In this document: piece after piece, positions 1 through 64,000 of the stretch | How the letters are laid out: the number at the start of each line of letters is the position of its first letter | Position numbering within the stretch: the stretch's first letter is position 1 | From: Mactra antiquata | Lineage: Eukaryota | Reading direction: 5' to 3' | Assembly (NCBI GenBank): GCA_047288015.1 | Contig: CM103819.1 | Span: 32,561,354 to 32,625,353 of the forward strand | DNA: 64,000 bases | Position numbers and translations under genes: made by a program | Notes under the pieces: generated by a model | What the model saw: the letters and a program-made list of their open reading frames with translations, nothing else | Told to the model about the DNA's origin: nothing | Databases searched by the model: none

Positions 1-13
1 ATATTATAATTAC

Positions 14-205
14 CTGAAGTGTTAGTGACAACACTATGACAACAAAGAGAAGATCAAAGTAATTATTGTCATTTGAATTTAGTAATGCCTTTAACTGTGA
101 AACATTTGCCATTAACAATGCTACGTCCATCATTTGATGTATAAAATTTCTTTTACCAACATATACATTTTGACCTGACAATTCTGGTGTGGCTTTGAGA
201 GTTCC
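14..205 (-). CDS. Ninjurin-like protein, copy 1, internal exon (..GTLKATPELSGQNVYVGKRNFIHQMMDVALLMANVSQLKALLNSNDNNYFDLLFVVIVLSLTLQ). Acceptor tcttatcag|GG near 205, donor CAG|gtaatt near 14. The last exon lies beyond the window start.
   Basis: Minus-strand reading gives the ninjurin signature 'MMDVALLMANVSQLKA' and the start of a hydrophobic helix. It is paralogous to 9877-10056 and 15924-16388. Splice sites were read directly from the sequence. The exon is 192 nt, phase 0-0. Confidence 0.6.
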
Positions 206-702
206 CTGATAAGAATATAAGACAATTTTAAATTAAAAATAACAATATGAATATGCTAGTGGGTTTTTTGTCTAAGATTTGAAGTACATGTTCTGTTCTT
301 TGCTAAAAATATTAATATATAAATATGCGCAATTACTTCATTTCAATGCTATTTTAACATTTTAGCTGTGACATTCAAATATATGGACAATTATAACGGG
401 TTTTATTTTTCGTTTATGCAGCATTACATAACTTAGTCCCCGTTTATGCTGTTTCGTGTACAGTTGACCAATCACTTTTAAATCTGCTGTGCTTTCCCTA
501 CTTTAAAAAGTCTTTTTTGCACAGGGAAACAACCAGGTGGTTTCTGGATGCGTTTTGAACCAATGTCCAACTGTCAGTTTAATCAGCAGTTCCACTAATT
601 AATCATATAACTACTCACTAAATTTATGTAAGGTATAAATTTTACATGATAAAGGTACAATTATAGTTTTATAAAATTAAGCAGTTATGATATAGATCCT
701 AC

Positions 703-828
703 CTGTATTGGATAACCAGGCCCATCTATTTCATCAAAGCCCTTCTCACCACTCTCCACATCAATAAAACTATCCCTCTCCTTCTCCGGTAAATCACATT
801 TTTCTTGAATGTTATCATTTGGCGCCAT
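703..828 (-). CDS. Ninjurin-like protein, copy 1, first coding exon (MAPNDNIQEKCDLPEKERDSFIDVESGEKGFDEIDGPGYPIQ). Donor CAG|gtagga at about 703.
   Basis: ATG at 826-828 on the minus strand with an aaataATGg context. The exon is phase 0 and acidic at the N-terminus. Its position and phase mirror the first exons of copies 2 and 3. Confidence 0.5.
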
Positions 829-2727
829 TATTTGTCCAGAAAGCTCGTCGATTTTAGAAACTGAGTCGCGCATTAGATTAAAACAGCGCCCTACGAAATG
901 CCGAATTCGGAAGAGCAAGACCTCTGGGATTGACGTGTATCTGTATTTGAAAATGTATTCTAAGGAGCGCAAACCAGAGATGAAGAAAGCATTGCAATCA
1001 CACGTGTTTATATTCATCTGGCTATGGATTTTCCAAATTCCACTGAAATCAAGCGTTTCAGTGAACACGATGAGAGATGGGGAATACCGTAGAGTACTTT
1101 CACTTACTAAAACCACTTCTAAATATGTATTTTATGAATTACCGTACGTATGTTGATAATTAAGTACAATTGTCAAGTGTATTATAATTAATTATGTCAC
1201 GTGAACCAAAACACTTAAGTACGTACAAATTTTAAACTTATAAAGTACCAAGAAAAAGAAACGCGCTATGTTCTCGCTCAATTTGATATCTCGTATATAC
1301 ACATTCAACGATAGCAGCAACTACTTCTTCGGGTCGCTTCTATGACCATTCAGATTCTTGTATTTGAGACTGTCAACTTGTCGCATTCGTTCCTTATGGG
1401 GCTCTAGTTTGGTACAAATGTACAAAATATGACACAAACTCCGGTTTCCAATTGTAAGTTAGCGCTGAAATTGGGATAGGGAACAGGTGGTGTCAGCGTT
1501 AATCTGGCTTCCATCTGATGTGAACCATTCGAGGTTTATTGTTCTTTATCTGGTCCTTCCAGCGTACTAATAGCATTTTGTTTTTTGCGTTCGAATTTGT
1601 CAATCATTCAGCATTTACATCTTACGGCAAAAATGATAGTAACTTGTATGCCAAAAGCAGAAAACATTCATAAACTAGTCAACTATTTAATACTATGAAT
1701 TTCAAAAAAGCTGTAAATTATGTGGAATGTTGTTTATCTTCTAGAACATATTTTCATTAAATCTGTGTTAAGTCTTCATATTTTCTGCGACAAAGTCACG
1801 AAATGAATGTCAGTTGATTTATGTCGTTATACTTTTGTAAAATGGTTTACAGATTTGTCTCAATTGATTTCTTACTAAAAATTAATATAAACTCAAGCCC
1901 GTAGAAACGGGGGGCAGATATTTAGCCTGTCCACCTCCTCCCAATAATTTTGACTGATAGTGATTTTAAGAACAGTTAGGAGTTACGTTAGCCTGCTTTA
2001 GACTGCTGTGACCTAAACAATGTGTTACTAAGGCATTAACAACAAAAAACAAAAAACGACCCCCACCATAATTAGCCCCCTACTAAATTAGCCCGCCCAA
2101 TCTGAAAATGCTTCCTACGGGCCTGAAACTAGATAATCAAGTCTAGAGATACTCTTATGAAAGACTTGTTACAAAATATCTTACGATAAAAATCTTCGTA
2201 AGTTTAATTTTGGTAAGATGTTCAGAAGATATAAAATATTCTGTGTAATTTAAGCCTACGAGATGTTTTTTTTTTTCGTTTTTTGTCCCATGTAACACAA
2301 ATAAATAAATTCCGCGAACTTTCCAATCACCCCTCCTATTTGTAATTTACAGAACAAACCATTGAACACTTAACGAATGTTTTCTGCTTTTGACCTACGA
2401 CTATTTTTTTCGTAAGATTTTTTGTGAGAGGGTCACGGCAATCTCCTGTCGGTGTACTAGCTTGTAACAACTTTAATTTACATAATGGTTGCGGTGACTT
2501 TTTCTCTACGTATACTATACTTGTGTTTTTGTCGTCTGGTTGTCGATCAAAGTATCGTCGTAATGGACTGTCGGCTTTTTTCATTCAGTCAAAGTTTTAT
2601 TGTTGATGTTGCAAAATACTACTTTCCTAATTAGGAAAAGATAGAAAACCCAGGCCAAGAAATCAGGTTAACAAAATTGGACCTTCGTATATAAATTTCA
2701 TCGAATTTATTGTTTCAAAAGTGACTT

Positions 2728-2860
2728 ACTCACCCACCCACCGACCGACCGGTCGACCGACTGACAGAACGACTGACTGCTAACTGACTCACTGATTGAC
2801 CGATCGACTGACGGACGGACGGACGGACAAACCGACCGACTGACTGGCACAGACATGCAA
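2728..2860. repeat. Compound tetranucleotide microsatellite (GACC/GACT/GACG/GGAC)n
   Basis: Run of 'ccaccgaccgaccggtcgaccgactgaca...gacggacggacggacggacaaaccgaccgactgactgg'. Confidence 0.9.
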
Positions 2861-4671
2861 GTATCGAAAAATAGTATGTATTGATTCGAGGCACTAATTA
2901 ATCATATGCTAAACAAAAATATACACATGCAATATTTATTATATTACGAGTTCATGTATTGTTATTATTATCACTTTAGCGTCTTAATATTTTTCTACTT
3001 TAGTGGAATAATTAACTAAGTGAATAATATCTAAATACAATGTTGACTGCTATTCAAAAATGATGACTTTAACATAAGATTTTTAAAATGCATACTTAAA
3101 GACAATGATGGTATGAATGATGCTACATTGCTGTATTTTAACAAGATGTATTTTATATCGCATTTCTTCATAAAATACCCACATGCCCAAATAAGGTAAA
3201 ACTCATGAATTATAAAAAAAATGAGGTATTCTTTTCCTAATCGTCAAGATTATGTTCCAAAATTATGTTCCAAGCTTATGTACCGTACGTTACCAATCTT
3301 TTCACTCAGCGGTTCTGTTTTCACTGACAATATATGATTCGCGATGATTTGTTACATTGGTTTGGAAAGTATAGCCAATATATACGAATCATTGCGGTCT
3401 TCAAACTCCAATTGTTACAATGGACAACTGCTTAGACCTGGCCATACACCGACAGATGGACCAAAGATACCAAGAGGGTATTTCGCAATTGGAGCAAGAA
3501 AATATTCTATCATGCACTCTTGCAATCAATGTGATTTTTACCCAATTCCAGGAAAAATGTTCCTAATATCGTCAGGAAGCTACTTACATTGTATAAAACA
3601 TTAGATACATTACATGTGTATATAGTATAAATGTATTTCCAAGAAAAAATGGTGTATCAATGTACTATTACTGGTTTTATTCATGTAGCAATCAACATAC
3701 ATGTATGTACATGGCTGGCTATTGTGAATTATAACCATGGCATGTACAATATCCATGCACACTTTGTAGATATACATTAATTTTGTGTTCCATGAAACGA
3801 CTACGTAACTGTTATATCTCTTGGAATTATTTATAACCATGCTCAATACAAACTAAACTTGAAAATAGTACTTTGCATACACGATAAACATGTGTAGTTT
3901 GTTTGATAGGTCATGCATGTGTGTGTACATCCAAAATCAGAGTGCCCAGTAAAGAGGAAATTTTAGTGTGTAAAACGAATTTAGTGTCCCCCTAATAACA
4001 GGCTGATTCTTCATACCATGTTATAGAACAGGTTTTCTTTAAATGAACGCTTTTAATATCGGCCTATTATTATGAACTATAAAGCGCGACCAAAGGTGAT
4101 AGTCTCATCCGGGAATTTACTGTTTGCGACTATCGAAAGTGGTCGCACTTTACACAACTTGCACTTTTGATTTATTTGTTTGCTTCTTTTAATATTATAA
4201 TTGTTCCTTGAACACTCGAACTTACTAACTCGGAAATTAGAGTCAGTTGGTATTAACTTGTACATAATTGAAATCCAGAAGTTGAGACATAATTATACTG
4301 ACATCCGTGTTGCGTTTATCTTGATAAAAGATCAACGTTCATTGGCTAGACATATACCAGGCTGATAAAAGCTCAAAGCGCATTGGTCAAAATATCCTTA
4401 TAAGAGGAAGTTATGTGTCCGTAATGTGTGCTGTGTGTGTTTAGAGGTCAAGTGTCATTGACATAATGTAAAAAACAACATACGTTTAAGAGGTTCAATT
4501 TACTTGAACATTGAACGTAATTATTATTCATGAAAAAATGTTATTTCTTTTACAGGCAAGAATATGGTGCCAGTTTGTACACTTGTTGACGTAGATCAGT
4601 TTTAACTGCCTCAGAAGTACAGTATAGTTAGGATCGCTGACATCAAATTATTTTAACCTATCTATATTTTC

Positions 4672-4985
4672 TTTTTTTTTGTTTTGGTTTAACGCCATAG
4701 CAACACATTGTATAGGTCATATCACGGCGGTCAGTCAACCTACTCACCGTTCCTGGAAAGGCTAAATCTCTGGATTTAGCTGTTAACCAGTTACTAGGCG
4801 CATACTTCCGTCAGTGACTGAAAACTGCCCTACATGATTTAGAATCAGTGGTAGGAGGGAGAATGGCCGTAGAAATAATTTCATGACCAAGCGCCACGAA
4901 AGTATGCCCCGCCCAGGGATCGAACCCACGACCCCTCGATCAGTAGACTTGCGCGCTACCGACTGAGCTAGCCGGGCGGGTCTGT
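4672..4985 (-). mobile_element. tRNA-derived SINE, subfamily A. The tRNA-like head is at the 4905-4985 end and the A-rich tail is at about 4672.
   Basis: The head is the reverse complement of 'gacccgcccggctagctcagtcggtagcgcgcaagtctactgatcgaggggtcgtgggttcgatccctgggcgg'. The body is shared with copies at 37036-37312 and 44516-44836. Flanking 10-bp target-site duplication 'taacctRtct'. Confidence 0.8.
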
Positions 4986-5513
4986 AACCTGTCTCAGATA
5001 GAGGGGATCGTGAGTTAGAGTCCAGCTACGATACATTTTTGTCCATGTGATAAAGTAAGCAAGTGAATATGAAGAATGTTAGTTAAGCACTGGTGCTGAC
5101 AGAATCGATGTTTAGGAGAGAGAACAGTCTGCCTCATATGACTCTCATGCCCATGTCATCAAATTTCTTACGACCGATTTTCGTCGTAAATCCTGTCGTA
5201 TCATATTACCATGTTATCGTAAGATTTTTATACCATGACCCCAAATTATTGAAAAGGGCTGAGATACAAGACAGTTACGTGTATTATTATGTGCTGTACA
5301 AATAAGCACGTGTATAGCCCCTGCTGTGTTATAACGGACTTAAGTAATGTGAAAAGTAATTTATATTGTTCAAAGCTAATTCTCAATATTGCTTTAGAAA
5401 GTAATATCTGTTTAGTTAAGCATCAGATTCAATTTTGATTCGTATCCATGTTGGTTGAATATTGATATTGATTGTATAACACTGGGCGGGGCGAGTATAT
5501 AATATATGTTATT

Positions 5514-5640
5514 AAATAAGTGATTTGATAAGGCCCTGTTATTTTTCGAGGGTAGTTGTATTGGCCCAAGGCCGAAGGCCGAGGGCTAATACGACTGTCC
5601 CGAGGAAAAATAACAGGGCCTGTATCAAATCACTTATTTA
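5514..5640. repeat. Long inverted repeat or hairpin, with arms of about 40 bp and a loop of about 45 bp
   Basis: 'ttaaataagtgatttgataaggccctgttatttttcgaggg' pairs with 'cccgaggaaaaataacagggcctgtatcaaatcacttatttaa'. Confidence 0.85.
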
Positions 5641-5699
5641 ATGACAAGTTTATTAAATAACTACTTACTGAACATCAACAAACGCGTCAAGTTCAATAA

Positions 5700-6600
5700 A
5701 AATCACCAGCGAACCTGGCGTTCCTTTTATATCTGTTTTGTTTTTCTACACGTTGTGACGAAATAATATAGGCTAAAAACGACTATGCCAAGAACGTACC
5801 GCTATGTACGAGACTCCACTATGTTAAAGATAATTACTGCTACCGGTCTCTTGAGAAAATAATTAATTGTAAATTGAGCTTGAACGCATTCAAAAACAAA
5901 ATGGCCGTCACTTTTAGCAATATTCATAACTGATATTGGTCCTGTTTTATCAACCAATCAGAGCGCAGATATTTGTTATTGGACCGGGGCCAATAAGTGT
6001 TATTGGCCCTATAACAGATTTCGGCCTTGTTTTCAGTTTTATTAAGCACGTTTTCCAGTATTGTGGAGTGAATTTGCCACTTTACAGGGCAAATAACACG
6101 TAGTTATTTAATAAGGCTTGTTAAAAATCAGTTTTCTTCTCAAACTGTATTTTTGATGACCTTTTACGTCATGTTCCTTTTACGTCTGTTTTTGCACCGT
6201 TTTTTTTCTACAAGTTATGATGAAATAATACAGGTTAAAAAAGACTCATGCCAGGAACGTACTGTTATGTACGAGACTCCACTATGTCAAAGATAATGAC
6301 TGCTACCGTTCTCCTGAGAGAATAATTAATTGTAAATTGGGTTTGAACGCGTACATGTACAAAATAAAATGGCCGTCATTTTTAGCGATAATCATAACTG
6401 ATATCGGCCCTGTTTTATCAATTAATCAGAACGCAGAAATTTGATATTGAACCGGAGCCAATAAGTGTTATTGGCCCTATAACAGATTTCGGCCCTGTTT
6501 TCAGTTTTATTAAGCAGGTTTTGCAGTACTGTGCAGTGAATTGGCCACGCTACAGGGCAAATAACACATAGTTATTTAATAATAGGTGTTCCAAATACGG
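5700..6600. repeat. Tandem duplication, 2 copies of about 470 bp each (5700-6130 and 6170-6600)
   Basis: Both copies contain '...ggccgtcacttttagcaatattcataactgatattggtcctgttttatcaaccaatcagagcgcag...gggcaaataacacgtagttatttaataa' with scattered substitutions. Confidence 0.85.
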
Positions 6601-7865
6601 TTCCTGATTTACAAAAAATTCAATTGGAAAAGTAACTGAGTTTTGAGCAAAGAGTTCGTTCTCAAGTTCTGTAACTACCGGTTCTGAGTGATTTCTATGT
6701 GAAACACGACAGTTCATAATATAAACGTACTTGTCTTTATCTAGCCATGAATGTCAATTGAGACTTCAAACCAAAAATAACAGTTTTCACAATAATGATA
6801 TATGCAAGAATCAAGATGTATAATATAATGATGGGTCGACTGTTTTCATACTGATTAGTTCTTGTTGTTGCTGCTTATATGATTATACATTCCGTATGTG
6901 TATGTAGATGTATGTATATGTATTGCGCAACGGTCCGGATTTTACTAATGCTTGTAAAAGTAGTCGCCCCTTGATGTAAAATACTATGTAAATGATTTGA
7001 CCATCGGTATTCTAGTAATTTCGCTTTCGGACTAGAATACTAAATGCTGGTCAAATTAAAAGTTTTATTTATATGGTGCTCATATGTAATTTATATTTTT
7101 CACCATTTGTCACATGTATGTATATGTTGACCGCGTGGGTCTATGACCTTCCGGTTTAAATTAAAATAAACTTTGAAACTTATGATTAATTAATATTGTC
7201 ATACAACTGGGGGTATATAAGTTGTATAGAAAATACATCGGGAGGTCAGTAAGAGAAGTCAGTAAGAAAGGGGGTCAGTCCGGAAGGCCAATCCAACATG
7301 ACACTTTGATGAGAGAGCTCTTGGGGTTCAGGTCGGGACTTCAGGGCCTAGACCTCAGCTGGAATGTGGCGTATAGTTGGTTAACTTACATGTTGTTAGA
7401 ACACTAAACACACAAAAACAAACTTTTTGAAAACATTTTATCTTCAAAAATTACAATATTTGCAAGTAGATAAAATAAAATAAAGCACCAAATATATAAC
7501 GTAAACATAACATAACAAAACATAGAAAAATGTAACAATTCAATGTGTGGTCGTGGTCAATCTCCGTAAACAGATATCCCATAGACCGCTGTCATAGGTA
7601 AAAAAAAGCGAGTAAGTGAGCGGAGATTTTAGATCGGGTTTTAATCAGGATGGGTCGTGGTAGACACATTTGTGACGTGATTTGATTGAGAATAGAACAT
7701 GCATCCCAAGCAAGTTTTCTGTGACTTGAATTGTCTTAGTATCGTTATATCCACATAGTGTCATCTAATCAAAATAAACATTGCTGTTATAGACAATGTA
7801 TAACACCGAATGACGAGCAAGTTCTATACACAGTCTAGCACTTCACCTATGCGTGTATTTGTCGA

Positions 7866-8180
7866 GTCCGCCCAGCTAGCTCACTCGGTAGCACGTCTGC
7901 CTACCGATTCAGGGGCCATGGGTTCGATTCCCGAACGAAACCTACATACATGTACCTTCGTGGAGTCTGGACATGCAATGCTGTCCATGGTTATTATCCC
8001 TTCTACCTCTGTTTTAAGCAGTGCAGTTGTCGGCCGCTGGCGAAGGTATATGCTTAGAATTGGTTAAAAGCTTGGGTCCAGAGATTTAAGCTTCTGCATT
8101 GGACAGTGAGTAGATCGACTAACCGCCACGATATGACTTAAAATTTGTCAAAAAGCAGCTTAAAGCGCCATAAATTACCA
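7866..8180 (+). mobile_element. tRNA-derived SINE, subfamily B
   Basis: Head 'gtccgcccagctagctcactcggtagcacgtctgcctaccgattcaggggccatgggttcgattcccg', then the shared body '..gccgctggcgaaggtatatgcttag..ggttaaaagcttgggtccagagatttaagc..', then the tail '..aaatttgtcaaaaagc..'. Confidence 0.8.
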
Positions 8181-8815
8181 AATTACTGAATGTATTTTTT
8201 AATTCGTCGGCTTGACACGCAACGAAACTGTAGGTCTCTTTCACAAAGCTTACGATAAAAATCATCTTAGTAGGTCCATTTGATATATTTGTTTCCAAAG
8301 GTCCGCAGATTGGTAGAAATGTTTTTTTTGGTACCATATTCAATATGTCAACTATACTCTACATACATGCAATTTAGGACATTCAGCATATGACTGCACA
8401 CATATATAATAGAAATGTATATAGTAAATAGATATGTATATAATTATGATACTATATCAGAAACAATATTCATATATTTTATATAAATGATTGGGAACAA
8501 TATTACAGTGAATGTTTCGTGACTATACACGATTTTGAGTGAAATAATTATAAAAAGGGTGTGGTATAATGTTAAAGTCAGAAAGGTATGTTCTAGTTCA
8601 CCTGGTGTTATCTAGATTCGCAAAATTGTCGACTATGTTTTGGAAACTTGATATCCACTGGTGGAAGAAAGTGTTAATGTGGTATTGGCCAAAGAGACAC
8701 AAAGTTAATTCAAATGAATTTCTTGTATTTTGCATTATAACCAGAAAAATGCAGCAGAATACTTAACACGCTTGTACATATTCAGCTCATTGTTGCGGTT
8801 GGAAAATTTTTCTTC

Positions 8816-9094
8816 TTATGAAGGAACTTCTGTAGCACTGTTAGTGGATAGTGTCTGTCCTGTTCCACTTACAGAAGATGCACTCTGGCCTCCTTCAACC
8901 CCGAAGCCCGTGATAAACACATTTGAAACAATTATAAATAAAACCAAAACATTTCCAAGACGATCAAGTAGTTTAGCAAAATATTTCTTCCTTTCAATGG
9001 CTGGACTTTCTTTTTTTAATAAATCATTGTCGTTTTCATCTTCTATCGTTTTCTCAAAGGCATAAATTGCTAACATACACATTGTGAAGATAAC
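8816..9094 (-). CDS. Ninjurin-like protein, copy 2, last exon (VIFTMCMLAIYAFEKTIEDENDNDLLKKESPAIERKKYFAKLLDRLGNVLVLFIIVSNVFITGFGVEGGQSASSVSGTGQTLSTNSATEVPS*)
   Basis: Acceptor ttttcag|GTTATC at about 9094. The C-terminal 'NVFITGFGVE' resembles ninjurin 'NIFITAFGVQ'. A possible alternative donor lies after ..GQSASS (tct|gtaagt). Confidence 0.6.
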   Translation of the reverse strand, partial: VIFTMCMLAIYAFEKTIEDENDNDLLKKESPAIERKKYFAKLLDRLGNVLVLFIIVSNVFITGFGVEGGQSASSVSGTGQTLSTNSATEVPS

Positions 9095-9876
9095 CTGAAA
9101 ATTACATTTTGAGAGAAGTGGCATATAATAAGACTAGAGTAGCATGAGTTGAAGATTGCATATAATCTTTTTCTTTATTGTAGCGTTTGTATGTTGATTA
9201 AGGTTTTAATTGTCGACCACGGCTATTTCAGTTGCAGTGGTACTTCGCTGGTCTGATTCATACGCAATATGAATGGAGAACATGTCGATCGCTTGATTAA
9301 AATTTACAAGTTCATTCAATTTTTTGAGAACTTTTTAGAATGCACCTGGCTTAAACAAGTAATCGTCCTCCTTTTGAACACGTATTTGCACTTCGTTTTT
9401 ACATTAATTTAAACGGCATCTTGTATGCTTCATAAGCATGTCTTACATTGGAAAATGTCTTAGGGTAGAATCCTCTTGGTCCCCTACTAAGATAAAAACA
9501 AACGTGAAGAATAAGGAGGCTTCTACCTAAACAAACTTTCTAACTAGCATGCACAGCCTGGTATCACGTACGTAATGTTTTTTTGTTTTGTATCTCTATT
9601 CACATGTAATATGTGCTGATTGTATCTACTTACAAAAAGACACAATGAGATATTACCGTTGAATCGTGATTACTAAATTCATTCTGTAATTTGGACTCGG
9701 TCCCATTGACCTTGGTCATTACAAACTAAGGGTTTTCTGTTAACTGCCAGAATGACGGTGCTTCTAACTCAGACGAAAAACTGCATTTCTTTCACTCATT
9801 AAGCATAGACTTATAGGCACCAAAAAGTACTAAAACATCAAGACGTGTGTGAATTTTAGACAAATACAATACAAAC

Positions 9877-10056
9877 CTGTAGAGATATGGACAATATTAT
9901 GAAAGTCAGCAGTATATAGAAATATTCATTATCCTTAGATACTAAAAGAGCTTTAAGTTGTGAGACATTGGCCATCATCAAAGCTACGTCCATCATTTGA
10001 TGTATGAAATTTCTTTTACCAACATAAGCGTTTGGTGTTCCACCAGATACAATATT
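9877..10056 (-). CDS. Ninjurin-like protein, copy 2, exon 2 (NIVSGGTPNAYVGKRNFIHQMMDVALMMANVSQLKALLVSKDNEYFYILLTFIILSISLQ)
   Basis: Acceptor ttttatactag|AATATT, donor CAG|gtttgt. The exon is 180 nt, phase 0. It carries the ninjurin motif 'DVALMMANVSQLK'. Confidence 0.65.
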
Positions 10057-10305
10057 CTAGTATAAAATAAAGTTCAATTATAGTGAAATTTGTATCACTC
10101 ACGGGGCTGTGAAACCTCATAGAAATCATCGTAAGTCAAAAGCAGAAAGCATTCATGAAATGTTGTTATTTTTTGGCCTATCCATTTCAAATGAACTTAA
10201 TGACGCAGATTGTTGTATACCTTCTGAATATAATAACGGTAACAGTCGACTGTTTGCCGCTACCATAAGCTACCATTGGCTAACAGGTTTACACAGTAGT
10301 TAATT

Positions 10306-10865
10306 CATTCGGAACTCCCCGGCCATTCACTACGAATAACCTCGGATATATTTAGACACCATGTCGTAACTACTTTCGTGTCACGTGACAAAACATGAAC
10401 GGCACAATTAAAATTTAAAATCTTCTCATATCAAGTTGGTAAAACCCATACCACGCCGTTCTTGTTGAATACAGTCATCGGGGCTTCTCACATACCATTT
10501 AGAATGTCTTAAATGCAAAGTTATCTCTTGCTAGGGACAGACACAATTCAAAACTTGCCATTGTGATAATGGAAGGGCCGTGTTTTGATTTTATCCGGTG
10601 TCGAAGTAAACAAATCCATGATCATGTAGGCGATGACAGATGTCCTGATTTAAGTCTATAGATTTAAAGCACATGACTCATTGAGATCGCTAACCATTGT
10701 TGAGACACATAATATAACAGAAAAATATTATTATGCTAAACCTTGTGTGTTTTCGACAAGAACTATTTAATACAAATTGTTGTGTGGTTCGCCTCGCGTA
10801 TGCAGCAAAAACCCACGAATCCTTCCGAGATTATTATTCAATGAATGGTTGAGGTGTTCCGAATG
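10306..10865. mobile_element. MITE-like non-autonomous DNA element with 'CATTCGGAAC' termini and a 9-bp target-site duplication (TAGTTAATT). It lies in the intron of ninjurin-like copy 2.
   Basis: Imperfect terminal inverted repeats of about 40 bp: 'cattcggaactccccggccattcactacgaataacctcgga' pairs with the reverse complement of '...tccgagattattattcaatgaatggttgaggtgttccgaatg'. The sequence 'tagttaatt' directly flanks both ends. The other copies (13342-13827, 42530-43026, 62109-62690) are in inverted orientation relative to this one. Confidence 0.8.
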
Positions 10866-11561
10866 TAGTTAATTAACCATTCAGTTAAACCTTATACGTC
10901 GTTAACGGTAGCATCTTCCACTGAGGTGCTAACGTTAGATACCGGCAGCTGTAGCTGAGCTTATCCTAGTGTTAATTTTCGGGGATTTTGCAATTTGTTT
11001 GAGACGGCATTCTGATTTTTGTAGCTCTGGCGCCATATGTATATAATGGCCAATGTTGTCAACCTCGATCATTCAATGCACACTAACGTCGATTTGTCTA
11101 AGATATCATCACTGACTATATTGTAAACCATATATAAGTGTACTCCTTAAAGTTGATGTTGTGCTCATTAGCATAAACGACAATATTCAATTACCACTGT
11201 TTAAGTAGTGAGTTAATTGATAGATAATAATGGTTCAAATCCATCCACAGGGCACCATGAGGAAGAAACTTAATCCTAAGTCCTTAATACAGGTTGACCT
11301 GCAAGTAAACTCAGTTAAGATGACCATATAACTTGTGATATTTTTTCACAGTCGAGCTGAATTACTTTATATAAAAAGAAAAAGAACATAGAATAAATTA
11401 CCTGCCTTTGTTGTTATAATAGCATTATAACAAACAGTAATCAGCATGATAAAAATATTCTATTACATTATTATTCCCAAGATTACACGAACCTGTATTT
11501 TTTCATTTCAAAGGGAGATAACTATTCCATACATAGACGATATAAATCATGCATTACGTAC

Positions 11562-11678
11562 CTTTATACCAGCTTCGGGTTCATCTTGTCCTAATTTATC
11601 ATCATTATCATGTATATAATCTATCTCTATATCATCAGTTGTATGTTGTATATGTGTGTCTTCTCTGATTGATGCCAT
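11562..11678 (-). CDS. Ninjurin-like protein, copy 2, first coding exon (MASIREDTHIQHTTDDIEIDYIHDNDDKLGQDEPEAGIK). Donor AAG|gtacgt.
   Basis: ATG at 11676-11678 on the minus strand with A at -3 and G at +4. The exon is phase 0 and compatible with exon 2 at 9877-10056. It parallels the first exons of copy 1 and copy 3. Confidence 0.5.
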
Positions 11679-11829
11679 GCTATCATATCCACTAACTAAA
11701 TATTATGTATGAAAAATAACCCATAGTTATGTACAGTGGACAATAAACAAACGGTTACATGTATGTATACACTAACACATTGGAGCTTTTTAATTGGGGG
11801 AAGACTGGGCTTGACCAGCTGAGTTGTAT

Positions 11830-11990
11830 CATCAAATGAAGTTATAATGATACATGTAATAATAATAATAATGATAATTATAATAATAATAGTAATAGTA
11901 TTAATAATAACAATACAATGTAATAATAATATTTAGATTATTATTATTTATTATTACAATTATTATTATCATTACACTTCCAAACAATAT
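11830..11990. repeat. AAT/ATT-rich microsatellite with an internal palindrome
   Basis: 'aataataataataatgataattataataataatagtaat...attattattatttattattacaattattattatcatt'. Confidence 0.9.
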
Positions 11991-12271
11991 CAACGTTAAA
12001 TTAGTCCTCTCTCGTGCATTTTACATTAATACAACCCTTTTTAAAACAGACATTTCTCTCTAATAGCCCATTTATAATATTTCTGTTATTGTCAACGATG
12101 TGTCTCACTGTGTTCTGGACAATTTCTCAAATTGTGATTGGATGCATAATTTTAAAAGTCGTAGGTCGTTAGTTAATTGATGTAATGTGACGGACAAATT
12201 GTTAGAAAGACGCTAAAACCGCTTTGTCTTACTTAACAAATACAACGAATAGTATAAATATACCATATTTA

Positions 12272-12560
12272 GTCCGCCCGGCTAGCCCAGTCGGTAGCGC
12301 GACTGCCTACCGATCAATGAATAGCTCGTTATAGATTCGTGGGCTGGGCCTACTTACTTGCATGGAGTTTAGTTATGGTTATTTTCTACCACCATTCGTA
12401 TGAAGTACATGTAGGTAGTTTTCAGCCACTGGCGAAAGTATGTGCTTAATACTGGTTAAAAGCTTGCGTCTAGAGATCTAAACCTCTTAGAGGACGATGA
12501 GTAGGTCGACTGACCGCCGAGATAAGACCGAAAAATTGTCGAAAAGCGGTGTAAAGCAAC
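12272..12560 (+). mobile_element. tRNA-derived SINE, subfamily B
   Basis: Head 'gtccgcccggctagcccagtcggtagcgcgactgcctaccgat..', body '..cactggcgaaagtatgtgcttaatactggttaaaagcttgcgtctagagatctaaacc..', tail 'gaaaaattgtcgaaaagcggtgtaaagc'. Confidence 0.8.
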
Positions 12561-13341
12561 ATACATTACATATTATTTTCTCATACATAATAATACCACA
12601 GACATTTTTATTTTTATTTTCTTTCCCACCTTTACAAGATATAATTGCTTTCATTTTATTGTGTGATTATAATAGCTGAATCTACCTAGAATTAGTCGTT
12701 CATTCAGATAAGATGATAAGTGACTGATAGCTACACACTAAGGACAATAATAAAAAGCGCTCATATCTAATGCATCACGCATAGTACATGGACAGTTTAA
12801 ATGAAAGACTGCGTACTCTGGCTAGTTATTTTTCAGAAATTTTATTTTGATTATAAAATAGCACTGGCGCTTAATACAGTATAATATAACTAAAATTAGA
12901 ACCAAAAGTTCAAAAACATTAACGCTATAGTATGCAATGATAAAAACATTGTTTCACATACCTTCACTCATTATTAATCCTAACAGAACCCTATTTAAAG
13001 AACGTGTTAGAAGAGTCCCAGAACATCAACTGATTCCTCTTGATTTCCATTCCACCATTTATACATGTATTCTCAAAAACAAACGCAGTTTAAATAAAAA
13101 CAAAAACCCTCTTGGACACTTCAGATGATGTCAGTTTTAAATATAAAGATCTTATAATGTCATGACCCAATTTCTATCACTAGATAAGGTATGAAATATA
13201 GTCTTAATTATATCAAGAGTATAAACAATTTTATCTTTTAAATAAATACCCCTAAATCATAGCAAGACATGCTTTCTCGTTGACGCAATGGAATGTTGTA
13301 TTCACAGGTGTCTGTGTCAAAATGAAATAAACCCGATGTCA

Positions 13342-13827
13342 CATTTGGAACTCCTCAGCGATTTTCTACGCAACTATGCCTCGGACATCAGAGGTAGTAG
13401 TAACACAACACGCTATAATGTCCGGCGAATGACTCCCAGGTACGTAATTAAGTGCCGCTAAGTCTATATTTACAAACAAGTTTACCGCTATTCTGCAAAC
13501 TAGCAACATCACAAACTTAATGAAGTCTAAGCCTTCCCGGCGCAAATGTCTAAGGATTATCAAAATAACATGAAACACGGCACGCTGTCATTTTCTTTAA
13601 ACACAACCAACCTACGCCGATTAACAATGTTAAACGCATTTTCAAAATATTTCATTAGCATTATCTCTCTCACATGTCTTGTTTCTGTGTAGTTTAGGCT
13701 ATATTGCCACAGAAGCCACATTTAAAATGACATTCACGTTTACTTCGGAATCCATGTCAGAGCGACTTTCTCTCCTTATGATGTCCGAGGTATATTTGCG
13801 TAGAAAATCGCCGGGGACTTCCGGATG
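13342..13827. mobile_element. MITE of the CATTCGGAAC family. The target-site duplication is CCGATGT(c/a)A.
   Basis: Termini 'catttggaactcctcagcgattttctacgcaa...' and '...ttgcgtagaaaatcgccggggacttccggatg'. The six-frame ORFs 13366-13578 and 13699-13977 lie inside it and are not genes. Confidence 0.7.
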
Positions 13828-15923
13828 CCGATGTAACTGCAATTTTACTTTTTTAACGTATTCACCGATTGTGCATATGACCGATTTTGCGTTAGGGATG
13901 CCTTCAAAATATTGATTAACAGTATGGACTATTATGGATACAGCAGGATACAGCAAACATCCGAATGTCAGATACATCTATCGAGCTTTTACGGGATTTT
14001 TCGATTTAAAGACTTGGTTCAAAGAACCACTATTTTAATTCCATCTTCAACGCTGATCATTCAAATTCTCTTATTCGTTCTTCTATTCTATAAGTATATA
14101 GATATAATACTGTTATTTGATGAATATTTGAGTGCTTGATACAGTGTCCTGTGATTGTATCGTTAATTTCCTATTCACTTCCTTGGCTGTATGGCATTTT
14201 TTTATTAGTTAACTACCACCCATTGCAGATAATTACTTATAGCATAAATTTCAAAAGCATGGTTTCCATTCTTAGTACAAACATTTTCAAAAAAAACAAC
14301 ATCAAACATGTAATAATTCGATAACACGTTATTTATGATATAAAAATCGAATGGTTGACCCTGAATGTATACAAGTACTGCAATACAAAAAACAATGACT
14401 AGAACAAAAGTGACAGTTAAATGAAAAAGTTAGTAACATACATAAATACTGTACTTTATACTTATAAATTACATACATGTATTTATCATGCAATTTAAGT
14501 CTTTACAAAGAGAAATTAGCAATGCGCATATTAATAACTTCTTATGACGTTATTGTGATGTCATAAGAAGTATGAAAAATATCAACATATAAATGCTTAT
14601 AATTTCCTTAATTAAGCATGCAAATTCAAAAATTCTTTCATTCCTGCGTTTCTCTTTTTTATGCACTAAAGGCGTGCCTGAATCACCCCTTTAATACGCA
14701 TATATATAAAATGACACACAGCATCTATCATGTACATTGAACTGTCATGTCCTTTAACATAAACATTGTTAATATACTTAAATAAATCAAATTAGTAAGC
14801 TTAATATTTTATATGTGACAATGATAAAAGCAAACACTATAAACTATATTGATATATACTAAGTATGGATGTCAGACCTGATATTTACCCAGAGCCTATA
14901 CCCTTGCAAACATAATAAACTAAAAACAGAAAACGATCGGCTAATTCTAATAAATAATGTCTTAAACATTCTCAGAGGTGGTACGATGTAACATGCACTG
15001 TCTACCAAAAGTAAGTAACACTGTCAATAAGTTACAGAGAGTCACATATTGAACAGTATATTTAATGAAATAAAATTTATCACAGTAATGAAAAGCTAAT
15101 GTTTTCAAAATTTGGGTTGCTTATAGATAAATCATTTATGAATGTAACACAATCTCATACATTTGACTTAGGAATCAAAGTTTAAAGAAATTCAAGACAA
15201 TTCTGGAAGGATCTAAATATTGTTAAACTTTACATTGATTCATACAGTGGGGCAATATTTGCGTAAATTTAAAGATGGCATTATGATCTGAAGCACTAGG
15301 AATGAATAAACAAGAGATTAAAATCAAGTTTCAATGTATTATATCATATTGAGAAATTAAATATTTCTTTAGAAATTCATCATGTATGATTACATCTCTA
15401 ACAATTCTATAAAACCATATGGCTTGCCTACATTAAATGACAGTGTATACTATCTGTTGGTGGGCAGTGTATATATATTATCTAACTAATTATTTACATG
15501 TACATGTATTTATATTCCTCAATACGATCGAACCAACATACTTGTACAAAAATGTTCAAATCTCAGTGATAATATATAAATGAAGAATATGTTCATGAAA
15601 CTAGCACAAATTTATGTACAATGCCATGTCCGTCTAGTATATATCTGGTACATAATGAATTTGGCTTCGTGATCGACCATTATGAAGGGGGCAGCTATAT
15701 CTAAGTTACAGAACTTGCCACGCATCCCGATGCCGTTTATACATATAGTTATTTCTTATTATTACTAATGTTATACAGTTTTGCTTGTAAATATGTACTA
15801 CGGATAATAAAATGTGTTTGAATTATTCACTACAACTAGATGTCCATACAAATATAATAAAAAAATGGCACTAAGTTCGCGCGGGTATTTTCACAAATGT
15901 AATGAAATCTGATGTACAGATAT

Positions 15924-16388
15924 TTAACACATTTTTACTTTGGTACCATTGCTCAGTACCATATATATTTCACCAGCTTGTTCAACACTATGTTTACTAT
16001 GTGATTCAACACCAAACCCTGTTATAAAAACATTAGATATAATTATCAATAAAACAAGAAAGTTCCCAACTCTATCAAGACGATCAGCGAGTATACGCCG
16101 TGATTCGTCCGGTGGTGGTAAGGAGGTCTGGGGCGATTGCTCCTCGTATTCTTCAAATTTTCGCTCTATTGACCATATGATAAGCATGCAAAGAGTGAAT
16201 ACCACTTGTAGAACTATGGAACCAACTATGAAGACAAGGAGAGGGAAGAAATATTTATCATGTGTGTCCATTGACAACAAAGACTTTAACTGAGATACAT
16301 TTGCCATCATTAAAGCCACGTCCATGAGTTGATGAATAAAGTTTCTTTTTCCAACATACATGTTTGCCACACCGTGTTCCTTCATGTC
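15924..16388 (-). CDS. Ninjurin-like protein, copy 3, terminal exon. In this copy the exon 2 and exon 3 sequence is contiguous (D-MKEHGVANMYVGKRNFIHQLMDVALMMANVSQLKSLLSMDTHDKYFFPLLVFIVGSIVLQVVFTLCMLIIWSIERKFEEYEEQSPQTSLPPPDESRRILADRLDRVGNFLVLLIIISNVFITGFGVE...).
   Basis: Acceptor ttactag|GACATG at 16388. The ORF is continuous across the position where copies 1 and 2 have an intron (..SLQ|V..). It carries the ninjurin motifs 'DVALMMANVSQLK' and 'NVFITGFGVE'. Confidence 0.65.
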   Translation of the reverse strand, partial: DMKEHGVANMYVGKRNFIHQLMDVALMMANVSQLKSLLSMDTHDKYFFPLLVFIVGSIVLQVVFTLCMLIIWSIERKFEEYEEQSPQTSLPPPDESRRILADRLDRVGNFLVLLIIISNVFITGFGVESHSKHSVEQAGEIYMVLSNGTKVKMC

Positions 16389-16924
16389 CTAGTAAATTAA
16401 GAACAATAGAAATAAGTCCAGAATATGTTAAGTTAGCTGAATGTATATTGCAGCCTCATTTTTATATAAAACTATTCATTTCATCTCATGTGTATGTACA
16501 AAGCTAAGGAAATATCTTAGTTTAAACTACCGCAATGGTAGTTTAAATTTATATATTTCCTTAGTTTTGTTTGAGTGTTTGTTGCAGCTTCGATACATAT
16601 CCTGTCATACGATGACCACAGCTTCATACCACCAGCTTCTTTGCCTGTGTTCAAACCAATACCAAAAGTGACCCTCAAAAGAAATCTGCAATTGCTCCAT
16701 ATGTCGAGTAAATTGGCATTTTTGGTCAAACTATCAAGGCAAAGTAATACATGTGAGAACGGGAATCAAACTATGATCGCCAGGAACCAGGGCCACGGTA
16801 ACCATTCTGTACAAGCTTTTTCCTGTGATTTATCAAGGAACGCAATAATTAACGGTACAGACAAAATTAGCGCAGGTTATTCTTCTGTAGGCTGTAATTA
16901 GTTTAGTTTATACAAATTTATTTC

Positions 16925-17125
16925 AGCTCGATTGTGAAAAAAGTTCTTACAACTTAGATTAATCACTCTCGAGCGCAGCCGAGTGGTTACGACGTTGGGC
17001 TGGTAATCATTGGATAGCCAGCTCCGCGTTGGTTCGAATCACATCTAAAACCCACCTCGTTGTTTCCTTGAGCAAGAAACTTTATCCTAATTGCTTAGTA
17101 CTGGGGGACCAGGAAGCGGACTCGA
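16925..17125. mobile_element. SINE family C, composite. A tail fragment in minus orientation at 16925-16968 abuts a plus-orientation head plus body at 16969-17125.
   Basis: '..caacttagattaatcactctcgagcgc' is followed by the tRNA-like segment 'agccgagtggttacgacgttgggctggtaatcattggatagccagctccgcgttggttcgaatcac..' and ends '..gcggactcgagagtg'. The copy at 34190-34400 is a full reverse-complement match. Confidence 0.6.
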
Positions 17126-17418
17126 GAGTGTAGGGATTAAAAACGGCTATATATATATATATATTACCAAGATTATGTTTGTTGGTATGTTCTACAGTAT
17201 TGATACAGTTAAGTCTTTCCATCTCAAATACACCACAGACTTTTTATGATAAGCAACAGCTCAGCATCCAGTCGTAAAACATCGGGTATTTCCGTATCCA
17301 CGGTGAAATACGAAGCATACTAGCCGATATGGTCAGATTGCTGAGCACCAGACATTGTTATAATAAAATCGAGACAGAAAGTGTATACAATTCCCTATTG
17401 TATATTAATACATACTAC

Positions 17419-17517
17419 CTTCAACCCTAGATCCACCTCATCAGTTCCAACATCAGTTTGCATCATATCATGATTGGTTAGTTCTAACTCACTCCCTGAT
17501 TGTTGATTTCTCGTCAT
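17419..17517 (-). CDS. Ninjurin-like protein, copy 3, first coding exon (MTRNQQSGSELELTNHDMMQTDVGTDEVDLGLK). Donor AAG|gtagta.
   Basis: ATG at 17515-17517 on the minus strand. The exon is phase 0 and splices in frame to 16388. Confidence 0.5.
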
Positions 17518-18065
17518 TTTTGTTACTGTGTTTGAAACCTAGACTATAAAATGCAAATACAAATTACTTATTTAAAATAATTTATGTTTACTCAATTTGA
17601 TAAACAAGCCGAACATTTACGACGGTTGACTGAAAGCCTGAAAAGAAAATTACGCTTTGGATCGACCCCTATCCAAAACCACACCGTCTTTCCTTTTATG
17701 CAGATTTGAACGTGATCACAGTGTAAGTTGCAGTACCATCGTTCACGATCAAACTCTGAAAATCTCTATTTAATCATAGATCACAGATCATAATCATAGG
17801 GAGAGACAGTTTATTATTATAGTCAACTTGACAAAAACAAATTTCACTATAATGAACGATGGGTCCACAAATCGTCATGACAATTCATCTGAAGTTAAAT
17901 AAATGTTATTTCGCAATATACGAATGAATAAAAGAGGCTGTCAATCATTAATGGCCACGGTAACGTTAAAATAACTATCCTCTTGTCAGCTAAAGTTTTG
18001 TTAGACAAAATGATACATGTCATACAACATCTGACTCGCTTTCAAGATTTTCGACGTGGCAAGGA

Positions 18066-18517
18066 ATAGGGTATGTAAGTCGCGTCATGTGACCTCCGAG
18101 ATTTTACGATGTTTTCTAACTTCCGGGTACAAACACAAGTTTAACGTCATGGCGCTTTCCATTAGATATTGGGCTAAATTCATAGATGGACACGAAAAGC
18201 TTACAAGGAAGAGCGAGGGTTGGGTGGAGAGTAGCAGGGTGCTCCGATTTGTAATTGACGTCTTCAGGGTCATTTTAAGCCCATATATCTTCCTATTTTT
18301 AGAAACAAAATTTACCTACCAGCACAGATCAGCCCAATTTTCCTTTCCTTTGGATTAACAGGAAATCTAAACAAACTACAAGTCTGTTACCCACCAGTAC
18401 GATGCGTAGAGCCAAAATCATAACAGTAAACCATTGTACAACTGAGCGTTCGGGTTTACTTACACTTTCGATTTTCAACTTCCGGGTACATCAGTCAACG
18501 AGACTTACATACCCTAT
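18066..18517. mobile_element. MITE-like element, family 2, with terminal inverted repeats 'TAGGGTATGTAAGTC...GACTTACATACCCTA'
   Basis: A copy with about 85% identity lies at 62969-63413. Both start 'atagggtatgtaagtcgcgtcatgtgacctccgagattttacgat' and end 'gagacttacataccctat'. The ORFs at 18056-18358 and 62848-63072 are internal and spurious. Confidence 0.7.
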
Positions 18518-20702
18518 GGTATTTATGGCGGACAATACATATGTATACATACATATGTGTAAATTAAGAATATTCATAATTTGCTCCAAAACATAGTCAT
18601 GAAAATCTACACTATATTATATAGATTTAAATTTAGCAGTGATATTATTTGCAAAAATGCGATTATATATACATGTTTATAATATTTATTCAAATTTGGT
18701 AAACATAACTGAGTATAAACTGTAATTCAAAAGAAGATTGCCTTGTGAACTATATAGTAATGGATACGTGTTCCCTAGTTGTTTATAAAATAAAATTATT
18801 TAATTTGTGATAATATTAAAGATTTATCTTTATAACTATTGATTAATTCGATTGTTTAAGAATGCATATTTTGTTTTTGAACGATATCGTAATGTATGAC
18901 AAGTTTATGTAAAGTTTGATATCAATGTCAATGATAACTCTCTATTCATAGTTATTTTTAAACATTTGTTATTTGACATTAACAACACATTTGTTTTCTT
19001 CATTTACTACCTAGCAATGTAACATCATCTAAACTACTGCATTCCAGATATATGTATGTACATGAACAATGCAATTACATTAACACAATACCGAAAGTCA
19101 ACAGACAACATTGCTCATTTTTCTCACAAAAATCACTTTGATTCTTGTTGGATCCTTCGAGCCTTTGGTGTAGGAAAGTAGCACAGTAAGAGTTCTACAA
19201 GTTAAACTTAATTTGTGACTACTTTTGTTCTCAGCTTTGTATGGTGTGGACGACAGTCGAACTACTCGATGTCCCTGAAGAGGCTTAGATTTCTAATGCT
19301 ATTGCTAATTACATACCTTCACCAGTGGTTGACAACTGTCCTACATATATACAGGGCTCGAATTTAACCAAAAATATGACTTGCATTTTTTTGCGAGTTG
19401 ATTTTATTTCAACTCGCAAAATGAAAATAAACACTCACTTTTTCTCCAAATTTCAGTATATGGCTTTGATGACGGGTCTGGTTTGGATTTTTTTGCTATT
19501 GAGCTGGTCCGACTGAAGAGCGTTGAATAAATTTGTCCATGTTTACTTGCTACCCACGCCTGAGAGATTTATTATCTAATATAATGCGTATTTTTGAGGC
19601 GATTTCAACAACTAACCTCTGACATTGTAAGAATGGACCAAATTTCACGAAGGTACAAATGTATGTAGGTCCCACCCGGGAATCCAACGAACGACTCCTG
19701 GATTGAAAGTCAAGCTTCCCATAAACTTAGCTAAGGGAGGACTGAACGCTAGTTACAGAAGTGATTAAAATTTAGTGGTGGGACTTTTCCCACGTACCAC
19801 AGTTTGTATGTTGCCATAGTTTGATAGGATTCAATTTTCCACCAATGAACTTGAATGTGTTAACGCTATATTTGAAAAAGTATTTACAATGCATGATGAC
19901 AAGTTACACACTGTAAGACAATAGTTGAAGTATAGGAAATATGTTAACAAGTTGTTCATTCCTTTCACGATAGCTTACAACGAAAATTAGTGGCGAAGCT
20001 GGTCATTCTCCAGTACGCACTTGCGTTAGATCGAAAATAAAAACCCAATGAATGAAAAAAACTTAATTTAAAACTGCTAGAAAATGAAGCCAAAAATGGG
20101 TTAGGTGTTAATGCAATTATCCGTGAAACAAGTTACTGGATTGAAATCCGTAAGAACTCAGGAACGAGTAATTCCTATCTGGACAAAATAGTGATTTGTA
20201 AAACAAATGTGATGTAGTTTGAGTAAGAATTTGGCGAAAAGGCCTAAAGCGTGCATTTTCGTGTTACGCTTTCAAAATTTCACGTAGCAGCCCCCTAGTC
20301 TGAAAAGATAATATCTGCGCGTAACTTTAAAAAGACTCAAGCTACGCCACTGAAAATCATCGCGAGTCAATGAATTTGACGTAGGAAGTCTGATGATTAA
20401 ATACAAAACTTATTCAGGAAGTACGATATTGTGTAATTAAAGAAATTGATGGGAAAAGTTTTGAACATTTATTAATGCTTTCTGCTTTGGTCTGTCGACG
20501 AGTTTTGTCATAATTATTTTGTGAAATCGTAGATCTACAGATCTATTATTATGAGCTACAATGTATGTACACTATGATTGCATCTCACAAGTCAGAGGTT
20601 AGGAGGTAAACGATTCTACGATCAATTATGTTTTGAAAATCGCTGGGTTCCGAAAATAGTACAATTGTAGAAGTTTGATATTATTTTTTTAAAAACTTTG
20701 GT

Positions 20703-21022
20703 AATTTACGCCTATTTTTAGACAATTTTATTATGTCATATCGCGGCGATCAGTCGACTTACTCACTGTCCCTGGTGAGGCTTACATCGCTAGCTAGATC
20801 TAAGCTAATAACTAGTACATGTACTAAGCATATATCTTCGCCAGCGGCTGTCACAGTACTAGCCTATTTGATGCAGTGATAGTAGGGAGAATGGCCGCAG
20901 AAAATATTTTATGACCAGACTCTACAGAGGTATGTGCATATATAGGTCCAACTCGGGAATCGAACCCGTGACTGCATGATCAATAGACAGATACGCTACC
21001 AACTGCGATAGCCAGGCGGCCT
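20703..21022 (-). mobile_element. tRNA-derived SINE, subfamily B
   Basis: The reverse complement of 20935-21020 gives the head 'ggccgcctggctatcgcagttggtagcgtatctgtctattgatcatgcagtcacgggttcgattcccgagttgg'. The body and tail match the other B copies. Confidence 0.75.
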
Positions 21023-22795
21023 TGAAATCATTTTAATAAGAACAAGTTAATGCTTACCTCGAATATATTAGCTGTAAAACCCTATAATCAGAAAATGCTT
21101 AGTAAAATACAAACTGCCTATACACACATTTATTATTTCAATATTATAATTTGCACTCATCGTTATCTCAGTCAAAATGTTTTTTTGGGATTTGTTTTTA
21201 CCTTTAAATATCTATATAGCAGTTCAGGTGTAATTGTTTTCATATCAATCGAGGCCTTAATTATTGCTTACATCAGTTTTATCTTACAACGAAATTATCT
21301 TGTATAGTCAACAACTAGAGTGACATATTTTTATCAAAAATGTACTGTATGCACGCATTATTTAGATCAACAAAAACAAAACAATATCAATGTTGTTTGT
21401 TCATTTTTGATATTAATAACTTACAATACCTAGTATTATGAAATCTATGCACAAATTATGGTGCAGTGCTTTTTGGCGGACATGTTGATGAAGGTTGAAC
21501 CAAATCTCACTTAAATCCTATGTACATTGCAGCTATACGATCTGATGGTCCCCCATTGACTTGCCTGTCTGAGTATATTGTAAGCATCCAATCCACGAGT
21601 CACTTACAACTGGCTGTAAGTTAAATCAGAATCACCCAAAGCTTGATTGAAGTCTTCAAATCCATCAGAAGGGTGGTGCTGAAGGCTGCCATTTTATATT
21701 GGTACGAAAAGGGATTTTGTCATACAAATGTTAGGCCTATATAAAACCCCTGATCTGAAGGTATTTTTCGAGATTTTATTTATTAGGTGAATGCTTGCAA
21801 AAGAAAAGTCAACTGAACATGACCTGTAAACGAGTATCTTTAGACCTACCGCAGTATGAATGTACTTGGAGCACTGAGATTTGTTTGAACCTTAAAAATA
21901 ACCTCTGTTTTTATAGTGGATCAGTACAAAACTTAAAATGTCACTTTTTCTAATGTTTCATATTTTATATATGTGGAACATGGTTTATTGTCATGGTGAC
22001 AAAGGAGTAAAATCATTTACAACACAAAGATTTATTTTATCCACATGTATATATTGCACCTCAAAGCTAATGTATAAAAGATGTGGGAATGAATCTTTTT
22101 TTTTCAAGGGGGTAGAGGTCATGATTTTCTTCCAGAGGGAGGGACACAAATTGACACCATTTTGAAACACATCTTGACATTTTTTTCATAAGATTTTTGA
22201 CATTAACAGTATGGGGCAATATACCCTACTGGCTTGTTCATGAGATGTGCGATCTTTTTCAAAGTGTTGTGTCCTTCTGCCATAAATTGTGATGGAGTTT
22301 GGTACCATTTGAGCAGCATTCATTTACTTAGTTAAGTCACATTGTTCATTAGAAGTTAACAAAGTCATATTGCAAGCGTTTTCTTTCACTTGTTTATACA
22401 ATTAAGCCAAGTGATCACTAGCTCGTATCATCACATGAACTCTTGCCGTGATATGACCTATACAATGTGTAGCTACAGCGTTAAACCCAACCTACCAAAA
22501 TAAAAGAACTAAGGAGCATCCACAGGCATTATCCATGTAGGTTCCTATCAATGTCTAACATCAGTAATATTTGAACCCACAGAATATGTGAGTTATTACA
22601 AGGAATTTATGCACAGAATTCAACTAAGGAGTTGGAAAGTGCACTTAGTGCAATGATACTGTGAACATCAAAATCTGAATGTATCTAGAGTGTAAATGCC
22701 CTCAGACAAGGGAGATAAACAGTTTCTTACTAAATGTTTGTGTCATGTGAGTTTGCTCCCTTCAATAGTAAAATAAATCAAGTTGATTGATTGAT

Positions 22796-22975
22796 TGATT
22801 GATTGGATTTAACGCAGTGTTAACACAAATTATGGTCATTTTAGGGCAGCCACCTCACCTAACCTAGCTTTCCTGGACACGTGTCAGTACTCACCTACCC
22901 TTCCACAAGGCCTACAACTTCTCCACAAACCTTATTGATACAGGAAAATTGACATTATAGACAACAGGGTATAAC
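22796..22975 (-). mobile_element. SINE family D, body only, 5'-truncated
   Basis: Reverse complement of the D body '..ttgtcggccttgtggaagggtaggtgagtactg..ccaggaaagctaggttaggtgagctgg..aatttgtgttaacacggcgttaaa'. The microsatellite (TGAT)n at 22780-22800 is adjacent. Confidence 0.7.
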
Positions 22976-23209
22976 CAGTCCAGGTGGGTTTTTATGTAAA
23001 TACACAAATGTACATGTTATAGGAGAATATTAATATCTTTTAATTATCACAAATATCACAAATTAATTCACAGCAAACTATATTAGCACGTGAGATAAAT
23101 GCTTAAATAAATTCAGAGACATAATGACCTGATCTATGAATAAAAAATAAGGGGAAAAATGCAAAAACTTATCACAGATTTGTTTCATTATTAGTTTCAA
23201 ATGAAATAA

Positions 23210-23482
23210 TGTATGGTGCTTTAGGCCACTTTTGACAATTTTTCAGTCATATTGTGACAGTCAGTCAGCCTACTTACTGTCTATGGAGAAGCTTAGATCT
23301 CTAGATCTAAGCTTTTACCTCTTCTAAGCACATACCTTTGCCAGTGACTGACAACTGCCCTACATGTACTTGATACAGTGGTAGGAGAGAGAATGGCAGT
23401 TGAAAAACTTTTAGGTCCAGCTGGGAATCGAATCAGTGACAGTAGGCAAAGGCACTACCGACTGAGCTAGCCGGGTGGTTCA
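23210..23482 (-). mobile_element. tRNA-derived SINE, subfamily B
   Basis: The head, in reverse complement, is 'aaccacccggctagctcagtcggtagtgcctttgcctactgtcactgattcgattcccagctgg'. The tail, in reverse complement, is 'aaaaattgtcaaaagtggcctaaagc'. Confidence 0.75.
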
Positions 23483-23917
23483 TAAGTTTCAACACATTGT
23501 TAATCCTCTAAGGCAGAGGTACAGTAGATGGTCTGATTATGTTCATTTGTATATATTAGAAAAAATAAAAAGTTGAATAATCTGAATTAATCTAGTCCAA
23601 TTTAATAACCTGCTCCTATAAATACATTAATATTTGACTGAACACACTATCAATTAGACTTACTGCACAATTTCAAATATTTAAACCTCTTTCTTGGGAA
23701 ATACTATCTGTATGAATTATATTGTGCTATTCCATTTTGTGATATGAAAAAAGTAACAATAAACACAGTCTCTGCCTTCACCCATTTACCCCAAGTCTTG
23801 ACTAGTGAACTATGATTCATATAGTTGGGCTAGTAGATGATTTGGCACTTCACTACAAAACATAATAAATTTGGCAAGTAGTTGTGAAATACTGAAACAT
23901 TCTGATAGTAATAATAC

Positions 23918-24493
23918 TCATTCAACACGATTAATGAACCTTTTTAAGGCATTAGGAATTGGAAGCTTTACAATGTCTGTTGATTTCCAGGCACATTGTT
24001 CCAATATTTGTAATCTACAGAGAGCCTTTAGAGTCTTTACCACAGAAGAGCTCATATTAAGTTCATCTTTACAATACTTGAAAGCTTTTCTTTGTAGAGT
24101 TAGTGTTGGCTTGCCATCATATTGGTACTTTAATGCCTCGTTCAATGACTGAACAGTCATGTTTTCAAGCAGTGTTTCAGTAATTTCATGAATGTAGTCA
24201 ATCAATATAGCTTCATCATACTTTTGTTGCTTCTCAAATGTTTCAGGATGATAAAGAATAGAGTTACAGAAAACATTAATAGGAAAAATTCCATTCTCAT
24301 TACAGTTTGGATCAGCACCATTTTGAATTAAAAGTCTAAAAGTTGTAATGCTACGTTCATCCAAACCAAGTGGAATAGAGATAGCAAGAAATGCATGCAG
24401 AGAATTACCAGAAATATTTTCATCTTCAATTGGTCCAAATATAGAGGGGTTTGCACCATGGCGTAATAATGTTTCCGTACATTTGGTCACAAA
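23918..24493 (-). CDS. Continuation of the same ASB-like reading frame after the TGA: more ankyrin repeats plus a C-terminal SOCS box (..LKALCRLQILEQCAWKSTDIVKLPIPNALKRFINRVE*)
   Basis: It is in the same frame as 24494-25570, separated only by the TGA and one codon (..DTNIR-TGA-FVTKCTETLLRHGANPS..). The SOCS-box consensus (L..LCR..I......LPLP..L..) matches. The 'M' in the ORF track here is a GTG codon. Confidence 0.6.
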   Translation of the reverse strand, partial: FVTKCTETLLRHGANPSIFGPIEDENISGNSLHAFLAISIPLGLDERSITTFRLLIQNGADPNCNENGIFPINVFCNSILYHPETFEKQQKYDEAILIDYIHEITETLLENMTVQSLNEALKYQYDGKPTLTLQRKAFKYCKDELNMSSSVVKTLKALCRLQILEQCAWKSTDIVKLPIPNALKRFINRVE

Positions 24494-25570
24494 TCATCTA
24501 ATGTTTGTATCCTCATCATCAAAACGGCGCATTAAAGTTTTAACATTTCCGTACAAACAATGCAAAGCTGAAGGGAAAGCACCTCGACCAAATGCTGTCT
24601 GTACATTCTTTCCTTCATGCTCTGATTCAAAGTGCACTTCATTAAAATTAGGATCAACACCTGCATTTAAAAGGACTACCATACAGGCAGCAATGTAAGG
24701 AAAAGTTCTTCCGAAGTCAGATGCTGGAGTATGACTTATAAGACTATAAAGAGGGTAAGTTCGAAAAGGAATAGCACAGACAGGATTTTGTTTATGTTTT
24801 AATAAAACTGATGTGACTGCCAAAAATGATTCGTACCATGTTTTCTTAAAAGAAAAACAATATGAATATAACACATGATACAAATTCATTCCACCGAACA
24901 ATGATGTAAGGGAAGTATTACACTTCAGAAGAACATCTAAACACTCAGCATTAGCTTGCTTTAAGGCTGTACCAATGGCTGATTTAATATCTTCACTAGA
25001 GGGTCTTTGTTTTAATAATAATCTCAAGGCACTAGAAGAACTACTGGCACAAGCTGCTGATAAATGATTATCACTTCCTTTAATTCCTAGTTTAGTTCTA
25101 ATTGAAGAAACATCTAGAATTGATCGAATACAATCTACATGACCACATTCACCCGCAACATCTAATGGAGTAACCATGCTTGTTTCACTTGTCAAATTCT
25201 GTGAACTTTCTGTTGGCTTCTTTACCCATTTGAATTTAGTTCTTGTAGTAGAATAATCCTGAGGGCGCTCTTGTAATATCATTACAGAAATTGATCTGTT
25301 GCCAAAGTTAGCAGCTAGATGAATGTATGGGTGGTATTTTGGCTCATGTGGTGGTTTGAACAAACCCATAGCAAAAATCATCCCCACTGCTTCAATATTG
25401 TTGGCCATGATGGCATGATGTAACACATCATAGCCGCCCTCATCAGTCCAGGCAAGCAAATACTTCCTTTCACATTTCTCAAGACATTGTCTTACACTAC
25501 TAACGTCCTCAGTTGTGAGAATTTTCTTATATAAAGTTTTCTTCAAGTCTTCTATTTTTGCTGCCATCAC
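24494..25570 (-). CDS. Ankyrin-repeat protein, the N-terminal 358 aa of an ASB-like (ankyrin repeat and SOCS box) gene. It ends at an in-frame TGA at 24494-24496.
   Basis: Ankyrin-repeat consensus segments are present ('GGYDVLHHAIMANNIEAVGMIFAMG', 'TPLDVAGECGHVDCIRSIL', 'LLNAGVDPNFN'). The continuous ORF is 1074 nt. Confidence 0.7.
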   Translation of the reverse strand: MMAAKIEDLKKTLYKKILTTEDVSSVRQCLEKCERKYLLAWTDEGGYDVLHHAIMANNIEAVGMIFAMGLFKPPHEPKYHPYIHLAANFGNRSISVMILQERPQDYSTTRTKFKWVKKPTESSQNLTSETSMVTPLDVAGECGHVDCIRSILDVSSIRTKLGIKGSDNHLSAACASSSSSALRLLLKQRPSSEDIKSAIGTALKQANAECLDVLLKCNTSLTSLFGGMNLYHVLYSYCFSFKKTWYESFLAVTSVLLKHKQNPVCAIPFRTYPLYSLISHTPASDFGRTFPYIAACMVVLLNAGVDPNFNEVHFESEHEGKNVQTAFGRGAFPSALHCLYGNVKTLMRRFDDEDTNIR

Positions 25571-26484
25571 AACACAATTACAATACTGGACGTATGCATC
25601 AGCTATTACTGCCTACTTTGTAAGCCTTTGGCATTATTTAATTGAAACCCCTGCATTGGTCGATAGCCGGATTGGTGAATAGCGTCATTGGTAACTGCAA
25701 CAAAATCGTTATTATTTTCAAATTTAGGTTTACACATGTAACAAAACAGGCATAAATCAATAGAAATGTCAATAATTGTGATTTTGCACGCTTAATTTTA
25801 CATGGTCTTAAGCTGAGTCAACAATTAATCACTTATTTTATTCCAAAATAAAATACTAAGGTCGTCTACGAATAAAAACGCTTGAACATCAATAATTCAA
25901 TAAGCGTCCAGTGATTACTTCCTGGTGATATTGGTTGCGACAAAAACTTCTGTCATCCGGTACATGTCCGTTCCGTTACCTTACGGGTACTTCGTCAGGT
26001 ACGCGTTGTAGATAAACACCATTCTTATTTTCTAGTAGGTCCCTTATCAATACGATTGCTACGCACAATTTATTTAAAAATCGCTATAAAATGAATCATT
26101 TTGGTTTCTTCTTTTCGTGAGAGCATAACATGAACTTCGTTCTTTTTTCTTCCAAGTTATTAGTATAAAACATGTACAAAAAGGTCATTGAAGTGAACAA
26201 TCAAGGATTCAAGATTTATATAATCCCTTATATAATGTCCGTTTACATATGTACTGCACTAATATTTCGTTTCGATTAGTGTGGATAAAGGGAGATAATC
26301 AATACAATGCTATTTATTTATTTTGTGCGTATACCTTGTACACCTCTTCTATGAGTATGTATTTATATACATGTATATGTATGTATAAGTATCTATGTAT
26401 ATACATCTTCTTGCATTGACATGTCAATTGTATATAATTATGCCGCATGGGTCTATGACCTTCCGGTTTGAAGTGAAATAAACT

Positions 26485-26575
26485 TGTTAATCTTGCAAAC
26501 TTGTAAACTTGTTAAACTTGTAAACTTGTTAAACTTGTAAACTTGTGAACTTGTTAAACTTGTTATGTATCAGCA
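26485..26575. repeat. Minisatellite with an 11-12 bp unit (AAACTTGT TAAACTTGTA)n
   Basis: 'aaacttgttaatcttgcaaacttgtaaacttgttaaacttgtaaacttgttaaacttgtaaacttgtgaacttgttaaacttgtt'. Confidence 0.9.
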
Positions 26576-27984
26576 GTGACGTATCTATTCTAAGCCACAT
26601 CATGTACCCTATATACGTTTATATAGGGTCCTTGGCCACATGAAGGTACGCAACTCAATATTAATTTAGTGCAGGGCCGGATCCAGAAGGTTGCTGGGTG
26701 GGGGGGCACAATTCTTGTGGGTTCAGATAGGGTAAATAATTGCTTCCCAATTATACACAATATTATCCCTTTACCGTTTTTAGACGCGTTTTGACGCGTC
26801 CCCCCCCCACCAATGGCCTCTCATGGGCTTAAACAAACTGATTTTAAGCAGGATTTGGTTGATTTCACATGAGGAAAGTTGGATAAAAAATGATATTTTT
26901 TCGCGCGCCTCCCCCATCAAAATATATGCTCAGGGGGTCCCTCTGTTGCTGGGGTTTGGCGCCCCTCATCGCCAGCTAAAAAAATGGGGTCACTGAGTGC
27001 AGGAAAATGGCCCAAAATGGTGTTCGGGTGTATGTTTTTAGGTTCTGAAAAGAACTACCACATTAGGGATTATTTTTGGGAAAGTACCAGCGCCTGAAGG
27101 GCCAATTTGAAGTTAAAAATATTGAAAATTGCATTTTTCGGCCATTTTCCTCCTCCCCAACGTTACCATGGCAACAGAAATTTAGGTTCAAATGGCTTTT
27201 TCTGAAAGACATTTGTCCTTGGAACAATTTGGCCAAGTTGTATTCCTGTCACACTAATAGTGATGAAATAAGAGCATCTTCAAATTGCCCTACCGCGTTA
27301 ATCTGGAAAAATGGCTATTTTCTGTCCAAGTGAAAATCACTAAAGGGATAAATAACATACAAAATTATATAATTAACTACATGTATATACATAGTTTTCT
27401 TTAATTGCTTCTTTTATAAATATCTATATATGTACAGTACATATACAAATGCATTAAATATTTTAACCAGAATGTGTTTATCATTTGCATTTGAAGCATT
27501 CTCGGAACCCAGAGATTATCAAAACGTAGTCGATCTGGAATCGTTTACCTTCTAGCCTCTGACTTGTGAGTATGCATTTGAAGCAATGCTTGGAAATGTG
27601 AATCACTCCTCAGTTCATGATTGATTCAACAAAGGGAAATAACCGCTGCGGGGCGTTTGTTGGTCTGTATTACGTAATTATAGATGCTGATCAGCGTGAC
27701 TATAGGTTTGAATATATTGACCCCTTGATCTATATATATTACGTAATATCAAGCAACAGTTAAACAAATTATCGATCGTACAGGCACGATTACCATGACT
27801 ATTAATTTAATAGGTGATTTGACTTAGATCATTCTGGATTAGTATTTTTATGATACGAAAATATGGTTATTGGGCCGATATCTGTGGGACCAGGTGGGGG
27901 GGGGGGTACGTGCCCCCTGTGCCCCCGGTGAATCCGGGCCTGTAGTGTTCGTACAAAACTACGATACACATAGGGTAAAATCAT

Positions 27985-28400
27985 AGATAACCCGCATAAC
28001 CCCATTCCCACTAGTCAGAGTCTAGAAGGTAAACGATTCTGCATTAGATCGACTAAATTTGTATGTCTTGATAATCTCTGGATTGATTGATTGATCGACC
28101 GACCGACCGACCGACCGACCGACCGATTGACCAACTGCCTGCCTGCCTGCCTGCCTACATGTACCTCCTCCCGGCTGGTCGGCCGGCCAACCGACCTACC
28201 TACCTACAGATCCACCCAGATTATATGTACTCTATGGGCGCGTTCGATTGGCTGTACTGAACTTGTGCAGAACATGTTCTTGAATCGAAAGCTCCGGAAC
28301 AGGAAATTGTAAAACAAGCATGGCGTCGAGGAGCTTGGTTGCAACACAAATCTGCCTTACAAACAAATTTAAGCCCCCCCCCCCTCTCATCTGATAATGC
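27985..28400. repeat. Dispersed repeat carrying a microsatellite (pearl-like), with the compound microsatellite (GATT)3(GACC)7..(CTGC)5..(ACCT)n at 28080-28215
   Basis: The left part 'gtcagagtctagaaggtaaacgattct..gtcttgataatctctgg' recurs at 36545-36600 and 20585-20640. The right part '..ctcatctgataatgcttcctacgcc' recurs at 2105-2125. Poly-C runs lie at 28370-28385. Confidence 0.6.
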
Positions 28401-29329
28401 TTCCTACGCCATGATTCATTATCATTCAATTCATTAAAATGAAACTCCTGTGATAGTTAATGGCCAATATTTTATACTGAACATAAATTTTCAAAATGAC
28501 TATTGAAATATGTTATCATTTTCTTAAAATTCATTAAAATGTGTAAAACCAGGAGCACTGACTATAGATATTATTTATCTACTATGCCAAGGCTATTTGT
28601 AAACGTGTCAATCATTTTTTTCAAAAATCAATTATTTTGAAATGCTATCCACACCACAATGTAAAAGAAAAACAATTCAACATGTTTTCTCCACTTCTTC
28701 GTATATGATAATATTTTCGACACGCTTTTGTCCGTCCTCTGTCTTCTCCGCGTAATGACATCACTGTTCTCGCTACACCACTTCTTTTGCCGGCACAATA
28801 AAAACATGCCCGGGACAGTGTTCCTGTTCACTCGATTGATTTTTTCCCAGTCCGGAACGTTCCGCACAGCGAATCGAATACGCCCTATGATTAGACAATA
28901 AAATATTTAGCAACATTTAAACATTAGTAAAATTATCCAATGCATGAAAACTTAAATCTTGACTTTATATAAATATGAAACAACCTTGATAGAGATTTTT
29001 TGCAATTGTTCAACTAACATCCCAGGAATGAGTGATAAACAAACATATCCGGGTGGCTGTATTCACAGCATGGGTGTGAGGTTTCAATATTCGACAATGA
29101 CCTCAATTTTACCTTTTGAAAGATATATTAAGTTACATTCGACGAGGCGAAGAAAATCGTGATTCATTGGAAAAGAAATGTTTCCAATTATTGTTCGATC
29201 AGCCAGGCATGACAAATAAATATTATATTTCTAAACATGCTTGGTTGATTTTCTAGTTTAAAGTCAAGGGCGTACTTAGACTTATTCATGTCGATACAGA
29301 CGTACTTTTAAATGAGAAGTTGTTTATTT

Positions 29330-29600
29330 ATTCATTTCCTTTATTTATTTGGATTTTACACCGTTTATCAACACTTCAAATTTTTTTTTTGTTATTTACG
29401 GAGACCGACTCACCTAATCAGCTTTTTTTGACTATATTCTTTTACCAGTACTCACCCTTCCACAAGAAGCCGTATTTATCCGTATACAAAGAAAAACAGA
29501 CATGTCATGGAAGGGAATGACCTGCCGCGGCCAGGAATCAAAAACGGATCACCGGCTTCGAAGTCGAGTGTGCTACCACGGCACCGAAACCGCGTACCAA
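29330..29600 (-). mobile_element. SINE family D-like copy, with the tRNA-like head at the 29600 end
   Basis: The reverse complement begins 'ggtacgcggtttcggtgccgtggtagcacactcgacttcgaagccggtgatccg..' and continues '..cttgtggaagggtgagtactggtaaaag..ggtgagtcggtctccgtaaataac aaaaaaaaaaa..ttgataaacggtgtaaaatccaaataaa'. Confidence 0.55.
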
Positions 29601-30626
29601 TGAGAAGTTATTGGAAAAGACAATGTATTATAACATGTATACAAATACTGTACACTTTCTAAACCAATTAATTTAGAAACTAAAAAATACACAAATACTT
29701 TTTCATTTTACAGAGCATGTATTTAAGAGTCTTTTAACTCGTCTGCCCATATTTGCTAAGCTAGATAAGACTGGATAAAATTATGCACTGAGGTCGGATT
29801 TATGTACGGTGCATACCGTTCCGTGTTTTGGCTCAATTAACATATTCATATATGGACGTGTATGCAGTATATTCATAGATGCCTTTAAGGTGTCACATAG
29901 ACTTACATGAGTCTGAACTTAGTTTCTGAGATGTATCAATCTATAAACGTAGCTGAGTAATATGTCACATGCATTTATTTGTCTTCAAGTTGAATTTTAT
30001 ACATCTGCTACATAAATAGTCAGATAATATTCCCTACATCATGAACGAGTTTTGCGAAATCTGCCTCGAGCAAAGCTTGGTGTGCAGGTCACATGTCTGT
30101 TAAATCAATGGAACTTTTTTCGTACGAAATAGAATTAGTTTAATGCAAACTCTATACATTCCTATAAGGCTGCATGAAGTGGCATTGCTATATATGCAAA
30201 TCAAAATAGGCTACATACAAATCATCACAGTGAAATTGGGTAGCAGTTGTGTACGCCCATGGATGAAAATTTACCTTCATCATTTGTAATGGTTCTGATT
30301 GGCTACCCGATGTCTTGACGTCGACTCTCTCCCTCGCATCATTAACTCCATTTATTTTTACTTCGTTCGTGATTTATATATTAAAATGTTAAAAATATAA
30401 ACGACATTATAGGCATATCTACCTGTGATAACATAGGAGTCGGTGTACTGTTAAATGCATTTACATTTAATACACTATATGCTATATCTAGATTTTAATT
30501 TGCATTTTACTTGTCGGGAAATGACAGTTGGGAATGAAACTAGATTTTGATGTACAATTGTTTAACATAATACACATATATAATTATTAAACAATTAATA
30601 TTAGGAAGAAGCAAATACAATACAAA

Positions 30627-30690
30627 ATGAGATTTTTACAGAATATAATGTTTATACTGTGTTTAAGGATTCTTTCATGTTCCGGAATAG
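30627..30690 (+). CDS. Exon 1 (signal peptide MRFLQNIMFILCLRILSCSGI, plus one base of the next codon) of a novel type I membrane-protein gene. Donor atag|gtaagt.
   Basis: ATG at 30627. The N-terminus is hydrophobic and signal-peptide-like. A canonical donor sits at 30691. It splices in phase 1 into the exon at 31783. Confidence 0.55.
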
Positions 30691-30749
30691 GTAAGTGTTT
30701 GTTTAACTTTTGAATATTTCTTGTACATGAAACCCACCGGACTAGGTAT

Positions 30750-30960
30750 ACATGTACCCTTTCATGAAAATTCGACATTAATATCAATTTTCCTCCATTA
30801 ATAATGTTTATGGAGGAGTTGTCGGCCTTGTGGAATGGTAGGTGAGTACTGGTTATAGACAAGGGTCCGGGTCCAGGAAAGCTAGGTTAGGTGAGCTGGC
30901 CGCCGTAAAATGGCCCGGGTAATTTGTGTTAACACGGCGTTAAACCCAACGTCAAAAATC
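30750..30960 (+). mobile_element. SINE family D, 5'-truncated, in intron 1 of the membrane-protein gene
   Basis: '..ttgtcggccttgtggaatggtaggtgagtactggttatagacaagggtccgggtccaggaaagctaggttaggtgagctggccgccgtaaaatgg..tgttaacacggcgttaaacccaacgtcaaaaatc'. Confidence 0.7.
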
Positions 30961-31782
30961 TCGATAGTTATACCAGTTCTATCAACTTAGATTGAACATC
31001 CTCGAGCCCGCTTACTGGTCAACCAGTACTTACGCAATTAGGATAAAATCTCAAGGACGCGAAGATGATTTACAAAGATTACTAAATCTGCGTTGTAACC
31101 AATCGCCGGCGTATATGCATGATATTACTAGTATATTTTTTGAGAACTCGGTAGTCATTTTCTGTTATAAGAACACATTTTGTTTCAAATCAAATTATCA
31201 CTTTATAATATGTTTTAATTGTTATTTTTGTTCAATACCTAGTCTGAAAATTAATTAATTCAGACGAGGTATAGTCCGATTTTATTCCGTGAGCCGCGAA
31301 GATTGGGAAAGTCTAATCATTATTGTGACGAGAGGTATAATCCGTGCTAAAACAGCATTGCAAACCTATTCCATTTGCTAACTTAATACACGTTTGTGTT
31401 ACCTTTATTAGGAATGTTCCAAAAATCTATAAATACAAAAGTACAGCATTTTCCGTACTAAAGATAGTAAAAAATATGAATTTCAGACAGTAAAGATACA
31501 TTCGTGGACCTTGCTATTCCAATCTCTTAGTCTGTCAATAAAGACACAGTTTCCTGTGACTAGATAAAAAGATAGGACTTTTGTCAAGCTCTAAGTGATT
31601 ATGACGTCATTTTACAGTCAAGTGAAAGCGATTCACTGATTGATGAGGTTGATTAACGCTGACATAAGAGTCAATGCTGTACCGTCAGATCGTTTATCGG
31701 TAACGTACTTAAGATCTTATTTTAATGAGATTTGTATTCATTCAGCTTGCCATTTTCCTGACATCACTTTTTATCGTTTCAG

Positions 31783-32148
31783 AGATTGTTTTCGATTTCT
31801 GTAAACATAATTTTGTGTACACAAACATTGAAACATTGATACTAAATGGCACAACTGCAGTTCAAACCAAGGTACCAATAAGCTGCAGTTGTACAGTCAC
31901 TCAAAAGAGTCAGGTCTATCAAGAGATAACAGTAACAAGACACTCGCACTCAGCACTCCATGTGTGTAATACTGTGTTAGAGCTAACTTCAACTGATGGC
32001 AGCCCTATGGAAACTATGACCTGTGACACTACACATAAAATTTTCTCCTATAGCGATTTAAAGGACGGTTTGGTCTTTAACCTCCGCTTTACACCTGAAG
32101 ACAGGACCTCGATATCTACCGACACCTTTCATGTGAGCGTGAAACCAG
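31783..32148 (+). CDS. Exon 2 of the membrane-protein gene: a cysteine-containing ectodomain (EIVFDFCKHNFVY...SCSCTVTQKSQ...HVCNTVLELTSTDGSPMETMTCDTTHKIF...FHVSVKP)
   Basis: Acceptor tcgtttcag|AG at 31781-82 and donor CCAG|gtaggc at 32149. The exon is phase 1 at both ends, consistent with its neighbours. It has 6 Cys and an NGT sequon. Confidence 0.6.
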
Positions 32149-32199
32149 GTAGGCATATAATACGAATTAAGTGTATGTTTTCTTATTCAACTGCAAGAA

Positions 32200-32425
32200 T
32201 GTAGCCGCGGTCGTGGCACAGTATTCTGTACGCCAAACATCGAATCCGGCGGTCGAGGTTTGACTTCTGATCAGACAGTTAGCAGCAGGTAATTCCCTTC
32301 CATTACACTTCGACATTTATGTCGATTTTTCTGCATGTAGGAAGGAGTTGTCGGTTCCTTGTGGGAGGGTTAACGAGTACTGGGTAAAGAGTCATTGAAT
32401 GCTGGGTAGGTGATTCTGCGGCCGT
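32200..32425 (+). mobile_element. SINE family D-like, with a tRNA-like head and body, about 50 bp downstream of the exon 2 donor
   Basis: Head 'gccgcggtcgtggcacagtattctgtacgccaaacatcgaatccggcggtcgaggtttgac..'. Body '..gtaggaaggagttgtcggttccttgtgggagggttaacgagtactgggtaaag..gcggccgtaaaaaaa'. Confidence 0.55.
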
Positions 32426-33015
32426 AAAAAAACTGATAATATTTCTAAGTGAAATTTAATTAAAACCGTAAGTAGAGTTAAAGGTCAATACTAAAACTTA
32501 TGCAATGTTAACACAAGCTGGTTTAGATTGGGTCTTATGGCAGATGAAACAATCTCTTAAGTAGTTTTAAGCTAAAAGAAGTTTTGTTGAATGTTTATTT
32601 AGCGTAAGCAGAGCAATGAATATGCCAAGTTCTTATAAAGTGTCCCCCCACCCTTTAAGGAATGACATCTTTGTTGACTTTAAACTTTAGAAAGCAAAAT
32701 AAATTGAGAAAGTTAGTTTTTAAAACGATTGTTATAGTTTTTCGACTTTATGATTGTAAGACTGATCTCTGCAAATGAATACATATTTTGGAGTTTTTTT
32801 AATACCGATCTGTTTCATTTAAAAGGGAATGAAAAGTTGTCATTAAAACTTGCAATCAAAGCTTACATTTTTGTATTTCAGTATATCAAACTGCTGTTAA
32901 AACTAATATTTTGGTCTATCCTATAGACGTAAACCTGGAATCATCCCTCAGCAGTGATTTTACTTATAAAATTCTTTTGACAAACTTCTTGATTGACTAA
33001 CTCAGGACATATTTA

Positions 33016-33300
33016 GTCCGCCCGGTTACCTCAGCCGATAGCGCGTCTGTCTACCGATATAGGGGTCGCGGGCGTTCAGTTCGGGGACGGAACCTACATA
33101 CCTGATACCGCTGTATCAAGTAGGGCAGTTCCTACCGCTGTATCAAATAGGGCAGTTGTCAGCCACTGGCGAAGATATACATATACGTGCTTAGTACTGG
33201 TTAAAAGTTTAGGTATAAAGATCTAAGCCTCTCCAGGGACAGTGAGTAGATCACTTGAACGCAGTGATATGTAAAACACCATAAATTACAAAAATTACGG
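33016..33300 (+). mobile_element. tRNA-derived SINE, subfamily B
   Basis: Head 'gtccgcccggttacctcagccgatagcgcgtctgtctaccgatataggggtcgcgggcgttcagttcgg'. Body '..cagccactggcgaagatatacatatacgtgcttagtactggttaaaag..'. Confidence 0.75.
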
Positions 33301-34189
33301 AATTGTCAGTACGCTTTTAGTCACATACTTTTTGTGAACGTTTATAAATATAATGTTGACACTTGTCACAAGACACAAGATGTCTGGTTTACATTTGAAA
33401 TATTTATAGTCTAATTAACATAATTAGAGCATTTTGAATAATTAATATGAATAATCCATTCCTCTTGCACATGATACAAAATTAATCATTCGTGGCCATT
33501 GAAATAATCAAACTGTATACAAATAATGATACTTTGAACATTTCATTTGCAGATTTTTAGGGACAACATTAAAATTGTTATATTGTCATATGAAAGAGGG
33601 ATACAATTTACATCGGTGTATCAAATAATTTTGCAATCGGGAGTTATATAAAATGAATCTTATCCACGCAAGATGATTAAATTACTGTAATGAATAAAAT
33701 AGTTTCTGTTATACGTACATGTATAACAGATAAAAACATGGACGGAATCAAACCAATCTCCGTTAACAGATATCCTAAAACTACTGTCATAGGTAGTAAA
33801 ATAAGCGAGTGCGCGAGCGGAGAATTTTAGATTGGTGTTTTAATTAGATTGGGATCAAACTGATCTAAATCTATTTAAAAGAGGTATTAATAGTTTAGGT
33901 CCATTACTTATAATAAATTATTCCAAATTTCAGTAAGCTTTGAGAAATGAAAAAATCGCACTTCATATTTCAAAATAAAATTCATGTATATTTTTTTAGA
34001 TTTTTTAAAAATAGGGAATAAAGATTCCTGTTGATTTCATCTAAATACATGTAAACAGAATAAACTAAATAGATCCTATAAATCTGAGATATCACACTCT
34101 ATGTTATAGACCTACTGTAGTAGTAAACTTTCTGGTTCAATCCAAAATGCACTTCAAAGTGCACGTCTTTTTATTAGTATTATTATACA

Positions 34190-34400
34190 AATTCATTTTA
34201 CCTCCATTGTGAAACAAGTTCTAACAACTTAGATTAATCACTCTCGAACCCGCTTCTCGGTCCCCCAGTACTAAGCAATTAGGATAAAGTTTCTCATGGA
34301 AACAACGAGGTGGGTTTTGGGTGTGATTTGAACCAACGCGGAGCTGGCTTTCCAATGATTACCAGTCCAACGTCGTAACCACTCAGCCACTCCCGGACAC
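34190..34400 (-). mobile_element. SINE family C, full copy in minus orientation
   Basis: The plus-strand sequence 'ccattgtgaaacaagttctaacaacttagattaatcactctcgaacccgcttctcggtcccccagtactaagcaattaggataaag..ccaacgcggagctggctttccaatgattaccagtccaacgtcgtaaccactcagccactccc' is the reverse complement of 16969-17125. Partial copies are at 30960-31060 and 39180-39250. Confidence 0.65.
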
Positions 34401-35716
34401 CTAGTGCACATCATGTATGGATGTAGTGCACTTGAAGTGCACTTTGTGTAAACTTTAGTGCGAATCCAATTGTGTACCAGAAAAGCATTGACAGTGACAA
34501 ATGCATTCTATAATTGCTAGCGAAACTGTGGCCGTTCTGTTATCGATTATCGTGTCGTATTGAAAGTTTATTTTGGGCGTCGGCAAATTTCCGATAATTG
34601 GTTCATCTCTAAAGTCGCCGTTTAAAATCTACCTCAACTAGTATTTATATGCTGACATCCGTACTAAGTGGTTAAAGTATCGTAGCAACCAAAAACTCCG
34701 TTTAAAAACTGATTTTTGTAAATAATTGAAGTACAATAAGCTTGTGACATGAAAATAAAGATGTTGAAAAGCCCTGAAGGTTATAATTGAATATAAATTG
34801 TGATGGTATCAACTTGATATTTCAAAGTTATTCAACCAAACAACGATATAATCTTACCTTTATACCTACAGTATATACTGTTGTAGTCCACCGACAATTA
34901 AGTGACTGGTTATTATGACTATTGCACCGTTGTTATTGATGGGAATAAATTATTAAACAATATTCATCAGCTAATTTTATTTTACGTTAAAGCGACTCAT
35001 TCACAGTTTTCAACTTAAATATCAACTTTTCTAAAACTCTCAATTTTTTTTTATTTGAATAGAAACATTTTTGAAACAATAAAGCAGTGTTCTGATAATG
35101 ACAATTTGAGTGCAAATTGGCATACAGCTGTAAAATATGGTGATTTTATACATAAAAACCTACCCCGTTAGTAACGGTATAGATTTTTCAAGGCATTTTT
35201 GTGACATTTATCCTATATTTCTCACAATCTATAGGTCAGTTTGTCCTAGGACACTAAGAATTCATTTTTTAACACAATTACTAATACGGACAGATAATTT
35301 TTAAATATCAAAAAAAAAATAACCAAATCTGTGAACGAGTGAATTTAAGCTACACAATGTATGGTCGAGTGGTTAAAACCACGTGATTCATTTTAATCTA
35401 TGATTTGTTATTGAATATATGTTTATAAGCTTAATTCAGCTTATCGTCTTTGGACTTGAGTACATATGTATACATAAAGAAATGTATGTTGTGTTTTTGT
35501 GGCTATAGAGCGGAACACGGTCAGTTTGAATTAATCTACGCTATATGTATATTTGTGCAGTTAGATAAAATTATTTACATTGGATTTTTTCTGATTTGCA
35601 TATAAAAATGTTGGCCTTCAACAGCGTGTTTGTAAACAAAGTTTTATTTTATTCTGTAAATTGAAGAGTTGTAAAGTATTTAGTTAATGTTTTAATTTTT
35701 TTGCACACGTACGCAT

Positions 35717-35774
35717 CATTCGGAACACTACTTGGGTGATTCCGTAAGTTAGGAATGCCGAAGCGTTCCGAATG
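35717..35774. mobile_element. Collapsed 58-bp mini-copy of the CATTCGGAAC MITE. Only the two terminal inverted repeats remain, flanked by a target-site duplication of roughly ACGTAC(g/a)C.
   Basis: 'cattcggaacactacttgggtgattccgtaagttaggaatgccgaagcgttccgaatg'. Confidence 0.5.
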
Positions 35775-36291
35775 ACGTACACGTGGATGGGCTCAGGATT
35801 TTTCCAGGATTGTCAATTCGAGACTTACCCAGAAGGGGTCCGGAAAGGAAAATGATCATTTTTAACCCCAAAACCTAATGTGCATTTAAAAATTCTTTAT
35901 TTTGTTTATGTGCAGTCGAATACAAATTTGCGACTTATATTCAAATTTATCTGTCTCGATTCATTTGCCAAAAACAGGGACTTTGTTATGTTATAAAGTC
36001 CCTGGTCGTACTATTCTTCACATCTTGGATGCTTGAAAAGGGAGGGATTTTTGCTAATGTAATAATAACTTGTGGCCCAACCCTATTGCTAATGTCATCT
36101 TTATTATGTAATTATTTATACACTTAATCTACTTTGACTTGAAAAATACTTGTATTTATGATAGTTTAATTTGTGTGTATTATGAAAACATTATGAAATA
36201 AAATATTAATCTCAATCTAATCTATACAATCATGTAGACATATATATTTGTTATATTTTGAGAAACATAGAAAGTACGATTTACTTTTCAG

Positions 36292-36468
36292 ATAGCCCAA
36301 CTCTAATGCAAGTTGATTGTAAACCAGGTATTATTATTGAAGAAGCCCCAGTAGACATGATGGAATCAGCTACGTCAACATCATCTCCTACGTTATCATC
36401 TACGTCATCGTCCACTGTATCCAGTACAACATTACGTATTCCTGCTTCGTCTAGTTCTAATCACACAG
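36292..36468 (+). CDS. Exon 3 of the membrane-protein gene: a Ser/Thr-rich, mucin-like stalk (..DCKPGIIIEEAPVDMMESATSTSSPTLSSTSSSTVSSTTLRIPASSSSNHT)
   Basis: Acceptor ttttcag|AT at 36289-91 and donor ACAG|gtaagt at 36469. The exon is phase 1 at both ends and has a low-complexity S/T composition. Confidence 0.55.
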
Positions 36469-37035
36469 GTAAGTTTTGTTTTAAAAGAAGAAAGCCATAG
36501 GCAGACCAAGCGAAGGTCAATTTAGTCTGGAGCATTCTCATAAGTCAGAGTCTAGAAGGTAAACGATTCTAGATCGACTATGTCTTGATAATCTCTGGGT
36601 TTCGAGAATGGTCTGGGGATCCCGCCATGAAAATATACGGCGGTATTTTAAAACATTTTAAGACATAGTGAACATTGGAAATGAGATAACAATACAATAA
36701 TGAATACGGGCTGGAGACCATGCAATATAGTAAGCTAAATGCCACTTTAGACTTTCCGTGCGATAGCACATTAGGTATACCATGTTTTGAAATCTATCGA
36801 TGAAGCTAAGGCTGACCAGTTTAACCTTGTGTACTAATATGAGGCGCTTGATGGGTGGCCAAGCAATCGCATATTATCTCATGCATGCTATTCTCACTAT
36901 AGCTGTCAAAACAAATATATGCATTCAACATTTTGTTTGAATGGAGAGAAAAATCATTCCGATATAGGAAATAATCATGTACCTGAGAACTTTGATAATC
37001 TAACCCTTAGGCGCCCCTACCTTCCATAAGAAGAT

Positions 37036-37312
37036 TTTTTTGTTTAGGTTTTAACGCCGTAGCAACACATTGTACAAGTCATATCACGGCCGTCAGTCAA
37101 CCTACTCACCGTTCCTGGAAAGGCTAAATCTCTGGATTTAGCTGTTAACCAGTTACTAGGCGCATACTTCCGTCAGTGACTGATTTAGAATCAGTGGTAG
37201 GAGGGAGAATGGCCGTAGAAATTATTTCATGACCAAGCTCCACGAAAGTAGGTCCCGCCCCTCGATCAGTAGGCTTGTGCACAACCGACTGAGCTAGCCG
37301 GGCGGGTCCCAT
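37036..37312 (-). mobile_element. tRNA-derived SINE, subfamily A, with an internal deletion in the head
   Basis: About 90% identical to 4672-4985 ('..gtcatatcacggccgtcagtcaacctactcaccgttcctggaaaggctaaatctctggatttagctgttaaccagttactaggcgcatacttccgtcagtgactg..gactgagctagccgggcgggtccc'). Confidence 0.8.
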
Positions 37313-40300
37313 AAGAAGAAATCATGCTTATATAAATGGAAAGCAGGGTCAACGGCATGGTGGTCCTTAGGTAAAATAGTACCGACAATTTTTATAAATT
37401 GGCAGGGAACTTTTTCTACGAACTTCAAAATTGTATTTTAAAAAAATCCGTCGGTAACTTTCAATCTGTATACAATGAACAATTCTGATTATTTATATTA
37501 TACAAACACATATGTTATTCCGCTAAGCCAATCCAAATCCGTGGTCGATATCGTTTACATATATTATTTTTCTTAGACAATTTCGGTAGATGATGACGAA
37601 GAAAATATTTTGAAATTTGGCTAATATTCAACAGAGTACAAAACCAGTGATTATATTGCTCCATACTTGCTACGTTAGAATGCGCAGGAAAGTCTTTTTT
37701 TGATTTCAATACTTTGATTACACCACACATAAAACTCAATAACAAGTTTAATATCTTTATTTACAAACTAACTGAACTCTACATGACAGCGTCCTAACAT
37801 GCAGCCAGGATCTAGGCCCAACATACAGGTATACGCAAATGAGTTACCAAATTTCCAATCCCTTCTCTACGGCATGAAAATACTAACTTCCTTTATGTAG
37901 ATGATGTTTGCCCGGGGTCCGTCCGCGCCGAAGATGCATTATGCGAAGACCTAGCTAGAATTAACCATAAGTTATTTTTGTCACCACTGTGAGTAGTAGC
38001 TTTCTCTACTACTACTGCGCACTATATTTATTATATCACCAGAAGCTAAAGATGTGTTGTGCAAACCTGTACTTGATGAACTCAATGATAAAGGATTATA
38101 TCACACCCATGAAATACACCTGTTTCAAACTTCCTAGAATATAAATGGTTAAATGAATAACCCTGGAAAAGTTCTTCATGCAAAACCACATTAATTTTCA
38201 AAGAAAAAAAAACACATTTTGTTCAACAACTTATTGAAAAAGAAACTTAACATGCACGTTTTCATAGGGTGGTAACAAGGAAGTTTACGCTAGAGTGATT
38301 GATGAATAAAATCTTAAAACTATTTAAGTTTTTTAAGATTTTTGAGAGGACACATAGCATTTCAAAATGTAAGGCCTTCCTCTAATATCAACATTCGTCT
38401 TGAACATTAAATATGCTTTTTATGGAAGGTTATGCAAAGACTTCATCAGAACAGCCTGATCAAAACATTAATGTACATAGTATGTACATTGCAATTATAG
38501 AATGGAGATACGTGTTTGCATCGCATTTACGTATTCCCCAAATATACATAAAAACACAGACTGGGTTGACCTCGTATGGAGTGAGGTATAACAAAACACA
38601 GTTTTGATTGATTGATAAGGGCGTTTATTTTAAATGCCATGAAACCCAAAATATGATTTATGTTAATATGTACAATAATATAATAAACTATACACAGCAT
38701 TTATACAAAAGACATGTCTGAATGACAAAACCGTCAAGAGGAAACCGAATATGGGGTGCATTATACATTTGTTTAATCAGATCCTGTTCAGATATGTAAC
38801 TTCGTATGACAACAACATTCCTATTATCATCTCCACAAGAAACTGCTGCGGTTTTTACTTTAAAATGTCAAAAAGTATATCAATTTGAACCGGATCTGTT
38901 CATTAAATTGTCTTCTATACTTTTCAAAAACATATTAGTAAACTATAATAGTAATATACCGGATTTAGACTTCTTACACAAATACCTAGACACCAAACAA
39001 AATACATCTGTACAATTCTTATTGAAATCGCCGTCCTTCAATTTGTTTAAAACGTTATGAGGTGCAGTCTTATTGCTTCTCCTTCATGTAATGGAAACTC
39101 ATTTTTGGGGGGATTTATTTGCCTTTATGTTAACATCACATGTATTTTTTTTCTAGTTAAATTTATGTAAACTATTTTAGTTTCATTGTGAACCAAGTTC
39201 TTACTATTTACATTAATCACTCTCAAGTTTGCTTCAAGGGATTGGCTTCACATAATTCACTTCAAAAAATGAAATTTTCTAAATTTTCAACAAGATATAC
39301 ATCTAGCTAAAATTAAATTGTATTAATAGTAGAACAGCAGAAGCCTAATAAAAAGTGGCTTATTTAAGGAGTTAGATCGCGCTAAAAGGTAACCAGCTAT
39401 AGTCAGATTTTATTCAGTGAGCCATTACTGTACTTTTGTATTTATAGAATTTTGGAACATTCTTGATAAAGGTAACACAAAGTGTATTAATGTAGCAGTT
39501 GGAATAGGTTTGCAATGTTGTTTTAGGAGATTATACCTCTGGTCACAGTAATGATTAGACTGTCCCAATCTTCGCGGCTCACGGAATAAAATCGGACTAT
39601 AAAACATTTACCAAAATGTTCAGAAGACATAGTAGTTTTATGAAACCCATATAAACACAATTGTAAACAAACAAATCTTGTGCTAATATTTAAGATCTAA
39701 ATATCATTAACATTACAATTATCACTATTTGAAAAAGAACATGCATTTATTTATTCTATGTTCGGTTCTGTTGAAAAAGGTTCAAAGTAGAATTCCCCTA
39801 TTACCAAACTCTGTTTTGGTCAAAAAGATATTAGGAATACTGATACCTGATGGTACATTTTATTTCTAAACTTTTCCTTTGTCATATGTTTAAATAATGT
39901 TAACATACACTTTCTATGAACAAATTGAAAATTATTCTGTTGTCATATCAAATGGAGGTAATTATTCACACTCAATAGTAAGTTTTTATCAAATAAGTTT
40001 GCAGATATACATTTAATGAACCTTATATATATTTATTTATTCATTTTTCATGACATTGACATGGTACAGGTACAGGGAACAAAACGATCGTAAAATATAC
40101 TCTAAGATTTATACATAAAATATTACATATATAATTACAGTCGATAAAATTGCATGTGCAGTAAGATGACGATGGTTAAAACAGTTATCTATTGTTGGTA
40201 ACCAAATTTTAAGAGGAACATATAAGAAGTATCATTGCACGTGATTGAATTATAATTAAAGACCATGTCGAATACATTGAAAAACAGGGATGGCACACCT

Positions 40301-40496
40301 TATTCTCAAAATGATAACATATTGTAATTAATGAAAAATATCATAATGTACATTTATAAGCAGAACAGAACAGAACACATGAACTTTATTAAATGATCAC
40401 AGGCTCCGTCGAAAATAATATTGGTAAGCTTATTCTATTGTACTCAAGACGCATTTCATGAAATTTAATGTTTACATAAAACTTTTCTTTTTTCAG

Positions 40497-40575
40497 TTTT
40501 AATAGTTGGGGTTGTGGTTGGCATTGGTCTTTTGATGTTATTCTTGATATCATGTTTACTTTGTTACATAGCTGG
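40497..40575 (+). CDS. Exon 4 of the membrane-protein gene: the transmembrane helix (V)LIVGVVVGIGLLMLFLISCLLCYIAG
   Basis: Acceptor tttttcag|TT at 40494-96 and donor GCTGG|gtaagt at 40576. It runs from phase 1 in to phase 2 out. It is a 25-residue hydrophobic segment. Confidence 0.6.
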
Positions 40576-41019
40576 GTAAGTTATCAGTCCTTCGACATAT
40601 AATTATATAAATATCATGCGTCTAATGACTGGTTTTATTTAACTAAATTATGGATTTTATGAAAATGAGTCATAATAAACTAAGTAAGCAAACTTTACTA
40701 TATGTACCGTAAAATACCGAATAATTCTAAGCGATAATAGTTTTTTATTTCAAGAAAATCGTCCTTCATTTAATGAAATCGTCGAATGTTTCCCAAAAAT
40801 AGCCTAAAATACGATGTATGTCAAACAACGCGTCCTCTAAATGATAAGGAACAATGGTCTTTAGGGTCCGTTTCAGGCACCTGTGTTTTCAAACGCTGTG
40901 TTCGGACTACAAAGCTGCTTTTGAAATACTGTCACATTAAGATTTCTAAATGACATACATTGATTTCACTATTTGCGGAGCGTATTTATATACTTTTTAT
41001 GTCTATTCTTTTACACTAG

Positions 41020-42328
41020 GCGTTGCAAAATTAGAAAAGACGAGCAACAGTTACCATCACAACAACCCAGACGGCCACCTCCTCGTCCAAACTTTTTACA
41101 GCGCACATTAACTCAAGCACGCGATCGAATAATCCGGTCAAGACCTTTACCAAAGATTCCTGCAGATGCCGAGGGACAAACACTTCGTACAAAGGTCATT
41201 GACCAAGATCCTCAGTCCGGGTATTACGATAGTATTCGATTGGATCTTATTGACGTCAAAGATAACAATAACTACCCTAGCATCCAAGAATGCTATAAAA
41301 ACAACAAAATTCACAATGACATAATAAATCAAGTAGCTCCACAATCTTCAGTCGATTCGAGTTCGTCCTATATTCACCCTAGTGGTGTTCAAGTCCAACA
41401 TGACGACAGCGATGCCAATACGTTAGCCGTTAGCACAATTAGCGATAAGGTTGAACAAGATAACCACTATATATACATGCGTCCGGCAAAGGGAAGCAAC
41501 GTTGCTGATAATCAAGAAACCGATGACGTATACCTTAAATCAAGCAATACTAAACTGATTCAACAAGGCGGTGAAACGCTTGCAAAGAATGATACGCCAG
41601 TCTCTATTGACACAGACTCATTTTACGTGTACTCAAATAATTTCAGATTTCCCACCGGTGAACAACGTATTGATGGTAGTTATATTAATACTAAACCTAG
41701 TGTCGAAAAGATATCTCAGGGTTCAACACTTGTCCCTGAGCCAAAACATGAAAATGCAGAAAAATGTGAAAATGATACAAGCGCGCTGTATCTCAATGAC
41801 ATGCGTTTCAGTGACTATGAAAATGTTCAATGTACGAAACATTCAAGCAACAAACATGAAGACACAGACACTGAATCGCCTTATTCAAATTGTGTTAATG
41901 AAGTAAATCGAATTATCCAACACTCTGTGATTAATTCTGGGGGTAACGATACGCAGAATAGTGACACTTATATCCCTATGAATACGGGACAGACTGTTGT
42001 AGAGAGAGCCGAAGAGGCCAGAAGTACTGATTCTCATCTAAATAAGGACGCGCAAATCTGTGATGAAAATAGTATAAAGGAAAGTGCTTGTGAAACAGAC
42101 AGTTCAGACTACATGCCAATGGTCGGTTGCCGAAGAAATGTCGAAAAACAAATGTTGCAGAAACAAGACAGTACTTTTCCAAACTTAATGAGTTTCAAAG
42201 TGCATGGTGCATCAGACCAACACAATGGTGGCAATACTATAATGCATCCAGATGCACACTTAGAGAATGTATTGAAACCAAATAAAATCAAGCTAAAGCG
42301 GTATGTTAAGGAGAAGCGTCAGTCGTAG
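41020..42328 (+). CDS. Exon 5 of the membrane-protein gene: a cytoplasmic tail of about 435 aa, with a basic juxtamembrane 'RCKIRKDEQQ', a proline-rich stretch and several tyrosine motifs including YIYM and YMPM. Stop at 42326-42328.
   Basis: Acceptor cactag|G at 41017-19 completes the Gly codon left open by exon 4. This is the long ORF 40973-42328 in the track. It is acidic and rich in S, T, N and D. Confidence 0.55.
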
Positions 42329-42529
42329 AATATGAAGGGATATCGTGATTGTATATTGAATAATGAACGCAATGTTACATTAAGAAACATAAATCCTGTA
42401 TGTCTTAGTTATACCCTAATATAGCGTCAGTCAGAAACTATAGCCGAAGGAAACAATCCATCTGTACAACTATAAAAAATACCCGTTTTAAGGTGACAAG
42501 CTTACAAGTAAAGCAAGCATGGTAAATTA

Positions 42530-43026
42530 CATTCGGAACTCCTCGGCGATTTTCGATGCAAATATACTTTGAACATCAAAAGGAGATCAAGTAGTTCTAA
42601 CATGGATTCCGAAGTAACATAAATTTCATTCAATGTGGTTTCTGTAGAAATTTAGCATAAACTACACAAAAACAAGACATGTTAGACATAACACTTCCAA
42701 CGAAATAGTTTGAAACGCTTTTAACATTGTTATTCGGAGAATATATAGGATGAGTTTAAAGAATATGACCATGTACCGTGTTTCATAGTATTTTGATAAA
42801 TCTTGGACATTTGCTGTCGGGAAGACTCCTTTAAGTTTGTAATGTTGCTATTTTGCAAAATAGCGGTCAACTTGTTTGCAAATATTGACTTACCACGTTT
42901 GTGTACTAACAATAACAGAACTACTTACCAGCGAGTTATTCGCCGGGCCTTATAACCTGTTGTATACCTACCGCCTCTGATATCCGAGGTATATCTGCGT
43001 AGAAGATCGCCGAGGTGTTCCGAATG
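42530..43026. mobile_element. MITE of the CATTCGGAAC family with a perfect 9-bp target-site duplication, GGTAAATTA
   Basis: Starts 'cattcggaactcctcggcgattttcgatgc' and ends 'gcgtagaagatcgccgaggtgttccgaatg'. The sequence 'ggtaaatta' is present at 42521-29 and at 43027-35. Confidence 0.8.
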
Positions 43027-43744
43027 GGTAAATTATCCTTCCGATGTAGATGAATTGTTTCCTTCGACTGTATTTTCTGACTGACGCTACATTAGGGTAT
43101 AACTATGACATACAGGAGTTTTCTTTTGCAATGAAACATTTTCTTTCTTAGTGGGTGATGACTAGTAGGCATATTGTTTACTTCGTAATTTCATTATTAC
43201 ATATATGTATATATATATAAATATACAGCTGTATATAACATGCCAATGTCGGTAAAATGTAGGTAATATATACCGCGTCTTAAAATGTAATTTGTGTTTT
43301 GTTAAATCTTAGAAGGGAGAATCAGTGGAAAACCATTTGAGCTAAAGTAAACGATATTTTGAAGACAAAGTCATATGTGAAAGAATTTGAAAATCGACAA
43401 CTTAATGAAGGCGTTATTCATGATTAAAGGCGTAATATTTCCTCATGAGTATTAATTAAGTGGTTCGTTTTCATTTGAGGTTTATTTTGCCTAATTATGA
43501 ATATTCTAGGACTAAAGTGACATTTAAATGAAAAAAGTTTGCAATTTATTATTTTACAACAGATATATTGTCAATATGTATTTTAATGAACACCGTATGA
43601 CCTCGTAATTACATTAATAATCATACGAATTTAAAAATTCTTTCACTCCTGTGTTTCTGTTATTGATACACTATCAGTTAAGCTAAATTTGCTTTTGTAA
43701 CCGAAGTTGTCCCTTAATCTATTTACGTAAGGTGGTAGTATGTA

Positions 43745-44040
43745 TGATAGGACCCGGGAACGTGGCGCAGGAGGCTATGCGCTGGATTTCAAATCTATTG
43801 TCCTGGAGGGGTCGCTGGTTCGAGCCTCACAGAGGGCTAATTATACCCTTCCATGAAAACTTGACATAAATGTCGATTTTCCTCCATCAATAAGGTATAT
43901 GGAGAGGTTGTCGGCCTTGTGGAAGGGTAGGTGAGTACTGCTTATAGACAAGGGTCCAGGAAAGCTAGGTTAGGCGAGCTGGCTGCCGTGAAATGACCAT
44001 AATTTGTGTTGACACGGCATTAAACCCAACCAAAAAATAT
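43745..44040 (+). mobile_element. SINE family D, full length with a tRNA-like head
   Basis: Head 'ggacccgggaacgtggcgcaggaggctatgcgctggatttcaaatctattgtcctggaggggtcgctggttcgagcctcacagagggct'. Body '..ttgtcggccttgtggaagggtaggtgagtactgcttatagacaagggtccaggaaagctaggttaggcgagctggctgccgtgaaatgacc..gttgacacggcattaaacccaacc'. Confidence 0.7.
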
Positions 44041-44439
44041 ACATGATAGTCCTTGTAAATGTATATCGCTGCAATCGAAGACATCACTTACTTTCCTACT
44101 GACTTATTCATCTATTCACATGCATATGAACATATGAGCTTACAAATCCAATAAATCTTCATGCGGTTATGTCTCCTGCCCTTCTTTTTTATGCATCCAA
44201 GACAGCCGGATTGACCACAATTCGATGTCTAAAGTATTCCTAGGTAATGGACTACGTATTTTCCTTTGGTTTGATGGTTCACTAGAAGGCATGGACTCCA
44301 ATATGGCAACAATTATCTAGCCAAGCAATATGCGTATAGTGCCAATGTCAATTTAGTCTTGCATGACTAAATTCAACAGGGTAATGTAGCTCTACGAAAG
44401 ATCAACACCACATCTTGCAATTTAAGTGTAATTATTATC

Positions 44440-45010
44440 ATTATTTGGATTGTACATCGTTTATCAACACACTTTTATTTGGCTATTTATAGCTATTGGA
44501 ACACCAACCAGCACATTACCCCCCCCCCCAGCTAGCTCAGTCGGACGCACACAAGTCTACTGATCGAGTGGTCGTGGGTTCAATCCCCGGGCGTGGCATC
44601 CTTTCGTGGAGCTTGGTAATGAAATATTTTTTACGGCCATTCTCCCTCCTACCACTGATTCTAAATCATGTAGGGCAGTTGTCAGTCAATGTGACGGAAG
44701 TATGCGCCTAGTAACTGGTTAACAGCTAAATCCAGAGATTTATCCTTTCCAAGGACGGTGAGTAGGTTGACTGACCGCTGTGATATGACCTATAAAATGT
44801 GTTGCTACGGCGTTAAACCCAAAACCAAAAAAAAACAACCAGCACAATTTTCTCTTACCAGTTCACATATACCCTTCCCCAAGGAGCTGACAACTTCTCC
44901 ATACCCGGAGGAAAGCGATATTAATGCCGAATCTTTATGCCAGGGTATGACCTTTCGCCACTGGGAATCGAACCAGAACCGCCGAATTCGAAACAAGCTT
45001 GATAATTACT
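44440..45010 (-). mobile_element. SINE family D-like copy in minus orientation, interrupted by a nested SINE A insertion
   Basis: The tail part 'ttatttggattgtacatcgtttatcaacac' at 44440-44515 resembles the end of the copy at 29330-29600. The head part at 44847-45010 is the reverse complement of '..caagcttgtttcgaattcggcggttctggttcgattcccagtggcgaaaggtcataccctggc'. Confidence 0.5.
44516..44836 (+). mobile_element. tRNA-derived SINE, subfamily A, inserted into the D-like SINE with a 10-bp target-site duplication, AACCAGCACA
   Basis: Head '..cagctagctcagtcggacgcacacaagtctactgatcgagtggtcgtgggttcaatccccgggcgtgg..'. Tail '..gttaaacccaaaaccaaaaaaaaac'. The sequence 'aaccagcaca' is at 44506-44515 and again at 44837-44846. 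Confidence 0.8.
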
Positions 45011-45490
45011 TCACCATATCAAGTGTACAGGTGACTCAGATACGCAGTAACTATTAAAATAGTGGAATGAGACCGAACTACAGTTTGTATAAAACAAACA
45101 CATCGATACAGCACAAAGGATCGGATTATAACAATATAATTATATTGTTGCTCAGGGGCTGATCAAGAAAATTGCTTCCTGGGGTTCTAACATAAGAAAC
45201 CTTTCTGGGCGGGAAGTCCGCTCACCAAATTCATCATTTTACATAACATTTTAAAAGATTTGTAAGTATTTCGAAACATTCCATACGGGTACGGAACCCG
45301 AGCCACCATCTAGTTACTGCGTGGTTCTGAATGACAAACGTAAACTATTTTATGGGTATTTCCGTCATCTCAGCCCTTGTAATTGTAAGTTTGAAGATCG
45401 TATTTTAATCAATGTACATGTATAATTAATATATAACAAACAACGGTCACAGTTACAAAAGAGCAAACCATGAGCTACTTATACAAGTAG

Positions 45491-45770
45491 AGGCCGCCCG
45501 GCTAGCTCAGGTGGTAGCGCGTATGCCTACCGATTCAGTGGTCGCCGGTCCGATTTCCGGGTGGAAGCTACATACCTTCATGGGGACTATGATATACCCC
45601 TTACCGCTGCATTAAGTAGAGCAGTTATCAGCCACTCACGACGGCATGTGCTTATTATGGTTAAAAACTTTTATCTAGAGATCGAAGCCTCTCCAGGGAC
45701 ACTGCTAGCCATGATACATGTATGACTGAAAAATTGTCAGAAAAGCGACGTAAAACATCAGCCTTTTTAT
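45491..45770 (+). mobile_element. tRNA-derived SINE, subfamily B
   Basis: Head 'ggccgcccggctagctcaggtggtagcgcgtatgcctaccgattcagtggtcgccggtccgatttccgg'. Tail 'gactgaaaaattgtcagaaaagcgacgtaaaac'. Confidence 0.75.
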
Positions 45771-46992
45771 TTTTTGCTCATACATATATGGTAACTGAAT
45801 AATAATTATTTTATGTCAAAACTTCCTATACGCCTTTGGGTCATTGAGGACAAGATATATTTATACAGTAGAGTTCCGCTATCAGGACCATCAAAATCGA
45901 TGGTCTTAACAGCAAAATGGTCTTAATATAGGGACTTTTTTCTTCTCAAATTAAGCATTTGGGACTTAAAAATTGTCAAATATTGCTTGATTTTGCAATA
46001 ACCCAGGTGGTCTTTATAGCGGAACTTTACTGTACAAATATACAAGCACACATAGTACATAAACGTTCACACAAAATAGTGTACACTACCCTCCATAATC
46101 AAGTATACACTTACGAACAACACGCTTTTTGTCAAATTTTGCGCAAATAGCTAACATTATTTAAATTGTTTTGTCTTCATTCAGTAAGGGAGGTAATCTT
46201 AATTAAAAGGGAGAGAGAATAAACATTCAATTTCACTGTTTTCAGACAAATTATGCGTTGATTTAAATTTGAGGCAATTCTTTTTCAATTCACAAGTTTT
46301 TAAAAAGTGAGATTTGTCTTGATTCTATGCCTGAAATGACATAATATGACATTTTTGGACAAAAATCATCAATAAAACAATAATAAAATGGTTTCTTTGA
46401 CAGAATTCATGAATCGGTACTTTTGTTATAGACTTTTAAAAAGTTCTAAATGTGGTTTTATGACCAAGTTCTTGTAATGCAGACTTTTATTTGTCAATCA
46501 ATAACAAACAAATTTGATATGAATGCCAAATACAGTATTTATTTAAATTTAAGAGCTGTTTGTTCTTGCCTTTTTATGCAATATCACACTGTATACTTAC
46601 TTATGGAGGGTAGTGTATATTGTATGATACAAGTCACATTCACTTGAATGCTTTTGTTGCATGACTTATGTTAATGTTTGTCTCCTTGCTTTTAGGACTG
46701 AACAATGGCACGCCCACCTTCAAATGTTGGTATAAACAGGGAAACTACCTGATATAAATAATAAGAAACAAGGATTATATTTCTGACATATTATATGACT
46801 TTACTTACTTTATATTACATAATATGATAATGACACATGTTAAGTTTATGCAACCATAAAGTCCTATACATATAATGATAATAGATCTGCATTAATAATT
46901 ATCAAAGAGAGGAATGGCTACAAAAAATCATGACTAGGATTTTAATAAACTCAACGCTATGCATATTTCTCATACGATACGAAAATACAAAT

Positions 46993-47200
46993 AATAGACG
47001 TATAAGTACGGAGCCCCTAAAATGACATTTTTATTTATTTTTTTTATTTTCACAATTAGTTTGTTTAAACGTTTTATTATTTCGTTTAAACGTAATATTA
47101 TTTCGTTTTTACGAAACGACATAATATTACGATTAAACAAAATAATTGTAAAAATAAAAAAAGTAATTTAAAATGTCACTTTGGGGGCTCCGTATATAAG
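46993..47200. mobile_element. Palindromic hairpin mini-element, a MITE-like foldback
   Basis: A near-perfect inverted repeat of 'tacggagcccctaaaatgacattt' bounds an internal palindrome 'tttaaacgtaatattatttcgtttttacgaaacgacataatattacgattaaac'. Confidence 0.6.
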
Positions 47201-48006
47201 ACCAGTGATACACGTAAGGTGTACAATTGCTATATAAATAAAAATATTTTGTGGCGGCTGAAAAGGTCAGGGAATAATGATGTTCAGCGTTGTTTCTACC
47301 GTGATTGTATTTCTAAACTTTTCATTGTATAAGATTTTTAAATTATGTTCACGCGTACTTTTTATAAATACATTTAGAATTGCTTTATTTTCAAGGGAGG
47401 TAATAACTAACACCCGTTGACATTTATTATCAAATAAGTCAGCATTCCCAAATTATGTAAGGAATCAAATTCATGCAAAATATCAAACATACTGTAAAGA
47501 AAAGAAAATATCATATTTTGTGTCTAATTTAATCATACTTTTTAAACATAAGTTCACATGTAGCGGTGATATTTACATAAGAAATTGTATACTTATCATG
47601 TAATTTTAATAATAATATACACTTAAACTAAACTACACTAAAATGAACCGCCTCTGTAGTCGAATGACTTCAAATCCCTGTAAACTCTCACTGAACAAGG
47701 GGATCGCTCTTCGTGTGATAACAAGATATACATTTGCTAAAGGGGGATGGGGGTTAGTGAAGGCAAATCCCAGGAACGACGGTTAGGCGAACGTTTTCCT
47801 TCACATGACTTTGACGGTTGAACAGGAACGTAAAAAAAGACACGAACCAAACAAACGTAGTTTTTTCTGTAAGTTATAAAAGAGTTTCAAACAATTTCAA
47901 TGTGAACATTTTAGAAAAAAAAACGGAAATTAAATATTTTTGTCGTACAGTCAATCCTCGTCTCCAATAAGCAAAGATAATCTAATGAAATAGTTCAAAT
48001 CTTTGT

Positions 48007-48834
48007 TTACGACAGTAAACTTAATATGTCCTGTAGAAGTTCTAATATTGACTTCTGGTCACGTGATTTCCCCAGAACAACAACAACCAAGTCAGATATA
48101 ATACCAGCAGTGATTATATTGACATGTGTTTCACAAGTCTTACAGTTATAGTTGGTTGCTATGGTTTCATTTTTATAAAAATCAATGTCACGTAAATCAA
48201 TGTTATTGACATAATTCATTCTATTTTCTTTAACTGAATGTTCACCGATAAACGCTCCTGATCTGTTAGAACTATCCCTCTTAGTTTTGTTTATTTCATC
48301 ACCAACAATATCCCCACAACCATCACCATTGTCATCATCATTATATCCATCATTATCTTCACCAGCACTATCATCATCATTAAGTTTTTCATATCTTCCA
48401 TTATTATTATTCTTCTCTTGACATTGCTTTACTTCACGTCCTTCGTCGTCTCTCCCATATTCATCATTGCTCTGATTCAGACCAGCCTCTCCACTTACAT
48501 CCAGAACATCTCTGTGACACCTTTCATCTCTATGGCATCTTTCATCTCCCTTGCACTTTTCACCATTCGTGTTAAATCCATCGCGTCCTATAAAACACCC
48601 ACTCTTATCAACCATACATATAAAGTTAGTATTTAGCATTCCTACTGAAAACAGTGTCCGTTTTGGACTTTTCAAAAGGGAGACTATTGTCGGCGCTTCT
48701 GTCTCTGGTACTTCGAGATCTCCACATCGCAATATAGTATTCCCATTTGAATCAAATACATTCAAAGAAATTTCAGGTTTGAGCGAAGTTTCCTTACTCC
48801 AGAATTTTCTCACAGATTCTAGTTTAGATTCCAT
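48007..48834 (-). CDS. Candidate single-exon gene: a 275-aa acidic protein with an internal 'DERCHRDERCHRD' repeat, an N- and D-rich low-complexity region and a C-terminal hydrophobic segment
   Basis: It is the longest non-repeat ORF in this region. The ATG context is aaacaATGg. No family was recognised. Confidence 0.35.
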   Translation of the reverse strand: MESKLESVRKFWSKETSLKPEISLNVFDSNGNTILRCGDLEVPETEAPTIVSLLKSPKRTLFSVGMLNTNFICMVDKSGCFIGRDGFNTNGEKCKGDERCHRDERCHRDVLDVSGEAGLNQSNDEYGRDDEGREVKQCQEKNNNNGRYEKLNDDDSAGEDNDGYNDDDNGDGCGDIVGDEINKTKRDSSNRSGAFIGEHSVKENRMNYVNNIDLRDIDFYKNETIATNYNCKTCETHVNIITAGIISDLVVVVLGKSRDQKSILELLQDILSLLS

Positions 48835-50796
48835 TGTTTCTAAACTACCAACTATAAGCCTTGGTTATCAATGTTGATTCGCCGCCACGCTTCAAATTAT
48901 TGACAAAACACTCTACAAATGCACAATTCACGTTAAAATAAAGTACAGTGCGTTTTAAGTTTGCCTCATTGCTCAACATACTATTCACTGTTACATAAAG
49001 ACCTTTTATTTCGCTCAGTATTGATTCTGCTCAATGTTGTTGGGTTTTTTACAATAACTATTGCACAATGAAGCTCAACCGTATCCGCCAAATGCTTTCG
49101 TTAATAATTATTCCTTATCTCTTCCACAGTTACTTGTCATTTAATGTTACATTATGCTAGTTAACTAGAACGTAAATCTGTTGAATAACTTAAGGAAGGC
49201 AAATATCGACTGAAGCAAAGCTAATGTAAGTTTAATGGAACATATTCTACCTTTACCTCAATATGGATTTATCAGCCAATATCCTTTTATACGACTTTCA
49301 CCCAGACAGCGACAGATGCTGATTTTAATTAATGTAGAAATATTATTATGACTCATTGACTCTGGTTTATGATCGATATTGTAGGACTGCATTGAAGAGA
49401 GTAAACATAATAAAAGCCCAAGGGATCATTGTTATTAATTTTATTACCATAAATATGTAGTAAAGTATGATCATTTATAAACCGTGCAGGTTTGATTGAT
49501 GTGATAGTGGAATCAATGAACCTTATCACAAAACATTCTACGGTAAAAATCATATACACAGAAAACATTAATAACAACAATACTTTGCCTATCGATTCCA
49601 AACAAAAAACAACAACAAAGAAACGTTTAATTACTCACACTTTTGAACCCTGTTTCATTAAAAATGAGTATATCACTATTAATTGTAACGGAATGATTTT
49701 TAAAATGATGCATATATAAAAAAGCCACCCTTAACACAAAAACAAAAATAAAATATAGGTCGCCCTGCTGGTCTCTTAGAATGTCCACTTGTTTGACCCC
49801 CCATACAGGTCATTTTGTAGAATTTTTAGTAAAACATATAACATTGAGAAGTGACTTGTTCCAGTGTTTTCTTTAATATTAAAAATCATTATATATTATA
49901 TATAATACATGCATGACTCAATTGTCAAAATGTGTTGAGAAAATAAATATTTATTACATGGGCATTGTCTCAAAATTGGTGCTCTAAGCGCCCGTAACAC
50001 TAGCTTTATTATTCATTTCAGAACCAAAAGGCTTGTGTCCCGTAACCGTTTCTGCATTCTATATCATGTGCAAGAAATGCCGTTGTTGCGAAATATGGCT
50101 ACTGCTAGAAATGATAAAAATACAAAACTGTCAAACGCCGCTGTCTTAAAACTATTCTTCTTACGAAGGTGCTGTGCTAATTAACATAACATGAAAAACA
50201 AGCATACTGCAGTCTATGATCTTAATGACGATAAATACATTGTGTTTTATTGGCCAATATACAAAAATATCATTTGATTGTGCTGAAAGATAAAATATAC
50301 AATAATTTAATGTTCGTGGATTGTGCCCGGAGGGTTTCAAATATATTTGTTTAATTTTGATGTATGTGATATTTTTGTATTTCAAATACAAATGTCAACT
50401 GGCGTGTTTTGGGCGATAAGTATTTATTGAAATTGTTATCACATAAAATTTAAGTAGAACTGCGAGATGAGGGTATTTGCCAATTTATATTGAACTGTCA
50501 CATATGGTGTGTATACACTCCAAATTTAATAGACTATTTCCGGAATTCATTTTTTCGGTTTATTTTCCACGAGGTACAAACATACTTTTACTGTTACTAT
50601 GAAAATATGTGTATACGGATTTAATCCGTGTTTCTTGATTTTCAGCAATAATGTGTAGAAAACTTTGTTTGTACCGCCTGCGCACGGATGGCAAAACCCA
50701 TAAATGTGAGTTCCGAATTAAGTCTATTAAAGCCACTATACTCAATTACAGCAGATAAGAAAACAATCTTACAACCTTAAAGTCAATTACATATAA

Positions 50797-50963
50797 CCGA
50801 CTATGGTTTATTCCATAGTCGCGGTTATCCGGGATACGTTGGGTTTTATCCTTAACTTCCGTTAACGTATTCACCCATGACAATGCACGTGCTTTTCCGA
50901 ATGATATTCACTTTTCAACCGACCACCGGACAATAGGTATGCACTTATTATAGCTTGTATTTT
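50797..50963 (+). repeat. Split direct repeat A1, the 5' terminus of the tyrosine-recombinase retroelement
   Basis: 'ccgactatggtttattccatagtcgcggttatccgggatacgttgggttttatccttaacttccgttaacg...cttattatagcttgtatttt' is identical to 56921-57087 and 58264-58430. Confidence 0.85.
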
Positions 50964-51690
50964 TGTGTGTTGTTAATTTTGTTGATTATTTTAATATTGA
51001 GAATTGCTGATGTTTTTATTTAATGCTTGATTTAAAAAGCATAAATTTGTTAGGAGGTAATAGGACTGGTTTGTGATTACACATACACATATTATTTGTG
51101 TGTTTAAACCGAGCGTAGACCATAGAGCATTCTTAAGTGTTTCAATTTTGTTTTATTTGATTGAAGTGAATAGTTATAAATTATTGGAAAGGCATATTTG
51201 TAGGTAAGGGTTTATTGTATCAATAGTGATAGTAGGCTTATGTTAAACTTTTGATACTGGTTACCACGTGGCAGGTATGATGGCGTTTACCACGTGGCAT
51301 TGAAAATTTTTGCATGAGGTGTACGGGTAAGCATTATGAAATATTTGTTAGGTATTACAATGTTAGCTATTGTTACATGCATTTTTAAATTTGAACTTGT
51401 AGTTAATATTTGACCATGGTTACTATCATATGCAAGTTTATTTATCCAAATATTATTTCGAGGTATAGGTCATTTGAGCAAGGCGTGTAACACGTGGCGG
51501 TAATATAAATTCTCCCATTAGTTAAATTGTGTGTAGCGATTGGAGAAATGTTTTTAATGAAATAATCCAGCAACTGAGTTTTAAAACATAAGTCCAGTTG
51601 GTCCAACGAAATTGCTTGCTGTTGTTTAATTTCAAATTCAGGTATTATTGACGACCATTTATGTAAAACAATTCTTCAAGAGATTGACTT

Positions 51691-52572
51691 GTGTCTTTCA
51701 TCAAGATGGAAAACTCTAGTGACCCTGTACAAAGAGTGGAGGAACACGTGGAGGAAGACCAACCAGGTCCTGCCAAGAAACAAAGAGTGGAGAAAAATAC
51801 TGACAGTAGCAATGGTAATATAATTACATTAGATCTTGATATAGAAAGATTATTGCAAAATAGTAATGCTGCGGTTCATAGTATACATTCAAGTATTGGA
51901 AGTCATGTACCCTCTAGCATTAGGAGCAAAATTTCCTCAGGCCAATATGTTGATCTTGAAAATGTACTTTCTCAAGATAGTAATTTGAGCGAAGGAAAGG
52001 TTTGTGTTAATTTGTCTGGAGAACTAGCTATTAAACCAGACTCCAAAAAGGTTAAAATTAATAACCTTGATTCATGGACTGATGCCTTCATCATATTTAC
52101 TAGTATTTATTTATTGTCGCATCCTGATCAAAGTCAAGCACTTCTTAAATACATGCAAAACGTTCGAACAGGTGCGAAGCGTCATGGAGGTTTGGGTTGG
52201 AAGCTCTATGACGAACAGTTCAGAATGAAATTGGCCGCTGACCCTTCTATGTGTTTTGACAAGATTGACTATGAACTTTGGTTGCTATATATGACACCGG
52301 GTGGTGCATTACAAAAAACCCAAACTAATCCAAACTTTAGTCAATTTAATTATAAGAAATGCTATGATTTTAACTATAGATATTGTAGTAGAGTAGATTG
52401 TCAGTATAAACATCTGTGTATAATTTGTGGTTTAAAACATCCTTGTAGGTCGTGTTATAGAGCCAGAGGTACATCAGCGCCAAGTCTGCGGGCCTCTGTC
52501 CCCCAGGGCCAATATTCCGATATCAGACCAGGTAGTAAACCTAGACATACCGGTCCGAGAGCGGGTAAATAG
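51691..52572 (+). CDS. Retroelement ORF1: a Gag-like protein with a C-terminal zinc-knuckle-like motif, C-x2-C-x3-H-x4-C ('CIICGLKHPCRSC')
   Basis: 293-aa ORF, the first ORF after a leader of about 730 bp. Its position and Cys/His motif are typical of DIRS/Ngaro gag. Confidence 0.6.
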   Translation: MSFIKMENSSDPVQRVEEHVEEDQPGPAKKQRVEKNTDSSNGNIITLDLDIERLLQNSNAAVHSIHSSIGSHVPSSIRSKISSGQYVDLENVLSQDSNLSEGKVCVNLSGELAIKPDSKKVKINNLDSWTDAFIIFTSIYLLSHPDQSQALLKYMQNVRTGAKRHGGLGWKLYDEQFRMKLAADPSMCFDKIDYELWLLYMTPGGALQKTQTNPNFSQFNYKKCYDFNYRYCSRVDCQYKHLCIICGLKHPCRSCYRARGTSAPSLRASVPQGQYSDIRPGSKPRHTGPRAGK

Positions 52573-52615
52573 TTTAGGTTTCACTCCAATAAAAGCAAAT
52601 GTTCTTGAAAGTTTT

Positions 52616-54187
52616 TTGTGTTTATATCCAAGACAGGATGATGCAAACATTTTGAAAAATGGCTTTAAAAGTGGGTTCAAGATAAATTTTACAGGGCTTG
52701 TCTCAATTCAGGAGGTTAAAAATTTAAAAAGTGCTAACTCTCACATGAATGAGTTAAAGCAAAAGATTTTAAAAGAAGTTAAATTAGGTAGAATTATGGG
52801 TCCTTTTGACACTCCACCATGGAATAACTTAAAAATATCACCTGTTGGTCTGGTACCCAAATCTGATGGTTCATGGAGGTTAATCACCCACCTTTCTTAT
52901 CCTGCTGGTTCCAGCGTTAATGATGGTATAGATGATGATTTATGTTCGGTTTTTTATACTTCGTTTGACCAAGTTGCTGATATGGGTTTTTGCTTAGGTA
53001 GGGGTGTATTGATGGCAAAAAGAGATATCAAATCCGCTTTCCGTCTGTTACCAATCAATCCCTCTGATTTTCATTTGTTGGGTATCAAAGTTGATGGCAA
53101 ATATTATGTAGATAAAATGTTACCCATGGGGCTAAAGATAAGTTGTGCATTGTTTGAAAACTTTTCGACTTTCATACATTGGCTAGTTAGTTACTTGGCA
53201 AAATTAAATTCTTTAGATCATTACCTAGATGACTTCATATTTGCAGGCAAGGCTCAGTCTAGCGATTGCACAAAATTAGTAGATACATTTACAATGGTGT
53301 GCTCTAATATAGGAATTCCTATAGCGGAAGATAAATCAATAGACCCAACCACTGTTTTGGTTTTCCTAGGTCTTGTAATAGATTCGGTTCAAATGTGTAT
53401 AAAAATACCCCTGGATAAATGTCATGAGTTAATCAAAATTTTGAACGAATTGTTATCGAAAAATAAAATTACGTTACTTGAATTACAAAAATTGACTGGG
53501 AAATTAAATTTCTTTGGAAAAGCAATTCGTTGTAGCCGGGCATTTTTGCGTCGTTTCTATGATTTAATGACCCCTCTTAAGAAACCCCATCATAGATTAC
53601 GTTTGACAGAGGAAGTTAGGAATGATATGAAAATGTGGCTGACATTTCTTAAAACTTTTAACGGAGTGACGTACATTCCAAAGAGTGTATGGATAAGTAA
53701 CTGTGTATTAGAATTATTCACCGATAGTGCAGGGTCTGGTCATTTAGGTTGTGGTTGTTATTTTAAAGGTAAATGGGCATTTTGGGCTTGGCCGGATCAT
53801 TGGTTGAAAGAAGAGATTTTATCAGACATGACATTTCTAGAAATGGTGCCGGTTTTACTGTCTATGTATTTATGGGCTTGGGAATTAAAACAAAACAAAA
53901 TCATTTTCAATATTGATAATGAATCTTTGGTATCCATTTTGAATAAGCAGTCGTCTCGCTCGAAGCGAGTTATGCACCTGGTGAGAGAATTTATCTTAAT
54001 AGCTATGAAATACGACATTTGTTTTAAGGCTGTTCATATTAGATCAATTCATAATAATATTGCTGATGCTATTTCTCGAAAACAGTGGCTTCGTTTCAAG
54101 GAGATCGCACCTGCGGCATTAGAACTACCAGAGCCAATTCCGCACAAATTCCTATCAACAGTCTTAAAGATGAAGTTGACAGACTAG
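52616..54187 (+). CDS. Retroelement ORF2: reverse transcriptase plus RNase H
   Basis: RT motifs 'SPVGLVPKSDGSWRLITHLS', 'DIKSAFRLLP', 'HYLDDFIFAG' (the YxDD box) and 'FLGLVID'. RNase H motifs 'FTDSAGSG', 'EMVPV', 'FNIDNESLV' and 'HIRSIHNNIADAISR'. Confidence 0.85.
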   Translation: MCLYPRQDDANILKNGFKSGFKINFTGLVSIQEVKNLKSANSHMNELKQKILKEVKLGRIMGPFDTPPWNNLKISPVGLVPKSDGSWRLITHLSYPAGSSVNDGIDDDLCSVFYTSFDQVADMGFCLGRGVLMAKRDIKSAFRLLPINPSDFHLLGIKVDGKYYVDKMLPMGLKISCALFENFSTFIHWLVSYLAKLNSLDHYLDDFIFAGKAQSSDCTKLVDTFTMVCSNIGIPIAEDKSIDPTTVLVFLGLVIDSVQMCIKIPLDKCHELIKILNELLSKNKITLLELQKLTGKLNFFGKAIRCSRAFLRRFYDLMTPLKKPHHRLRLTEEVRNDMKMWLTFLKTFNGVTYIPKSVWISNCVLELFTDSAGSGHLGCGCYFKGKWAFWAWPDHWLKEEILSDMTFLEMVPVLLSMYLWAWELKQNKIIFNIDNESLVSILNKQSSRSKRVMHLVREFILIAMKYDICFKAVHIRSIHNNIADAISRKQWLRFKEIAPAALELPEPIPHKFLSTVLKMKLTD

Positions 54188-55086
54188 TTTCGGTTTCTTT
54201 GTCTAAGAACACAGTGGATTCTTATCAAGTTGGAATACGAAGATTTGAGTCATTCAGGAGCCTTTATGGAATGTCGTTATGCTGGCCACCAATAATCGAA
54301 CAACTCAGCTTATACTTAGCGAACCTATCTATACAAGGGTTGTCTTACAACACAGTTAAATTGTATATTTGTGCCATTGCTTTTCAATGTAAATTAAAAG
54401 GCGTTGAGGATGTCACAAAGAGTTTTGTTATACAGAAACTCTTGACTGGTATTCAAAAGTCATACAAGAAAAAAGTTAGGCTTCCTATAACAGTAGAAAT
54501 GTTGCAATCAATGCTGCCGAATTTATCATCTGTTTGCACGGATCTATATGAAAGCAAGCTATTTGGTGCTGCGTTTACCCTAGCATTCTTTGGTTTCTTT
54601 CGAGTGGGTGAATTTACAGTTACTAGGAAAGAGTATATGTTGAGAATAATCTCATTTAGAGACATTACTTTAGACTTAAAGGCTGGGACTTTGTGTATAA
54701 ATTTGAGATATTCAAAAACAGATCAAAATGGAAGAGGTGTTTTTATAAAGTTATTTAAGAATAATACTTTGATTTGTCCGGTGGAGAACATGTCTTCTTT
54801 TCTTCAAGTGAGACCGGATAATAAGGGGCCCCTGTTTTGTCACTTTGATGGCAGACCTTTGACTCGATATCAATTCACCGCTGTTCTAAAGAAGGCATTA
54901 GCGAGTGTTAACGTAGAATATTCGTATTATAAAGCTCATTCTTTTAGAATAGGTGCAGCATCAACCGCTGCAAAATTAGGTCATTCTGTAGAGGTAATAA
55001 AATCAGCAGGACGTTGGTCTTCCGATGCATTTAGAGGTTATGTTCAGCCAATAAATGACTTGCATAAAATGCCTCTGTTACTGTAA
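54085..55086 (+). CDS. Retroelement ORF3: a tyrosine recombinase of the phage-integrase type, overlapping the end of ORF2 in another frame
   Basis: Catalytic signature residues: 'FFRVGEF' (R), 'RYSKTDQNGRG' (K), 'HSFRIGAAST' (H-x-x-R) and 'GRWSSDAFRGYV' (Y). There is an N-terminal core-binding-like region. Confidence 0.8.
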   Translation: MASFQGDRTCGIRTTRANSAQIPINSLKDEVDRLVSVSLSKNTVDSYQVGIRRFESFRSLYGMSLCWPPIIEQLSLYLANLSIQGLSYNTVKLYICAIAFQCKLKGVEDVTKSFVIQKLLTGIQKSYKKKVRLPITVEMLQSMLPNLSSVCTDLYESKLFGAAFTLAFFGFFRVGEFTVTRKEYMLRIISFRDITLDLKAGTLCINLRYSKTDQNGRGVFIKLFKNNTLICPVENMSSFLQVRPDNKGPLFCHFDGRPLTRYQFTAVLKKALASVNVEYSYYKAHSFRIGAASTAAKLGHSVEVIKSAGRWSSDAFRGYVQPINDLHKMPLLL

Positions 55087-55213
55087 TTATCGACTCTAGT
55101 TTGCTCAATGTAATACATTAAATAAACGCATTTTAAAATGTATATGAAGGTTATACATGTTGAACGGGGGTTCTTGTTGTATAGTAGTTAATGGATAATT
55201 TTATGTCTATATT

Positions 55214-55813
55214 ATGTATGTACATAATTACTTATTTCTAGAATCTGTGGTGTGGATTATTGGATCTTCTATTGTAAAGAATGCATTTATTGCTGCAAGA
55301 CAAAATAGTCATTTGAATATCAAGAATACAACCGTATGGTGGCAAGGATATAGTGGCCTCTGTCTTGAAAACTTGCGGTCTAAAGTAAGGCTGTTAGGTT
55401 CTGTCAATAATGACAGACCAGATATAATGATAATTCATTGCGGTGGCAATGACATCGGGAAAATACCCGTCAAGGCAATCAGAAATATCATAGGTTTTAT
55501 TTTTGCTTTAATCAAGAAATATTACCCAAGTATTAAGATTATTTGGTCAGAGATTTTGCCAAGATCGAATTGGAGTTATTCTTGCAATATTAAAAAGATG
55601 GAAAGATGTAGAAAACGTTTGAACAGTTTTGCTGGCAAATTAGCCATAAGCTATGGTGGCTTATATATTAGACATCAGTCTATTTGCGAGAAAAGTCACA
55701 TGTATTTGAAAGACGATGGTGTTCATCTGAATACTGAAGGAAACATATTATTCCTTGCTAAATTAAAGCAATCAATTTTAGACTGTTTTAATGGCTTAAG
55801 TTACACAGAGTAA
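55214..55813 (+). CDS. Retroelement ORF4: an SGNH/GDSL-family hydrolase (esterase or lipase-like) with all four conserved blocks
   Basis: Block I 'IIGSSIVKN' (nucleophilic Ser). Block II 'QGYSG'. Block III 'IHCGGNDIG' (GxND). Block V 'DDGVHLN' (DxxH). Confidence 0.7.
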   Translation: MYVHNYLFLESVVWIIGSSIVKNAFIAARQNSHLNIKNTTVWWQGYSGLCLENLRSKVRLLGSVNNDRPDIMIIHCGGNDIGKIPVKAIRNIIGFIFALIKKYYPSIKIIWSEILPRSNWSYSCNIKKMERCRKRLNSFAGKLAISYGGLYIRHQSICEKSHMYLKDDGVHLNTEGNILFLAKLKQSILDCFNGLSYTE

Positions 55814-55942
55814 TTAAAAATGGGACGCGCTGATGCAAAGTGTATTCTTTTTTGTTTTAATTTGTCATTCGTCATTCGCTGCCGCAAACTTTGGGTTTAG
55901 TTTGGCGGTTGTCTGTTTTTATTGCATAAAAACCGACAATGT

Positions 55943-58900
55943 GGCATCCAGCGAAGCAGAATGACTTGTATGGATGTACATTTATTGTGATATAAACTCT
56001 TAATCTAGATGTACCACTGAATATTGCATCCCAGGGTACAATGCATATAATTGTCATTTGGTGCTATTTATGTGAAATTGAATTTGTATTGCATACCCAT
56101 TTGAGTCAATTGAATTTGTTGTTATGATACCTTGAATTTGCCATTATGTAAAATAATTTTTGCCTACAGTGCTGTAGGTTGGCTGTCGCTTCTTTGTCTG
56201 TTGCTCTTCAAAATTAGTAAGGTTGAGCTAGTCCCTATACCTTCAGAAAGGTCGGCGGCTCAAGCGATGGCCAGTTTTGCTCAGTTGGCTATTTATAATT
56301 TGCCGAGTTGGCTATTTACTTTTGATACTTTTAATTCGCAACTTGTAAAGTAAGTTTTGCCTACAGTGCTGTAGGTTGGCTGTCGCTTCTTAGTCGTAGG
56401 CGGCTGAAGCGATGGCCCGTTTTGCCCAGTTGGCTATTTATATAGTTTTGCCTAGTTGGCTATTTATATTTTGCCGAGTTGGCTATTTACACAGTTTGCC
56501 GAGTTGGCTATTTAGATTTGGCCGAGTTGGCTATTTACACAGTTTGCCTAGTTGGCTATTTAGATTTTGCCCAGTTGGCTATTTACATACTTTTGCCCAT
56601 TTGGCTACTAACATACATTTGCCTAGTTGGCTATTTGCTACTTAATTTCATATGCTTTTGACTTAAATACAGTTACATGAAATTGGTATGTATACAAATT
56701 CAAGTTTTTGCTATTTAAAAGAATTGCATCAGTCGCGCCCATTTTTCGCCATACTTACAATATTAAATCATTAAATGTAGAGTTATTTACTTCATGGTTT
56801 GTTTTTACTTCTTTACAAATATCAATGATTGTGTGACAGCGATTTTTCCAATAGAGAACATCTATACACCAGTACTAAGCTGGAACACAATCATTGCTAC
56901 CAGAGTATTCCAGGATAAAACCGACTATGGTTTATTCCATAGTCGCGGTTATCCGGGATACGTTGGGTTTTATCCTTAACTTCCGTTAACGTATTCACCC
57001 ATGACAATGCACGTGCTTTTCCGAATGATATTCACTTTTCAACCGACCACCGGACAATAGGTATGCACTTATTATAGCTTGTATTTTAAACCCACCCACC
57101 CAACCCACATTAAATTTTATAAGCTTGCTGCGCTGTTATATTTATATTTTCAGTAGTACAAATATGGAATACTCCAAGAACTTGTGATTGATTTGTTGAA
57201 CATTATACATTAGTTCAAATCGTTAACAGCAATCATCAACTGGAGTAAATACCACATAGGATGGTGCGACTGACGTTAAACAACTGGCATCCAGCGAAGC
57301 AGAATGACTTGTATGGATGTACATTTATTGTGATATAAACTCTTAATCTAGATGTACCACTGAATATTGCATCCCAGGGTACAATGCATATAATTGTCAT
57401 TTGGTGCTATTTATGTGAAATTGAATTTGTATTGCATACCCATTTGAGTCAATTGAATTTGTTGTTATGATACCTTGAATTTGCCATTATGTAAAATAAT
57501 TTTTGCCTACAGTGCTGTAGGTTGGCTGTCGCTTCTTTGTCTGTTGCTCTTCAAAATTAGTAAGGTTGAGCTAGTCCCTATACCTTTAGAAAGGTCGGCG
57601 GCTCAAGCGATGGCCAGTTTTGCTCAGTTGGCTATTTATAATTTGCCGAGTTGGCTATTTACTTTTGATACTTTTAATTCGCAACTTGTAAAGTAAGTTT
57701 TGCCTACAGTGCTGTAGGTTGGCTGTCGCTTCTTAGTCGTAGGCGGCTGAAGCGATGGCCCGTTTTGCCCAGTTGGCTATTTATATAGTTTTGCCTAGTT
57801 GGCTATTTATATTTTGCCGAGTTGGCTATTTACACAGTTTGCCGAGTTGGCTATTTAGATTTGGCCGAGTTGGCTATTTACACAGTTTGCCTAGTTGGCT
57901 ATTTAGATTTTGCCCAGTTGGCTATTTACATACTTTTGCCCATTTGGCTACTAACATACATTTGCCTAGTTGGCTATTTGCTACTTAATTTCATATGCTT
58001 TTGACTTAAATACAGTTACATGAAATTGGTATGTATACAAATTCAAGTTTTTGCTATTTAAAAGAATTGCATCAGTCGCGCCCATTTTTCGCCATACTTA
58101 CAATATTAAATCATTAAATGTAGAGTTATTTACTTCATGGTTTGTTTTTACTTCTTTACAAATATCAATGATTGTGTGACAGCGATTTTTCCAATAGAGA
58201 ACATCTATACACCAGTACTAAGCTGGAACACAATCATTGCTACCAGAGTATTCCAGGATAAAACCGACTATGGTTTATTCCATAGTCGCGGTTATCCGGG
58301 ATACGTTGGGTTTTATCCTTAACTTCCGTTAACGTATTCACCCATGACAATGCACGTGCTTTTCCGAATGATATTCACTTTTCAACCGACCACCGGACAA
58401 TAGGTATGCACTTATTATAGCTTGTATTTTAAACCCACCCACCCAACCCACATTAAATTTTATAAGCTTGCTGCGCTGTTATATTTATATTTTCAGTAGT
58501 ACAAATATGGAATACTCCAAGAACTTGTGATTGATTTGTTGAACATTATACATTAGTTCAAATCGTTAACAGCAATCATCAACTGGAGTAAATACCACAT
58601 AGGATGGTGCGACTGACGTTAAACAACTGGCATCCAGCGAAGCAGAATGAATTGTATGGATGTACATTTATTGTGATATAAACTCTTAATCTAGATGTAC
58701 CACTGAATATTGCATCCCAGGGTACAATGCATATAATTGTCATTTGGTGCTATTTATGTGAAATTGAATTTGTATTGCATACCCATTTGAGTCAATTGAA
58801 TTTGTTGTTATGATACCTTGAATTTGCCATTATGTAAAATAATTTTTGCCTACAGTGCTGTAGGTTGGCTGTCGCTTCTTTGTCTGTTGCTCTTCAAAAT

Positions 58901-59606
58901 TAGTAAGGTTGAGCTAGTCCCTATACCTTTAGAAAGGTCGGCGGCTCAAGCGATGGCCAGTTTTGCTCAGTTGGCTATTTATAATTTGCCGAGTTGGCTA
59001 TTTACTTTTGATACTTTTAATTCGCAACTTGTAAAGTAAGTTTTGCCTACAGTGCTGTAGGTTGGCTGTCGCTTCTTAGTCGTAGGCGGCTGAAGCGATG
59101 GCCCGTTTTGCCCAGTTGGCTATTTATATAGTTTTGCCTAGTTGGCTATTTATATTTTGCCGAGTTGGCTATTTACACAGTTTGCCGAGTTGGCTATTTA
59201 GATTTGGCCGAGTTGGCTATTTACACAGTTTGCCTAGTTGGCTATTTAGATTTTGCCCAGTTGGCTATTTACATACTTTTGCCCATTTGGCTACTAACAT
59301 ACATTTGCCTAGTTGGCTATTTGCTACTTAATTTCATATGCTTTTGACTTAAATACAGTTACATGAAATTGGTATGTATACAAATTCAAGTTTTTGCTAT
59401 TTAAAAGAATTGCATCAGTCGCGCCCATTTTTCGCCATACTTACAATATTAAATCATTAAATGTAGAGTTATTTACTTCATGGTTTGTTTTTACTTCTTT
59501 ACAAATATCAATGATTGTGTGACAGCGATTTTTCCAATAGAGAACATCTATACACCAGTACTAAGCTGGAACACAATCATTGCTACCAGAGTATTCCAGG
59601 ATAAAA
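55943..59606 (+). repeat. Tandem array of about 2.7 copies of a 1343-bp unit (a B plus A unit) forming the 3' terminal region of the retroelement
   Basis: The period is visible from identical ORF-track entries at 56132, 57475 and 58818. The units are nearly identical, with single substitutions such as 'gacttg' versus 'gaattg'. Confidence 0.9.
56400..56640 (+). repeat. 21-bp minisatellite 'TTTGCC[G/T]AGTTGGCTATTTA[C/G]A', about 10 copies. It is repeated in each 1343-bp unit, also at 57743-57983 and 59086-59326.
   Basis: 'ttgccgagttggctatttacacagtttgccgagttggctatttagatttggccgagttggctatttacacag...'. It generates the spurious 73-, 77- and 60-aa ORFs in the track. Confidence 0.9.
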
Positions 59607-60664
59607 CAAGCTTTAGACACAAACTAACCTTCTCAAACTGTTTTGTTTTCACAATTTAAGTGAAACAAAGTGACCATTTCTTAAAAAAGGCGGTTCCTTT
59701 TATAAGAGCTCAGTACACACATTTCTTTGTTTATGATAAATACAATTAACTCAACATAGCTGTGTTTAGCTAAACAATACAATTTGGAGGTTGTTTAATC
59801 TTTCACAAGACTCTATCCCAACCAGTTTGTGATCAAACCTCAGTTTTAGTATATAACAGACAAATTTTACTTTCGGTTTCGATCTATTTCACTTTGAAAT
59901 GCAGTGAATAACGTTGAAAGATATAAGTTTAAATGACTTTTGACAATTTTTCTTCGATAAATTGATACAACATACATCTGTATCAGTTAATTGTTTCCAT
60001 TTATTTTACAGTCCATGTACAGGTTATATTGTCTTGATATAGGGGCTTTAACTGACTATAAATAGGGTGTCCATTTTAGAATGTGTTTTGATCATGAGAT
60101 TTTATATGAATGACAGTTAAATCCAATTGGACAATACCCTCATATGCAAACACTCTTTTATCAAAGTCCGATTAGTAGACAGTGCATTTGCAGTATCCAT
60201 TTTGAATATCACAGAAGAATTAGCTCAAAATTCACAGCTCAGAGGGTGTATTTAGATTTAACACTACTGTATAACCTAAGAAATCAGATCAATGAGAAAT
60301 CCGGAATCCTCTGACTTCTGAACAATTTTCTTGGCCCTATTTTGGACCCTGAGTGCAAAAACAACCTGAGAAAATCAGACAAAATCTGTACAATACGAAT
60401 GTTTTCTTCAATCCAGAACTTGTTCAGATTTCTCAAATTACACTATATTACTTCGACTCAACATTTACACTATAGAAAACAGTCTGTTTTCCGGATACTT
60501 ATTCTCGTACCCAGAGGTTATCAAGAAAATCTTGATGGTTTGCGAGAATGCTTGCGGGTTTATTCCATTGACTATTAAAAACTGTTACACTTGAACGTTT
60601 AAGAGAAATAGACCAATAAGCCTGTACATTGTACCGACTTAGAACTTAACAAAGTACTAAAATG

Positions 60665-60952
60665 TAATGTATGTTGCTTCGCGCCTTTTTTCGACATTTT
60701 TTCAGCCATTTTGCGGAGGTCAGTTGACCTACACATCTCTAGATCCATGCTTTTAATCAGTACTAACCTTTGCCAGTGGATGACAATTGCCCTGCATGTA
60801 GTTGATACAGTGGTAGGAGAGAGAATGGCCGTAGAAAAAAAATCATGACCAAACTACACGCAGGTACGTTGGTCCGACCCGGAAATCGAACCCGCGACCC
60901 CTCGATTGGTAGACAGACGCGCTTCCGACTGAACTAGCCAGACCGACTTGAA
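60665..60952 (-). mobile_element. tRNA-derived SINE, subfamily B
   Basis: The reverse complement gives the head 'gtcggtctggctagttcagtcggaagcgcgtctgtctaccaatcgaggggtcgcgggttcgatttccgggtcgg'. The body and tail ('aaaaatgtcgaaaaaaggcgcgaagc') match the other B copies. Confidence 0.75.
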
Positions 60953-61679
60953 AAAGTACAAGTACCAAACATCCGGTACACATACGTCTAAGGTTATAAA
61001 TACTTGAGATCGAACTCAAAACTCAGTTTTGTTCTCAGGCTGTATTGTTTCACTGTAATATAAAACAATCAATCAAAAGATTATAGTATAAATGTTTATT
61101 TGAACTTCGCCATAAAATATATTAACTTTTTCTAATATGGTCCATTGTTTACTAAGAAATCCCTTGAGAACATAACTAAGTGCCGAGCATACAATTCGAT
61201 CTTAATTTTTATTACCTCGGGTTCAGGACTTGGTTTCACAAAATGTCTCAAATTGAGATTTGTCTCAATTGCAATATATCAACAAAACAAAAAAGAAAAT
61301 AATCAAAGCAAATCAAAGCTTTACATTGCTGGAAACAAAGAAGATCTTGCGTCAATGAACTTATGAATAACAAAGATGAAAGGGTACTTATTGATCTTGG
61401 TAAATTTGTTCATATTTTGATAACTCATCCAATTTTTCATTAATCATTAACACATTTTTTATAATTTATCTGAACCAGATTGTTACATAGTACATATAGT
61501 AGACATTAAAACTAGGTTTCTGTTTTATTTATTCTTAATCTAGAATTATATATCAGACATTTTATTACCCTCTACCCGTAACTCTATATCATAGAAATAT
61601 TTTGTTAAATTTAATACCTGTATACTACACATGTTGTTACTATTTTAATGTAACCTGTGATTACCTAAAAAGATCATGT

Positions 61680-61705
61680 TCTGTTCTGTTCTGTTCTGTT
61701 CTGAT
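61680..61705. repeat. (CTGTT)5 microsatellite
   Basis: 'ctgttctgttctgttctgttctgtt'. Confidence 0.9.
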
Positions 61706-62108
61706 AGGATTGGAATATGATTTACATTAAAACTATTACACGTTGAAAAGTCAAATCTGTTTTACTGTAAAAGGTTTTATGAATTTTGTCCAGTAGTATT
61801 GACAAGACGCCATATTCTAGTAACTTTTAAACAAGTTTGCATTACGAGCGTTCACTTATATTCCAGGGACAATACTTTGAACTGTGCTAATAAACAGATC
61901 GTCAATAACAAAACACATATTTAGAAAAAAACACGATTCTAACCACTCTACCATATCTAGTATTACTAAACGTAAAATAAAACTAACCATCGAACATGAT
62001 TTAATCATTTGTTCTGTCAGTAACAACACTACATAATATAGCCTTGTAACAACACATTTTGGGGTCCAACGCATATTGGGTCAAAATCGAGAAATGTACC
62101 CCATGTGC

Positions 62109-62690
62109 CATTCGGCACACCTCGACCATTCATTCAATGAATATTCTCGGAAGGATTCGCGAAGGGACCACCTAGTGACATGGGTTTTTGCTACATGCGC
62201 GAGGCGAATCACACAACAATTTGTACTAAATAGTTCTTCGTAAACACACACGGTTTAGCAAAATAACATTTTCATGTTATATATGTGTCTCAACGATGGT
62301 CAGCTATCTCAATGAGTGTTGTAATTTAAATTTATAAACTTAAATCAAGACATTTATCATCGCCTAAATGATTGAGAATTTGTTTATATCGACACCGGAT
62401 AGAAATCAAAACGTGGCTTTTACATGATCAAAATGACAAGTTTCGAGTTGTGTCTGTCCCTAGCAAAAGATCACTTTGCATTTCAGACATTCTAAAGGGT
62501 CTTGGAGAAGCACTGATGACTGTATGCAACAAGGATGACGTGATGTGGGTTTTACCCACTGGATATGGGAAAAATTTATTTTTTCAAATTGTGCCATTCG
62601 CGTTTTGTCACGTGACACCAAAGTAGTTACAACATGGCGTCTAAATATGTCCGAGGTTATTCGTAATGAATGGCCGAGGAGTTCCGAATG
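62109..62690. mobile_element. MITE of the CATTCGGAAC family with a perfect 9-bp target-site duplication, CCCATGTGC
   Basis: Starts 'cattcggcacacctcgaccattcattcaatgaa' and ends 'ggccgaggagttccgaatg'. The sequence 'cccatgtgc' is at 62100-08 and at 62691-99. Its interior is a reverse-complement match to 10306-10865. Confidence 0.8.
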
Positions 62691-62968
62691 CCCATGTGCG
62701 TTGATATGATTTTGTAACTATTTATAATTCAACTCAAAACTAGAATACGAAACAAAATTTTTGTAAATGTTTTATTATTATCTACGCCGTTTACACTTTA
62801 TTTATGTATTAACCGTGGTCGGTTTACCTAACCAGTTTTCGTGAACATTGTTCGTATTCAAGTCCTCGCTTACCCATCCACAAGGAGCCGATAACTACGC
62901 GATATACAGAGGAAATTCGTCATTATTGTCGAATTTTCATGAGAGGAAAAGACTTGCCGCGACCGGGA

Positions 62969-63413
62969 ATAGGGTATGTAAGTCGCGTCATGTGACCTCC
63001 GAGATTTTACGATATTTTCTAACTTCCGGGTACAAACACAAGTTTAACGTCTTGGCGCTTTCTTTGGGCTAAATACGTCGATGGACACGCAAAGCTTACA
63101 ACGAATAGCGAGGCATGGGTAGAGTGTGGCAGGGTGCTCTGATTTGTAATTGACGACACCAGAGTCATTTTAAGCCGATATATCTTCTTATTTTTAGAAA
63201 CCAAAATCACCTACCTGCACAGATCAACCCATTTCTTCCTTTCCAGTTGATCAACAGGAAATCTAAACATTCTATACAAGTCTATGACCCACCAGTACGA
63301 TGCGTACAGCCAAAAGCATTATTGTTCCATTGTAAAACTGAGCGTTCGCGTTTACTTTCACTTTCGATTTTCAATTTCCGGGTACATCGGTAAACGAGAC
63401 TTACATACCCTAT
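62969..63413. mobile_element. MITE-like element, family 2, the second copy of 18066-18517
   Basis: Same termini, 'tagggtatgtaagtcgcgtcatgtgacctccgag...' and '...cgagacttacataccctat'. It is about 85% identical across roughly 450 bp. Confidence 0.7.
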
Positions 63414-64000
63414 CGATATTGGATCGCTGGATGCAAAGCCACGCGCTTAAACCACTGCACCACCATCGCGGCATTGGTTTGTGTAATAGTTTAGTTGCCT
63501 AGTGTTTTCAAATGATTATGCAACTCAATTCACATAAAATTGTTCCTAACAAAATAAAAACGATTAAATATCATTCATTCATTTTATCTTAAAGTAAGTC
63601 AATCGATAGCATGAAATAATATAATGCTAAATGATAATTACAAGCAGTTCGTTACATATTAATTATATTTTGAAGTAGCGAGCGTCAGTCCTGAACGTTA
63701 TGTTTTGCTACAAACCATTTTGTTAGTCCTACATGACTGCACATACATATACATGCACACGACTTTATCAACAAATGTCTTAATCATCTTGGTATACACA
63801 TTTGTAAAGCTTGCACTCACTATCTGCCACAAGTGATTAAGTATTATTTTTGACCCTGGCCCATGAGATATAAACCTAAAGCAGTATCTATGATTAAAAT
63901 TAGGTAGACAGCACGTTACCAAACTAACTAAACGTCCAATAATATACTCAATCATATTGCAAACCACACGATTTTAAAGAGTTTCATGTTTACAACAGAT

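What the first reader, a model, noticed from the sequence alone, without database searches (positions are those of the whole stretch)
14..17517. Tandem triplication of ninjurin-like genes, with precise intron loss in one paralogue
Three minus-strand paralogues have exons at 14-828, at 8816-11678, and at 15924-17517. Each encodes an N-terminal acidic exon and then a ninjurin-type core. The core carries 'MMDVALMMANVSQLK', two transmembrane helices and a C-terminal 'NVFITGFGVE'; compare vertebrate NINJ1 'MLDIALLMANASQLKAV' and 'NIFITAFGVQKP'. Copy 3 lacks, precisely, the intron that splits '..SLQ|VIF..' in copies 1 and 2. Ninjurins mediate plasma-membrane rupture and cell adhesion. A local expansion with structural divergence suggests paralogue-specific roles, for example in immunity or cell death.
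Basis: partly seen in the sequence, partly recalled or inferred. Interest (0 to 1): 0.65.

Follow-up and report, generated by a model that had tools for sequence, protein, structure and literature searches.

The report
Clam ninjurin gene cluster, one gained intron
Three neighbouring genes of the clam Mactra antiquata encode ordinary, already annotated ninjurin membrane proteins, and the intron that two of them share was most likely gained by those two, not lost by the third.

Summary
Three head-to-tail ninjurin genes lie on the minus strand at 14-828, 8816-11678 and 15924-17517, with GT-AG, phase-0 introns. All three pass Pfam Ninjurin; copy 2, the one tested, matches solved NINJ1 and NINJ2. 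The window is Mactra (Coelomactra) antiquata, and GenBank already annotates all three genes.

Two corrections to the description:
- Copy 1 is cut by the window edge, so its last exon is not in the window.
- The array is old. dS is saturated, and copy 3 belongs to a different, conserved bivalve subfamily from copies 1 and 2.

The interpretation of a precise intron loss in copy 3 is most likely backwards. Ten other bivalve ninjurin genes read on genomic DNA have an undivided core exon. They come from Mya, Mercenaria (three genes), Dreissena, Potamilus and three unnamed samples, and include subfamily relatives of copy 2. Bird NINJ1 has its intron 10 codons further downstream. One intron gain at a CAG|GT site, before copies 1 and 2 duplicated, is the most parsimonious reading (about 0.8).

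The proteins keep the residues needed for NINJ1 filament formation. No function has been tested in molluscs. This is a new member of a known family with a modest evolutionary twist.

The parts
703..828 (-). Copy 1 (GenBank model P0016), acidic N-terminal coding exon MAPNDN...GYPIQ. The donor is CAG|gtagga.
   Evidence: The exon is identical to residues 64-105 of P0016. The annotated start further upstream (MNINTC...) is doubtful.
14..205 (-). Copy 1, exon 2: GTLKATPELSGQNVYVGKRNFIHQMMDVALLMANVSQLKALLNSNDNNYFDLLFVVIVLSLTLQ. It encodes the amphipathic helix and the first half of TM1. The acceptor is cttatcag| and the donor is CAG|gtaatt.
   Evidence: Pfam PF04923 scores 45.8 bits on the partial product.
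1..13 (-). First 13 nt of copy 1's second intron (gtaattataatat). The rest of the intron and the last exon lie outside the window.
   Evidence: P0016 continues VIFAIVM..., which is not encoded here.
11562..11678 (-). Copy 2 (GenBank model P0001), acidic N-terminal exon MASIRED...EAGIK.
12962..12971 (-). Ten-nucleotide leader exon (ATGAGTGAAG|gt) used by the GenBank model of copy 2. It is probably a 5' leader exon, and its coding status is uncertain.
   Evidence: compared with the N-terminus of P0001, MSEVSGYDS.
9877..10056 (-). Copy 2, exon 2: NIVSGGTPNAYVGKRNFIHQMMDVALMMANVSQLKALLVSKDNEYFYILLTFIILSISLQ.
9095..9876 (-). Copy 2, second intron: 782 bp, phase 0, gtttgt...ttttcag. It lies between the invariant Gln codon (CAG) and the Val codon (GTT). 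This is the intron inferred to be a lineage-specific gain.
   Evidence: One search gives the length and finds no other copy in the window. One search finds no terminal repeats or target-site duplication. One search shows the orthologous sites read CAA/CAG|GTN without interruption.
8816..9094 (-). Copy 2, exon 3: VIFTMCML...NVFITGFGVEGG...EVPS plus the stop codon. It encodes the rest of TM1, the loop, TM2 and the tail.
   Evidence: The 191-aa product scores 68.6 bits on Pfam over profile positions 2-102 of 102.
17419..17517 (-). Copy 3 (GenBank model P0015), acidic N-terminal exon MTRNQQ...DLGLK.
   Evidence: The GenBank model uses a donor 3 nt downstream, which adds one Val. Orthologues (GFK|D...) favour the 187-aa version.
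15924..16388 (-). Copy 3, a single core exon: DMKEHGVANMYVGKRNF...LQVVF...NVFITGFGVES...KVKMC plus the stop codon. This undivided core is the state shared by all other bivalve ninjurins examined.
   Evidence: Pfam scores 67.7 bits. Copy 3 groups with Mercenaria P0009 and Ruditapes P0010 at 84% bootstrap.

Best explanation
The region is part of an old, conserved tandem array of ninjurin genes in the bivalve Mactra (Coelomactra) antiquata. Ninjurins are small two-pass membrane proteins with an extracellular amphipathic helix.

Copy 3 is the Mactra orthologue of a 'type B' gene that is also present in Mercenaria and Ruditapes, and more distantly in Mya and Dreissena. Copies 1 and 2 are duplicates within the second subfamily, 'type A'. 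The ancestral bivalve gene had two coding exons: an acidic, disordered N-terminal exon and one core exon. Copy 3 keeps that structure.

In the Mactra type-A lineage, a new phase-0 spliceosomal intron was inserted without gain or loss of any codon. It entered at a CAG|GT proto-splice site, directly after the invariant Gln of TM1 (equivalent to human NINJ1 Q91). The gene then duplicated to give copies 1 and 2, which both carry the intron.

All three genes are under purifying selection. They keep the residues that human NINJ1 needs to polymerise (K44, K45 as Arg, D53, Q91). Their inferred biochemical activity is therefore ninjurin-like membrane oligomerisation, in membrane rupture and/or adhesion. 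That last step is inference, not shown.
For: Identity.
- Pfam Ninjurin scores are well above the cut-off for all three copies.
- Copy 2 aligns to solved NINJ2 and NINJ1 across helices alpha1 to alpha4.
- The AlphaFold model has a disordered N-terminus and helices at 60-86, 94-134 and 140-173.
- The GenBank proteins 'Ninjurin 1', 'tissue reproteinration' and 'Ninjurin 1' [Mactra antiquata] lie on one 47.8-Mb contig, and P0001 is 100% identical to my copy 2 model.
- The genome paper describes gene models combined from de novo, homology-based and RNA-seq-based prediction (PMC11897284).

Age and orthology.
- Copy 3 groups with Mercenaria P0009 and Ruditapes P0010 at 84% bootstrap, and with Mya_c and Dreissena_b at 76%.
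- Copies 1 and 2 share a one-residue deletion (NE-YF versus DKYF) with type-A genes. They share the motif AFEK..ED with each other and with P0017. They come out as sisters in the second neighbour-joining (NJ) tree.
- dS is 1.8 or more or undefined for all pairs, and dN/dS is about 0.1.
- Mercenaria has type B, a divergent ninjurin and type A within 50 kb on CM038762.1.

Intron polarity.
- Ten other bivalve ninjurin genes on genomic DNA have an uninterrupted core exon across the LQ|V site.
- Five or six of them are type A by the deletion character: Mya_a, Merc_a, Dreis_a, P0017 and P0032, plus the P0019-like copy on L008, which was not itself in the alignment (P0019 was).
- One is a unionid outgroup, and one is a deeply divergent paralogue.
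- Bird NINJ1 has no intron there. Its intron lies 10 codons downstream.
- No codons are gained or lost at the junction.
- Orthologous sites read CAA/CAG|GTN, which is a proto-splice site.

Function.
- D71 and Q108 of P0001 are invariant across 36 sequences including vertebrates, and K62 is nearly invariant.
- By the alignment these correspond to human D53, Q91 and K44. K45Q, D53A and Q91A abolish NINJ1-driven lysis (PMC10307626).
Against: - The NJ support for copies 1 and 2 as sisters is only 38%, and the first tree placed copy 1 on a long basal branch. No maximum-likelihood tree program was available.
- Only one non-bivalve outgroup gene structure was examined. No other mollusc class, no pteriomorph bivalve and no other mactrid could be sampled. 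An ancient intron that survives only in this lineage is therefore not excluded.
- Intron loss is generally more frequent than gain in animals.
- The second intron of copy 1 cannot be compared with that of copy 2, because only 13 nt of it are in the window.
- No mechanism signature for the gain was found: there is no transposon copy, terminal repeat or clear target duplication. The CAGGTT found at both junctions of copy 2's intron is largely forced by the splice consensus.
- The splice junctions rest on sequence and on the GenBank models. I did not see RNA-seq reads.
- Foldseek against the PDB gave no significant match.
Confidence: 0.8

Rival explanations
1. The Q|V intron is ancestral, and copy 3 lost it precisely, for example by recombination with a reverse-transcribed partial cDNA, which preferentially removes 3' introns.
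For: - The absence in copy 3 is codon-exact, as RT-mediated loss would give.
- The missing intron is the 3'-most one, while the 5' intron is kept in all copies.
- Intron loss is commoner than gain in metazoans (general knowledge).
- Support for the position of copies 1 and 2 in the tree is weak.
Against: - The same intron-less core occurs in all ten other bivalve ninjurin genes examined. These include type-A relatives of copy 2, a unionid gene and a deeply divergent paralogue.
- Bird NINJ1 has no intron at this site.
- Retention would need roughly five or more independent precise losses, against one gain.
- Copy 3's own orthologue in Mercenaria already lacks the intron. Any loss would therefore not be specific to copy 3 or to Mactra.
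Confidence: 0.13
2. Copies 1 and 2 acquired their introns independently at the same proto-splice site, or one acquired it and passed it to the other by gene conversion. In that case the intron does not mark their common ancestry.
For: - CAG|GT proto-splice sites are preferred targets for intron gain, and the site reads CAG|GT in several orthologues.
- The two copies are only 8 kb apart, so conversion is physically plausible.
- Bootstrap support for copies 1 and 2 as sisters is low.
Against: - A single gain before the duplication needs fewer events.
- Copies 1 and 2 are each other's closest relatives by identity (63% in the core) and share the AFEK..ED motif.
- dS of 1.8 argues against recent conversion of the adjacent exon.
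Confidence: 0.04
3. One or more copies are non-functional relics or mis-assembled models. The apparent intron would then be an insertion that disrupted a decaying gene.
For: - Copy 1 is the most divergent: it sits on a long branch, has GVG instead of GVE, and has a longer loop.
- The GenBank models have doubtful N-termini, namely a 63-aa extension on copy 1 and a 10-nt leader exon on copy 2.
Against: - All reading frames are intact and all splice sites are canonical.
- dN/dS is about 0.1.
- The invariant family residues are kept in all three copies.
- According to the genome paper, gene models supported by only one prediction approach were removed (PMC11897284).
Confidence: 0.03

Closest known systems
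Vertebrate ninjurin-1 (NINJ1), executioner of plasma-membrane rupture; solved structures 8cqr, 8uip, 8sza, 9bia
   Same: - It belongs to the same Pfam family, and copy 2 aligns over human residues about 38-142.
- It has the same layout: a disordered N-terminus, an amphipathic helix and two transmembrane helices.
- The counterparts of K44, D53 and Q91 are conserved, and K45 is replaced by Arg.
   Different: - Identity is only about 25-30%.
- The clam proteins have an acidic N-terminal exon, a much longer charged loop between the two transmembrane helices, and a C-terminal tail.
- Other residues tested in human NINJ1 are not conserved: by my reading of the alignment, E49 corresponds to His and G95 to Thr.
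- The gene structure differs. Bird NINJ1 has three coding exons, with the last intron after ..LLIFL, 10 codons downstream of the Mactra copy 1/2 intron.
- Rupture activity has not been tested in any mollusc.
Vertebrate ninjurin-2 (NINJ2; 8szb)
   Same: It is the best PDB sequence match to copy 2 (E 1.1e-10), and it has the same helices.
   Different: NINJ1 and NINJ2 are a vertebrate duplication. The bivalve types A and B arose independently within bivalves, so neither clam type is an orthologue of NINJ1 or NINJ2, despite the GenBank names.
Bivalve ninjurin arrays: Mercenaria LOC123552326 (P0009), ninjurin-2-like (P0002) and LOC128545965 (P0161); Potamilus CHS0354_017710-017713; Mya and Dreissena ninjurin-1-like
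   Same: - They have the same two subfamilies and the same acidic first exon.
- The first intron is at the same place (..GFK|D..).
- They are clustered on one chromosome or contig.
- Copy 3 is 76.5% identical in the core to Mercenaria P0009 and shares its C-terminal NGTKVK motif.
   Different: None of these genes has the Q|V intron that Mactra copies 1 and 2 carry. The divergent ninjurin that lies inside the Mercenaria cluster has no counterpart in this window.
Documented spliceosomal intron gains at proto-splice sites (MAG|GT), for example those described in Daphnia and in introner-bearing lineages (from my own knowledge, not checked here)
   Same: The insertion is codon-exact and phase 0 at CAG|GT, and the flanking coding sequence is unaltered.
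   Different: No repeated introner family, transposon termini or informative flanking direct repeat could be shown. The event is old, so any mechanism signature may have been erased.

Membership tests
Ninjurin (Pfam PF04923) | A significant match to the family profile over its full length, above the curated cut-off. | tested here: met
   Copy 2 scores 68.6 bits and copy 3 scores 67.7 bits, both over profile positions 2-102 of 102. Partial copy 1 scores 45.8 bits over positions 2-54. The cut-off is 26 bits.
Ninjurin (Pfam PF04923) | Sequence homology to experimentally solved NINJ1 and NINJ2 across helices alpha1 to alpha4. | tested here: met
   Hits are 8szb (NINJ2) at E 1.1e-10 and 9bia, 8uip, 8cqr and 8sza (NINJ1) at E 8e-10 to 6e-08. 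The alignments run from the N.Y..K motif to FIT.FG.
Ninjurin (Pfam PF04923) | Architecture: a disordered N-terminus, an amphipathic helix, then two hydrophobic helices. | tested here: met
   In the AlphaFold2 model of P0001, residues 1-59 have low confidence and are not helical. Helices span 60-86, 94-134 and 140-173, with core pLDDT about 76-88. The overall model is moderate (mean pLDDT 65). I read hydrophobicity from the sequence and did not run a transmembrane predictor.
Ninjurin (Pfam PF04923) | A three-dimensional match to solved ninjurin structures. | tested here: inconclusive
   Foldseek against the PDB gave no match with E <= 0.001. Simple helical hairpins and the filament conformation of the solved chains make this test weak.
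NINJ1-type membrane-rupture executioner | Conservation of the filament-interface residues whose mutation abolishes lysis (K45, D53, Q91; PMC10307626). | tested here: met
   The D53 and Q91 equivalents (D71 and Q108 of P0001) are invariant in 36 sequences. The K44 equivalent is nearly invariant. K45 is Arg, a conservative change. Other tested positions, such as G95, are not conserved.
NINJ1-type membrane-rupture executioner | Oligomerisation and release of LDH or DAMPs on activation. | not testable with these tools
   This needs cell-based or liposome assays. No mollusc ninjurin function was found in the literature searches.
Precise intron loss (RT-mediated) in copy 3 | The intron is present at the homologous position in outgroups and orthologues, that is, in the ancestral state. 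| tested here: not met
   The intron is absent from ten other bivalve genes. Bird NINJ1 has its intron 10 codons away.
Lineage-specific spliceosomal intron gain | The intron is restricted to one clade nested among intron-lacking relatives, with a codon-exact insertion at a proto-splice site. | tested here: met
   The intron occurs only in Mactra copies 1 and 2. The site reads CAG|GT. There is no indel in the protein alignment. Nesting rests on a shared deletion character and a weakly supported NJ tree.
Transposon- or introner-derived intron | Terminal repeats, a target-site duplication, or multiple related copies in the genome. | tested here: not met
   There is no second copy in the 64-kb window and no terminal inverted or direct repeats. 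The whole genome could not be searched, so this is a weak negative.

The most novel reading that the evidence does not exclude
Copies 1 and 2 record a genuine spliceosomal intron gain in a metazoan. It can be dated: it happened after the Mactra lineage split from the venerid, myid and dreissenid clams and before a local gene duplication. The intron sits exactly behind the invariant, functionally essential Gln of the first transmembrane helix. Sampling other mactrids could bracket the event and perhaps reveal the source of the intron. Separately, the conserved A/B ninjurin array of bivalves could represent subfunctionalised membrane-rupture or adhesion effectors in an invertebrate.
Probability: 0.75. 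Interest if true: 0.4.

Novelty: new member of a known kind. Interest (0 to 1): 0.3.

Why it matters
The ninjurin genes themselves are ordinary. The family is well known, and these genes are already annotated in GenBank.

Two points have modest value. First, well-polarised intron gains in animals are uncommon. This one has a clear comparative frame: ten intron-less relatives, a proto-splice site, and a duplication after the gain. That makes it a usable case for studying how and when introns arise in molluscs. Second, bivalves keep an old tandem array of two ninjurin subfamilies that retain the residues NINJ1 needs to rupture membranes. That offers a starting point for asking whether regulated membrane rupture exists outside vertebrates. 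Neither point changes current understanding.

Tried and rejected
- Locating the Mactra genes in the assembly index, to read the sequence upstream of the window (copy 1's last exon, a possible fourth copy). P0001 and P0016 were not on record, so this stays untested. The homologue search returned only three Mactra antiquata ninjurins.
- A homologue search with the divergent Mercenaria ninjurin, to reach non-bivalve molluscs. It found only itself and one Logan contig, so no other mollusc outgroup was obtained.
- Foldseek of the AlphaFold model against the PDB gave no significant hit and was uninformative for this small helical fold.
- A search for a transposon origin of copy 2's second intron was negative: no other copy in the window, no terminal repeats, and no Rfam family or tRNA-like element. 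The CAGGTT at both intron junctions was considered as a target duplication. I rejected it as evidence, because four of the six bases are forced by the GT/AG rule and the codons.
- Flanking-gene synteny with the Mercenaria, Mya, Dreissena and Potamilus loci showed only the ninjurin exons matching within the 10-kb flanks.
- No maximum-likelihood tree program was installed. I used NJ with bootstrap instead. The first bootstrap run timed out.
- Literature searches for ninjurin in bivalves or for ninjurin gene structure returned only incidental mentions.
- A fourth ninjurin copy, or an orthologue of the Mercenaria divergent gene, inside the window: none was found.

Full report
**What is in the sequence**

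The window is AT-rich (about 35% GC) eukaryotic DNA. On the minus strand between 14 and 17517 there are three ninjurin-like genes in the same orientation. I fixed their exons by reading the splice sites and checking that the joined frames translate.

| Copy | Exon 1 | Exon 2 | Exon 3 | Product |
|---|---|---|---|---|
| 1 | 828-703 | 205-14 | outside the window | partial; 106 aa encoded here |
| 2 | 11678-11562 | 10056-9877 | 9094-8816 | 191 aa |
| 3 | 17517-17419 | 16388-15924 | none | 187 aa |

Every intron is GT-AG and phase 0. After copy 1's exon 2 there is a gtaatt donor, and the window ends 13 nt later. tblastn with the three products finds no further copy anywhere in the 64 kb.

**Family identity**

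All three products match Pfam PF04923 (Ninjurin) far above the curated cut-off. Copy 2 aligns to the solved human and mouse NINJ2 and NINJ1 chains, from the N.Y..K motif to FIT.FG. An AlphaFold2 model built on 36 homologues shows a disordered N-terminus and three helices, at 60-86, 94-134 and 140-173. That is the ninjurin layout of an amphipathic helix followed by two membrane helices. Foldseek against the PDB was uninformative.

**Source organism and existing annotation**

The homologue search identifies the source. A GenBank protein named 'Ninjurin 1 [Mactra antiquata]' is 100% identical to my copy 2 model. Two more proteins from the same 47.8-Mb contig correspond to copy 3 ('tissue reproteinration') and copy 1 ('Ninjurin 1'). 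The genome is published. Its models combine de novo, homology-based and RNA-seq-based prediction, and models supported by only one approach were removed (PMC11897284). The genes themselves are therefore already known and annotated.

**Corrections to the observation**

- Copy 1 is truncated by the window. Its last exon, and therefore its second transmembrane helix and C-terminal motif, are not in the window. The GenBank model gives NVFITGFGVG, not ..GVE, and about 209 aa counted from MAPND.
- The GenBank model of copy 2 adds a 10-nt leader exon at 12971-12962.
- The GenBank model of copy 3 uses a donor 3 nt further on, which adds one Val. Orthologues read GFK|D.., which favours the 187-aa version.
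- The first exons are indeed acidic.

**Age of the array**

Synonymous divergence is saturated for every pair. dS is 1.8 for copies 1 and 2, 3.8 for copies 2 and 3, and undefined for copies 1 and 3. dN/dS is about 0.1. These are old genes under purifying selection, not a recent triplication.

In neighbour-joining (NJ) trees, copy 3 groups with Mercenaria LOC123552326 and a Ruditapes gene at 84% bootstrap, and then with one gene each from Mya and Dreissena at 76%. It shares their SLLSMD..DKY, DESRRILAERLD and C-terminal NGTKVK motifs.

Copies 1 and 2 carry the one-residue deletion (NE-YF versus DKYF) that marks the other subfamily, here called type A. Type A includes Mercenaria a-c, Ruditapes a, Mya a/b and Dreissena a. 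Copies 1 and 2 also share AFEK..ED with each other. They come out as sisters in the better alignment, but with only 38% bootstrap.

Mercenaria has a type B gene, a divergent ninjurin and a type A gene within 50 kb of one chromosome. Potamilus has four consecutively numbered ninjurin genes on one contig. An unnamed ENA contig has two ninjurin genes 1.4 kb apart. Ninjurin arrays are thus a general and old bivalve feature.

**Direction of the intron change**

This is the part of the finding that matters. I mapped homologues onto their genomic loci. The core, from N.YVGKRNF to the stop codon, is one uninterrupted exon in each of the following genes:

- Mya P0003;
- Mercenaria P0002 (type A), P0009 (type B) and the divergent P0161;
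- Potamilus P0026, a unionid, which serves as an outgroup to the heterodont clams;
- Dreissena P0008 and the gene on ENA contig L006;
- both genes on ENA contig L008;
- the gene on Logan contig L009.

L008 and L009 show an acceptor site and non-coding sequence directly upstream of the core exon, so they are genomic DNA and not cDNA. L006 is a 6.6-Mb assembled contig.

A vertebrate NINJ1 (Parus/Pseudopodoces) has three coding exons. Its last intron falls after ..LLIFL|VKYD, 10 codons downstream of the Mactra site, and there is no intron at LQ|V.

At the nucleotide level the orthologous sites read CAA or CAG followed by GTN. This is a proto-splice site. The protein alignment shows no inserted or deleted residue at the junction.

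One gain in the Mactra type-A lineage, before the duplication that produced copies 1 and 2, explains everything with a single event. Retention of an ancestral intron would need roughly five or more independent, codon-exact losses.

The main weaknesses are these:

- Support for the tree is low.
- Outgroup sampling is limited to a single non-bivalve gene structure, with no other mollusc class and no second mactrid.
- The two second introns could not be compared, because copy 1's lies almost entirely outside the window.
- I found no signature of how the intron arose. There is no second copy in the window, no terminal repeats and no RNA family.

**Function**

D71 and Q108 of the GenBank copy 2 protein are invariant across 36 bivalve and vertebrate sequences, and K62 is nearly invariant. 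By the PDB alignment these correspond to human NINJ1 D53, Q91 and K44, and K45 is replaced by Arg.

In human and mouse NINJ1, the K45-D53 salt bridge is the most prominent filament contact. K45Q, D53A and Q91A abolish lysis (PMC10307626). The new intron sits immediately after the codon for this invariant Gln.

Ninjurin-like oligomerisation in the membrane is therefore a reasonable inference for all three clam proteins. Whether any of them ruptures membranes, mediates adhesion or acts in immunity is untested. I found no functional work on mollusc ninjurins. The acidic N-terminal exon, the long charged inter-helix loop and the C-terminal tails differ between the subfamilies. These regions are the obvious candidates for paralogue-specific behaviour.

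**Verdict**

The family assignment is correct and already in GenBank. The array is ancient, not a local novelty. The structural difference is best explained as an intron gain shared by copies 1 and 2, not as a loss in copy 3. Interest is modest: the case is useful for intron evolution and a pointer towards invertebrate ninjurin biology, but it is not surprising to a specialist.

Noticed in passing
window 51691-55813 (+): Four consecutive intact ORFs: a 293-aa gag-like ORF with no Pfam hit, reverse transcriptase plus an RNase H-like domain (PF00078, PF13456), a tyrosine recombinase (PF00589, weak) and a GDSL/SGNH hydrolase (PF13472, E 4e-11). This is the gene set of a DIRS/Ngaro-type tyrosine-recombinase retrotransposon, and it appears to be full-length.
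   Followed up: partly
window 23918-25570 (-): An ankyrin-repeat ORF (358 aa) is followed directly by a SOCS-box ORF (190 aa). The two are separated by a single in-frame stop at 24491-24493. It is an ASB-like gene, and the stop may mark a short intron, a pseudogene or a sequencing error.
   Followed up: partly
window about 10306-10865 (inside copy 2's first intron) and 62109-62690: A repeat of about 585 bp, 83% identical between the two sites, whose ends match each other in inverted orientation. It is MITE-like, and shorter fragments occur elsewhere in the window.
   Followed up: no
window 12962-12971 (-): The GenBank model of copy 2 begins with a 10-nt coding exon (ATGAGTGAAG|gt) 1.3 kb upstream of the main ATG. 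It is probably a 5' leader exon whose ATG happens to be in frame.
   Followed up: partly
window 829-1017 (-): The GenBank model of copy 1 starts at an upstream in-frame ATG and adds 63 residues (MNINTCDC...). These residues resemble no other ninjurin N-terminus, so the start codon is probably mis-annotated and MAPND at 828 is the likelier start.
   Followed up: partly
L003 19405-20688 (Mercenaria CM038762.1, about 83.634 Mb): A strongly divergent ninjurin paralogue (LOC128545965, about 30% identical to types A and B) sits inside the Mercenaria ninjurin cluster. It has no counterpart in the Mactra window and only one relative in the protein database.
   Followed up: partly
window 40973-42328 (+) and 48007-48834 (-): Long ORFs of 451 and 275 aa with low-complexity, acidic or Ser-rich composition and no Pfam match. 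They may be exons of unannotated genes or chance ORFs.
   Followed up: no

Follow-up and report, generated by a model that had tools for sequence, protein, structure and literature searches.

To which class of retrotransposon does an element with both a reverse transcriptase (RT) and a tyrosine recombinase belong, and is the copy found in the bivalve Mactra antiquata still whole? The window, meaning the entire 64-kb stretch of Mactra DNA that was analysed, also holds a Ninjurin ORF (15924-16385, minus strand) that matches a Mactra antiquata protein at 100% identity from end to end.

The element itself occupies positions 50791-59607 of the window on the plus strand and measures 8,817 bp. We regard it as very probably a Ngaro-type tyrosine-recombinase retrotransposon with four genes and split direct repeats, bracketed by a short core, and the copy is apparently young and complete. 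A sequence-only reading had proposed an 8.8-kb "Ngaro/DIRS-type" element with four open ORFs in the order Gag-like, RT plus RNase H, recombinase and SGNH hydrolase; the size, the four open frames and their order were all recovered, and the tyrosine-recombinase class stands, narrowed to Ngaro-like by the RT tree described below.

Split direct repeats, terminal core and 3' array

The 3' region (55942-59607) is a tandem array in which a 1,343-bp unit occurs 2.73 times, arranged as B(973)-A(173)-C(197)-B-A-C-B. The features of the two ends, all on the plus strand, are:

50791-50797, plus: left 7-nt core ATATAAC, the first bases of A1 and a candidate recombinase crossover region
50791-50963, plus: repeat A1, 173 nt, 99.4% identical to 56915-57087 and 58258-58430
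55942-56914, plus: repeat B copy 1, 973 nt, with a single difference from copy 2 (56244, C versus T)
56419-56636, plus: 24-nt tandem array of about 9 copies (TTTGCCNAGTTGGCTATTTA...), found by TRF inside B
56909-56958, plus: imperfect palindrome of ~50 nt over the B1-A2 junction, second copy at 58252-58301
56915-57087, plus: repeat A copy 2
57088-57284, plus: spacer C copy 1, 197 nt, beginning AAACCCACCCACCC
57285-58257, plus: repeat B copy 2
58258-58430, plus: repeat A copy 3, identical to copy 2
58431-58627, plus: spacer C copy 2
58628-59600, plus: repeat B copy 3, 3'-terminal, with one private difference at 58651
59601-59607, plus: right core ATAAAAC, beyond which the sequence diverges from repeat A

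The near-identity of the repeats and the place of A1 at the 5' end had been read correctly from the sequence, but the 3' end is not the B-A-B proposed there. A1 differs from A2 and A3 at 1 of 173 positions (position 4), and the three B copies differ pairwise at 1-2 of 973. Split direct repeats are expected to be near-identical when an element inserts (PMC6681497), and the recent insertion suggested earlier is a reasonable reading. A1 holds a perfect 9-bp hairpin at 50798-50821, and B copy 3 carries ATTAAA motifs at 59448 and 59456. The 24-nt array recurs at 57762-57979 and 59105-59322; arrays of similar period, different in sequence, lie in the B regions of elements L007 (24 nt x 5) and L009 (26 nt x 3.3). 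Spacer C begins CCCACCC in all four elements compared and has no similarity to the sequence downstream of A1.

The layout A1 ... B1-A2-C-B2 (1.5 units) is shared by elements in Mercenaria, in Saccostrea and on one assembly contig; the Mactra copy therefore has one unit more. The additional B-A-C is most simply explained by one 1,343-bp repeat unit having been gained secondarily, which could come from unequal exchange between B copies, from an extra template switch in reverse transcription, or from an excised A-C-B circle inserted by the recombinase. It is unlikely, though far from negligible, that the three-B, two-C array is instead an assembly artefact and the true layout B-A-C-B: the three related elements have exactly 1.5 units each, and the Mactra units, at 99.9% identity, are repeats of a sort liable to be miscounted in assembly. 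However, a C at 56244 occurs in unit 1 only and an A at 58651 in unit 3 only, private single-base differences that a pure duplication of one consensus does not match, and a unit is easily gained biologically, by unequal exchange or by the recombinase acting on repeated cores.

The internal B-A junctions read ATAAAAC and the element is bracketed by ATA(T/A)AAC, with an ATAA/ATAT core at both ends in four of four elements (Mactra, Mercenaria, Saccostrea and the assembly contig). Target-site duplication had been judged absent; no random duplication is read, but a 7-nt near-repeat, ATATAAC/ATAAAAC, corresponding to the first 7 nt of repeat A, does bracket the element, and a shared terminal core is what recombinase crossover, as opposed to random target duplication, is expected to leave. 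Every B-A junction carries the ~50-nt palindrome, built of an outer stem GGATAA/TTATCC and an inner stem CGACTATGG/CCATAGTCG. Its fold (dG -14.1 kcal/mol, z = -5.0, with 0 of 200 shuffles equally good) is one of the most stable found in 60-nt windows along the element; equivalent palindromes of other sequence are present in L001, L007 and L009, and the structure is retained via compensatory changes across four elements.

The four open reading frames and their expression

The coding part of the element, from the leader to the esterase, comprises:

50964-51705, plus: 5' untranslated leader between A1 and ORF1, without an ORF of at least 80 aa
51706-52572, plus: ORF1, 288 aa from the first ATG, with zinc-finger motifs
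52436-54187 (also given from 52616), plus: ORF2 open frame, RVT_1 and RVT_3
about 52853-53338, plus: RT domain of ORF2
about 53720-54080, plus: RNase H domain of ORF2
54067-55086 (also given from 54085), plus: ORF3 open frame, tyrosine recombinase
55214-55813, plus: ORF4, 199 aa, SGNH/GDSL-type esterase, Lipase_GDSL_2

Three ACCACGTGGC-type E-box motifs lie in the leader (51265, 51291 and 51491), and no conservation of them was found in relatives. ORF1 matches nothing in Pfam or PDB searches, and the earlier label "Gag-like" is kept as a putative one, suggested by its position and by two motifs, a CCCH (C219-x7-C-x4-C-x3-H236) and a CCHC-like (C238-x2-C-x3-H-x4-C250), that are invariant in 4 homologues of 42-44% identity.

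For the other three frames, the profile searches returned the families that had been predicted, and the catalytic residues are present, as had been claimed; relatives conserve them as well. ORF2 matches RVT_1 over the cut-off (2.2e-8) and RVT_3/RNase H-like (3.6e-4); the RT residues D137 and Y203-L-D205-D206 (YLDD 203-206) are conserved, and RNase H D370, E409, D434 and D484 are each retained in at least 95% of 61 homologues. ORF3 matches Phage_integrase at 1.9e-5 (25.0 bits, slightly under the cut-off of 27.1) and has R173, K211, H285-x-x-R288, W311 and Y319, motifs that are invariant in relatives L002 and L003 and that align with R173, H289, R292, W315 and Y324 of Cre/Tre, its best solved-structure relatives (E = 0.002). 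The recombinase thus shares with Cre/Tre of phage P1 the R-H-x-x-R-W-Y pattern, including a Trp at the Cre W315 position, whereas overall similarity is very low and the sites differ: Cre recognises a lox-type site (13-8-13) and crosses over within its central spacer, and the candidate site of the Mactra element has its core of 4-7 nt at the base of a ~50-nt palindrome.

ORF4 matches Lipase_GDSL_2 over the cut-off (4.2e-11), and its blocks I (IIGSSIV), II (WWQGYSG), III (HCGGND) and V (DGVH) are all conserved across 17 sequences. The structure model (pLDDT 91.4) has an SGNH fold, which Foldseek places at TM 0.65-0.74 to GDSL esterases, sialate O-acetylesterases and PAF-AH. Among its relatives at about 1e-35 or better are sequences from Xenopus laevis and further frogs, and frogs (Xenopus) are where the Ngaro SGNH ORF was described (PMC9210276). 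The esterase probably takes an acyl or acetyl group off a lipid or sugar in the life cycle of the particle. LINEs of the CR1/L2 type (zebrafish ZfL2-1; PDB 4c1b, the ORF1-encoded protein) likewise carry an SGNH-type esterase, although they are another retroelement class and have it as an ORF1p domain, in contrast to the separate 3' ORF of the Mactra element. The sequence match of ORF4 to 4c1b is weak and non-significant (E = 0.27), and the two esterases were therefore likely recruited independently.

Could the frames be open simply because the element is a young but dead relic in which ORF2-ORF4 are not expressible? ORF2 lies in the +1 frame relative to ORF1, with an overlap of 137 nt, and ORF3 in the -1 frame relative to ORF2, with an overlap of 121 nt; neither has an ATG near its start, no canonical -1 slippery heptamer was found in either overlap, and ORF4 stands apart from ORF3. 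Within the 64-kb window there is no further copy of the element, and its proteins were not found in the public protein collection. Against this, the catalytic residues are all intact, and two relatives at 64% RT identity keep both frame relations and similar overlaps (137/158/155 nt and 121/124/124 nt in the element and the two relatives), which points to the arrangement being the normal design of the family. Conservation of the ORF3 amino-acid sequence also begins just past its upstream stop, and overlapping ORFs are typical of DIRS-order elements (PMC9210276). We consider a dead relic, as opposed to a potentially autonomous copy, improbable. The identical four-gene order recurs in two related marine metagenome contigs (RT identity 64%).

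Placement among tyrosine-recombinase retroelements

A neighbour-joining tree built on a published alignment of reference RTs (PMC6681497, supplement 16), which includes the DIRS, Ngaro, PAT and VIPER references called for earlier, nests the Mactra RT within the Ngaro-like clade at a bootstrap of 98.5%. Identity to Ngaro references is 40-54%, versus 12-29% to DIRS-like, PAT-like, VIPER, Gypsy and retroviral RTs; by phylogeny of its sequence, the RT is classified as Ngaro. The element clusters, weakly (26.5% bootstrap), with its nearest relatives, which come from Mercenaria, Saccostrea, Pecten and marine metagenome contigs.

Split direct repeats also occur in PAT-like and VIPER elements (PMC6681497; PMC4157794), but a PAT-like or DIRS1-like identity is very improbable: the RT matches PAT-like references at 18-23% identity and DIRS-like ones at 23-29%, Pfam finds no methyltransferase domain in the element ORFs, whose layout leaves no space for one, inverted repeats of at least 25 nt are lacking in 48000-62000 of the window, and an SGNH ORF is on record for Ngaro, not for PAT or DIRS1 (PMC9210276; PMC7192593). 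A further rival, in which an LTR retrotransposon or endogenous retrovirus has had its 3' end rearranged and carries the recombinase and esterase as passengers, can be practically dismissed, since, for all that a zinc-finger Gag-like ORF precedes RT-RNase H and the B-A unit formally resembles a split LTR, the termini (A at the left, B at the right) are not mutual direct repeats and no LTRs are found, as the sequence-only reading had held, Pfam detects neither rve/DDE integrase nor protease, the RT does not group with Gypsy, BEL or retroviruses, and the gene set is conserved in relatives of other species.

Proposed life cycle and known systems

For the Ngaro-type element, the published model for split-direct-repeat elements suggests the following steps:

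(i) An RNA spanning A1 to the last B would be reverse-transcribed.

(ii) The internal B-A junction would template both the rebuilding of the missing ends and the circularisation of the cDNA, leaving a circle with a B-A junction.

(iii) The recombinase would swap strands between the ATAA core of the circle junction and a matching target, ATA(A/T), leaving one core copy at each end without a real target duplication.

Dictyostelium DIRS-1 and DIRS1-like elements resemble the Mactra element in using a tyrosine recombinase instead of an integrase, in an internal copy of the joined termini thought to template end restoration, as in our proposal, and in a short junction sequence at both ends of integrated copies (PMC7192593). 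They differ in having inverted terminal repeats, an internal complementary region and usually a methyltransferase, all of which the Mactra element lacks, and their RTs are just 23-29% identical to its RT.

The nearest described parallels are Ngaro elements. Xenopus tropicalis DIRS-53_XT and DIRS-54_XT share the order of gag-like, RT/RNase H, tyrosine recombinase and SGNH genes, and Xenopus Ngaro likewise has overlapping frames, no methyltransferase, A at the 5' end and B/A/B after the recombinase (PMC9210276); DrNgaro-type elements (Goodwin and Poulter 2004, as cited in PMC9210276) belong to the same group. XtNgaro2 falls in the same RT clade (48% identity), and Xenopus proteins are homologous to the SGNH domain of ORF4. 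Compared with Xenopus Ngaro, the Mactra element has a bivalve host, a conserved spacer C after A2, an additional B-A-C unit, a repeat B of 973 nt versus 152 nt in DIRS-53_XT, and GSS versus GDS in esterase block I. Crassostrea gigas DIRS7_CGi and DIRS6_CGi (Repbase) come from the same host class and fall in the same RT clade, at 53% and 44% identity in a comparison of RT cores alone, and bivalve repeat surveys report the Ngaro class (PMC10294476).

Ngaro elements with four ORFs, including an SGNH ORF, are thus on record in Xenopus, and Ngaro is on record in bivalves; the type is already known rather than novel, and the Mactra antiquata copy offers a handy reference for Ngaro.

Coding capacity of the element

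Four successive open frames lie on the + strand between 49000 and 61500 of the window, in the order that the sequence-only reading had given them (Gag-like, RT plus RNase H, tyrosine recombinase, SGNH protein; 51691-55813), and the element contains no other frame of at least 80 aa:

51691-52572, +, ORF1 (Gag-like): open frame, first ATG at 51706
52616-54187, +, ORF2 (RT/RNase H): open from 52436, in the +1 frame relative to ORF1, overlapping it by 137 nt
54085-55086, +, ORF3 (tyrosine recombinase): open from 54067, in the -1 frame relative to ORF2, overlapping it by 121 nt
55214-55813, +, ORF4 (predicted SGNH esterase): own ATG, 128 nt 3' of the ORF3 stop

Pfam profiles matched ORF2 to RVT_1 (2.2e-8, above the curated cut-off), the RNase H-like RVT_3 (3.6e-4) and RVT_thumb, ORF3 to Phage_integrase (1.9e-5; 25.0 bits, cut-off 27.1), and ORF4 to Lipase_GDSL_2 (4.2e-11) and Lipase_GDSL; each enzyme family expected from the sequence alone was recovered, Phage_integrase below its cut-off. 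None of the ORFs has an rve domain by Pfam, and the element shows the pairing of a tyrosine recombinase with no DDE integrase that belongs to Ngaro-like elements. The catalytic residues claimed for these proteins were likewise all located and conserved, in the RT, RNase H, recombinase and SGNH sets alike. When ORF2 was aligned with 60 homologues, at least 95% of the sequences had each of D137 (RT motif A), Y203-L-D205-D206 (motif C) and, in RNase H, D370, E409, D434 and D484. The closest solved structures to ORF3 are the Tre and Cre recombinases, and its R173, H285-S-F-R288, W311 and Y319 align to Cre R173, H289-x-x-R292, W315 and Y324; these active-site residues, together with K211, are invariant in two relatives.

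ORF1 has no Pfam match and no sequence relative of solved structure (PDB, profile of four homologues), and its single-sequence AlphaFold model (pLDDT 31) is unusable. It carries two zinc-finger motifs, C-x7-C-x4-C-x3-H and C-x2-C-x3-H-x4-C (CCCH and CCHC-like), that are invariant in four homologues. Since no family or structure was matched, "Gag-like" would here denote position and zinc fingers only.

ORF4 bears the four blocks of the SGNH/GDSL superfamily (with their Ser, Gly, Asn and His, and DxxH in block V) and, in its model, the flavodoxin-like SGNH fold. In ORF4 the blocks read IIGSSIV, WWQGYSG, HCGGND and DGVH, and all four are conserved across 17 family members, most with GSS, not GDS, in block I; among the two closest relatives, both on marine metagenome contigs, L002 has the GSS form and L003 the GDS form. 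An AlphaFold model built from the family alignment (mean pLDDT 91.4) matched GDSL esterases in Foldseek with a probability of 1.00, and its TM scores against GDSL esterases, sialate O-acetylesterases, PAF acetylhydrolase and TesA were 0.65-0.74. The modelled fold is thus nearest to small acetyl and acyl esterases, and ORF4 is predicted to be an esterase.

Neither ORF2 nor ORF3 has an ATG near its start, and neither the ORF1/ORF2 nor the ORF2/ORF3 overlap contains a usable canonical -1 slippery heptamer; the sole candidate, TTTAAAA, includes the stop codon at which the ORF2 frame opens and would shift in the wrong direction. L002 and L003 carry all four genes in identical order and frame relations, with overlaps nearly equal in length to those of the element, and the contig of a further comparator, L008, also has all four. 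In L002 (4569-4652) and L003 (4463-4504), esterase block I (VGSSIV and VGDSIV) lies upstream of the called start with no preceding ATG, and because of this ORF4, like ORF2 and ORF3, is probably translated without a conventional start in this Ngaro family. The Mactra ORF4, unlike those of L002 and L003, begins at an ATG (55214).

The 5' leader contains a cluster of three ACCACGTGGC-type E-box palindromes (51265, 51291 and 51491); others are at 50886, in the 5' repeat A1, and at 51745. We rejected these CACGTG motifs as a regulatory signature of the leader; they are missing from the leaders of seven related elements and are therefore probably particular to the lineage of the Mactra element. A sigma-70 promoter and terminator scan, which seeks bacterial signals irrelevant in a eukaryote, returned only a hairpin in A1.

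Elsewhere in the window, the following frames accompany the element:

15924-16385, -: intact Ninjurin ORF, 153 aa (Pfam 4.9e-19)
23918-25570, -: two adjoining same-frame ORFs (358 and 190 aa), ASB-like, with ankyrin repeats then a SOCS box
40973-42328, +: ORF of 451 aa, no Pfam match
48007-48834, -: ORF of 275 aa, no Pfam match, ending about 2 kb upstream of the element

The Ninjurin ORF matches a Mactra antiquata protein labelled 'tissue reproteinration' with 100% identity along its entire length, which we take to identify the host species; its next-best matches (66-73%) come from other heterodont bivalves. The single in-frame stop that splits the ASB-like ORFs (...TNIR*FVTKC...) may mark a pseudogene or the edge of an intron, or may be an error in the sequence. 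Protein look-ups gave no exact match to six element proteins and three neighbouring ORFs.

Placement among tyrosine-recombinase retrotransposons

We added the window RT and four relatives to a published retroelement RT alignment (PMC6681497, supplement 16) and built a neighbour-joining tree from 180 columns with 200 bootstraps. All Ngaro references, the window RT and the four relatives form one clade with 98.5% support, and the Ngaro/DIRS type proposed from sequence alone accordingly narrows to Ngaro. Identity of the window RT is 40-54% to the Ngaro references (53% to oyster DIRS7_CGi, 48% to XtNgaro2), versus 12-29% to DIRS-like, PAT-like, VIPER/TATE, Gypsy, caulimovirus, retrovirus, hepadnavirus and BEL RTs. 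Pfam finds no methyltransferase domain: ORF2 is filled by RT, thumb and RNase H, and ORF3 starts within its 3' end. The SGNH ORF that optionally follows the recombinase in Ngaro-like elements is present. Because the RT falls in the Ngaro clade, the repeats are split direct repeats, a methyltransferase is lacking and an SGNH ORF is present, the evidence supports assignment under the published definition (PMC4157794, PMC9210276, PMC7192593), as a Ngaro-like element, within the order DIRS, of Mactra antiquata.

Among the alternatives, a PAT-like element would share the split direct repeats, but the RT is only 18-23% identical to those of PAT, SkowPat, Kangaroo and DIRS1_CGi, and there is no methyltransferase. 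A DIRS1-like element is disfavoured by the lack of inverted terminal repeats, of a complementary region and of a methyltransferase, and by an RT that is 23-29% identical and outside the clade. Identity to the kinetoplastid VIPER/TATE RTs is only 12-15%, which sets aside a VIPER-like element. LTR retrotransposons (Gypsy, BEL, Copia, retroviruses), already dismissed in the sequence-only reading, are excluded by unrelated termini and the lack of any rve or protease match.

A word-indexed search returned 602 RT homologues, the best of them 64-65% identical and from marine metagenome and sequencing-run assemblies; matches under organism names come from Mercenaria, Saccostrea and Pecten. Ngaro elements are on record in bivalves and Lottia (PMC10294476, PMC4157794), and Xenopus DIRS-53_XT and DIRS-54_XT likewise have four ORFs including SGNH (PMC9210276). 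The element type, its gene set and its occurrence in bivalves are already known, and the findings on core and palindrome described below leave the classification unchanged.

A full HMMER search with the profile of the ORF4 esterase gave 1,531 representatives at E <=1e-10, including proteins of Xenopus laevis, other frogs, geckos, Mytilus and Tegillarca. Since an annotated M. antiquata protein is 54% identical to the ORF4 esterase, other Ngaro lineages probably live in this genome. The esterase domain of a LINE ORF1 protein (4c1b) matches ORF4 weakly (E = 0.27) and shows that retrotransposons of other kinds carry such enzymes too. The top profile hits (E down to 2e-137) are annotated gecko proteins from Sphaerodactylus, Paroedura, Gekko and Eublepharis (P0168, P0169, P0175 and P0227) of 1,300-3,100 aa, with two to six esterase domains each; these could be gene models fused over transposon copies, or else host genes assembled from this domain.

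Repeats, ends and the B/A junction

Self-comparison resolves the element as A1 - leader - ORFs - B - A - C - B - A - C - B, where A (173 nt) and B (973 nt) are the split direct repeats and C is a 197-nt spacer; a 1,343-bp unit is tandemly repeated 2.73 times over 55942-59607. The sequence-only reading, with A1 at the 5' end and B-A-B at the 3' end, was right about split direct repeats, the arrangement of Ngaro-like elements, but it was one unit short and left out C. The departures from that arrangement are the C that follows each internal A and one additional B-A-C. Complete repeat sets are legible in three further elements, L001 from Mercenaria mercenaria, L007 from Saccostrea and L009, a related element on an assembly contig, all laid out as A1 ... 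B1-A2-C-B2 with spacers of 322, 286 and 330 nt. Because it is present in all three, spacer C is a family feature, and among the four elements only the Mactra copy has the extra B-A-C unit. The repeat features are as follows:

Window 50791-50963, +: A1, 173 nt; further copies of A at 56915-57087 and 58258-58430
Window 56909-56958 and 58252-58301; L001 12549-12594; L007 13663-13707; L009 11341-11393: junction palindrome
Window 57088-57101 and 58431-58444; L001 12764; L007 13884; L009 11621: C-rich start of spacer, CCCACCC...
Window 56419-56636, 57762-57979 and 59105-59322; L007 13295-13415; L009 10897-10980: tandem arrays within B

A2 and A3 are exactly alike, A1 differs solely at position 4, and the B copies show one or two mutual differences (56244, 58651), with a private base per copy. 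The repeats had been called essentially identical, and with zero to one difference between A copies and one or two between B copies they are. As near-identity is expected at insertion (PMC6681497), these counts indicate a young Mactra copy. No further copy or fragment of the element occurs elsewhere in the 64-kb window. The extra unit can be explained by (i) unequal exchange between B copies, (ii) an additional template switch, (iii) recombinase-mediated insertion of an A-C-B circle at the junction core, or (iv) mis-assembly, and the data favour none of the four.

Three other comparator loci, L005, L006 and L008, are old or truncated copies with no usable 3' repeats; L006 retains A1 and A2 only, and L008 an A1-like start only. 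In L001 (7186-13590) and L009 (6862-12524), the A/B repeats are intact (98-100% identical) and gag and RT are kept; B1 begins only a few hundred bases 3' of the RT ORF, with no recombinase or esterase gene between them. Both look like internal deletion derivatives and are presumably non-autonomous.

The termini of the Mactra element are unrelated to each other (A on the left, B on the right), and 48000-62000 contains no pair of inverted repeats of at least 25 nt, in agreement with the earlier claim that LTRs and inverted terminal repeats are lacking. The left end reads AATTAC/ATATAAC/CGA, the internal junction TCCAGG/ATAAAAC/CGA and the right end TCCAGG/ATAAAAC/AAG, so that on the right the match to the B/A junction extends 7 nt beyond B and the element is bracketed by a 6/7 direct repeat that is its own junction sequence. 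The denial of a target-site duplication needs amending: a core repeat, ATA(T/A)AAC, is present at both ends, although this sole flanking repeat is the element's junction core. In Mactra, L001, L007 and L009, the right end continues past B into the start of A for 4-7 nt (ATAAAAC, ATAA, AATAA and ATAA), and the left end starts with ATATAAC, ATAT, AATAA and ATAA. A random target duplication would vary among insertions, yet ATAA/ATAT is shared, and the core at both ends fits crossover at a short element-encoded sequence, a reading akin to the proposed recombination origin of the junction trinucleotide of DIRS elements (PMC7192593). In Mactra and Mercenaria, the left core has T where the junction has A at the same position, a difference that fits a target core ATAT with exchange directly after position 4.

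Fold analysis revealed an imperfect palindrome of about 50 nt at every B/A junction of the four elements, for which we found no description, or for the conserved core, in the literature searched. The last bases of B and ATAA pair with TTAT and the bases that follow, which lie about 35 nt inside A; this pairing encloses a perfect inner stem of 8-10 bp, and the complete palindrome is formed only where B adjoins A. The z scores are -5.0, -6.5, -2.4 and -4.8, and sliding-window folding ranks the junction with the most stable 60-nt windows for three of the four elements. The B-end bases (GG, CCAA, A and CGGCC) have matching partners about 35-45 nt inside A (CC, TTGG, T and GGTCG); compensatory changes of this kind, which preserve the pairing in all four elements, point to selection for the structure.

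The inner palindrome, with 9-bp arms and a 6-nt spacer, could be read as lox-like with crossover inside that spacer; this was rejected because A1 matches A2 leftward right to the core, which places the crossover at ATAA. Integron attC sites and the CTX phage attachment site are folded hairpins used by their tyrosine recombinases. By likeness to these, the junction palindrome would itself be the recombination site, acting as a folded hairpin in single-stranded cDNA, which we regard as unlikely. Were it so, the full site may exist solely where B is joined to A, strand exchange may fall at the base of the stem instead of within a central spacer, and recombination between the repeated junction sites may add or remove extra A-C-B units.

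CCCACCC opens every spacer straight after the internal A in all four elements, the spacers being otherwise unrelated, and no such tract follows A1; the tract may signal priming or termination. Tandem arrays with a period of 24-26 nt, unrelated in sequence to one another, occur within B in three of the four elements. The array unit in the window is TTTGCCNAGTTGGCTATTTA..., with about nine copies per B.

Proposed transposition cycle and significance

The gene set, intact active sites, repeat anatomy, shared core and junction palindrome are observed; the cycle of the element is inferred from the published model for split-direct-repeat elements (PMC6681497, PMC7192593). Transcription would run from A1 into the terminal B, where ATTAAA motifs at 59448 and 59456 mark a candidate poly(A) site. 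Reverse transcription would then use the internal B/A junction as template for the missing ends and yield a closed circle with a B/A junction, and the recombinase would exchange strands between the junction core and a target ATA(A/T). The sequence-only reading is essentially right in its observation and supported in its interpretation, with corrections to the 3' repeat layout and to the core at both ends.

Tyrosine-recombinase retrotransposons are rare and, to our knowledge, no animal example has been the subject of experiments; what is understood of how they transpose comes chiefly from sequence-based models and from Dictyostelium DIRS-1. A complete, very young copy with intact enzymes is a starting point for a consensus, could be used to test expression and mobility in a clam that is farmed commercially, and offers a way to ask what role the SGNH esterase plays. 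The ATAA core, the junction palindrome and the CCCACCC tract are testable candidates for the recombinase site and for reverse-transcription signals.

Follow-up and report, generated by a model that had tools for sequence, protein, structure and literature searches.

The esterase gene identified in the window, by which we mean the whole 64-kb stretch of DNA analyzed, is a conserved accessory gene and a regular component of Ngaro elements. Its host is an 8.8-kb Ngaro-type tyrosine-recombinase retrotransposon at about 50791-59607, apparently intact and recently inserted. The gene product has the SGNH fold, with the Ser-Asp-His triad complete and both residues of the oxyanion hole present. Judged from the sequence around the proposed junctions and from oyster relatives, the esterase of this element is probably made from a spliced message and not from the ATG at 55214. 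Taken as a whole, with spliced expression and a role at membranes included, we regard this explanation as moderately probable.

Organization of the host element

The element carries a gag-like ORF1, RT/RNase H, a tyrosine recombinase and the esterase, in this order and on one strand, with split direct repeats at its ends. The features identified were:

50791-50963, plus strand: A1, split direct repeat at the 5' end, 173 nt, sharing 99.4% identity with 56915-57087 and 58258-58430
51706-52572 (from the first ATG), plus strand: ORF1, gag-like, homologous to ORF1 of related elements
52616-54187, plus strand: ORF2, RT and RNase H (Pfam RVT_1, E 2.2e-8, above the cut-off; RVT_3, E 3.6e-4)
54085-55086, plus strand: ORF3, tyrosine recombinase (Pfam Phage_integrase, E 1.9e-5, 25.0 bits, below the cut-off of 27.1)
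55214-55813, plus strand: SGNH esterase ORF, 199 codons plus stop, matching Pfam GDSL families; probable coding exon from 55242
55942-59607, plus strand: 3' split direct repeats, a 1343-nt unit present in 2.73 copies, which are 99.8-99.9% identical by self-comparison
55942-56914, plus strand: B1, 3' repeat block
56915-57087, plus strand: A2, 3' repeat block
57088-57284, plus strand: first copy of spacer X, 197 nt
57285-58257, plus strand: B2, 3' repeat block
58258-58430, plus strand: A3, 3' repeat block
58431-58627, plus strand: second copy of spacer X, 3' repeat block
58628-59607, plus strand: B3, 3' repeat block

ORF1 gave no hit in the Pfam scan; its C-terminus, as read from the translation, carries a CCHC-like, knuckle-like motif of the form C-x2-C-x3-H-x4-C (CIICGLKHPCRSC). 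ORF3 is read as a recombinase despite its Pfam score below the cut-off, because it gives tblastn matches of 30-39% to the recombinase region of related elements and carries the motifs HSFRIGAA...GRW...Y, found in its translation as HSFRIGAA...GRWSSDAFRGY. In Ngaro elements the tyrosine recombinase ORF comes after the RT/RNase H ORF, as it does here, and the methyltransferase domain typical of DIRS and PAT was absent from ORF1-4 in the Pfam scan. The repeats show the split arrangement of Ngaro elements, A1...B1-A2-B2, with two variations, a 197-nt spacer after A2 and one extra unit. The spacer is also present in oyster relatives, in which the repeats are arranged A1...B1-A2-X-B2. The insertion looks recent, given that identity among the repeats is 99.4-99.9% and that each of the four ORFs is open. 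A further copy of the element was not found within the 64-kb window. The nearest named homologues of the esterase come from bivalves. A Ninjurin gene and an ankyrin/SOCS-box gene are also present in the window, and the host is an animal.

In the related elements, the esterase ORF is located directly 3' of the recombinase and on the same strand in 8/8 loci (L001, L002/L003, L004, L005, L006/L007, L008, L009, and L011, all from other organisms), so that the order RT, recombinase, esterase is kept throughout; the esterases are 34-54% identical to that of the window. The initial annotation had described the ORF as cargo downstream of the recombinase. Its location in a Ngaro-type element stands, but the esterase is better described as a component than as cargo, because it is conserved, always at the same position, across the eight related loci.

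A hydrolase ORF after the Ngaro recombinase has already been published, and the window adds a further example. The initial annotation had rightly mentioned such an ORF, as some Ngaro elements contain a Hydro-SGNH ORF, with no proven function, after the tyrosine recombinase (PMC9210276, PMC7192593, PMC6681497). In PMC9210276, the Ngaro hydrolase ORF is credited to Goodwin and Poulter 2004 and to Poulter and Butler 2015. Examples are DIRS-53_XT and DIRS-54_XT from Xenopus tropicalis, which like the window element encode a gag-like protein, RT/RNase H, a tyrosine recombinase and an SGNH hydrolase, in this order; they also share the split direct repeats and the lack of a methyltransferase. Compared with these Xenopus elements, the window element has an invertebrate (probably bivalve-like) host and not an amphibian one, its ORFs do not all overlap, and it has a 197-nt A2-B2 spacer and one extra A-X-B unit.

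Fold and catalytic residues of the esterase

At the stop-codon density of the window, the chance of 199 open codons is ~2.5e-6. The ORF scored above the curated thresholds of both PF13472 (Lipase_GDSL_2; E 4.2e-11, 44.1 bits, cut-off 32.9) and PF00657 (E 4.8e-7, 30.6 bits, cut-off 23.6) in Pfam. In the AlphaFold model (mean pLDDT 90.5, pTM 0.88), five strands alternate with helices in the flavodoxin-like, three-layer arrangement with five parallel strands that characterizes SGNH proteins. The four blocks GSS, Gly, GGND, and DxxH, on which the ORF had been assigned to the SGNH hydrolases, occupy fold-consistent positions in this model. Block I is formed by G17-S18-S19, where strand 1 covers residues 11-17 and helix 1 starts at residue 19; block II (G45-Y-S-G48) follows strand 2, block III (G77-G78-N79-D80, with the N79 codon at 55448-55450) follows strand 3, and block V (D168-G-V-H171) lies ahead of the last helix. 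In alignments with solved esterases, the GGND of block III is matched by GiND and GtND, and the DGVH of block V by the DGVH of 3p94 and 5b5s. The catalytic Ser, the oxyanion residues and the Asp-His pair were thus rightly described as intact (S19, G48, N79, D168, and H171). The positions of most interest are the following, with their occurrence in domains of the Ngaro esterase family:

55268-55270, plus strand: codon of S19, the block I nucleophile, kept in 120/124 family domains
55436-55450, plus strand: H75-C-G-G-N79, the "transposon-specific" His and the block III oxyanion Asn (H75 in 182/184, N79 in 162/183)
55547-55549, plus strand: codon of S112, the "transposon-specific" Ser, kept in 185/187 family domains and aligning with S228 of ZfL2-1 ORF1p
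55715-55726, plus strand: block V, D168-G-V-H171 (D168 in 140/156, H171 in 135/157 family domains)

The N-terminus of the ORF as drawn is probably not coding sequence, because similarity to the relatives begins at residue 10, residues 1-7 have a pLDDT <50 in the model, and the first nine codons span a T-rich tract ending in TAG.

Proposed splicing of the ORF1 N-terminus to the esterase

In oyster relatives, the N-terminus of ORF1 is spliced to the esterase across a GT-AG intron. Exon 1 of the Saccostrea cucullata gene model at L009 consists of ORF1 codons 1-83 plus 1 nt (phase 1) and is followed by an intron of 3340 nt, with donor CAAG/GTACAA and acceptor tatatttAG/AT (splice boundaries are marked by a slash), which holds the ORF1 core, RT/RNase H, and the recombinase. 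In addition, two blocks of an independent contig of 1177 nt (L010, run SRR6058506) match the Crassostrea angulata element L011 at 99%. Missing from the contig are exactly 3047 nt of L011, bounded by CAAG/GTACAG and aaatttcAG/AT, and the first 40 nt of L010 have no match to L011. As the deletion has canonical GT-AG ends, it must stem from splicing, be L010 itself a transcript or the retro-copy of one. Many database proteins likewise consist of the ORF1 N-terminus joined straight to the esterase; most of these are oyster RefSeq entries named "uncharacterized protein LOC... isoform X", whose models may be partly ab initio. In some database proteins, the sequence fused to the esterase comes from the recombinase instead of ORF1. 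The recombinase stop codon is followed in frame by the esterase frame in L002 and L004, and other expression routes therefore exist in the family.

An acceptor-like TAG or CAG after a T-rich tract was found 8-20 nt before the strand-1 Trp codon in 9/9 loci, always in the same phase, so that the downstream exon starts with two bases of a codon. The strict criterion for a T-rich acceptor was passed in 8/9 loci, where the chance is ~0.05 per locus and the loci, being related, are not independent trials. Between the upstream stop and block I, an ATG is absent in 5/7 related loci. Each of the four full-length elements tested has phase-1 G/GTA donors in its variable ORF1 N-terminus, and those in the equivalent place are AATG/GTAATGTA in L005, TCAG/GTAATGCA in L004, and CAAG/GTATAAAT in L002.

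For the window element, we propose the following intron, the counterpart of which is annotated, in the same phase, in L009 and matched by L010/L011:

51815-55241, plus strand: proposed GT-AG intron of 3427 nt, phase 1

The variable ORF1 N-terminus in the window contains a single phase-1 site in which G occupies -1 and GTA occupies +1 to +3, namely the proposed donor, AATG/GTAATATA at 51815; on a vertebrate donor matrix its score is about zero. The proposed acceptor is ttatttcTAG/AA. Exon 1 would consist of the first 36 ORF1 codons and one further nucleotide (51706-51814), and a phase-1 junction would link it to exon 2, from 55242, in a subgenomic message; it is precisely from the junction codon onward that the window ORF is homologous to an oyster protein. 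With the proposed intron, the splice would remove the core of ORF1 together with RT/RNase H and the recombinase, and the predicted product is a protein of 226 aa, MENSSDPVQRVEEHVEEDQPGPAKKQRVEKNTDSSN-E-SVVWIIGSS..., in which the ORF1 N-terminus is fused to the esterase. Two other kinds of donor were considered. The site at the recombinase stop codon (CT/GTAATT) was rejected as out of phase, and the recombinase-internal donors of L002, L006, and L008 lie on conserved coding motifs and have no good counterpart in the window.

Such a message would resemble the production of retroviral env mRNA, in which one splicing event, using a donor close to the 5' end, likewise excises gag-pol-like sequence and places a 3' accessory ORF beside the 5' leader. 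Some retroviruses retain the first gag codons in the spliced env message. The likeness is one of mechanism only, without sequence relationship, and the product here would be a soluble esterase and not an envelope glycoprotein. In the literature searched, which did not reach the original Ngaro papers, splicing to ORF1 is not mentioned for the Ngaro hydrolase ORF.

The initial annotation had drawn the esterase as a fourth ORF. Read as a stand-alone unit, it would be a free enzyme of 199 aa made from ATG 55214 on the unspliced or full-length RNA by reinitiation or leaky scanning. Unlike most relatives, the window does have this in-frame ATG, a possible start of an unspliced product 13 codons before the strand-1 Trp; L001 and the proteins P0001 and P0004 likewise start with Met shortly before block I, and the donor proposed for the window element is weak. 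Against this, ATG 55214 would open a fourth cistron >4 kb into the RNA, and five of the seven relatives have no ATG there. Residues 1-9 are moreover unconserved, poorly modelled and derived from the T-rich tract that ends in TAG, and spliced forms are documented in oysters. We therefore consider it rather unlikely that the free enzyme is the unit expressed, and prefer the spliced ORF1-esterase message.

Conservation of the esterase and its probable relationship to LINE and Penelope esterases

The esterases form a large family that sits right after the recombinase gene in related elements, and their catalytic residues are kept under selection. In an exhaustive profile search, the number of cluster representatives was 3341 at a threshold of E<=1e-3 and 234 at E<=1e-30. 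Longer database proteins, when scanned with Pfam, showed mixed RT, recombinase, and esterase fusions, which look like artefacts of gene modelling. As the homologues are only 34-54% identical and synonymous sites would be saturated, residue conservation was used instead of dN/dS across relatives. Among 191 domain instances, S19 is conserved in 97%, G48 in 88% (151/171), N79 in 89%, D168 in 90%, and H171 in 86%. The initial annotation had named lack of conservation of the block I serine or the block V histidine in other copies as grounds for its refutation, and the family does not show it. Mean column identity of the family seed alignment is 36%. It could be argued that the SGNH fold is retained as a module for binding lipid or protein, its hydrolytic activity irrelevant or lost, as in the OSK domain of Drosophila Oskar and in insect PAF-AH homologues. 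This is improbable, as the triad and both oxyanion residues are present, and a retention of 86-97% against a mean column identity of 36% favours selection on catalysis.

The most conserved positions of the whole Ngaro esterase family are H75 and S112, each kept in 99% of domains (182/184 and 185/187). When the family profile was compared with solved structures, the best match was the esterase of ZfL2-1 ORF1p (PDB 4c1b_A, E 8.9e-8, 35.2 bits), from a CR1/L2-clade LINE of Danio rerio. The next natural protein, 6njc, ranked fifth with 23.9 bits, behind three GDSL-like scaffold and design entries. In hhalign, the family matched ZfL2-1 with a probability of 95.8%, at a distant 19% identity over aligned columns. 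H75 and S112 align with H191 and S228 of ZfL2-1 (chain residues H60 and S97 of 4c1b, the numbering offset having been checked against G165 and N195); this comparison is with a single solved sequence, covered in part by the printed alignments, in which block I of ZfL2-1 does not appear. H191 and S228 are conserved only in transposon esterases and are hydrogen-bonded to each other in the protein core (Schneider et al. 2013; PMC3905857). At the His position, cellular SGNH proteins in the same printed alignments carry Leu or Met; the Ser position is occupied by Cys, Asp, or Gln.

The grouping of the Ngaro esterase family with the esterases that CR1/L2, RTEX, and Penelope retroelements carry in ORF1p is well supported by the profile comparisons, because ZfL2-1 is the best solved match and the buried His-Ser pair is kept. 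The fold searches did not return 4c1b, which forms a domain-swapped dimer in its crystals, and the link to ZfL2-1 is for this reason one of sequence profiles. ZfL2-1 ORF1p resembles the window esterase in being encoded by a retroelement and in having the same catalytic set and the His-Ser pair. The cellular and bacterial SGNH esterases, which include sialate O-acetylesterase (6njc/7pzg), the GDSL lipase 3p94, PAF acetylhydrolase Ib (1bwp/1wab), and E. coli TesA/TAP (1u8u), are as a group within a range of 14-24% identity, are not encoded by mobile elements, and in the printed alignments have neither the His nor the Ser at the H75 and S112 positions. LINEs encode the esterase at the 5' end, as an ORF1p domain that follows a coiled coil. 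The window element differs in that the esterase is a separate 3' ORF of an element that uses a recombinase, and the ORF1 N-terminus would be joined to it only after the proposed splice. The esterase is thus not a domain of the first ORF product in the DNA of the window, and a fusion after splicing is shown for the oyster relatives and predicted for the window element. GDSL esterases have also been reported in rotifer Terminons and in some LTR elements (PMC6431247), and the SGNH/GDSL esterase module is accordingly recurrent among retroelements.

No paper linking the Ngaro and LINE esterases was found in the literature searched, which did not extend to the original Ngaro papers. The combined proposal, that the Ngaro esterase is expressed from a spliced subgenomic mRNA as a fusion with the ORF1 N-terminus and that it and the ORF1p esterases of CR1/L2, RTEX, and Penelope descend from a common ancestor, is in our estimate evenly balanced between being right and being wrong in one of its parts.

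Possible role of the esterase

The ZfL2-1 esterase hydrolyses p-nitrophenyl acetate slowly and binds phosphatidic acid, phosphoinositides, and liposomes, that is, acidic phospholipids; it has no phosphoesterase activity and does not bind oligo(A) RNA (PMC3905857). By analogy, the Ngaro protein may be a low-turnover carboxyl-esterase or an acyl-binding module. The esterase would then tie the element ribonucleoprotein, or a host factor, to membranes of acidic phospholipids in the course of retrotransposition. The protein is most likely, on the same analogy, an acyl-esterase or lipid-binding partner of the Gag-like protein that would act at membranes during particle assembly or trafficking. We infer a role at membranes because of the homology to ZfL2-1 and because the predicted spliced product carries the ORF1 N-terminus. 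The initial annotation had suggested a function in virus-like-particle or membrane biology, or in processing of the RNA or DNA intermediate. The former suggestion gains some credit from the lipid binding of the related ZfL2-1 esterase, and the latter finds no support in the properties of that protein, if these extend to the Ngaro esterase.

A virus-like O-acetyl-esterase that attacks sugars of the cell surface or membranes, destroys receptors or serves in entry, and thereby in cell-to-cell or horizontal spread, is known from influenza C and the coronavirus HE and has been proposed for rotifer Terminons. For the window element such a function is very improbable. An extracellular, receptor-destroying role is argued against by the lack of any hydrophobic N-terminal signal or membrane-spanning stretch, on inspection, in both the ORF and the predicted spliced product. 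In addition, the element has no env-like ORF, the neighbours found in the viral structure library are generic phage tail esterases only, and the closest relative in sequence is an intracellular ORF1p esterase. That the ORF is a passenger, a host esterase gene beside the element or recently captured by it and without a role in transposition, has in its favour that the esterase is not obviously needed by the element and that many Ngaro elements are without one, but the probability is close to negligible, as the ORF lies inside the element between the recombinase and the B1 repeat, its homologues at 34-54% identity hold the same position in all eight loci, and in oysters it is spliced to the element's own ORF1.

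Significance

The His-Ser signature common to the Ngaro and LINE esterases, and the evidence for a spliced message joining the ORF1 N-terminus to the esterase, go beyond the published description of the hydrolase ORF. The esterase of retroelements is among the few retrotransposon-encoded enzymes without an assigned role. The buried pair shared with the LINE ORF1p esterases, together with the apparent splicing to the ORF1 N-terminus, suggests a common, transferable function linked to the Gag-like protein. If true, the ORF1-esterase would be an exchangeable module of retroelements that integrate by target-primed reverse transcription on the one hand and by tyrosine recombination on the other, and a recombinase retrotransposon would regulate an accessory protein by splicing in the manner of retroviruses. 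For genome annotation, the oyster "uncharacterized protein LOC..." isoforms of the ORF1-esterase kind are Ngaro products and not host genes. The compact and apparently intact element of the window offers a setting in which the function of the esterase could be tested by mutation.

Split direct repeats at the 3' end of the element

Downstream of the esterase ORF, the Ngaro-type element carries split direct repeats in the order B1-A2-X-B2-A3-X-B3, corresponding to 2.73 copies of a 1343-nt unit with 99.8-99.9% identity. Compared with the Ngaro scheme A1...B1-A2-B2, the element in the window thus has one additional A-X-B unit; unequal recombination, integration of a multimer or an artefact of assembly could account for it. 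The spacer X, running from A2 to B2, measures 197-255 nt across this element and the oyster relatives L009 (Saccostrea cucullata) and L011 (Crassostrea angulata), and since both relatives contain it, X is typical of the element family. Within each B repeat, a motif of 23-24 nt, TTTGCCNAGTTGGCTATTTA, is repeated in tandem about nine times; the tract can also be read as having a 48-nt period. These copies may form an array of binding sites, or a regulatory part of the element.

Repeat features
Window 55942-59607: 3' repeats B1-A2-X-B2-A3-X-B3
Window 56419-56636, 57762-57979 and 59105-59322: tandem motif arrays, one per B repeat
L009 8981-9202: spacer X
L011 7780-8034: spacer X

Leader and expression of the esterase

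The leader from A1 to the first ATG of ORF1 (window 50964-51705) is 742 nt long and contains 14 ATG triplets, an unusual feature in a 5' UTR that is scanned; it may point to a further 5' intron or to internal initiation.

Besides the probable ORF1 splice, the family may express the esterase by read-through, by fusion or from other donors joined to the same acceptor. In the related elements L002 (3550-3600) and L004 (3714-3770), the esterase frame runs on in-frame directly past the stop codon of the recombinase, and recombinase sequence is joined to the esterase in several database proteins (P0022, P0065, P0148 and P0100). For L011 (3001-6998; CM046781.1), RefSeq lists isoforms X1 (P0186, 358 aa) and X2 (P0117, 316 aa), the former having 42 residues, absent from X2, after the ORF1 N-terminus and before the esterase; this difference suggests alternative splicing inside the element. 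Nucleotides 1-40 of L010, an intronless oyster contig matched to L011, have no match to that genomic element and end in a T-run plus AG. L010 may stem from another copy, or from a transcript whose 5' end differs.

Host genes and annotation of the family

The presence of the following host genes identifies the window as animal nuclear DNA:
15924-16385, minus strand: Ninjurin-family ORF (Pfam E 4.8e-19)
23918-25570, minus strand: ankyrin-repeat plus SOCS-box ORFs

Two further long ORFs, at 40973-42328 (plus strand, 451 aa) and 48007-48834 (minus strand, 275 aa), gave no match in Pfam. In the latter, which is found some 2 kb upstream of the element, low-complexity sequence of acidic residues and Asn is abundant.

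Many members of the esterase family do not reach the Pfam GDSL thresholds and are left without domain annotation. Because oyster RefSeq lists such members as 'uncharacterized protein LOC...', products of Ngaro elements are being entered as host genes in annotation.

Follow-up and report, generated by a model that had tools for sequence, protein, structure and literature searches.

Introduction

Ngaro retrotransposons, of which the primary description is said to be that of Goodwin and Poulter in 2004, are separated from DIRS-like and PAT-like elements by the absence of a methyltransferase. To our knowledge, the replication and integration of retrotransposons with split direct repeats (Ngaro, PAT and VIPER) are known only from models. 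Changes in the copy number of an element's own repeats by unequal homologous recombination are represented by solo LTRs and by tandem LTR-internal-LTR-internal-LTR arrays; the locus described here differs from such arrays in that the split A/B terminal module of a tyrosine-recombinase element is duplicated while its coding region is not.

An SGNH hydrolase encoded after the recombinase has been described for some Ngaro elements (PMC7192593), and the hydrolase-bearing DIRS-53_XT of Xenopus (PMC9210276) has the same order of open reading frames as the element found here, namely gag-like, reverse transcriptase/RNase H, tyrosine recombinase and SGNH hydrolase. The likeness to Ngaro extends to the lack of a methyltransferase, to overlapping ORFs, and to the placement of A at the 5′ end and of B, A and B at the 3′ end. 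From the published scheme, A1-[ORFs]-B1A2B2, our element and six relatives differ by a unique spacer between A2 and B2 (Goodwin & Poulter 2004 and Poulter & Butler 2015 stand outside this comparison), and the copy under study differs by one further A-C-B unit, C being the spacer. Its B repeat is also unusually long, at 973 bp versus 152 bp in DIRS-53_XT (PMC9210276). In Trypanosoma cruzi, VIPER carries A1...B1-A2-B2 repeats and SIRE corresponds to the A-spacer-B module that is duplicated at our locus (PMC6681497); SIRE, however, is a separate short element dispersed in thousands of copies, whereas the module described here is repeated head to tail at the terminus of its parent element, and VIPER-like elements form a separate superfamily restricted to kinetoplastids. 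The solo AB repeats of Cafeteria burkhardae (PMC8547959) arose when the 5′ and 3′ repeats of Ngaro elements recombined, so such repeats do recombine in genomes, although those products are deletions whereas our locus has gained a unit. Our searches of the literature turned up no description of a Ngaro element with an expanded repeat array.

Organization of the terminal array

We compared the window (the whole 64-kb stretch of DNA that was analysed) with itself at a lag of 1343 bp. Identity spans 55942-58264, with mismatches only at 56244 and 57308, and the array accordingly occupies 55942-59607 (3666 bp), comprising 2.73 head-to-tail units of 1343 bp with zero indels. The preliminary description, which had proposed about 2.7 nearly identical tandem units of 1343 bp at 55943-59606, is thus borne out to within 1 bp, and the near-identity of the units is confirmed by a total of two single-base differences, one confined to each outer copy (56244 and 58651). 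Chance cannot account for a near-perfect match at this lag over more than 2.3 kb. A BLAST search of the window with one unit matched the first copy over 1343/1343 positions at 99.93% and the last, partial copy over 980/980 positions at 99.90%, and additionally matched 173 bp at 50791-50963 (99.4%), which is the 5′ terminal repeat A1. The same 1343-bp spacing was recovered by a repeat search of the window. It is invisible to TRF because the period ceiling was 500 bp, and from each unit only internal sub-repeats of ~23-24 and 48 bp were reported.

The array reads B(973)-A(173)-C(197)-B-A-C-B followed by 7 bp of A, all on the + strand. The three 973-bp B copies, delimited by lag identity and BLAST, lie at 55942-56914 (with the private C at 56244), 57285-58257 and 58628-59600, the last being the element's terminal B and carrying the private A at 58651. 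They differ at two positions altogether, and their alleles at B positions 24 and 303 are C..C, C..T and A..T in copies 1, 2 and 3, respectively. A2 (56915-57087) begins ATAAAAC, followed by the inverted repeat CGACTATGG-TTTATT-CCATAGTCG at 56922-56945, and A3 (58258-58430), located by the repeat search and BLAST, belongs to the extra unit. The spacer C, which occurs in the array only, is 197 bp long and is present as two identical copies (57088-57284 and 58431-58627), the first with its C-box CCCACCCACCCAACCC at 57091-57106. The array closes with ATAAAAC at 59601-59607, equal to the first 7 bp of A and presumed to be the crossover overlap with the target site. It ends exactly as a canonical element does, with the end of B and a short A overlap. 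No solo A-C-B unit was found elsewhere in the 64-kb window. We considered and rejected satellite DNA derived from a transposable element, since there are only 2.73 units, they are attached to an intact element, and the window holds no other copies. In the assembled sequence the tail array is a real yet modest structural variant, a single extra repeat being an ordinary kind of change.

The element carrying the array

The array forms the 3′ end of an intact tyrosine-recombinase retrotransposon at 50791-59607 on the + strand, the features of which all lie on that strand. A1 (50791-50963, 173 bp) starts with ATATAAC where the internal copies have ATAAAAC, equals A2 and A3 at 172/173 positions, and is 99.4% identical to 56915-57087 and 58258-58430. 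The internal region that follows (50964-55941, 4978 bp) contains a leader, four ORFs and a short unique 3′ tail with TGGCGG at 55903. ORF1 (51706-52572; first ATG at 51706, open frame from 51688) is gag-like and matches the ORF preceding the reverse transcriptase of all relatives at 36-47% in tblastn, with no match in Pfam. ORF2 (52436-54187), whose open frame overlaps the end of ORF1, encodes a reverse transcriptase/RNase H with YLDD at residue 203; the Pfam match to RVT_1 (E=2.2e-8) is above the curated cutoff and that to RVT_3 (RNase H-like, E=3.6e-4) just below it. This protein has 601 homologues at E<=1e-10, the best at 65% identity among 5.8 billion proteins, with named matches in bivalves. 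ORF3 (54067-55086), with an open frame overlapping the end of ORF2, encodes a tyrosine recombinase. Its match to Phage_integrase (E=1.9e-5) scores 25.0 bits against a cutoff of 27.1, and when it is aligned with relatives the catalytic residues R173, K211, H285-x-x-R288, W311 and Y319 show no variation. ORF4 (55214-55813) encodes an SGNH/GDSL hydrolase (Lipase_GDSL_2, E=4.2e-11) in which the blocks GSSI, GGND and DGVHL are invariant across relatives; a database lookup found no record of this hydrolase. The Pfam scan of the four ORFs gave no rve-type (DDE integrase) match and no methyltransferase family at E<=0.01, and Rfam and tRNA scans of the element found nothing.

The assignment of the array to a Ngaro-type 3′ end, made earlier from the sequence, is upheld by the reverse transcriptase, the tyrosine recombinase, the SGNH hydrolase and the split direct repeats. 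The Ngaro arrangement A1-[ORFs]-B1-A2-B2 is present with two departures, the 197-bp spacer and the extra A-C-B unit. Judged by domain content and repeat architecture, these features show the element to be of the hydrolase-bearing Ngaro type, and it is very young and apparently transposition-competent.

Comparison with related elements

Our baseline consists of six relatives with split repeats (L001, L003, L004, L005, L037 and L038), from three bivalve genomes and three ENA long contigs; left out were L002, which has A1 and A2 with no detectable B2 or C-box, and L006 and L036, which have no split repeats. These three are probably degraded or truncated. All six baseline elements end in a single B-A-spacer-B of 1.47-1.54 units, compared with 2.73 units in the window element, and a unique spacer is therefore normal for the clade. 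That the array is longer than usual thus holds against a norm of about 1.5 units. The canonical B1-A2-B2 used as the baseline in the preliminary description stands as regards the order B, A, B, but the clade has B1-A2-spacer-B2 in six of six relatives. The "partial B" that had been thought peculiar to this copy is instead a complete first B that lacks only the spacer, which is a family trait. The window element departs from its clade by exactly one in-register A-C-B unit (1343 bp), with both termini intact.

The relatives' spacers are likewise unique, at 144-377 bp. We rejected a derivation of spacer C from a diverged internal region or flank, as local alignments scored no better than shuffled sequence; the same was found for the spacers of five of the six relatives against their internal regions and flanks, and the spacer of L003 was marginal, its score being matched by 2/200 shuffles for the region before B1 and by 1/200 for the region after A1. 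An empty target site was also sought through a paralogous repeat flanking the Saccostrea element (L003), and this was abandoned as the paralogue is too diverged near the insertion point. A metagenome scan with the hydrolase alignment returned 29 loci, all on short contigs without resolvable terminal repeats and hence uninformative, and the family of the window element is represented here by one locus. Because of the spacer, pipelines built around A1...B1A2B2 will annotate the element boundaries of this clade in the wrong place, and arrays of the kind described here will collapse in short-read assemblies.

Origin of the extra unit

The reading that we favor, with a probability of roughly 0.4, is that the Ngaro-type 3′ module B-A-C-B was expanded to B-A-C-B-A-C-B through unequal exchange between B copies. 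The normal module already amounts to 1.7 tandem copies, its two B repeats of 973 bp lying only 370 bp apart, and is for this reason prone to misaligned homologous exchange. B2 of one chromatid would pair with B1 of the other, and unequal sister-chromatid crossover, allelic crossover or replication slippage would then yield A-I-B-A-C-B-A-C-B and the reciprocal A-I-B, I being the internal region. The exchange may have taken place at this locus or in a chromosomal master copy that was later retrotransposed. Homologous exchange between B copies predicts that one whole unit is added, and this matches what is present. Direct repeats of kilobase scale usually undergo unequal exchange at a far higher rate than they acquire point mutations, so that such exchange is possible even in a very young insertion. 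The deletion-type outcome of such recombination is represented by the isolated AB repeats of Cafeteria, which their authors liken to solo LTRs (PMC8547959). An origin by unequal recombination is plausible, with the mechanism inferred from one locus. As for timing, unequal crossover could not have generated the middle allele pair (C..T) had B1 and B2 already diverged, so the B copies were identical or almost identical at the time of array formation, which agrees equally well with an event during integration or earlier. The sequence is compatible with a post-insertion and a pre-integration event alike. The extra unit, which supplies a second B/A junction (the circle-junction or crossover site), a C-box and ten more iterons, is probably neutral baggage.

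Several other origins must be weighed against unequal exchange. The preliminary description had raised a rolling-circle or concatemeric intermediate; neither a rolling circle nor a concatemer of whole elements is supported, and both were rejected, as the 4978-bp internal region occurs once and no second copy of it, or of its coding region, lies in the 64-kb window. Alternatively, the unit could have been gained before integration by a template switch of the reverse transcriptase, in which nascent minus-strand cDNA jumps back from B1 into B2, its homologue on undegraded RNA or a second RNA template, and re-copies C-A-B, the enlarged cDNA then being integrated normally. The exact termini of the element and the essential identity of the repeat copies, with a pattern of SNVs that implies that the three B copies were alike at array formation, would accord with this. 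Recombination between direct repeats is frequent with retroviral reverse transcriptases, but deletions are its main outcome and duplications are much rarer. Expansion is seen in none of the six relatives, the only intermediate demonstrated even for DIRS-1 is a linear single-stranded cDNA (PMC7192593), and we consider a template switch unlikely. Equally unlikely, in our estimation, is that the element's own tyrosine recombinase added the unit between two B/A junction sites, with A-C-B serving as a modular, SIRE-like cassette. This might occur if an A-C-B minicircle, derived from resolution of the two junctions of a circular form, recombined into a junction on a full element or on a circle, or if a full element integrated beside a pre-existing solo A-C-B unit. 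Each unit does contain an entire junction, in which the ATAA-type crossover motif leads into the inverted repeat, and recombination of one junction with another would join two full sites; the abundant short SIRE of VIPER is the same module, consisting of A2, ~30 bp of exclusive sequence and B2 (PMC6681497); DIRS-1 reportedly prefers DIRS-1 copies already in place as sites of insertion (PMC7192593); and copies of TATE are described as showing "more complex patterns of repetitions". Against these points, the A-C-B circles are postulated forms, the outcome would be indistinguishable from that of homologous exchange, the window has no solo A-C-B elsewhere, and extra units are present in 0/6 relatives.

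The least probable explanation is an assembly artefact, in which a near-identical tandem was over-expanded at a locus that truly reads B-A-C-B, so that the third copy would be spurious. The 99.9% identity of the units invites this suspicion, repeat copy number being a classic source of assembly error, yet each outer copy has a private base (56244 and 58651) and so the three copies are not plain duplicates of one consensus, the join is perfectly in register, and a 3.7-kb array falls well within a single long-read span if the assembly is a long-read one. A more speculative proposal, which we rank below template switching and recombinase action and above an artefact, is that A-C-B recombines autonomously as a cassette, and that the normal 3′ end of Ngaro elements is the fusion at B/A junctions of a full-length A-I-B circle with an A-C-B minicircle; the recombinase would then add and remove cassettes, and the window copy would have been caught with two. 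Were this true, the locus would be the first at which sequence supports multimeric circular intermediates of Ngaro replication, and would also account for how short elements of the SIRE type arose. The presence of a further unit, perfectly in register, shows that the terminal module acts as a discrete unit that can be duplicated. Should copies or individuals prove to differ in unit number, this would bear on whether circular multimers, or cassette exchange mediated by the recombinase, exist among elements of this order.

Junction motifs and iterons

At the occupied site, ATATAAC borders the element on its left side and ATAAAAC, the start of A, on its right. Relatives have a terminal overlap of 3-9 bp with A and an ATAA core, and taken together these bounds and overlaps appear consistent with the trinucleotide model cited in PMC7192593. 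The inverted repeat after the ATAA-type motif keeps its position in seven elements while its sequence differs among them, and the C-rich box that opens the spacer is conserved in position in the relatives. Although a side result, these conserved boundary motifs may be of more interest than the extra unit itself. Within B, ten iterons TTGCCnAGTTGGCTATTTA lie at 56277-56637 on the + strand and recur at 57620-57980 and 58963-59323; the 30 matches in the window, where 0 are expected, are every one within the three B copies.

Structure of the element and its array

The Ngaro-type element (50791-59607, + strand) ends in a repeated block of 3666 bp, corresponding to 2.73 units of 1343 bp without indels. 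We place this array at 55942-59607 because identity at a lag of 1343 in a self-comparison is continuous over 55942-58264, interrupted only by mismatches at 56244 and 57308. When a single unit was used as BLAST query, the entire window returned three in-register copies at 99.9-100% identity, and a repeat search also recovered the 1343-bp spacing; TRF, whose period ceiling was 500 bp, detected only 24/48-bp sub-repeats within each unit. The preliminary description had reported near-identical units at 55943-59606, which is accurate to within 1 bp, and the copies indeed differ at just two single bases. Copy 1 has a private C at 56244 (T in copies 2 and 3) and copy 3 a private A at 58651 (C in copies 1 and 2), giving alleles at B positions 24 and 303 of C..C, C..T and A..T in copies 1, 2 and 3, respectively.

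A 173-bp part of the unit (56915-57087 and 58258-58430) recurs with 99.4% identity at 50791-50963, and this 5' copy, A1, sets the boundaries of the A repeat. It is followed by the internal region I (50964-55941) and then, all on the + strand, by B (55942-56914), A2 (56915-57087), the spacer C (57088-57284, 197 bp), B (57285-58257), A3 (58258-58430), C (58431-58627), B (58628-59600) and a terminal ATAAAAC (59601-59607), which is the first 7 bp of A. The supposedly partial B of the preliminary description is thus complete, the segment short of a full unit being the 197-bp spacer. Within the window C is confined to the array, and local alignment judged against shuffled sequence detected no similarity of C to I or to the flanks. 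A1 starts with ATATAAC, A2 and A3 with ATAAAAC; this difference and the 7-bp end are what a recombinase crossover in a short overlap shared by circle junction and target would be expected to leave. The ends of the element are consistent with the junction-trinucleotide idea cited for DIRS elements (PMC7192593).

Four intact ORFs, successive ones overlapping in different frames as already described for this order of elements, lie on the + strand between the 5' A copy and the array. ORF1 (ATG at 51706, end at 52572) is gag-like, has no Pfam match and is homologous to an ORF upstream of the reverse transcriptase (RT) in all relatives. ORF2 (open frame 52436-54187) encodes RT with a YLDD motif (RVT_1, E=2e-8) and RNase H, and ORF3 (open frame 54067-55086) a tyrosine recombinase (Phage_integrase, E=2e-5) in which R173, K211, H285/R288, W311 and Y319 are invariant in an alignment with relatives. 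ORF4 (55214-55813; Pfam, E=4e-11) is an SGNH/GDSL hydrolase whose GSSI, GGND and DGVHL blocks are likewise invariant; its protein has no record in the protein database searched. The Pfam scan of the four ORFs found no methyltransferase. On domain content and repeat layout the element is assigned to the hydrolase-bearing Ngaro architecture known from the literature (PMC7192593). The Ngaro characters that could be tested (RT/RNase H, tyrosine recombinase, no methyltransferase, split direct repeats) were all present, and the RT, tyrosine recombinase, SGNH hydrolase and split repeats uphold the initial view of the 3' end as Ngaro-type. The named RT homologues come from the bivalves Mercenaria, Saccostrea and Pecten (50-58% identity), and the best RT match overall is 65% identical.

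Comparison with related elements

With the closest RT match at 65%, no same-family copy was within reach, and relatives therefore served as the baseline: direct repeats were mapped in nine related elements from long contigs, three of which (L002, L006 and L036) were left out of the count as they have no recognisable B repeats. Short-read metagenome contigs gave nothing usable for this purpose. All six relatives with clear split repeats carry A1...B1-A2-spacer-B2 once, with an array length of 1.47-1.54 units. Their spacers lie at 12764-13085 (322 bp) in L001 from Mercenaria, 13884-14169 (286 bp) in L003 from Saccostrea, 15383-15526 (144 bp) in L004 from Pecten, and 11621-11950 (330 bp), 8073-8449 (377 bp) and 7650-7840 (191 bp) in the ENA contigs L005, L037 and L038. 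A unique A2/B2 spacer of 144-377 bp is therefore present in 7/7 elements, the window element included; among the relatives it is unique sequence in 5/6, and L003 is marginal, with slight similarity to sequence before B1 and after A1. Because all six relatives share it, we consider the spacer a clade feature that is missing from the published B1A2B2 formula (e.g., PMC8547959). On that basis a canonical version of the window element would have 1.73 units, against the 2.73 observed, and by this comparison the excess is exactly one A-C-B, in register and with a normal terminus. The departure from a canonical end noted at the outset holds in that the array is longer than in any of the six relatives; the canonical end itself is not the spacerless B1-A2-B2 then assumed.

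L001 (7186-13590) and L005 (6862-12524) are internally deleted, with a truncated recombinase and no hydrolase. They still hold complete A1...B1-A2-spacer-B2 repeats at 98-100% identity, and this combination suggests non-autonomous derivatives mobilised in trans. On the L005 contig, long tandem arrays unrelated to the split repeats lie on either side of the element, at 1922-5889 (self-match offsets in multiples of ~67 bp) and 15671-17161 (a short-period repeat).

Motifs at module boundaries

Position-specific boundary motifs are common to all seven elements, whose non-coding sequence is otherwise unalignable. At the B|A junction an ATAA-type motif is followed 2-6 nt on, just inside A, by an inverted repeat with arms of 7-10 bp and a spacer of 6-13 nt, and then by GTTAT-like bases; in the window it occupies 56915-56950, 50791-50826 and 58258-58293 (+ strand). 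A1 has ATAT where A2 has ATAA in the window element, L001 and L038. The inverted-repeat sequence differs in every one of the seven elements, which amounts, as judged from sequence, to compensatory change, and we regard the junction motif with its inverted repeat as a candidate for a cDNA hairpin or for the core site of the recombinase. The spacer starts in 7/7 elements with a C-rich box, CCCACCCnCCCnCCC (CCCACCC...CCC; window 57091-57106 and 58434-58449, + strand), and an A/T-rich stretch such as ATTAAA or AATAAA often comes next. A pattern search within each element found its + strand occurrence limited to the spacer start in 6/7; on the minus strand it presents four G-runs, a G-quadruplex-type motif, in 6/7 (L038 has three and a GG). 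In 7/7 elements the first bases of B are TGGC or GGC(G/A), and in 5/7 a TGGCGG precedes B1 by 2-55 nt (window region 55903-55946), a putative signal at I|B1 that recalls the TGG... of tRNA-type primer-binding sites. DIRS-1 replicates via linear single-stranded minus-strand cDNA (PMC7192593), and the boundary motifs are therefore candidate priming, folding or recombinase-recognition signals.

Within B, a 19-nt iteron, TTGCCnAGTTGGCTATTTA, occurs ten times per copy (clusters 56277-56637, 57620-57980 and 58963-59323), giving 30 in the window, where 0 are expected, all of them within the array. Each B also holds two 52-bp repeats containing the palindrome CCTACAGTGCTGTAGG, and internal short repeats occur in B of L003, L004 and L005.

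Origin of the additional unit

One whole unit has been gained, the copies are almost identical and the ORFs are intact. The multimeric or concatemeric intermediate initially proposed is ruled out as a whole-element concatemer, since the internal region occurs once. The normal module is itself a tandem repeat, since a gap of 370 bp separates its two B copies of 973 bp, and misaligned homologous exchange between these would yield precisely the observed product and a reciprocal A-I-B. Unequal exchange between kilobase-scale repeats outpaces point mutation on general rate arguments. These arguments, the B spacing and the isolated AB repeats of Cafeteria, which document recombination between Ngaro repeats (PMC8547959), lead us to favour, tentatively, chromosomal exchange, whether locally or in the master copy (probability roughly 0.4).

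Crossover between a pre-diverged B1 (C..C) and B2 (A..T) allows a middle copy of A..C, A..T or C..C; C..T is impossible. The middle C..T therefore means that at least one substitution is later than the array, whose copies had diverged little or not at all when it formed, a pattern as compatible with the rivals as with an early chromosomal event. Backward template switching by the reverse transcriptase agrees with such near-identity, and we judge it unlikely. Much the same standing is given to recombinase-mediated B|A x B|A recombination, either adding an A-C-B circle or placing the element beside a solo unit, which also agrees with near-identical copies. This recombinase route is made somewhat more plausible by DIRS-1, which reportedly tends to insert into its own copies (PMC7192593), and by the dispersed SIRE of VIPER, which consists of exactly A2, ~30 bp of exclusive sequence and B2 (PMC6681497), the same A-spacer-B layout as the module of the window element and six relatives. 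Over-expansion of the repeat in assembly is the least probable origin, and we take the extra unit to be a real, tidy structural variant of a type readily made by ordinary recombination. Literature searches turned up no Ngaro element whose repeat module is expanded, although an earlier description may exist; the nearest remark concerns TATE, copies of which show "more complex patterns of repetitions" that the authors put down to possible misassembly or nested insertion (PMC6681497). The motifs at the module boundaries may be of greater interest than the additional unit.

Other features of the window

Host genes in the window are represented by a Ninjurin-domain ORF (15924-16385, - strand) and ankyrin-repeat/SOCS-box ORFs (23918-25570, - strand), which mark the host as an animal. 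A 275-aa ATG ORF with no Pfam match (48007-48834, - strand) lies some 2 kb upstream of the element, in a region of strongly negative GC skew at 48-50 kb. Dispersed and local repeats at 4672-4980, 37035-37260 and 44523-44835, and the pairs 18063-18523/62966-63420 and 5737-6114/6200-6582, show 85-91% identity; they have no relation to the Ngaro element and presumably represent interspersed repeats of other kinds.
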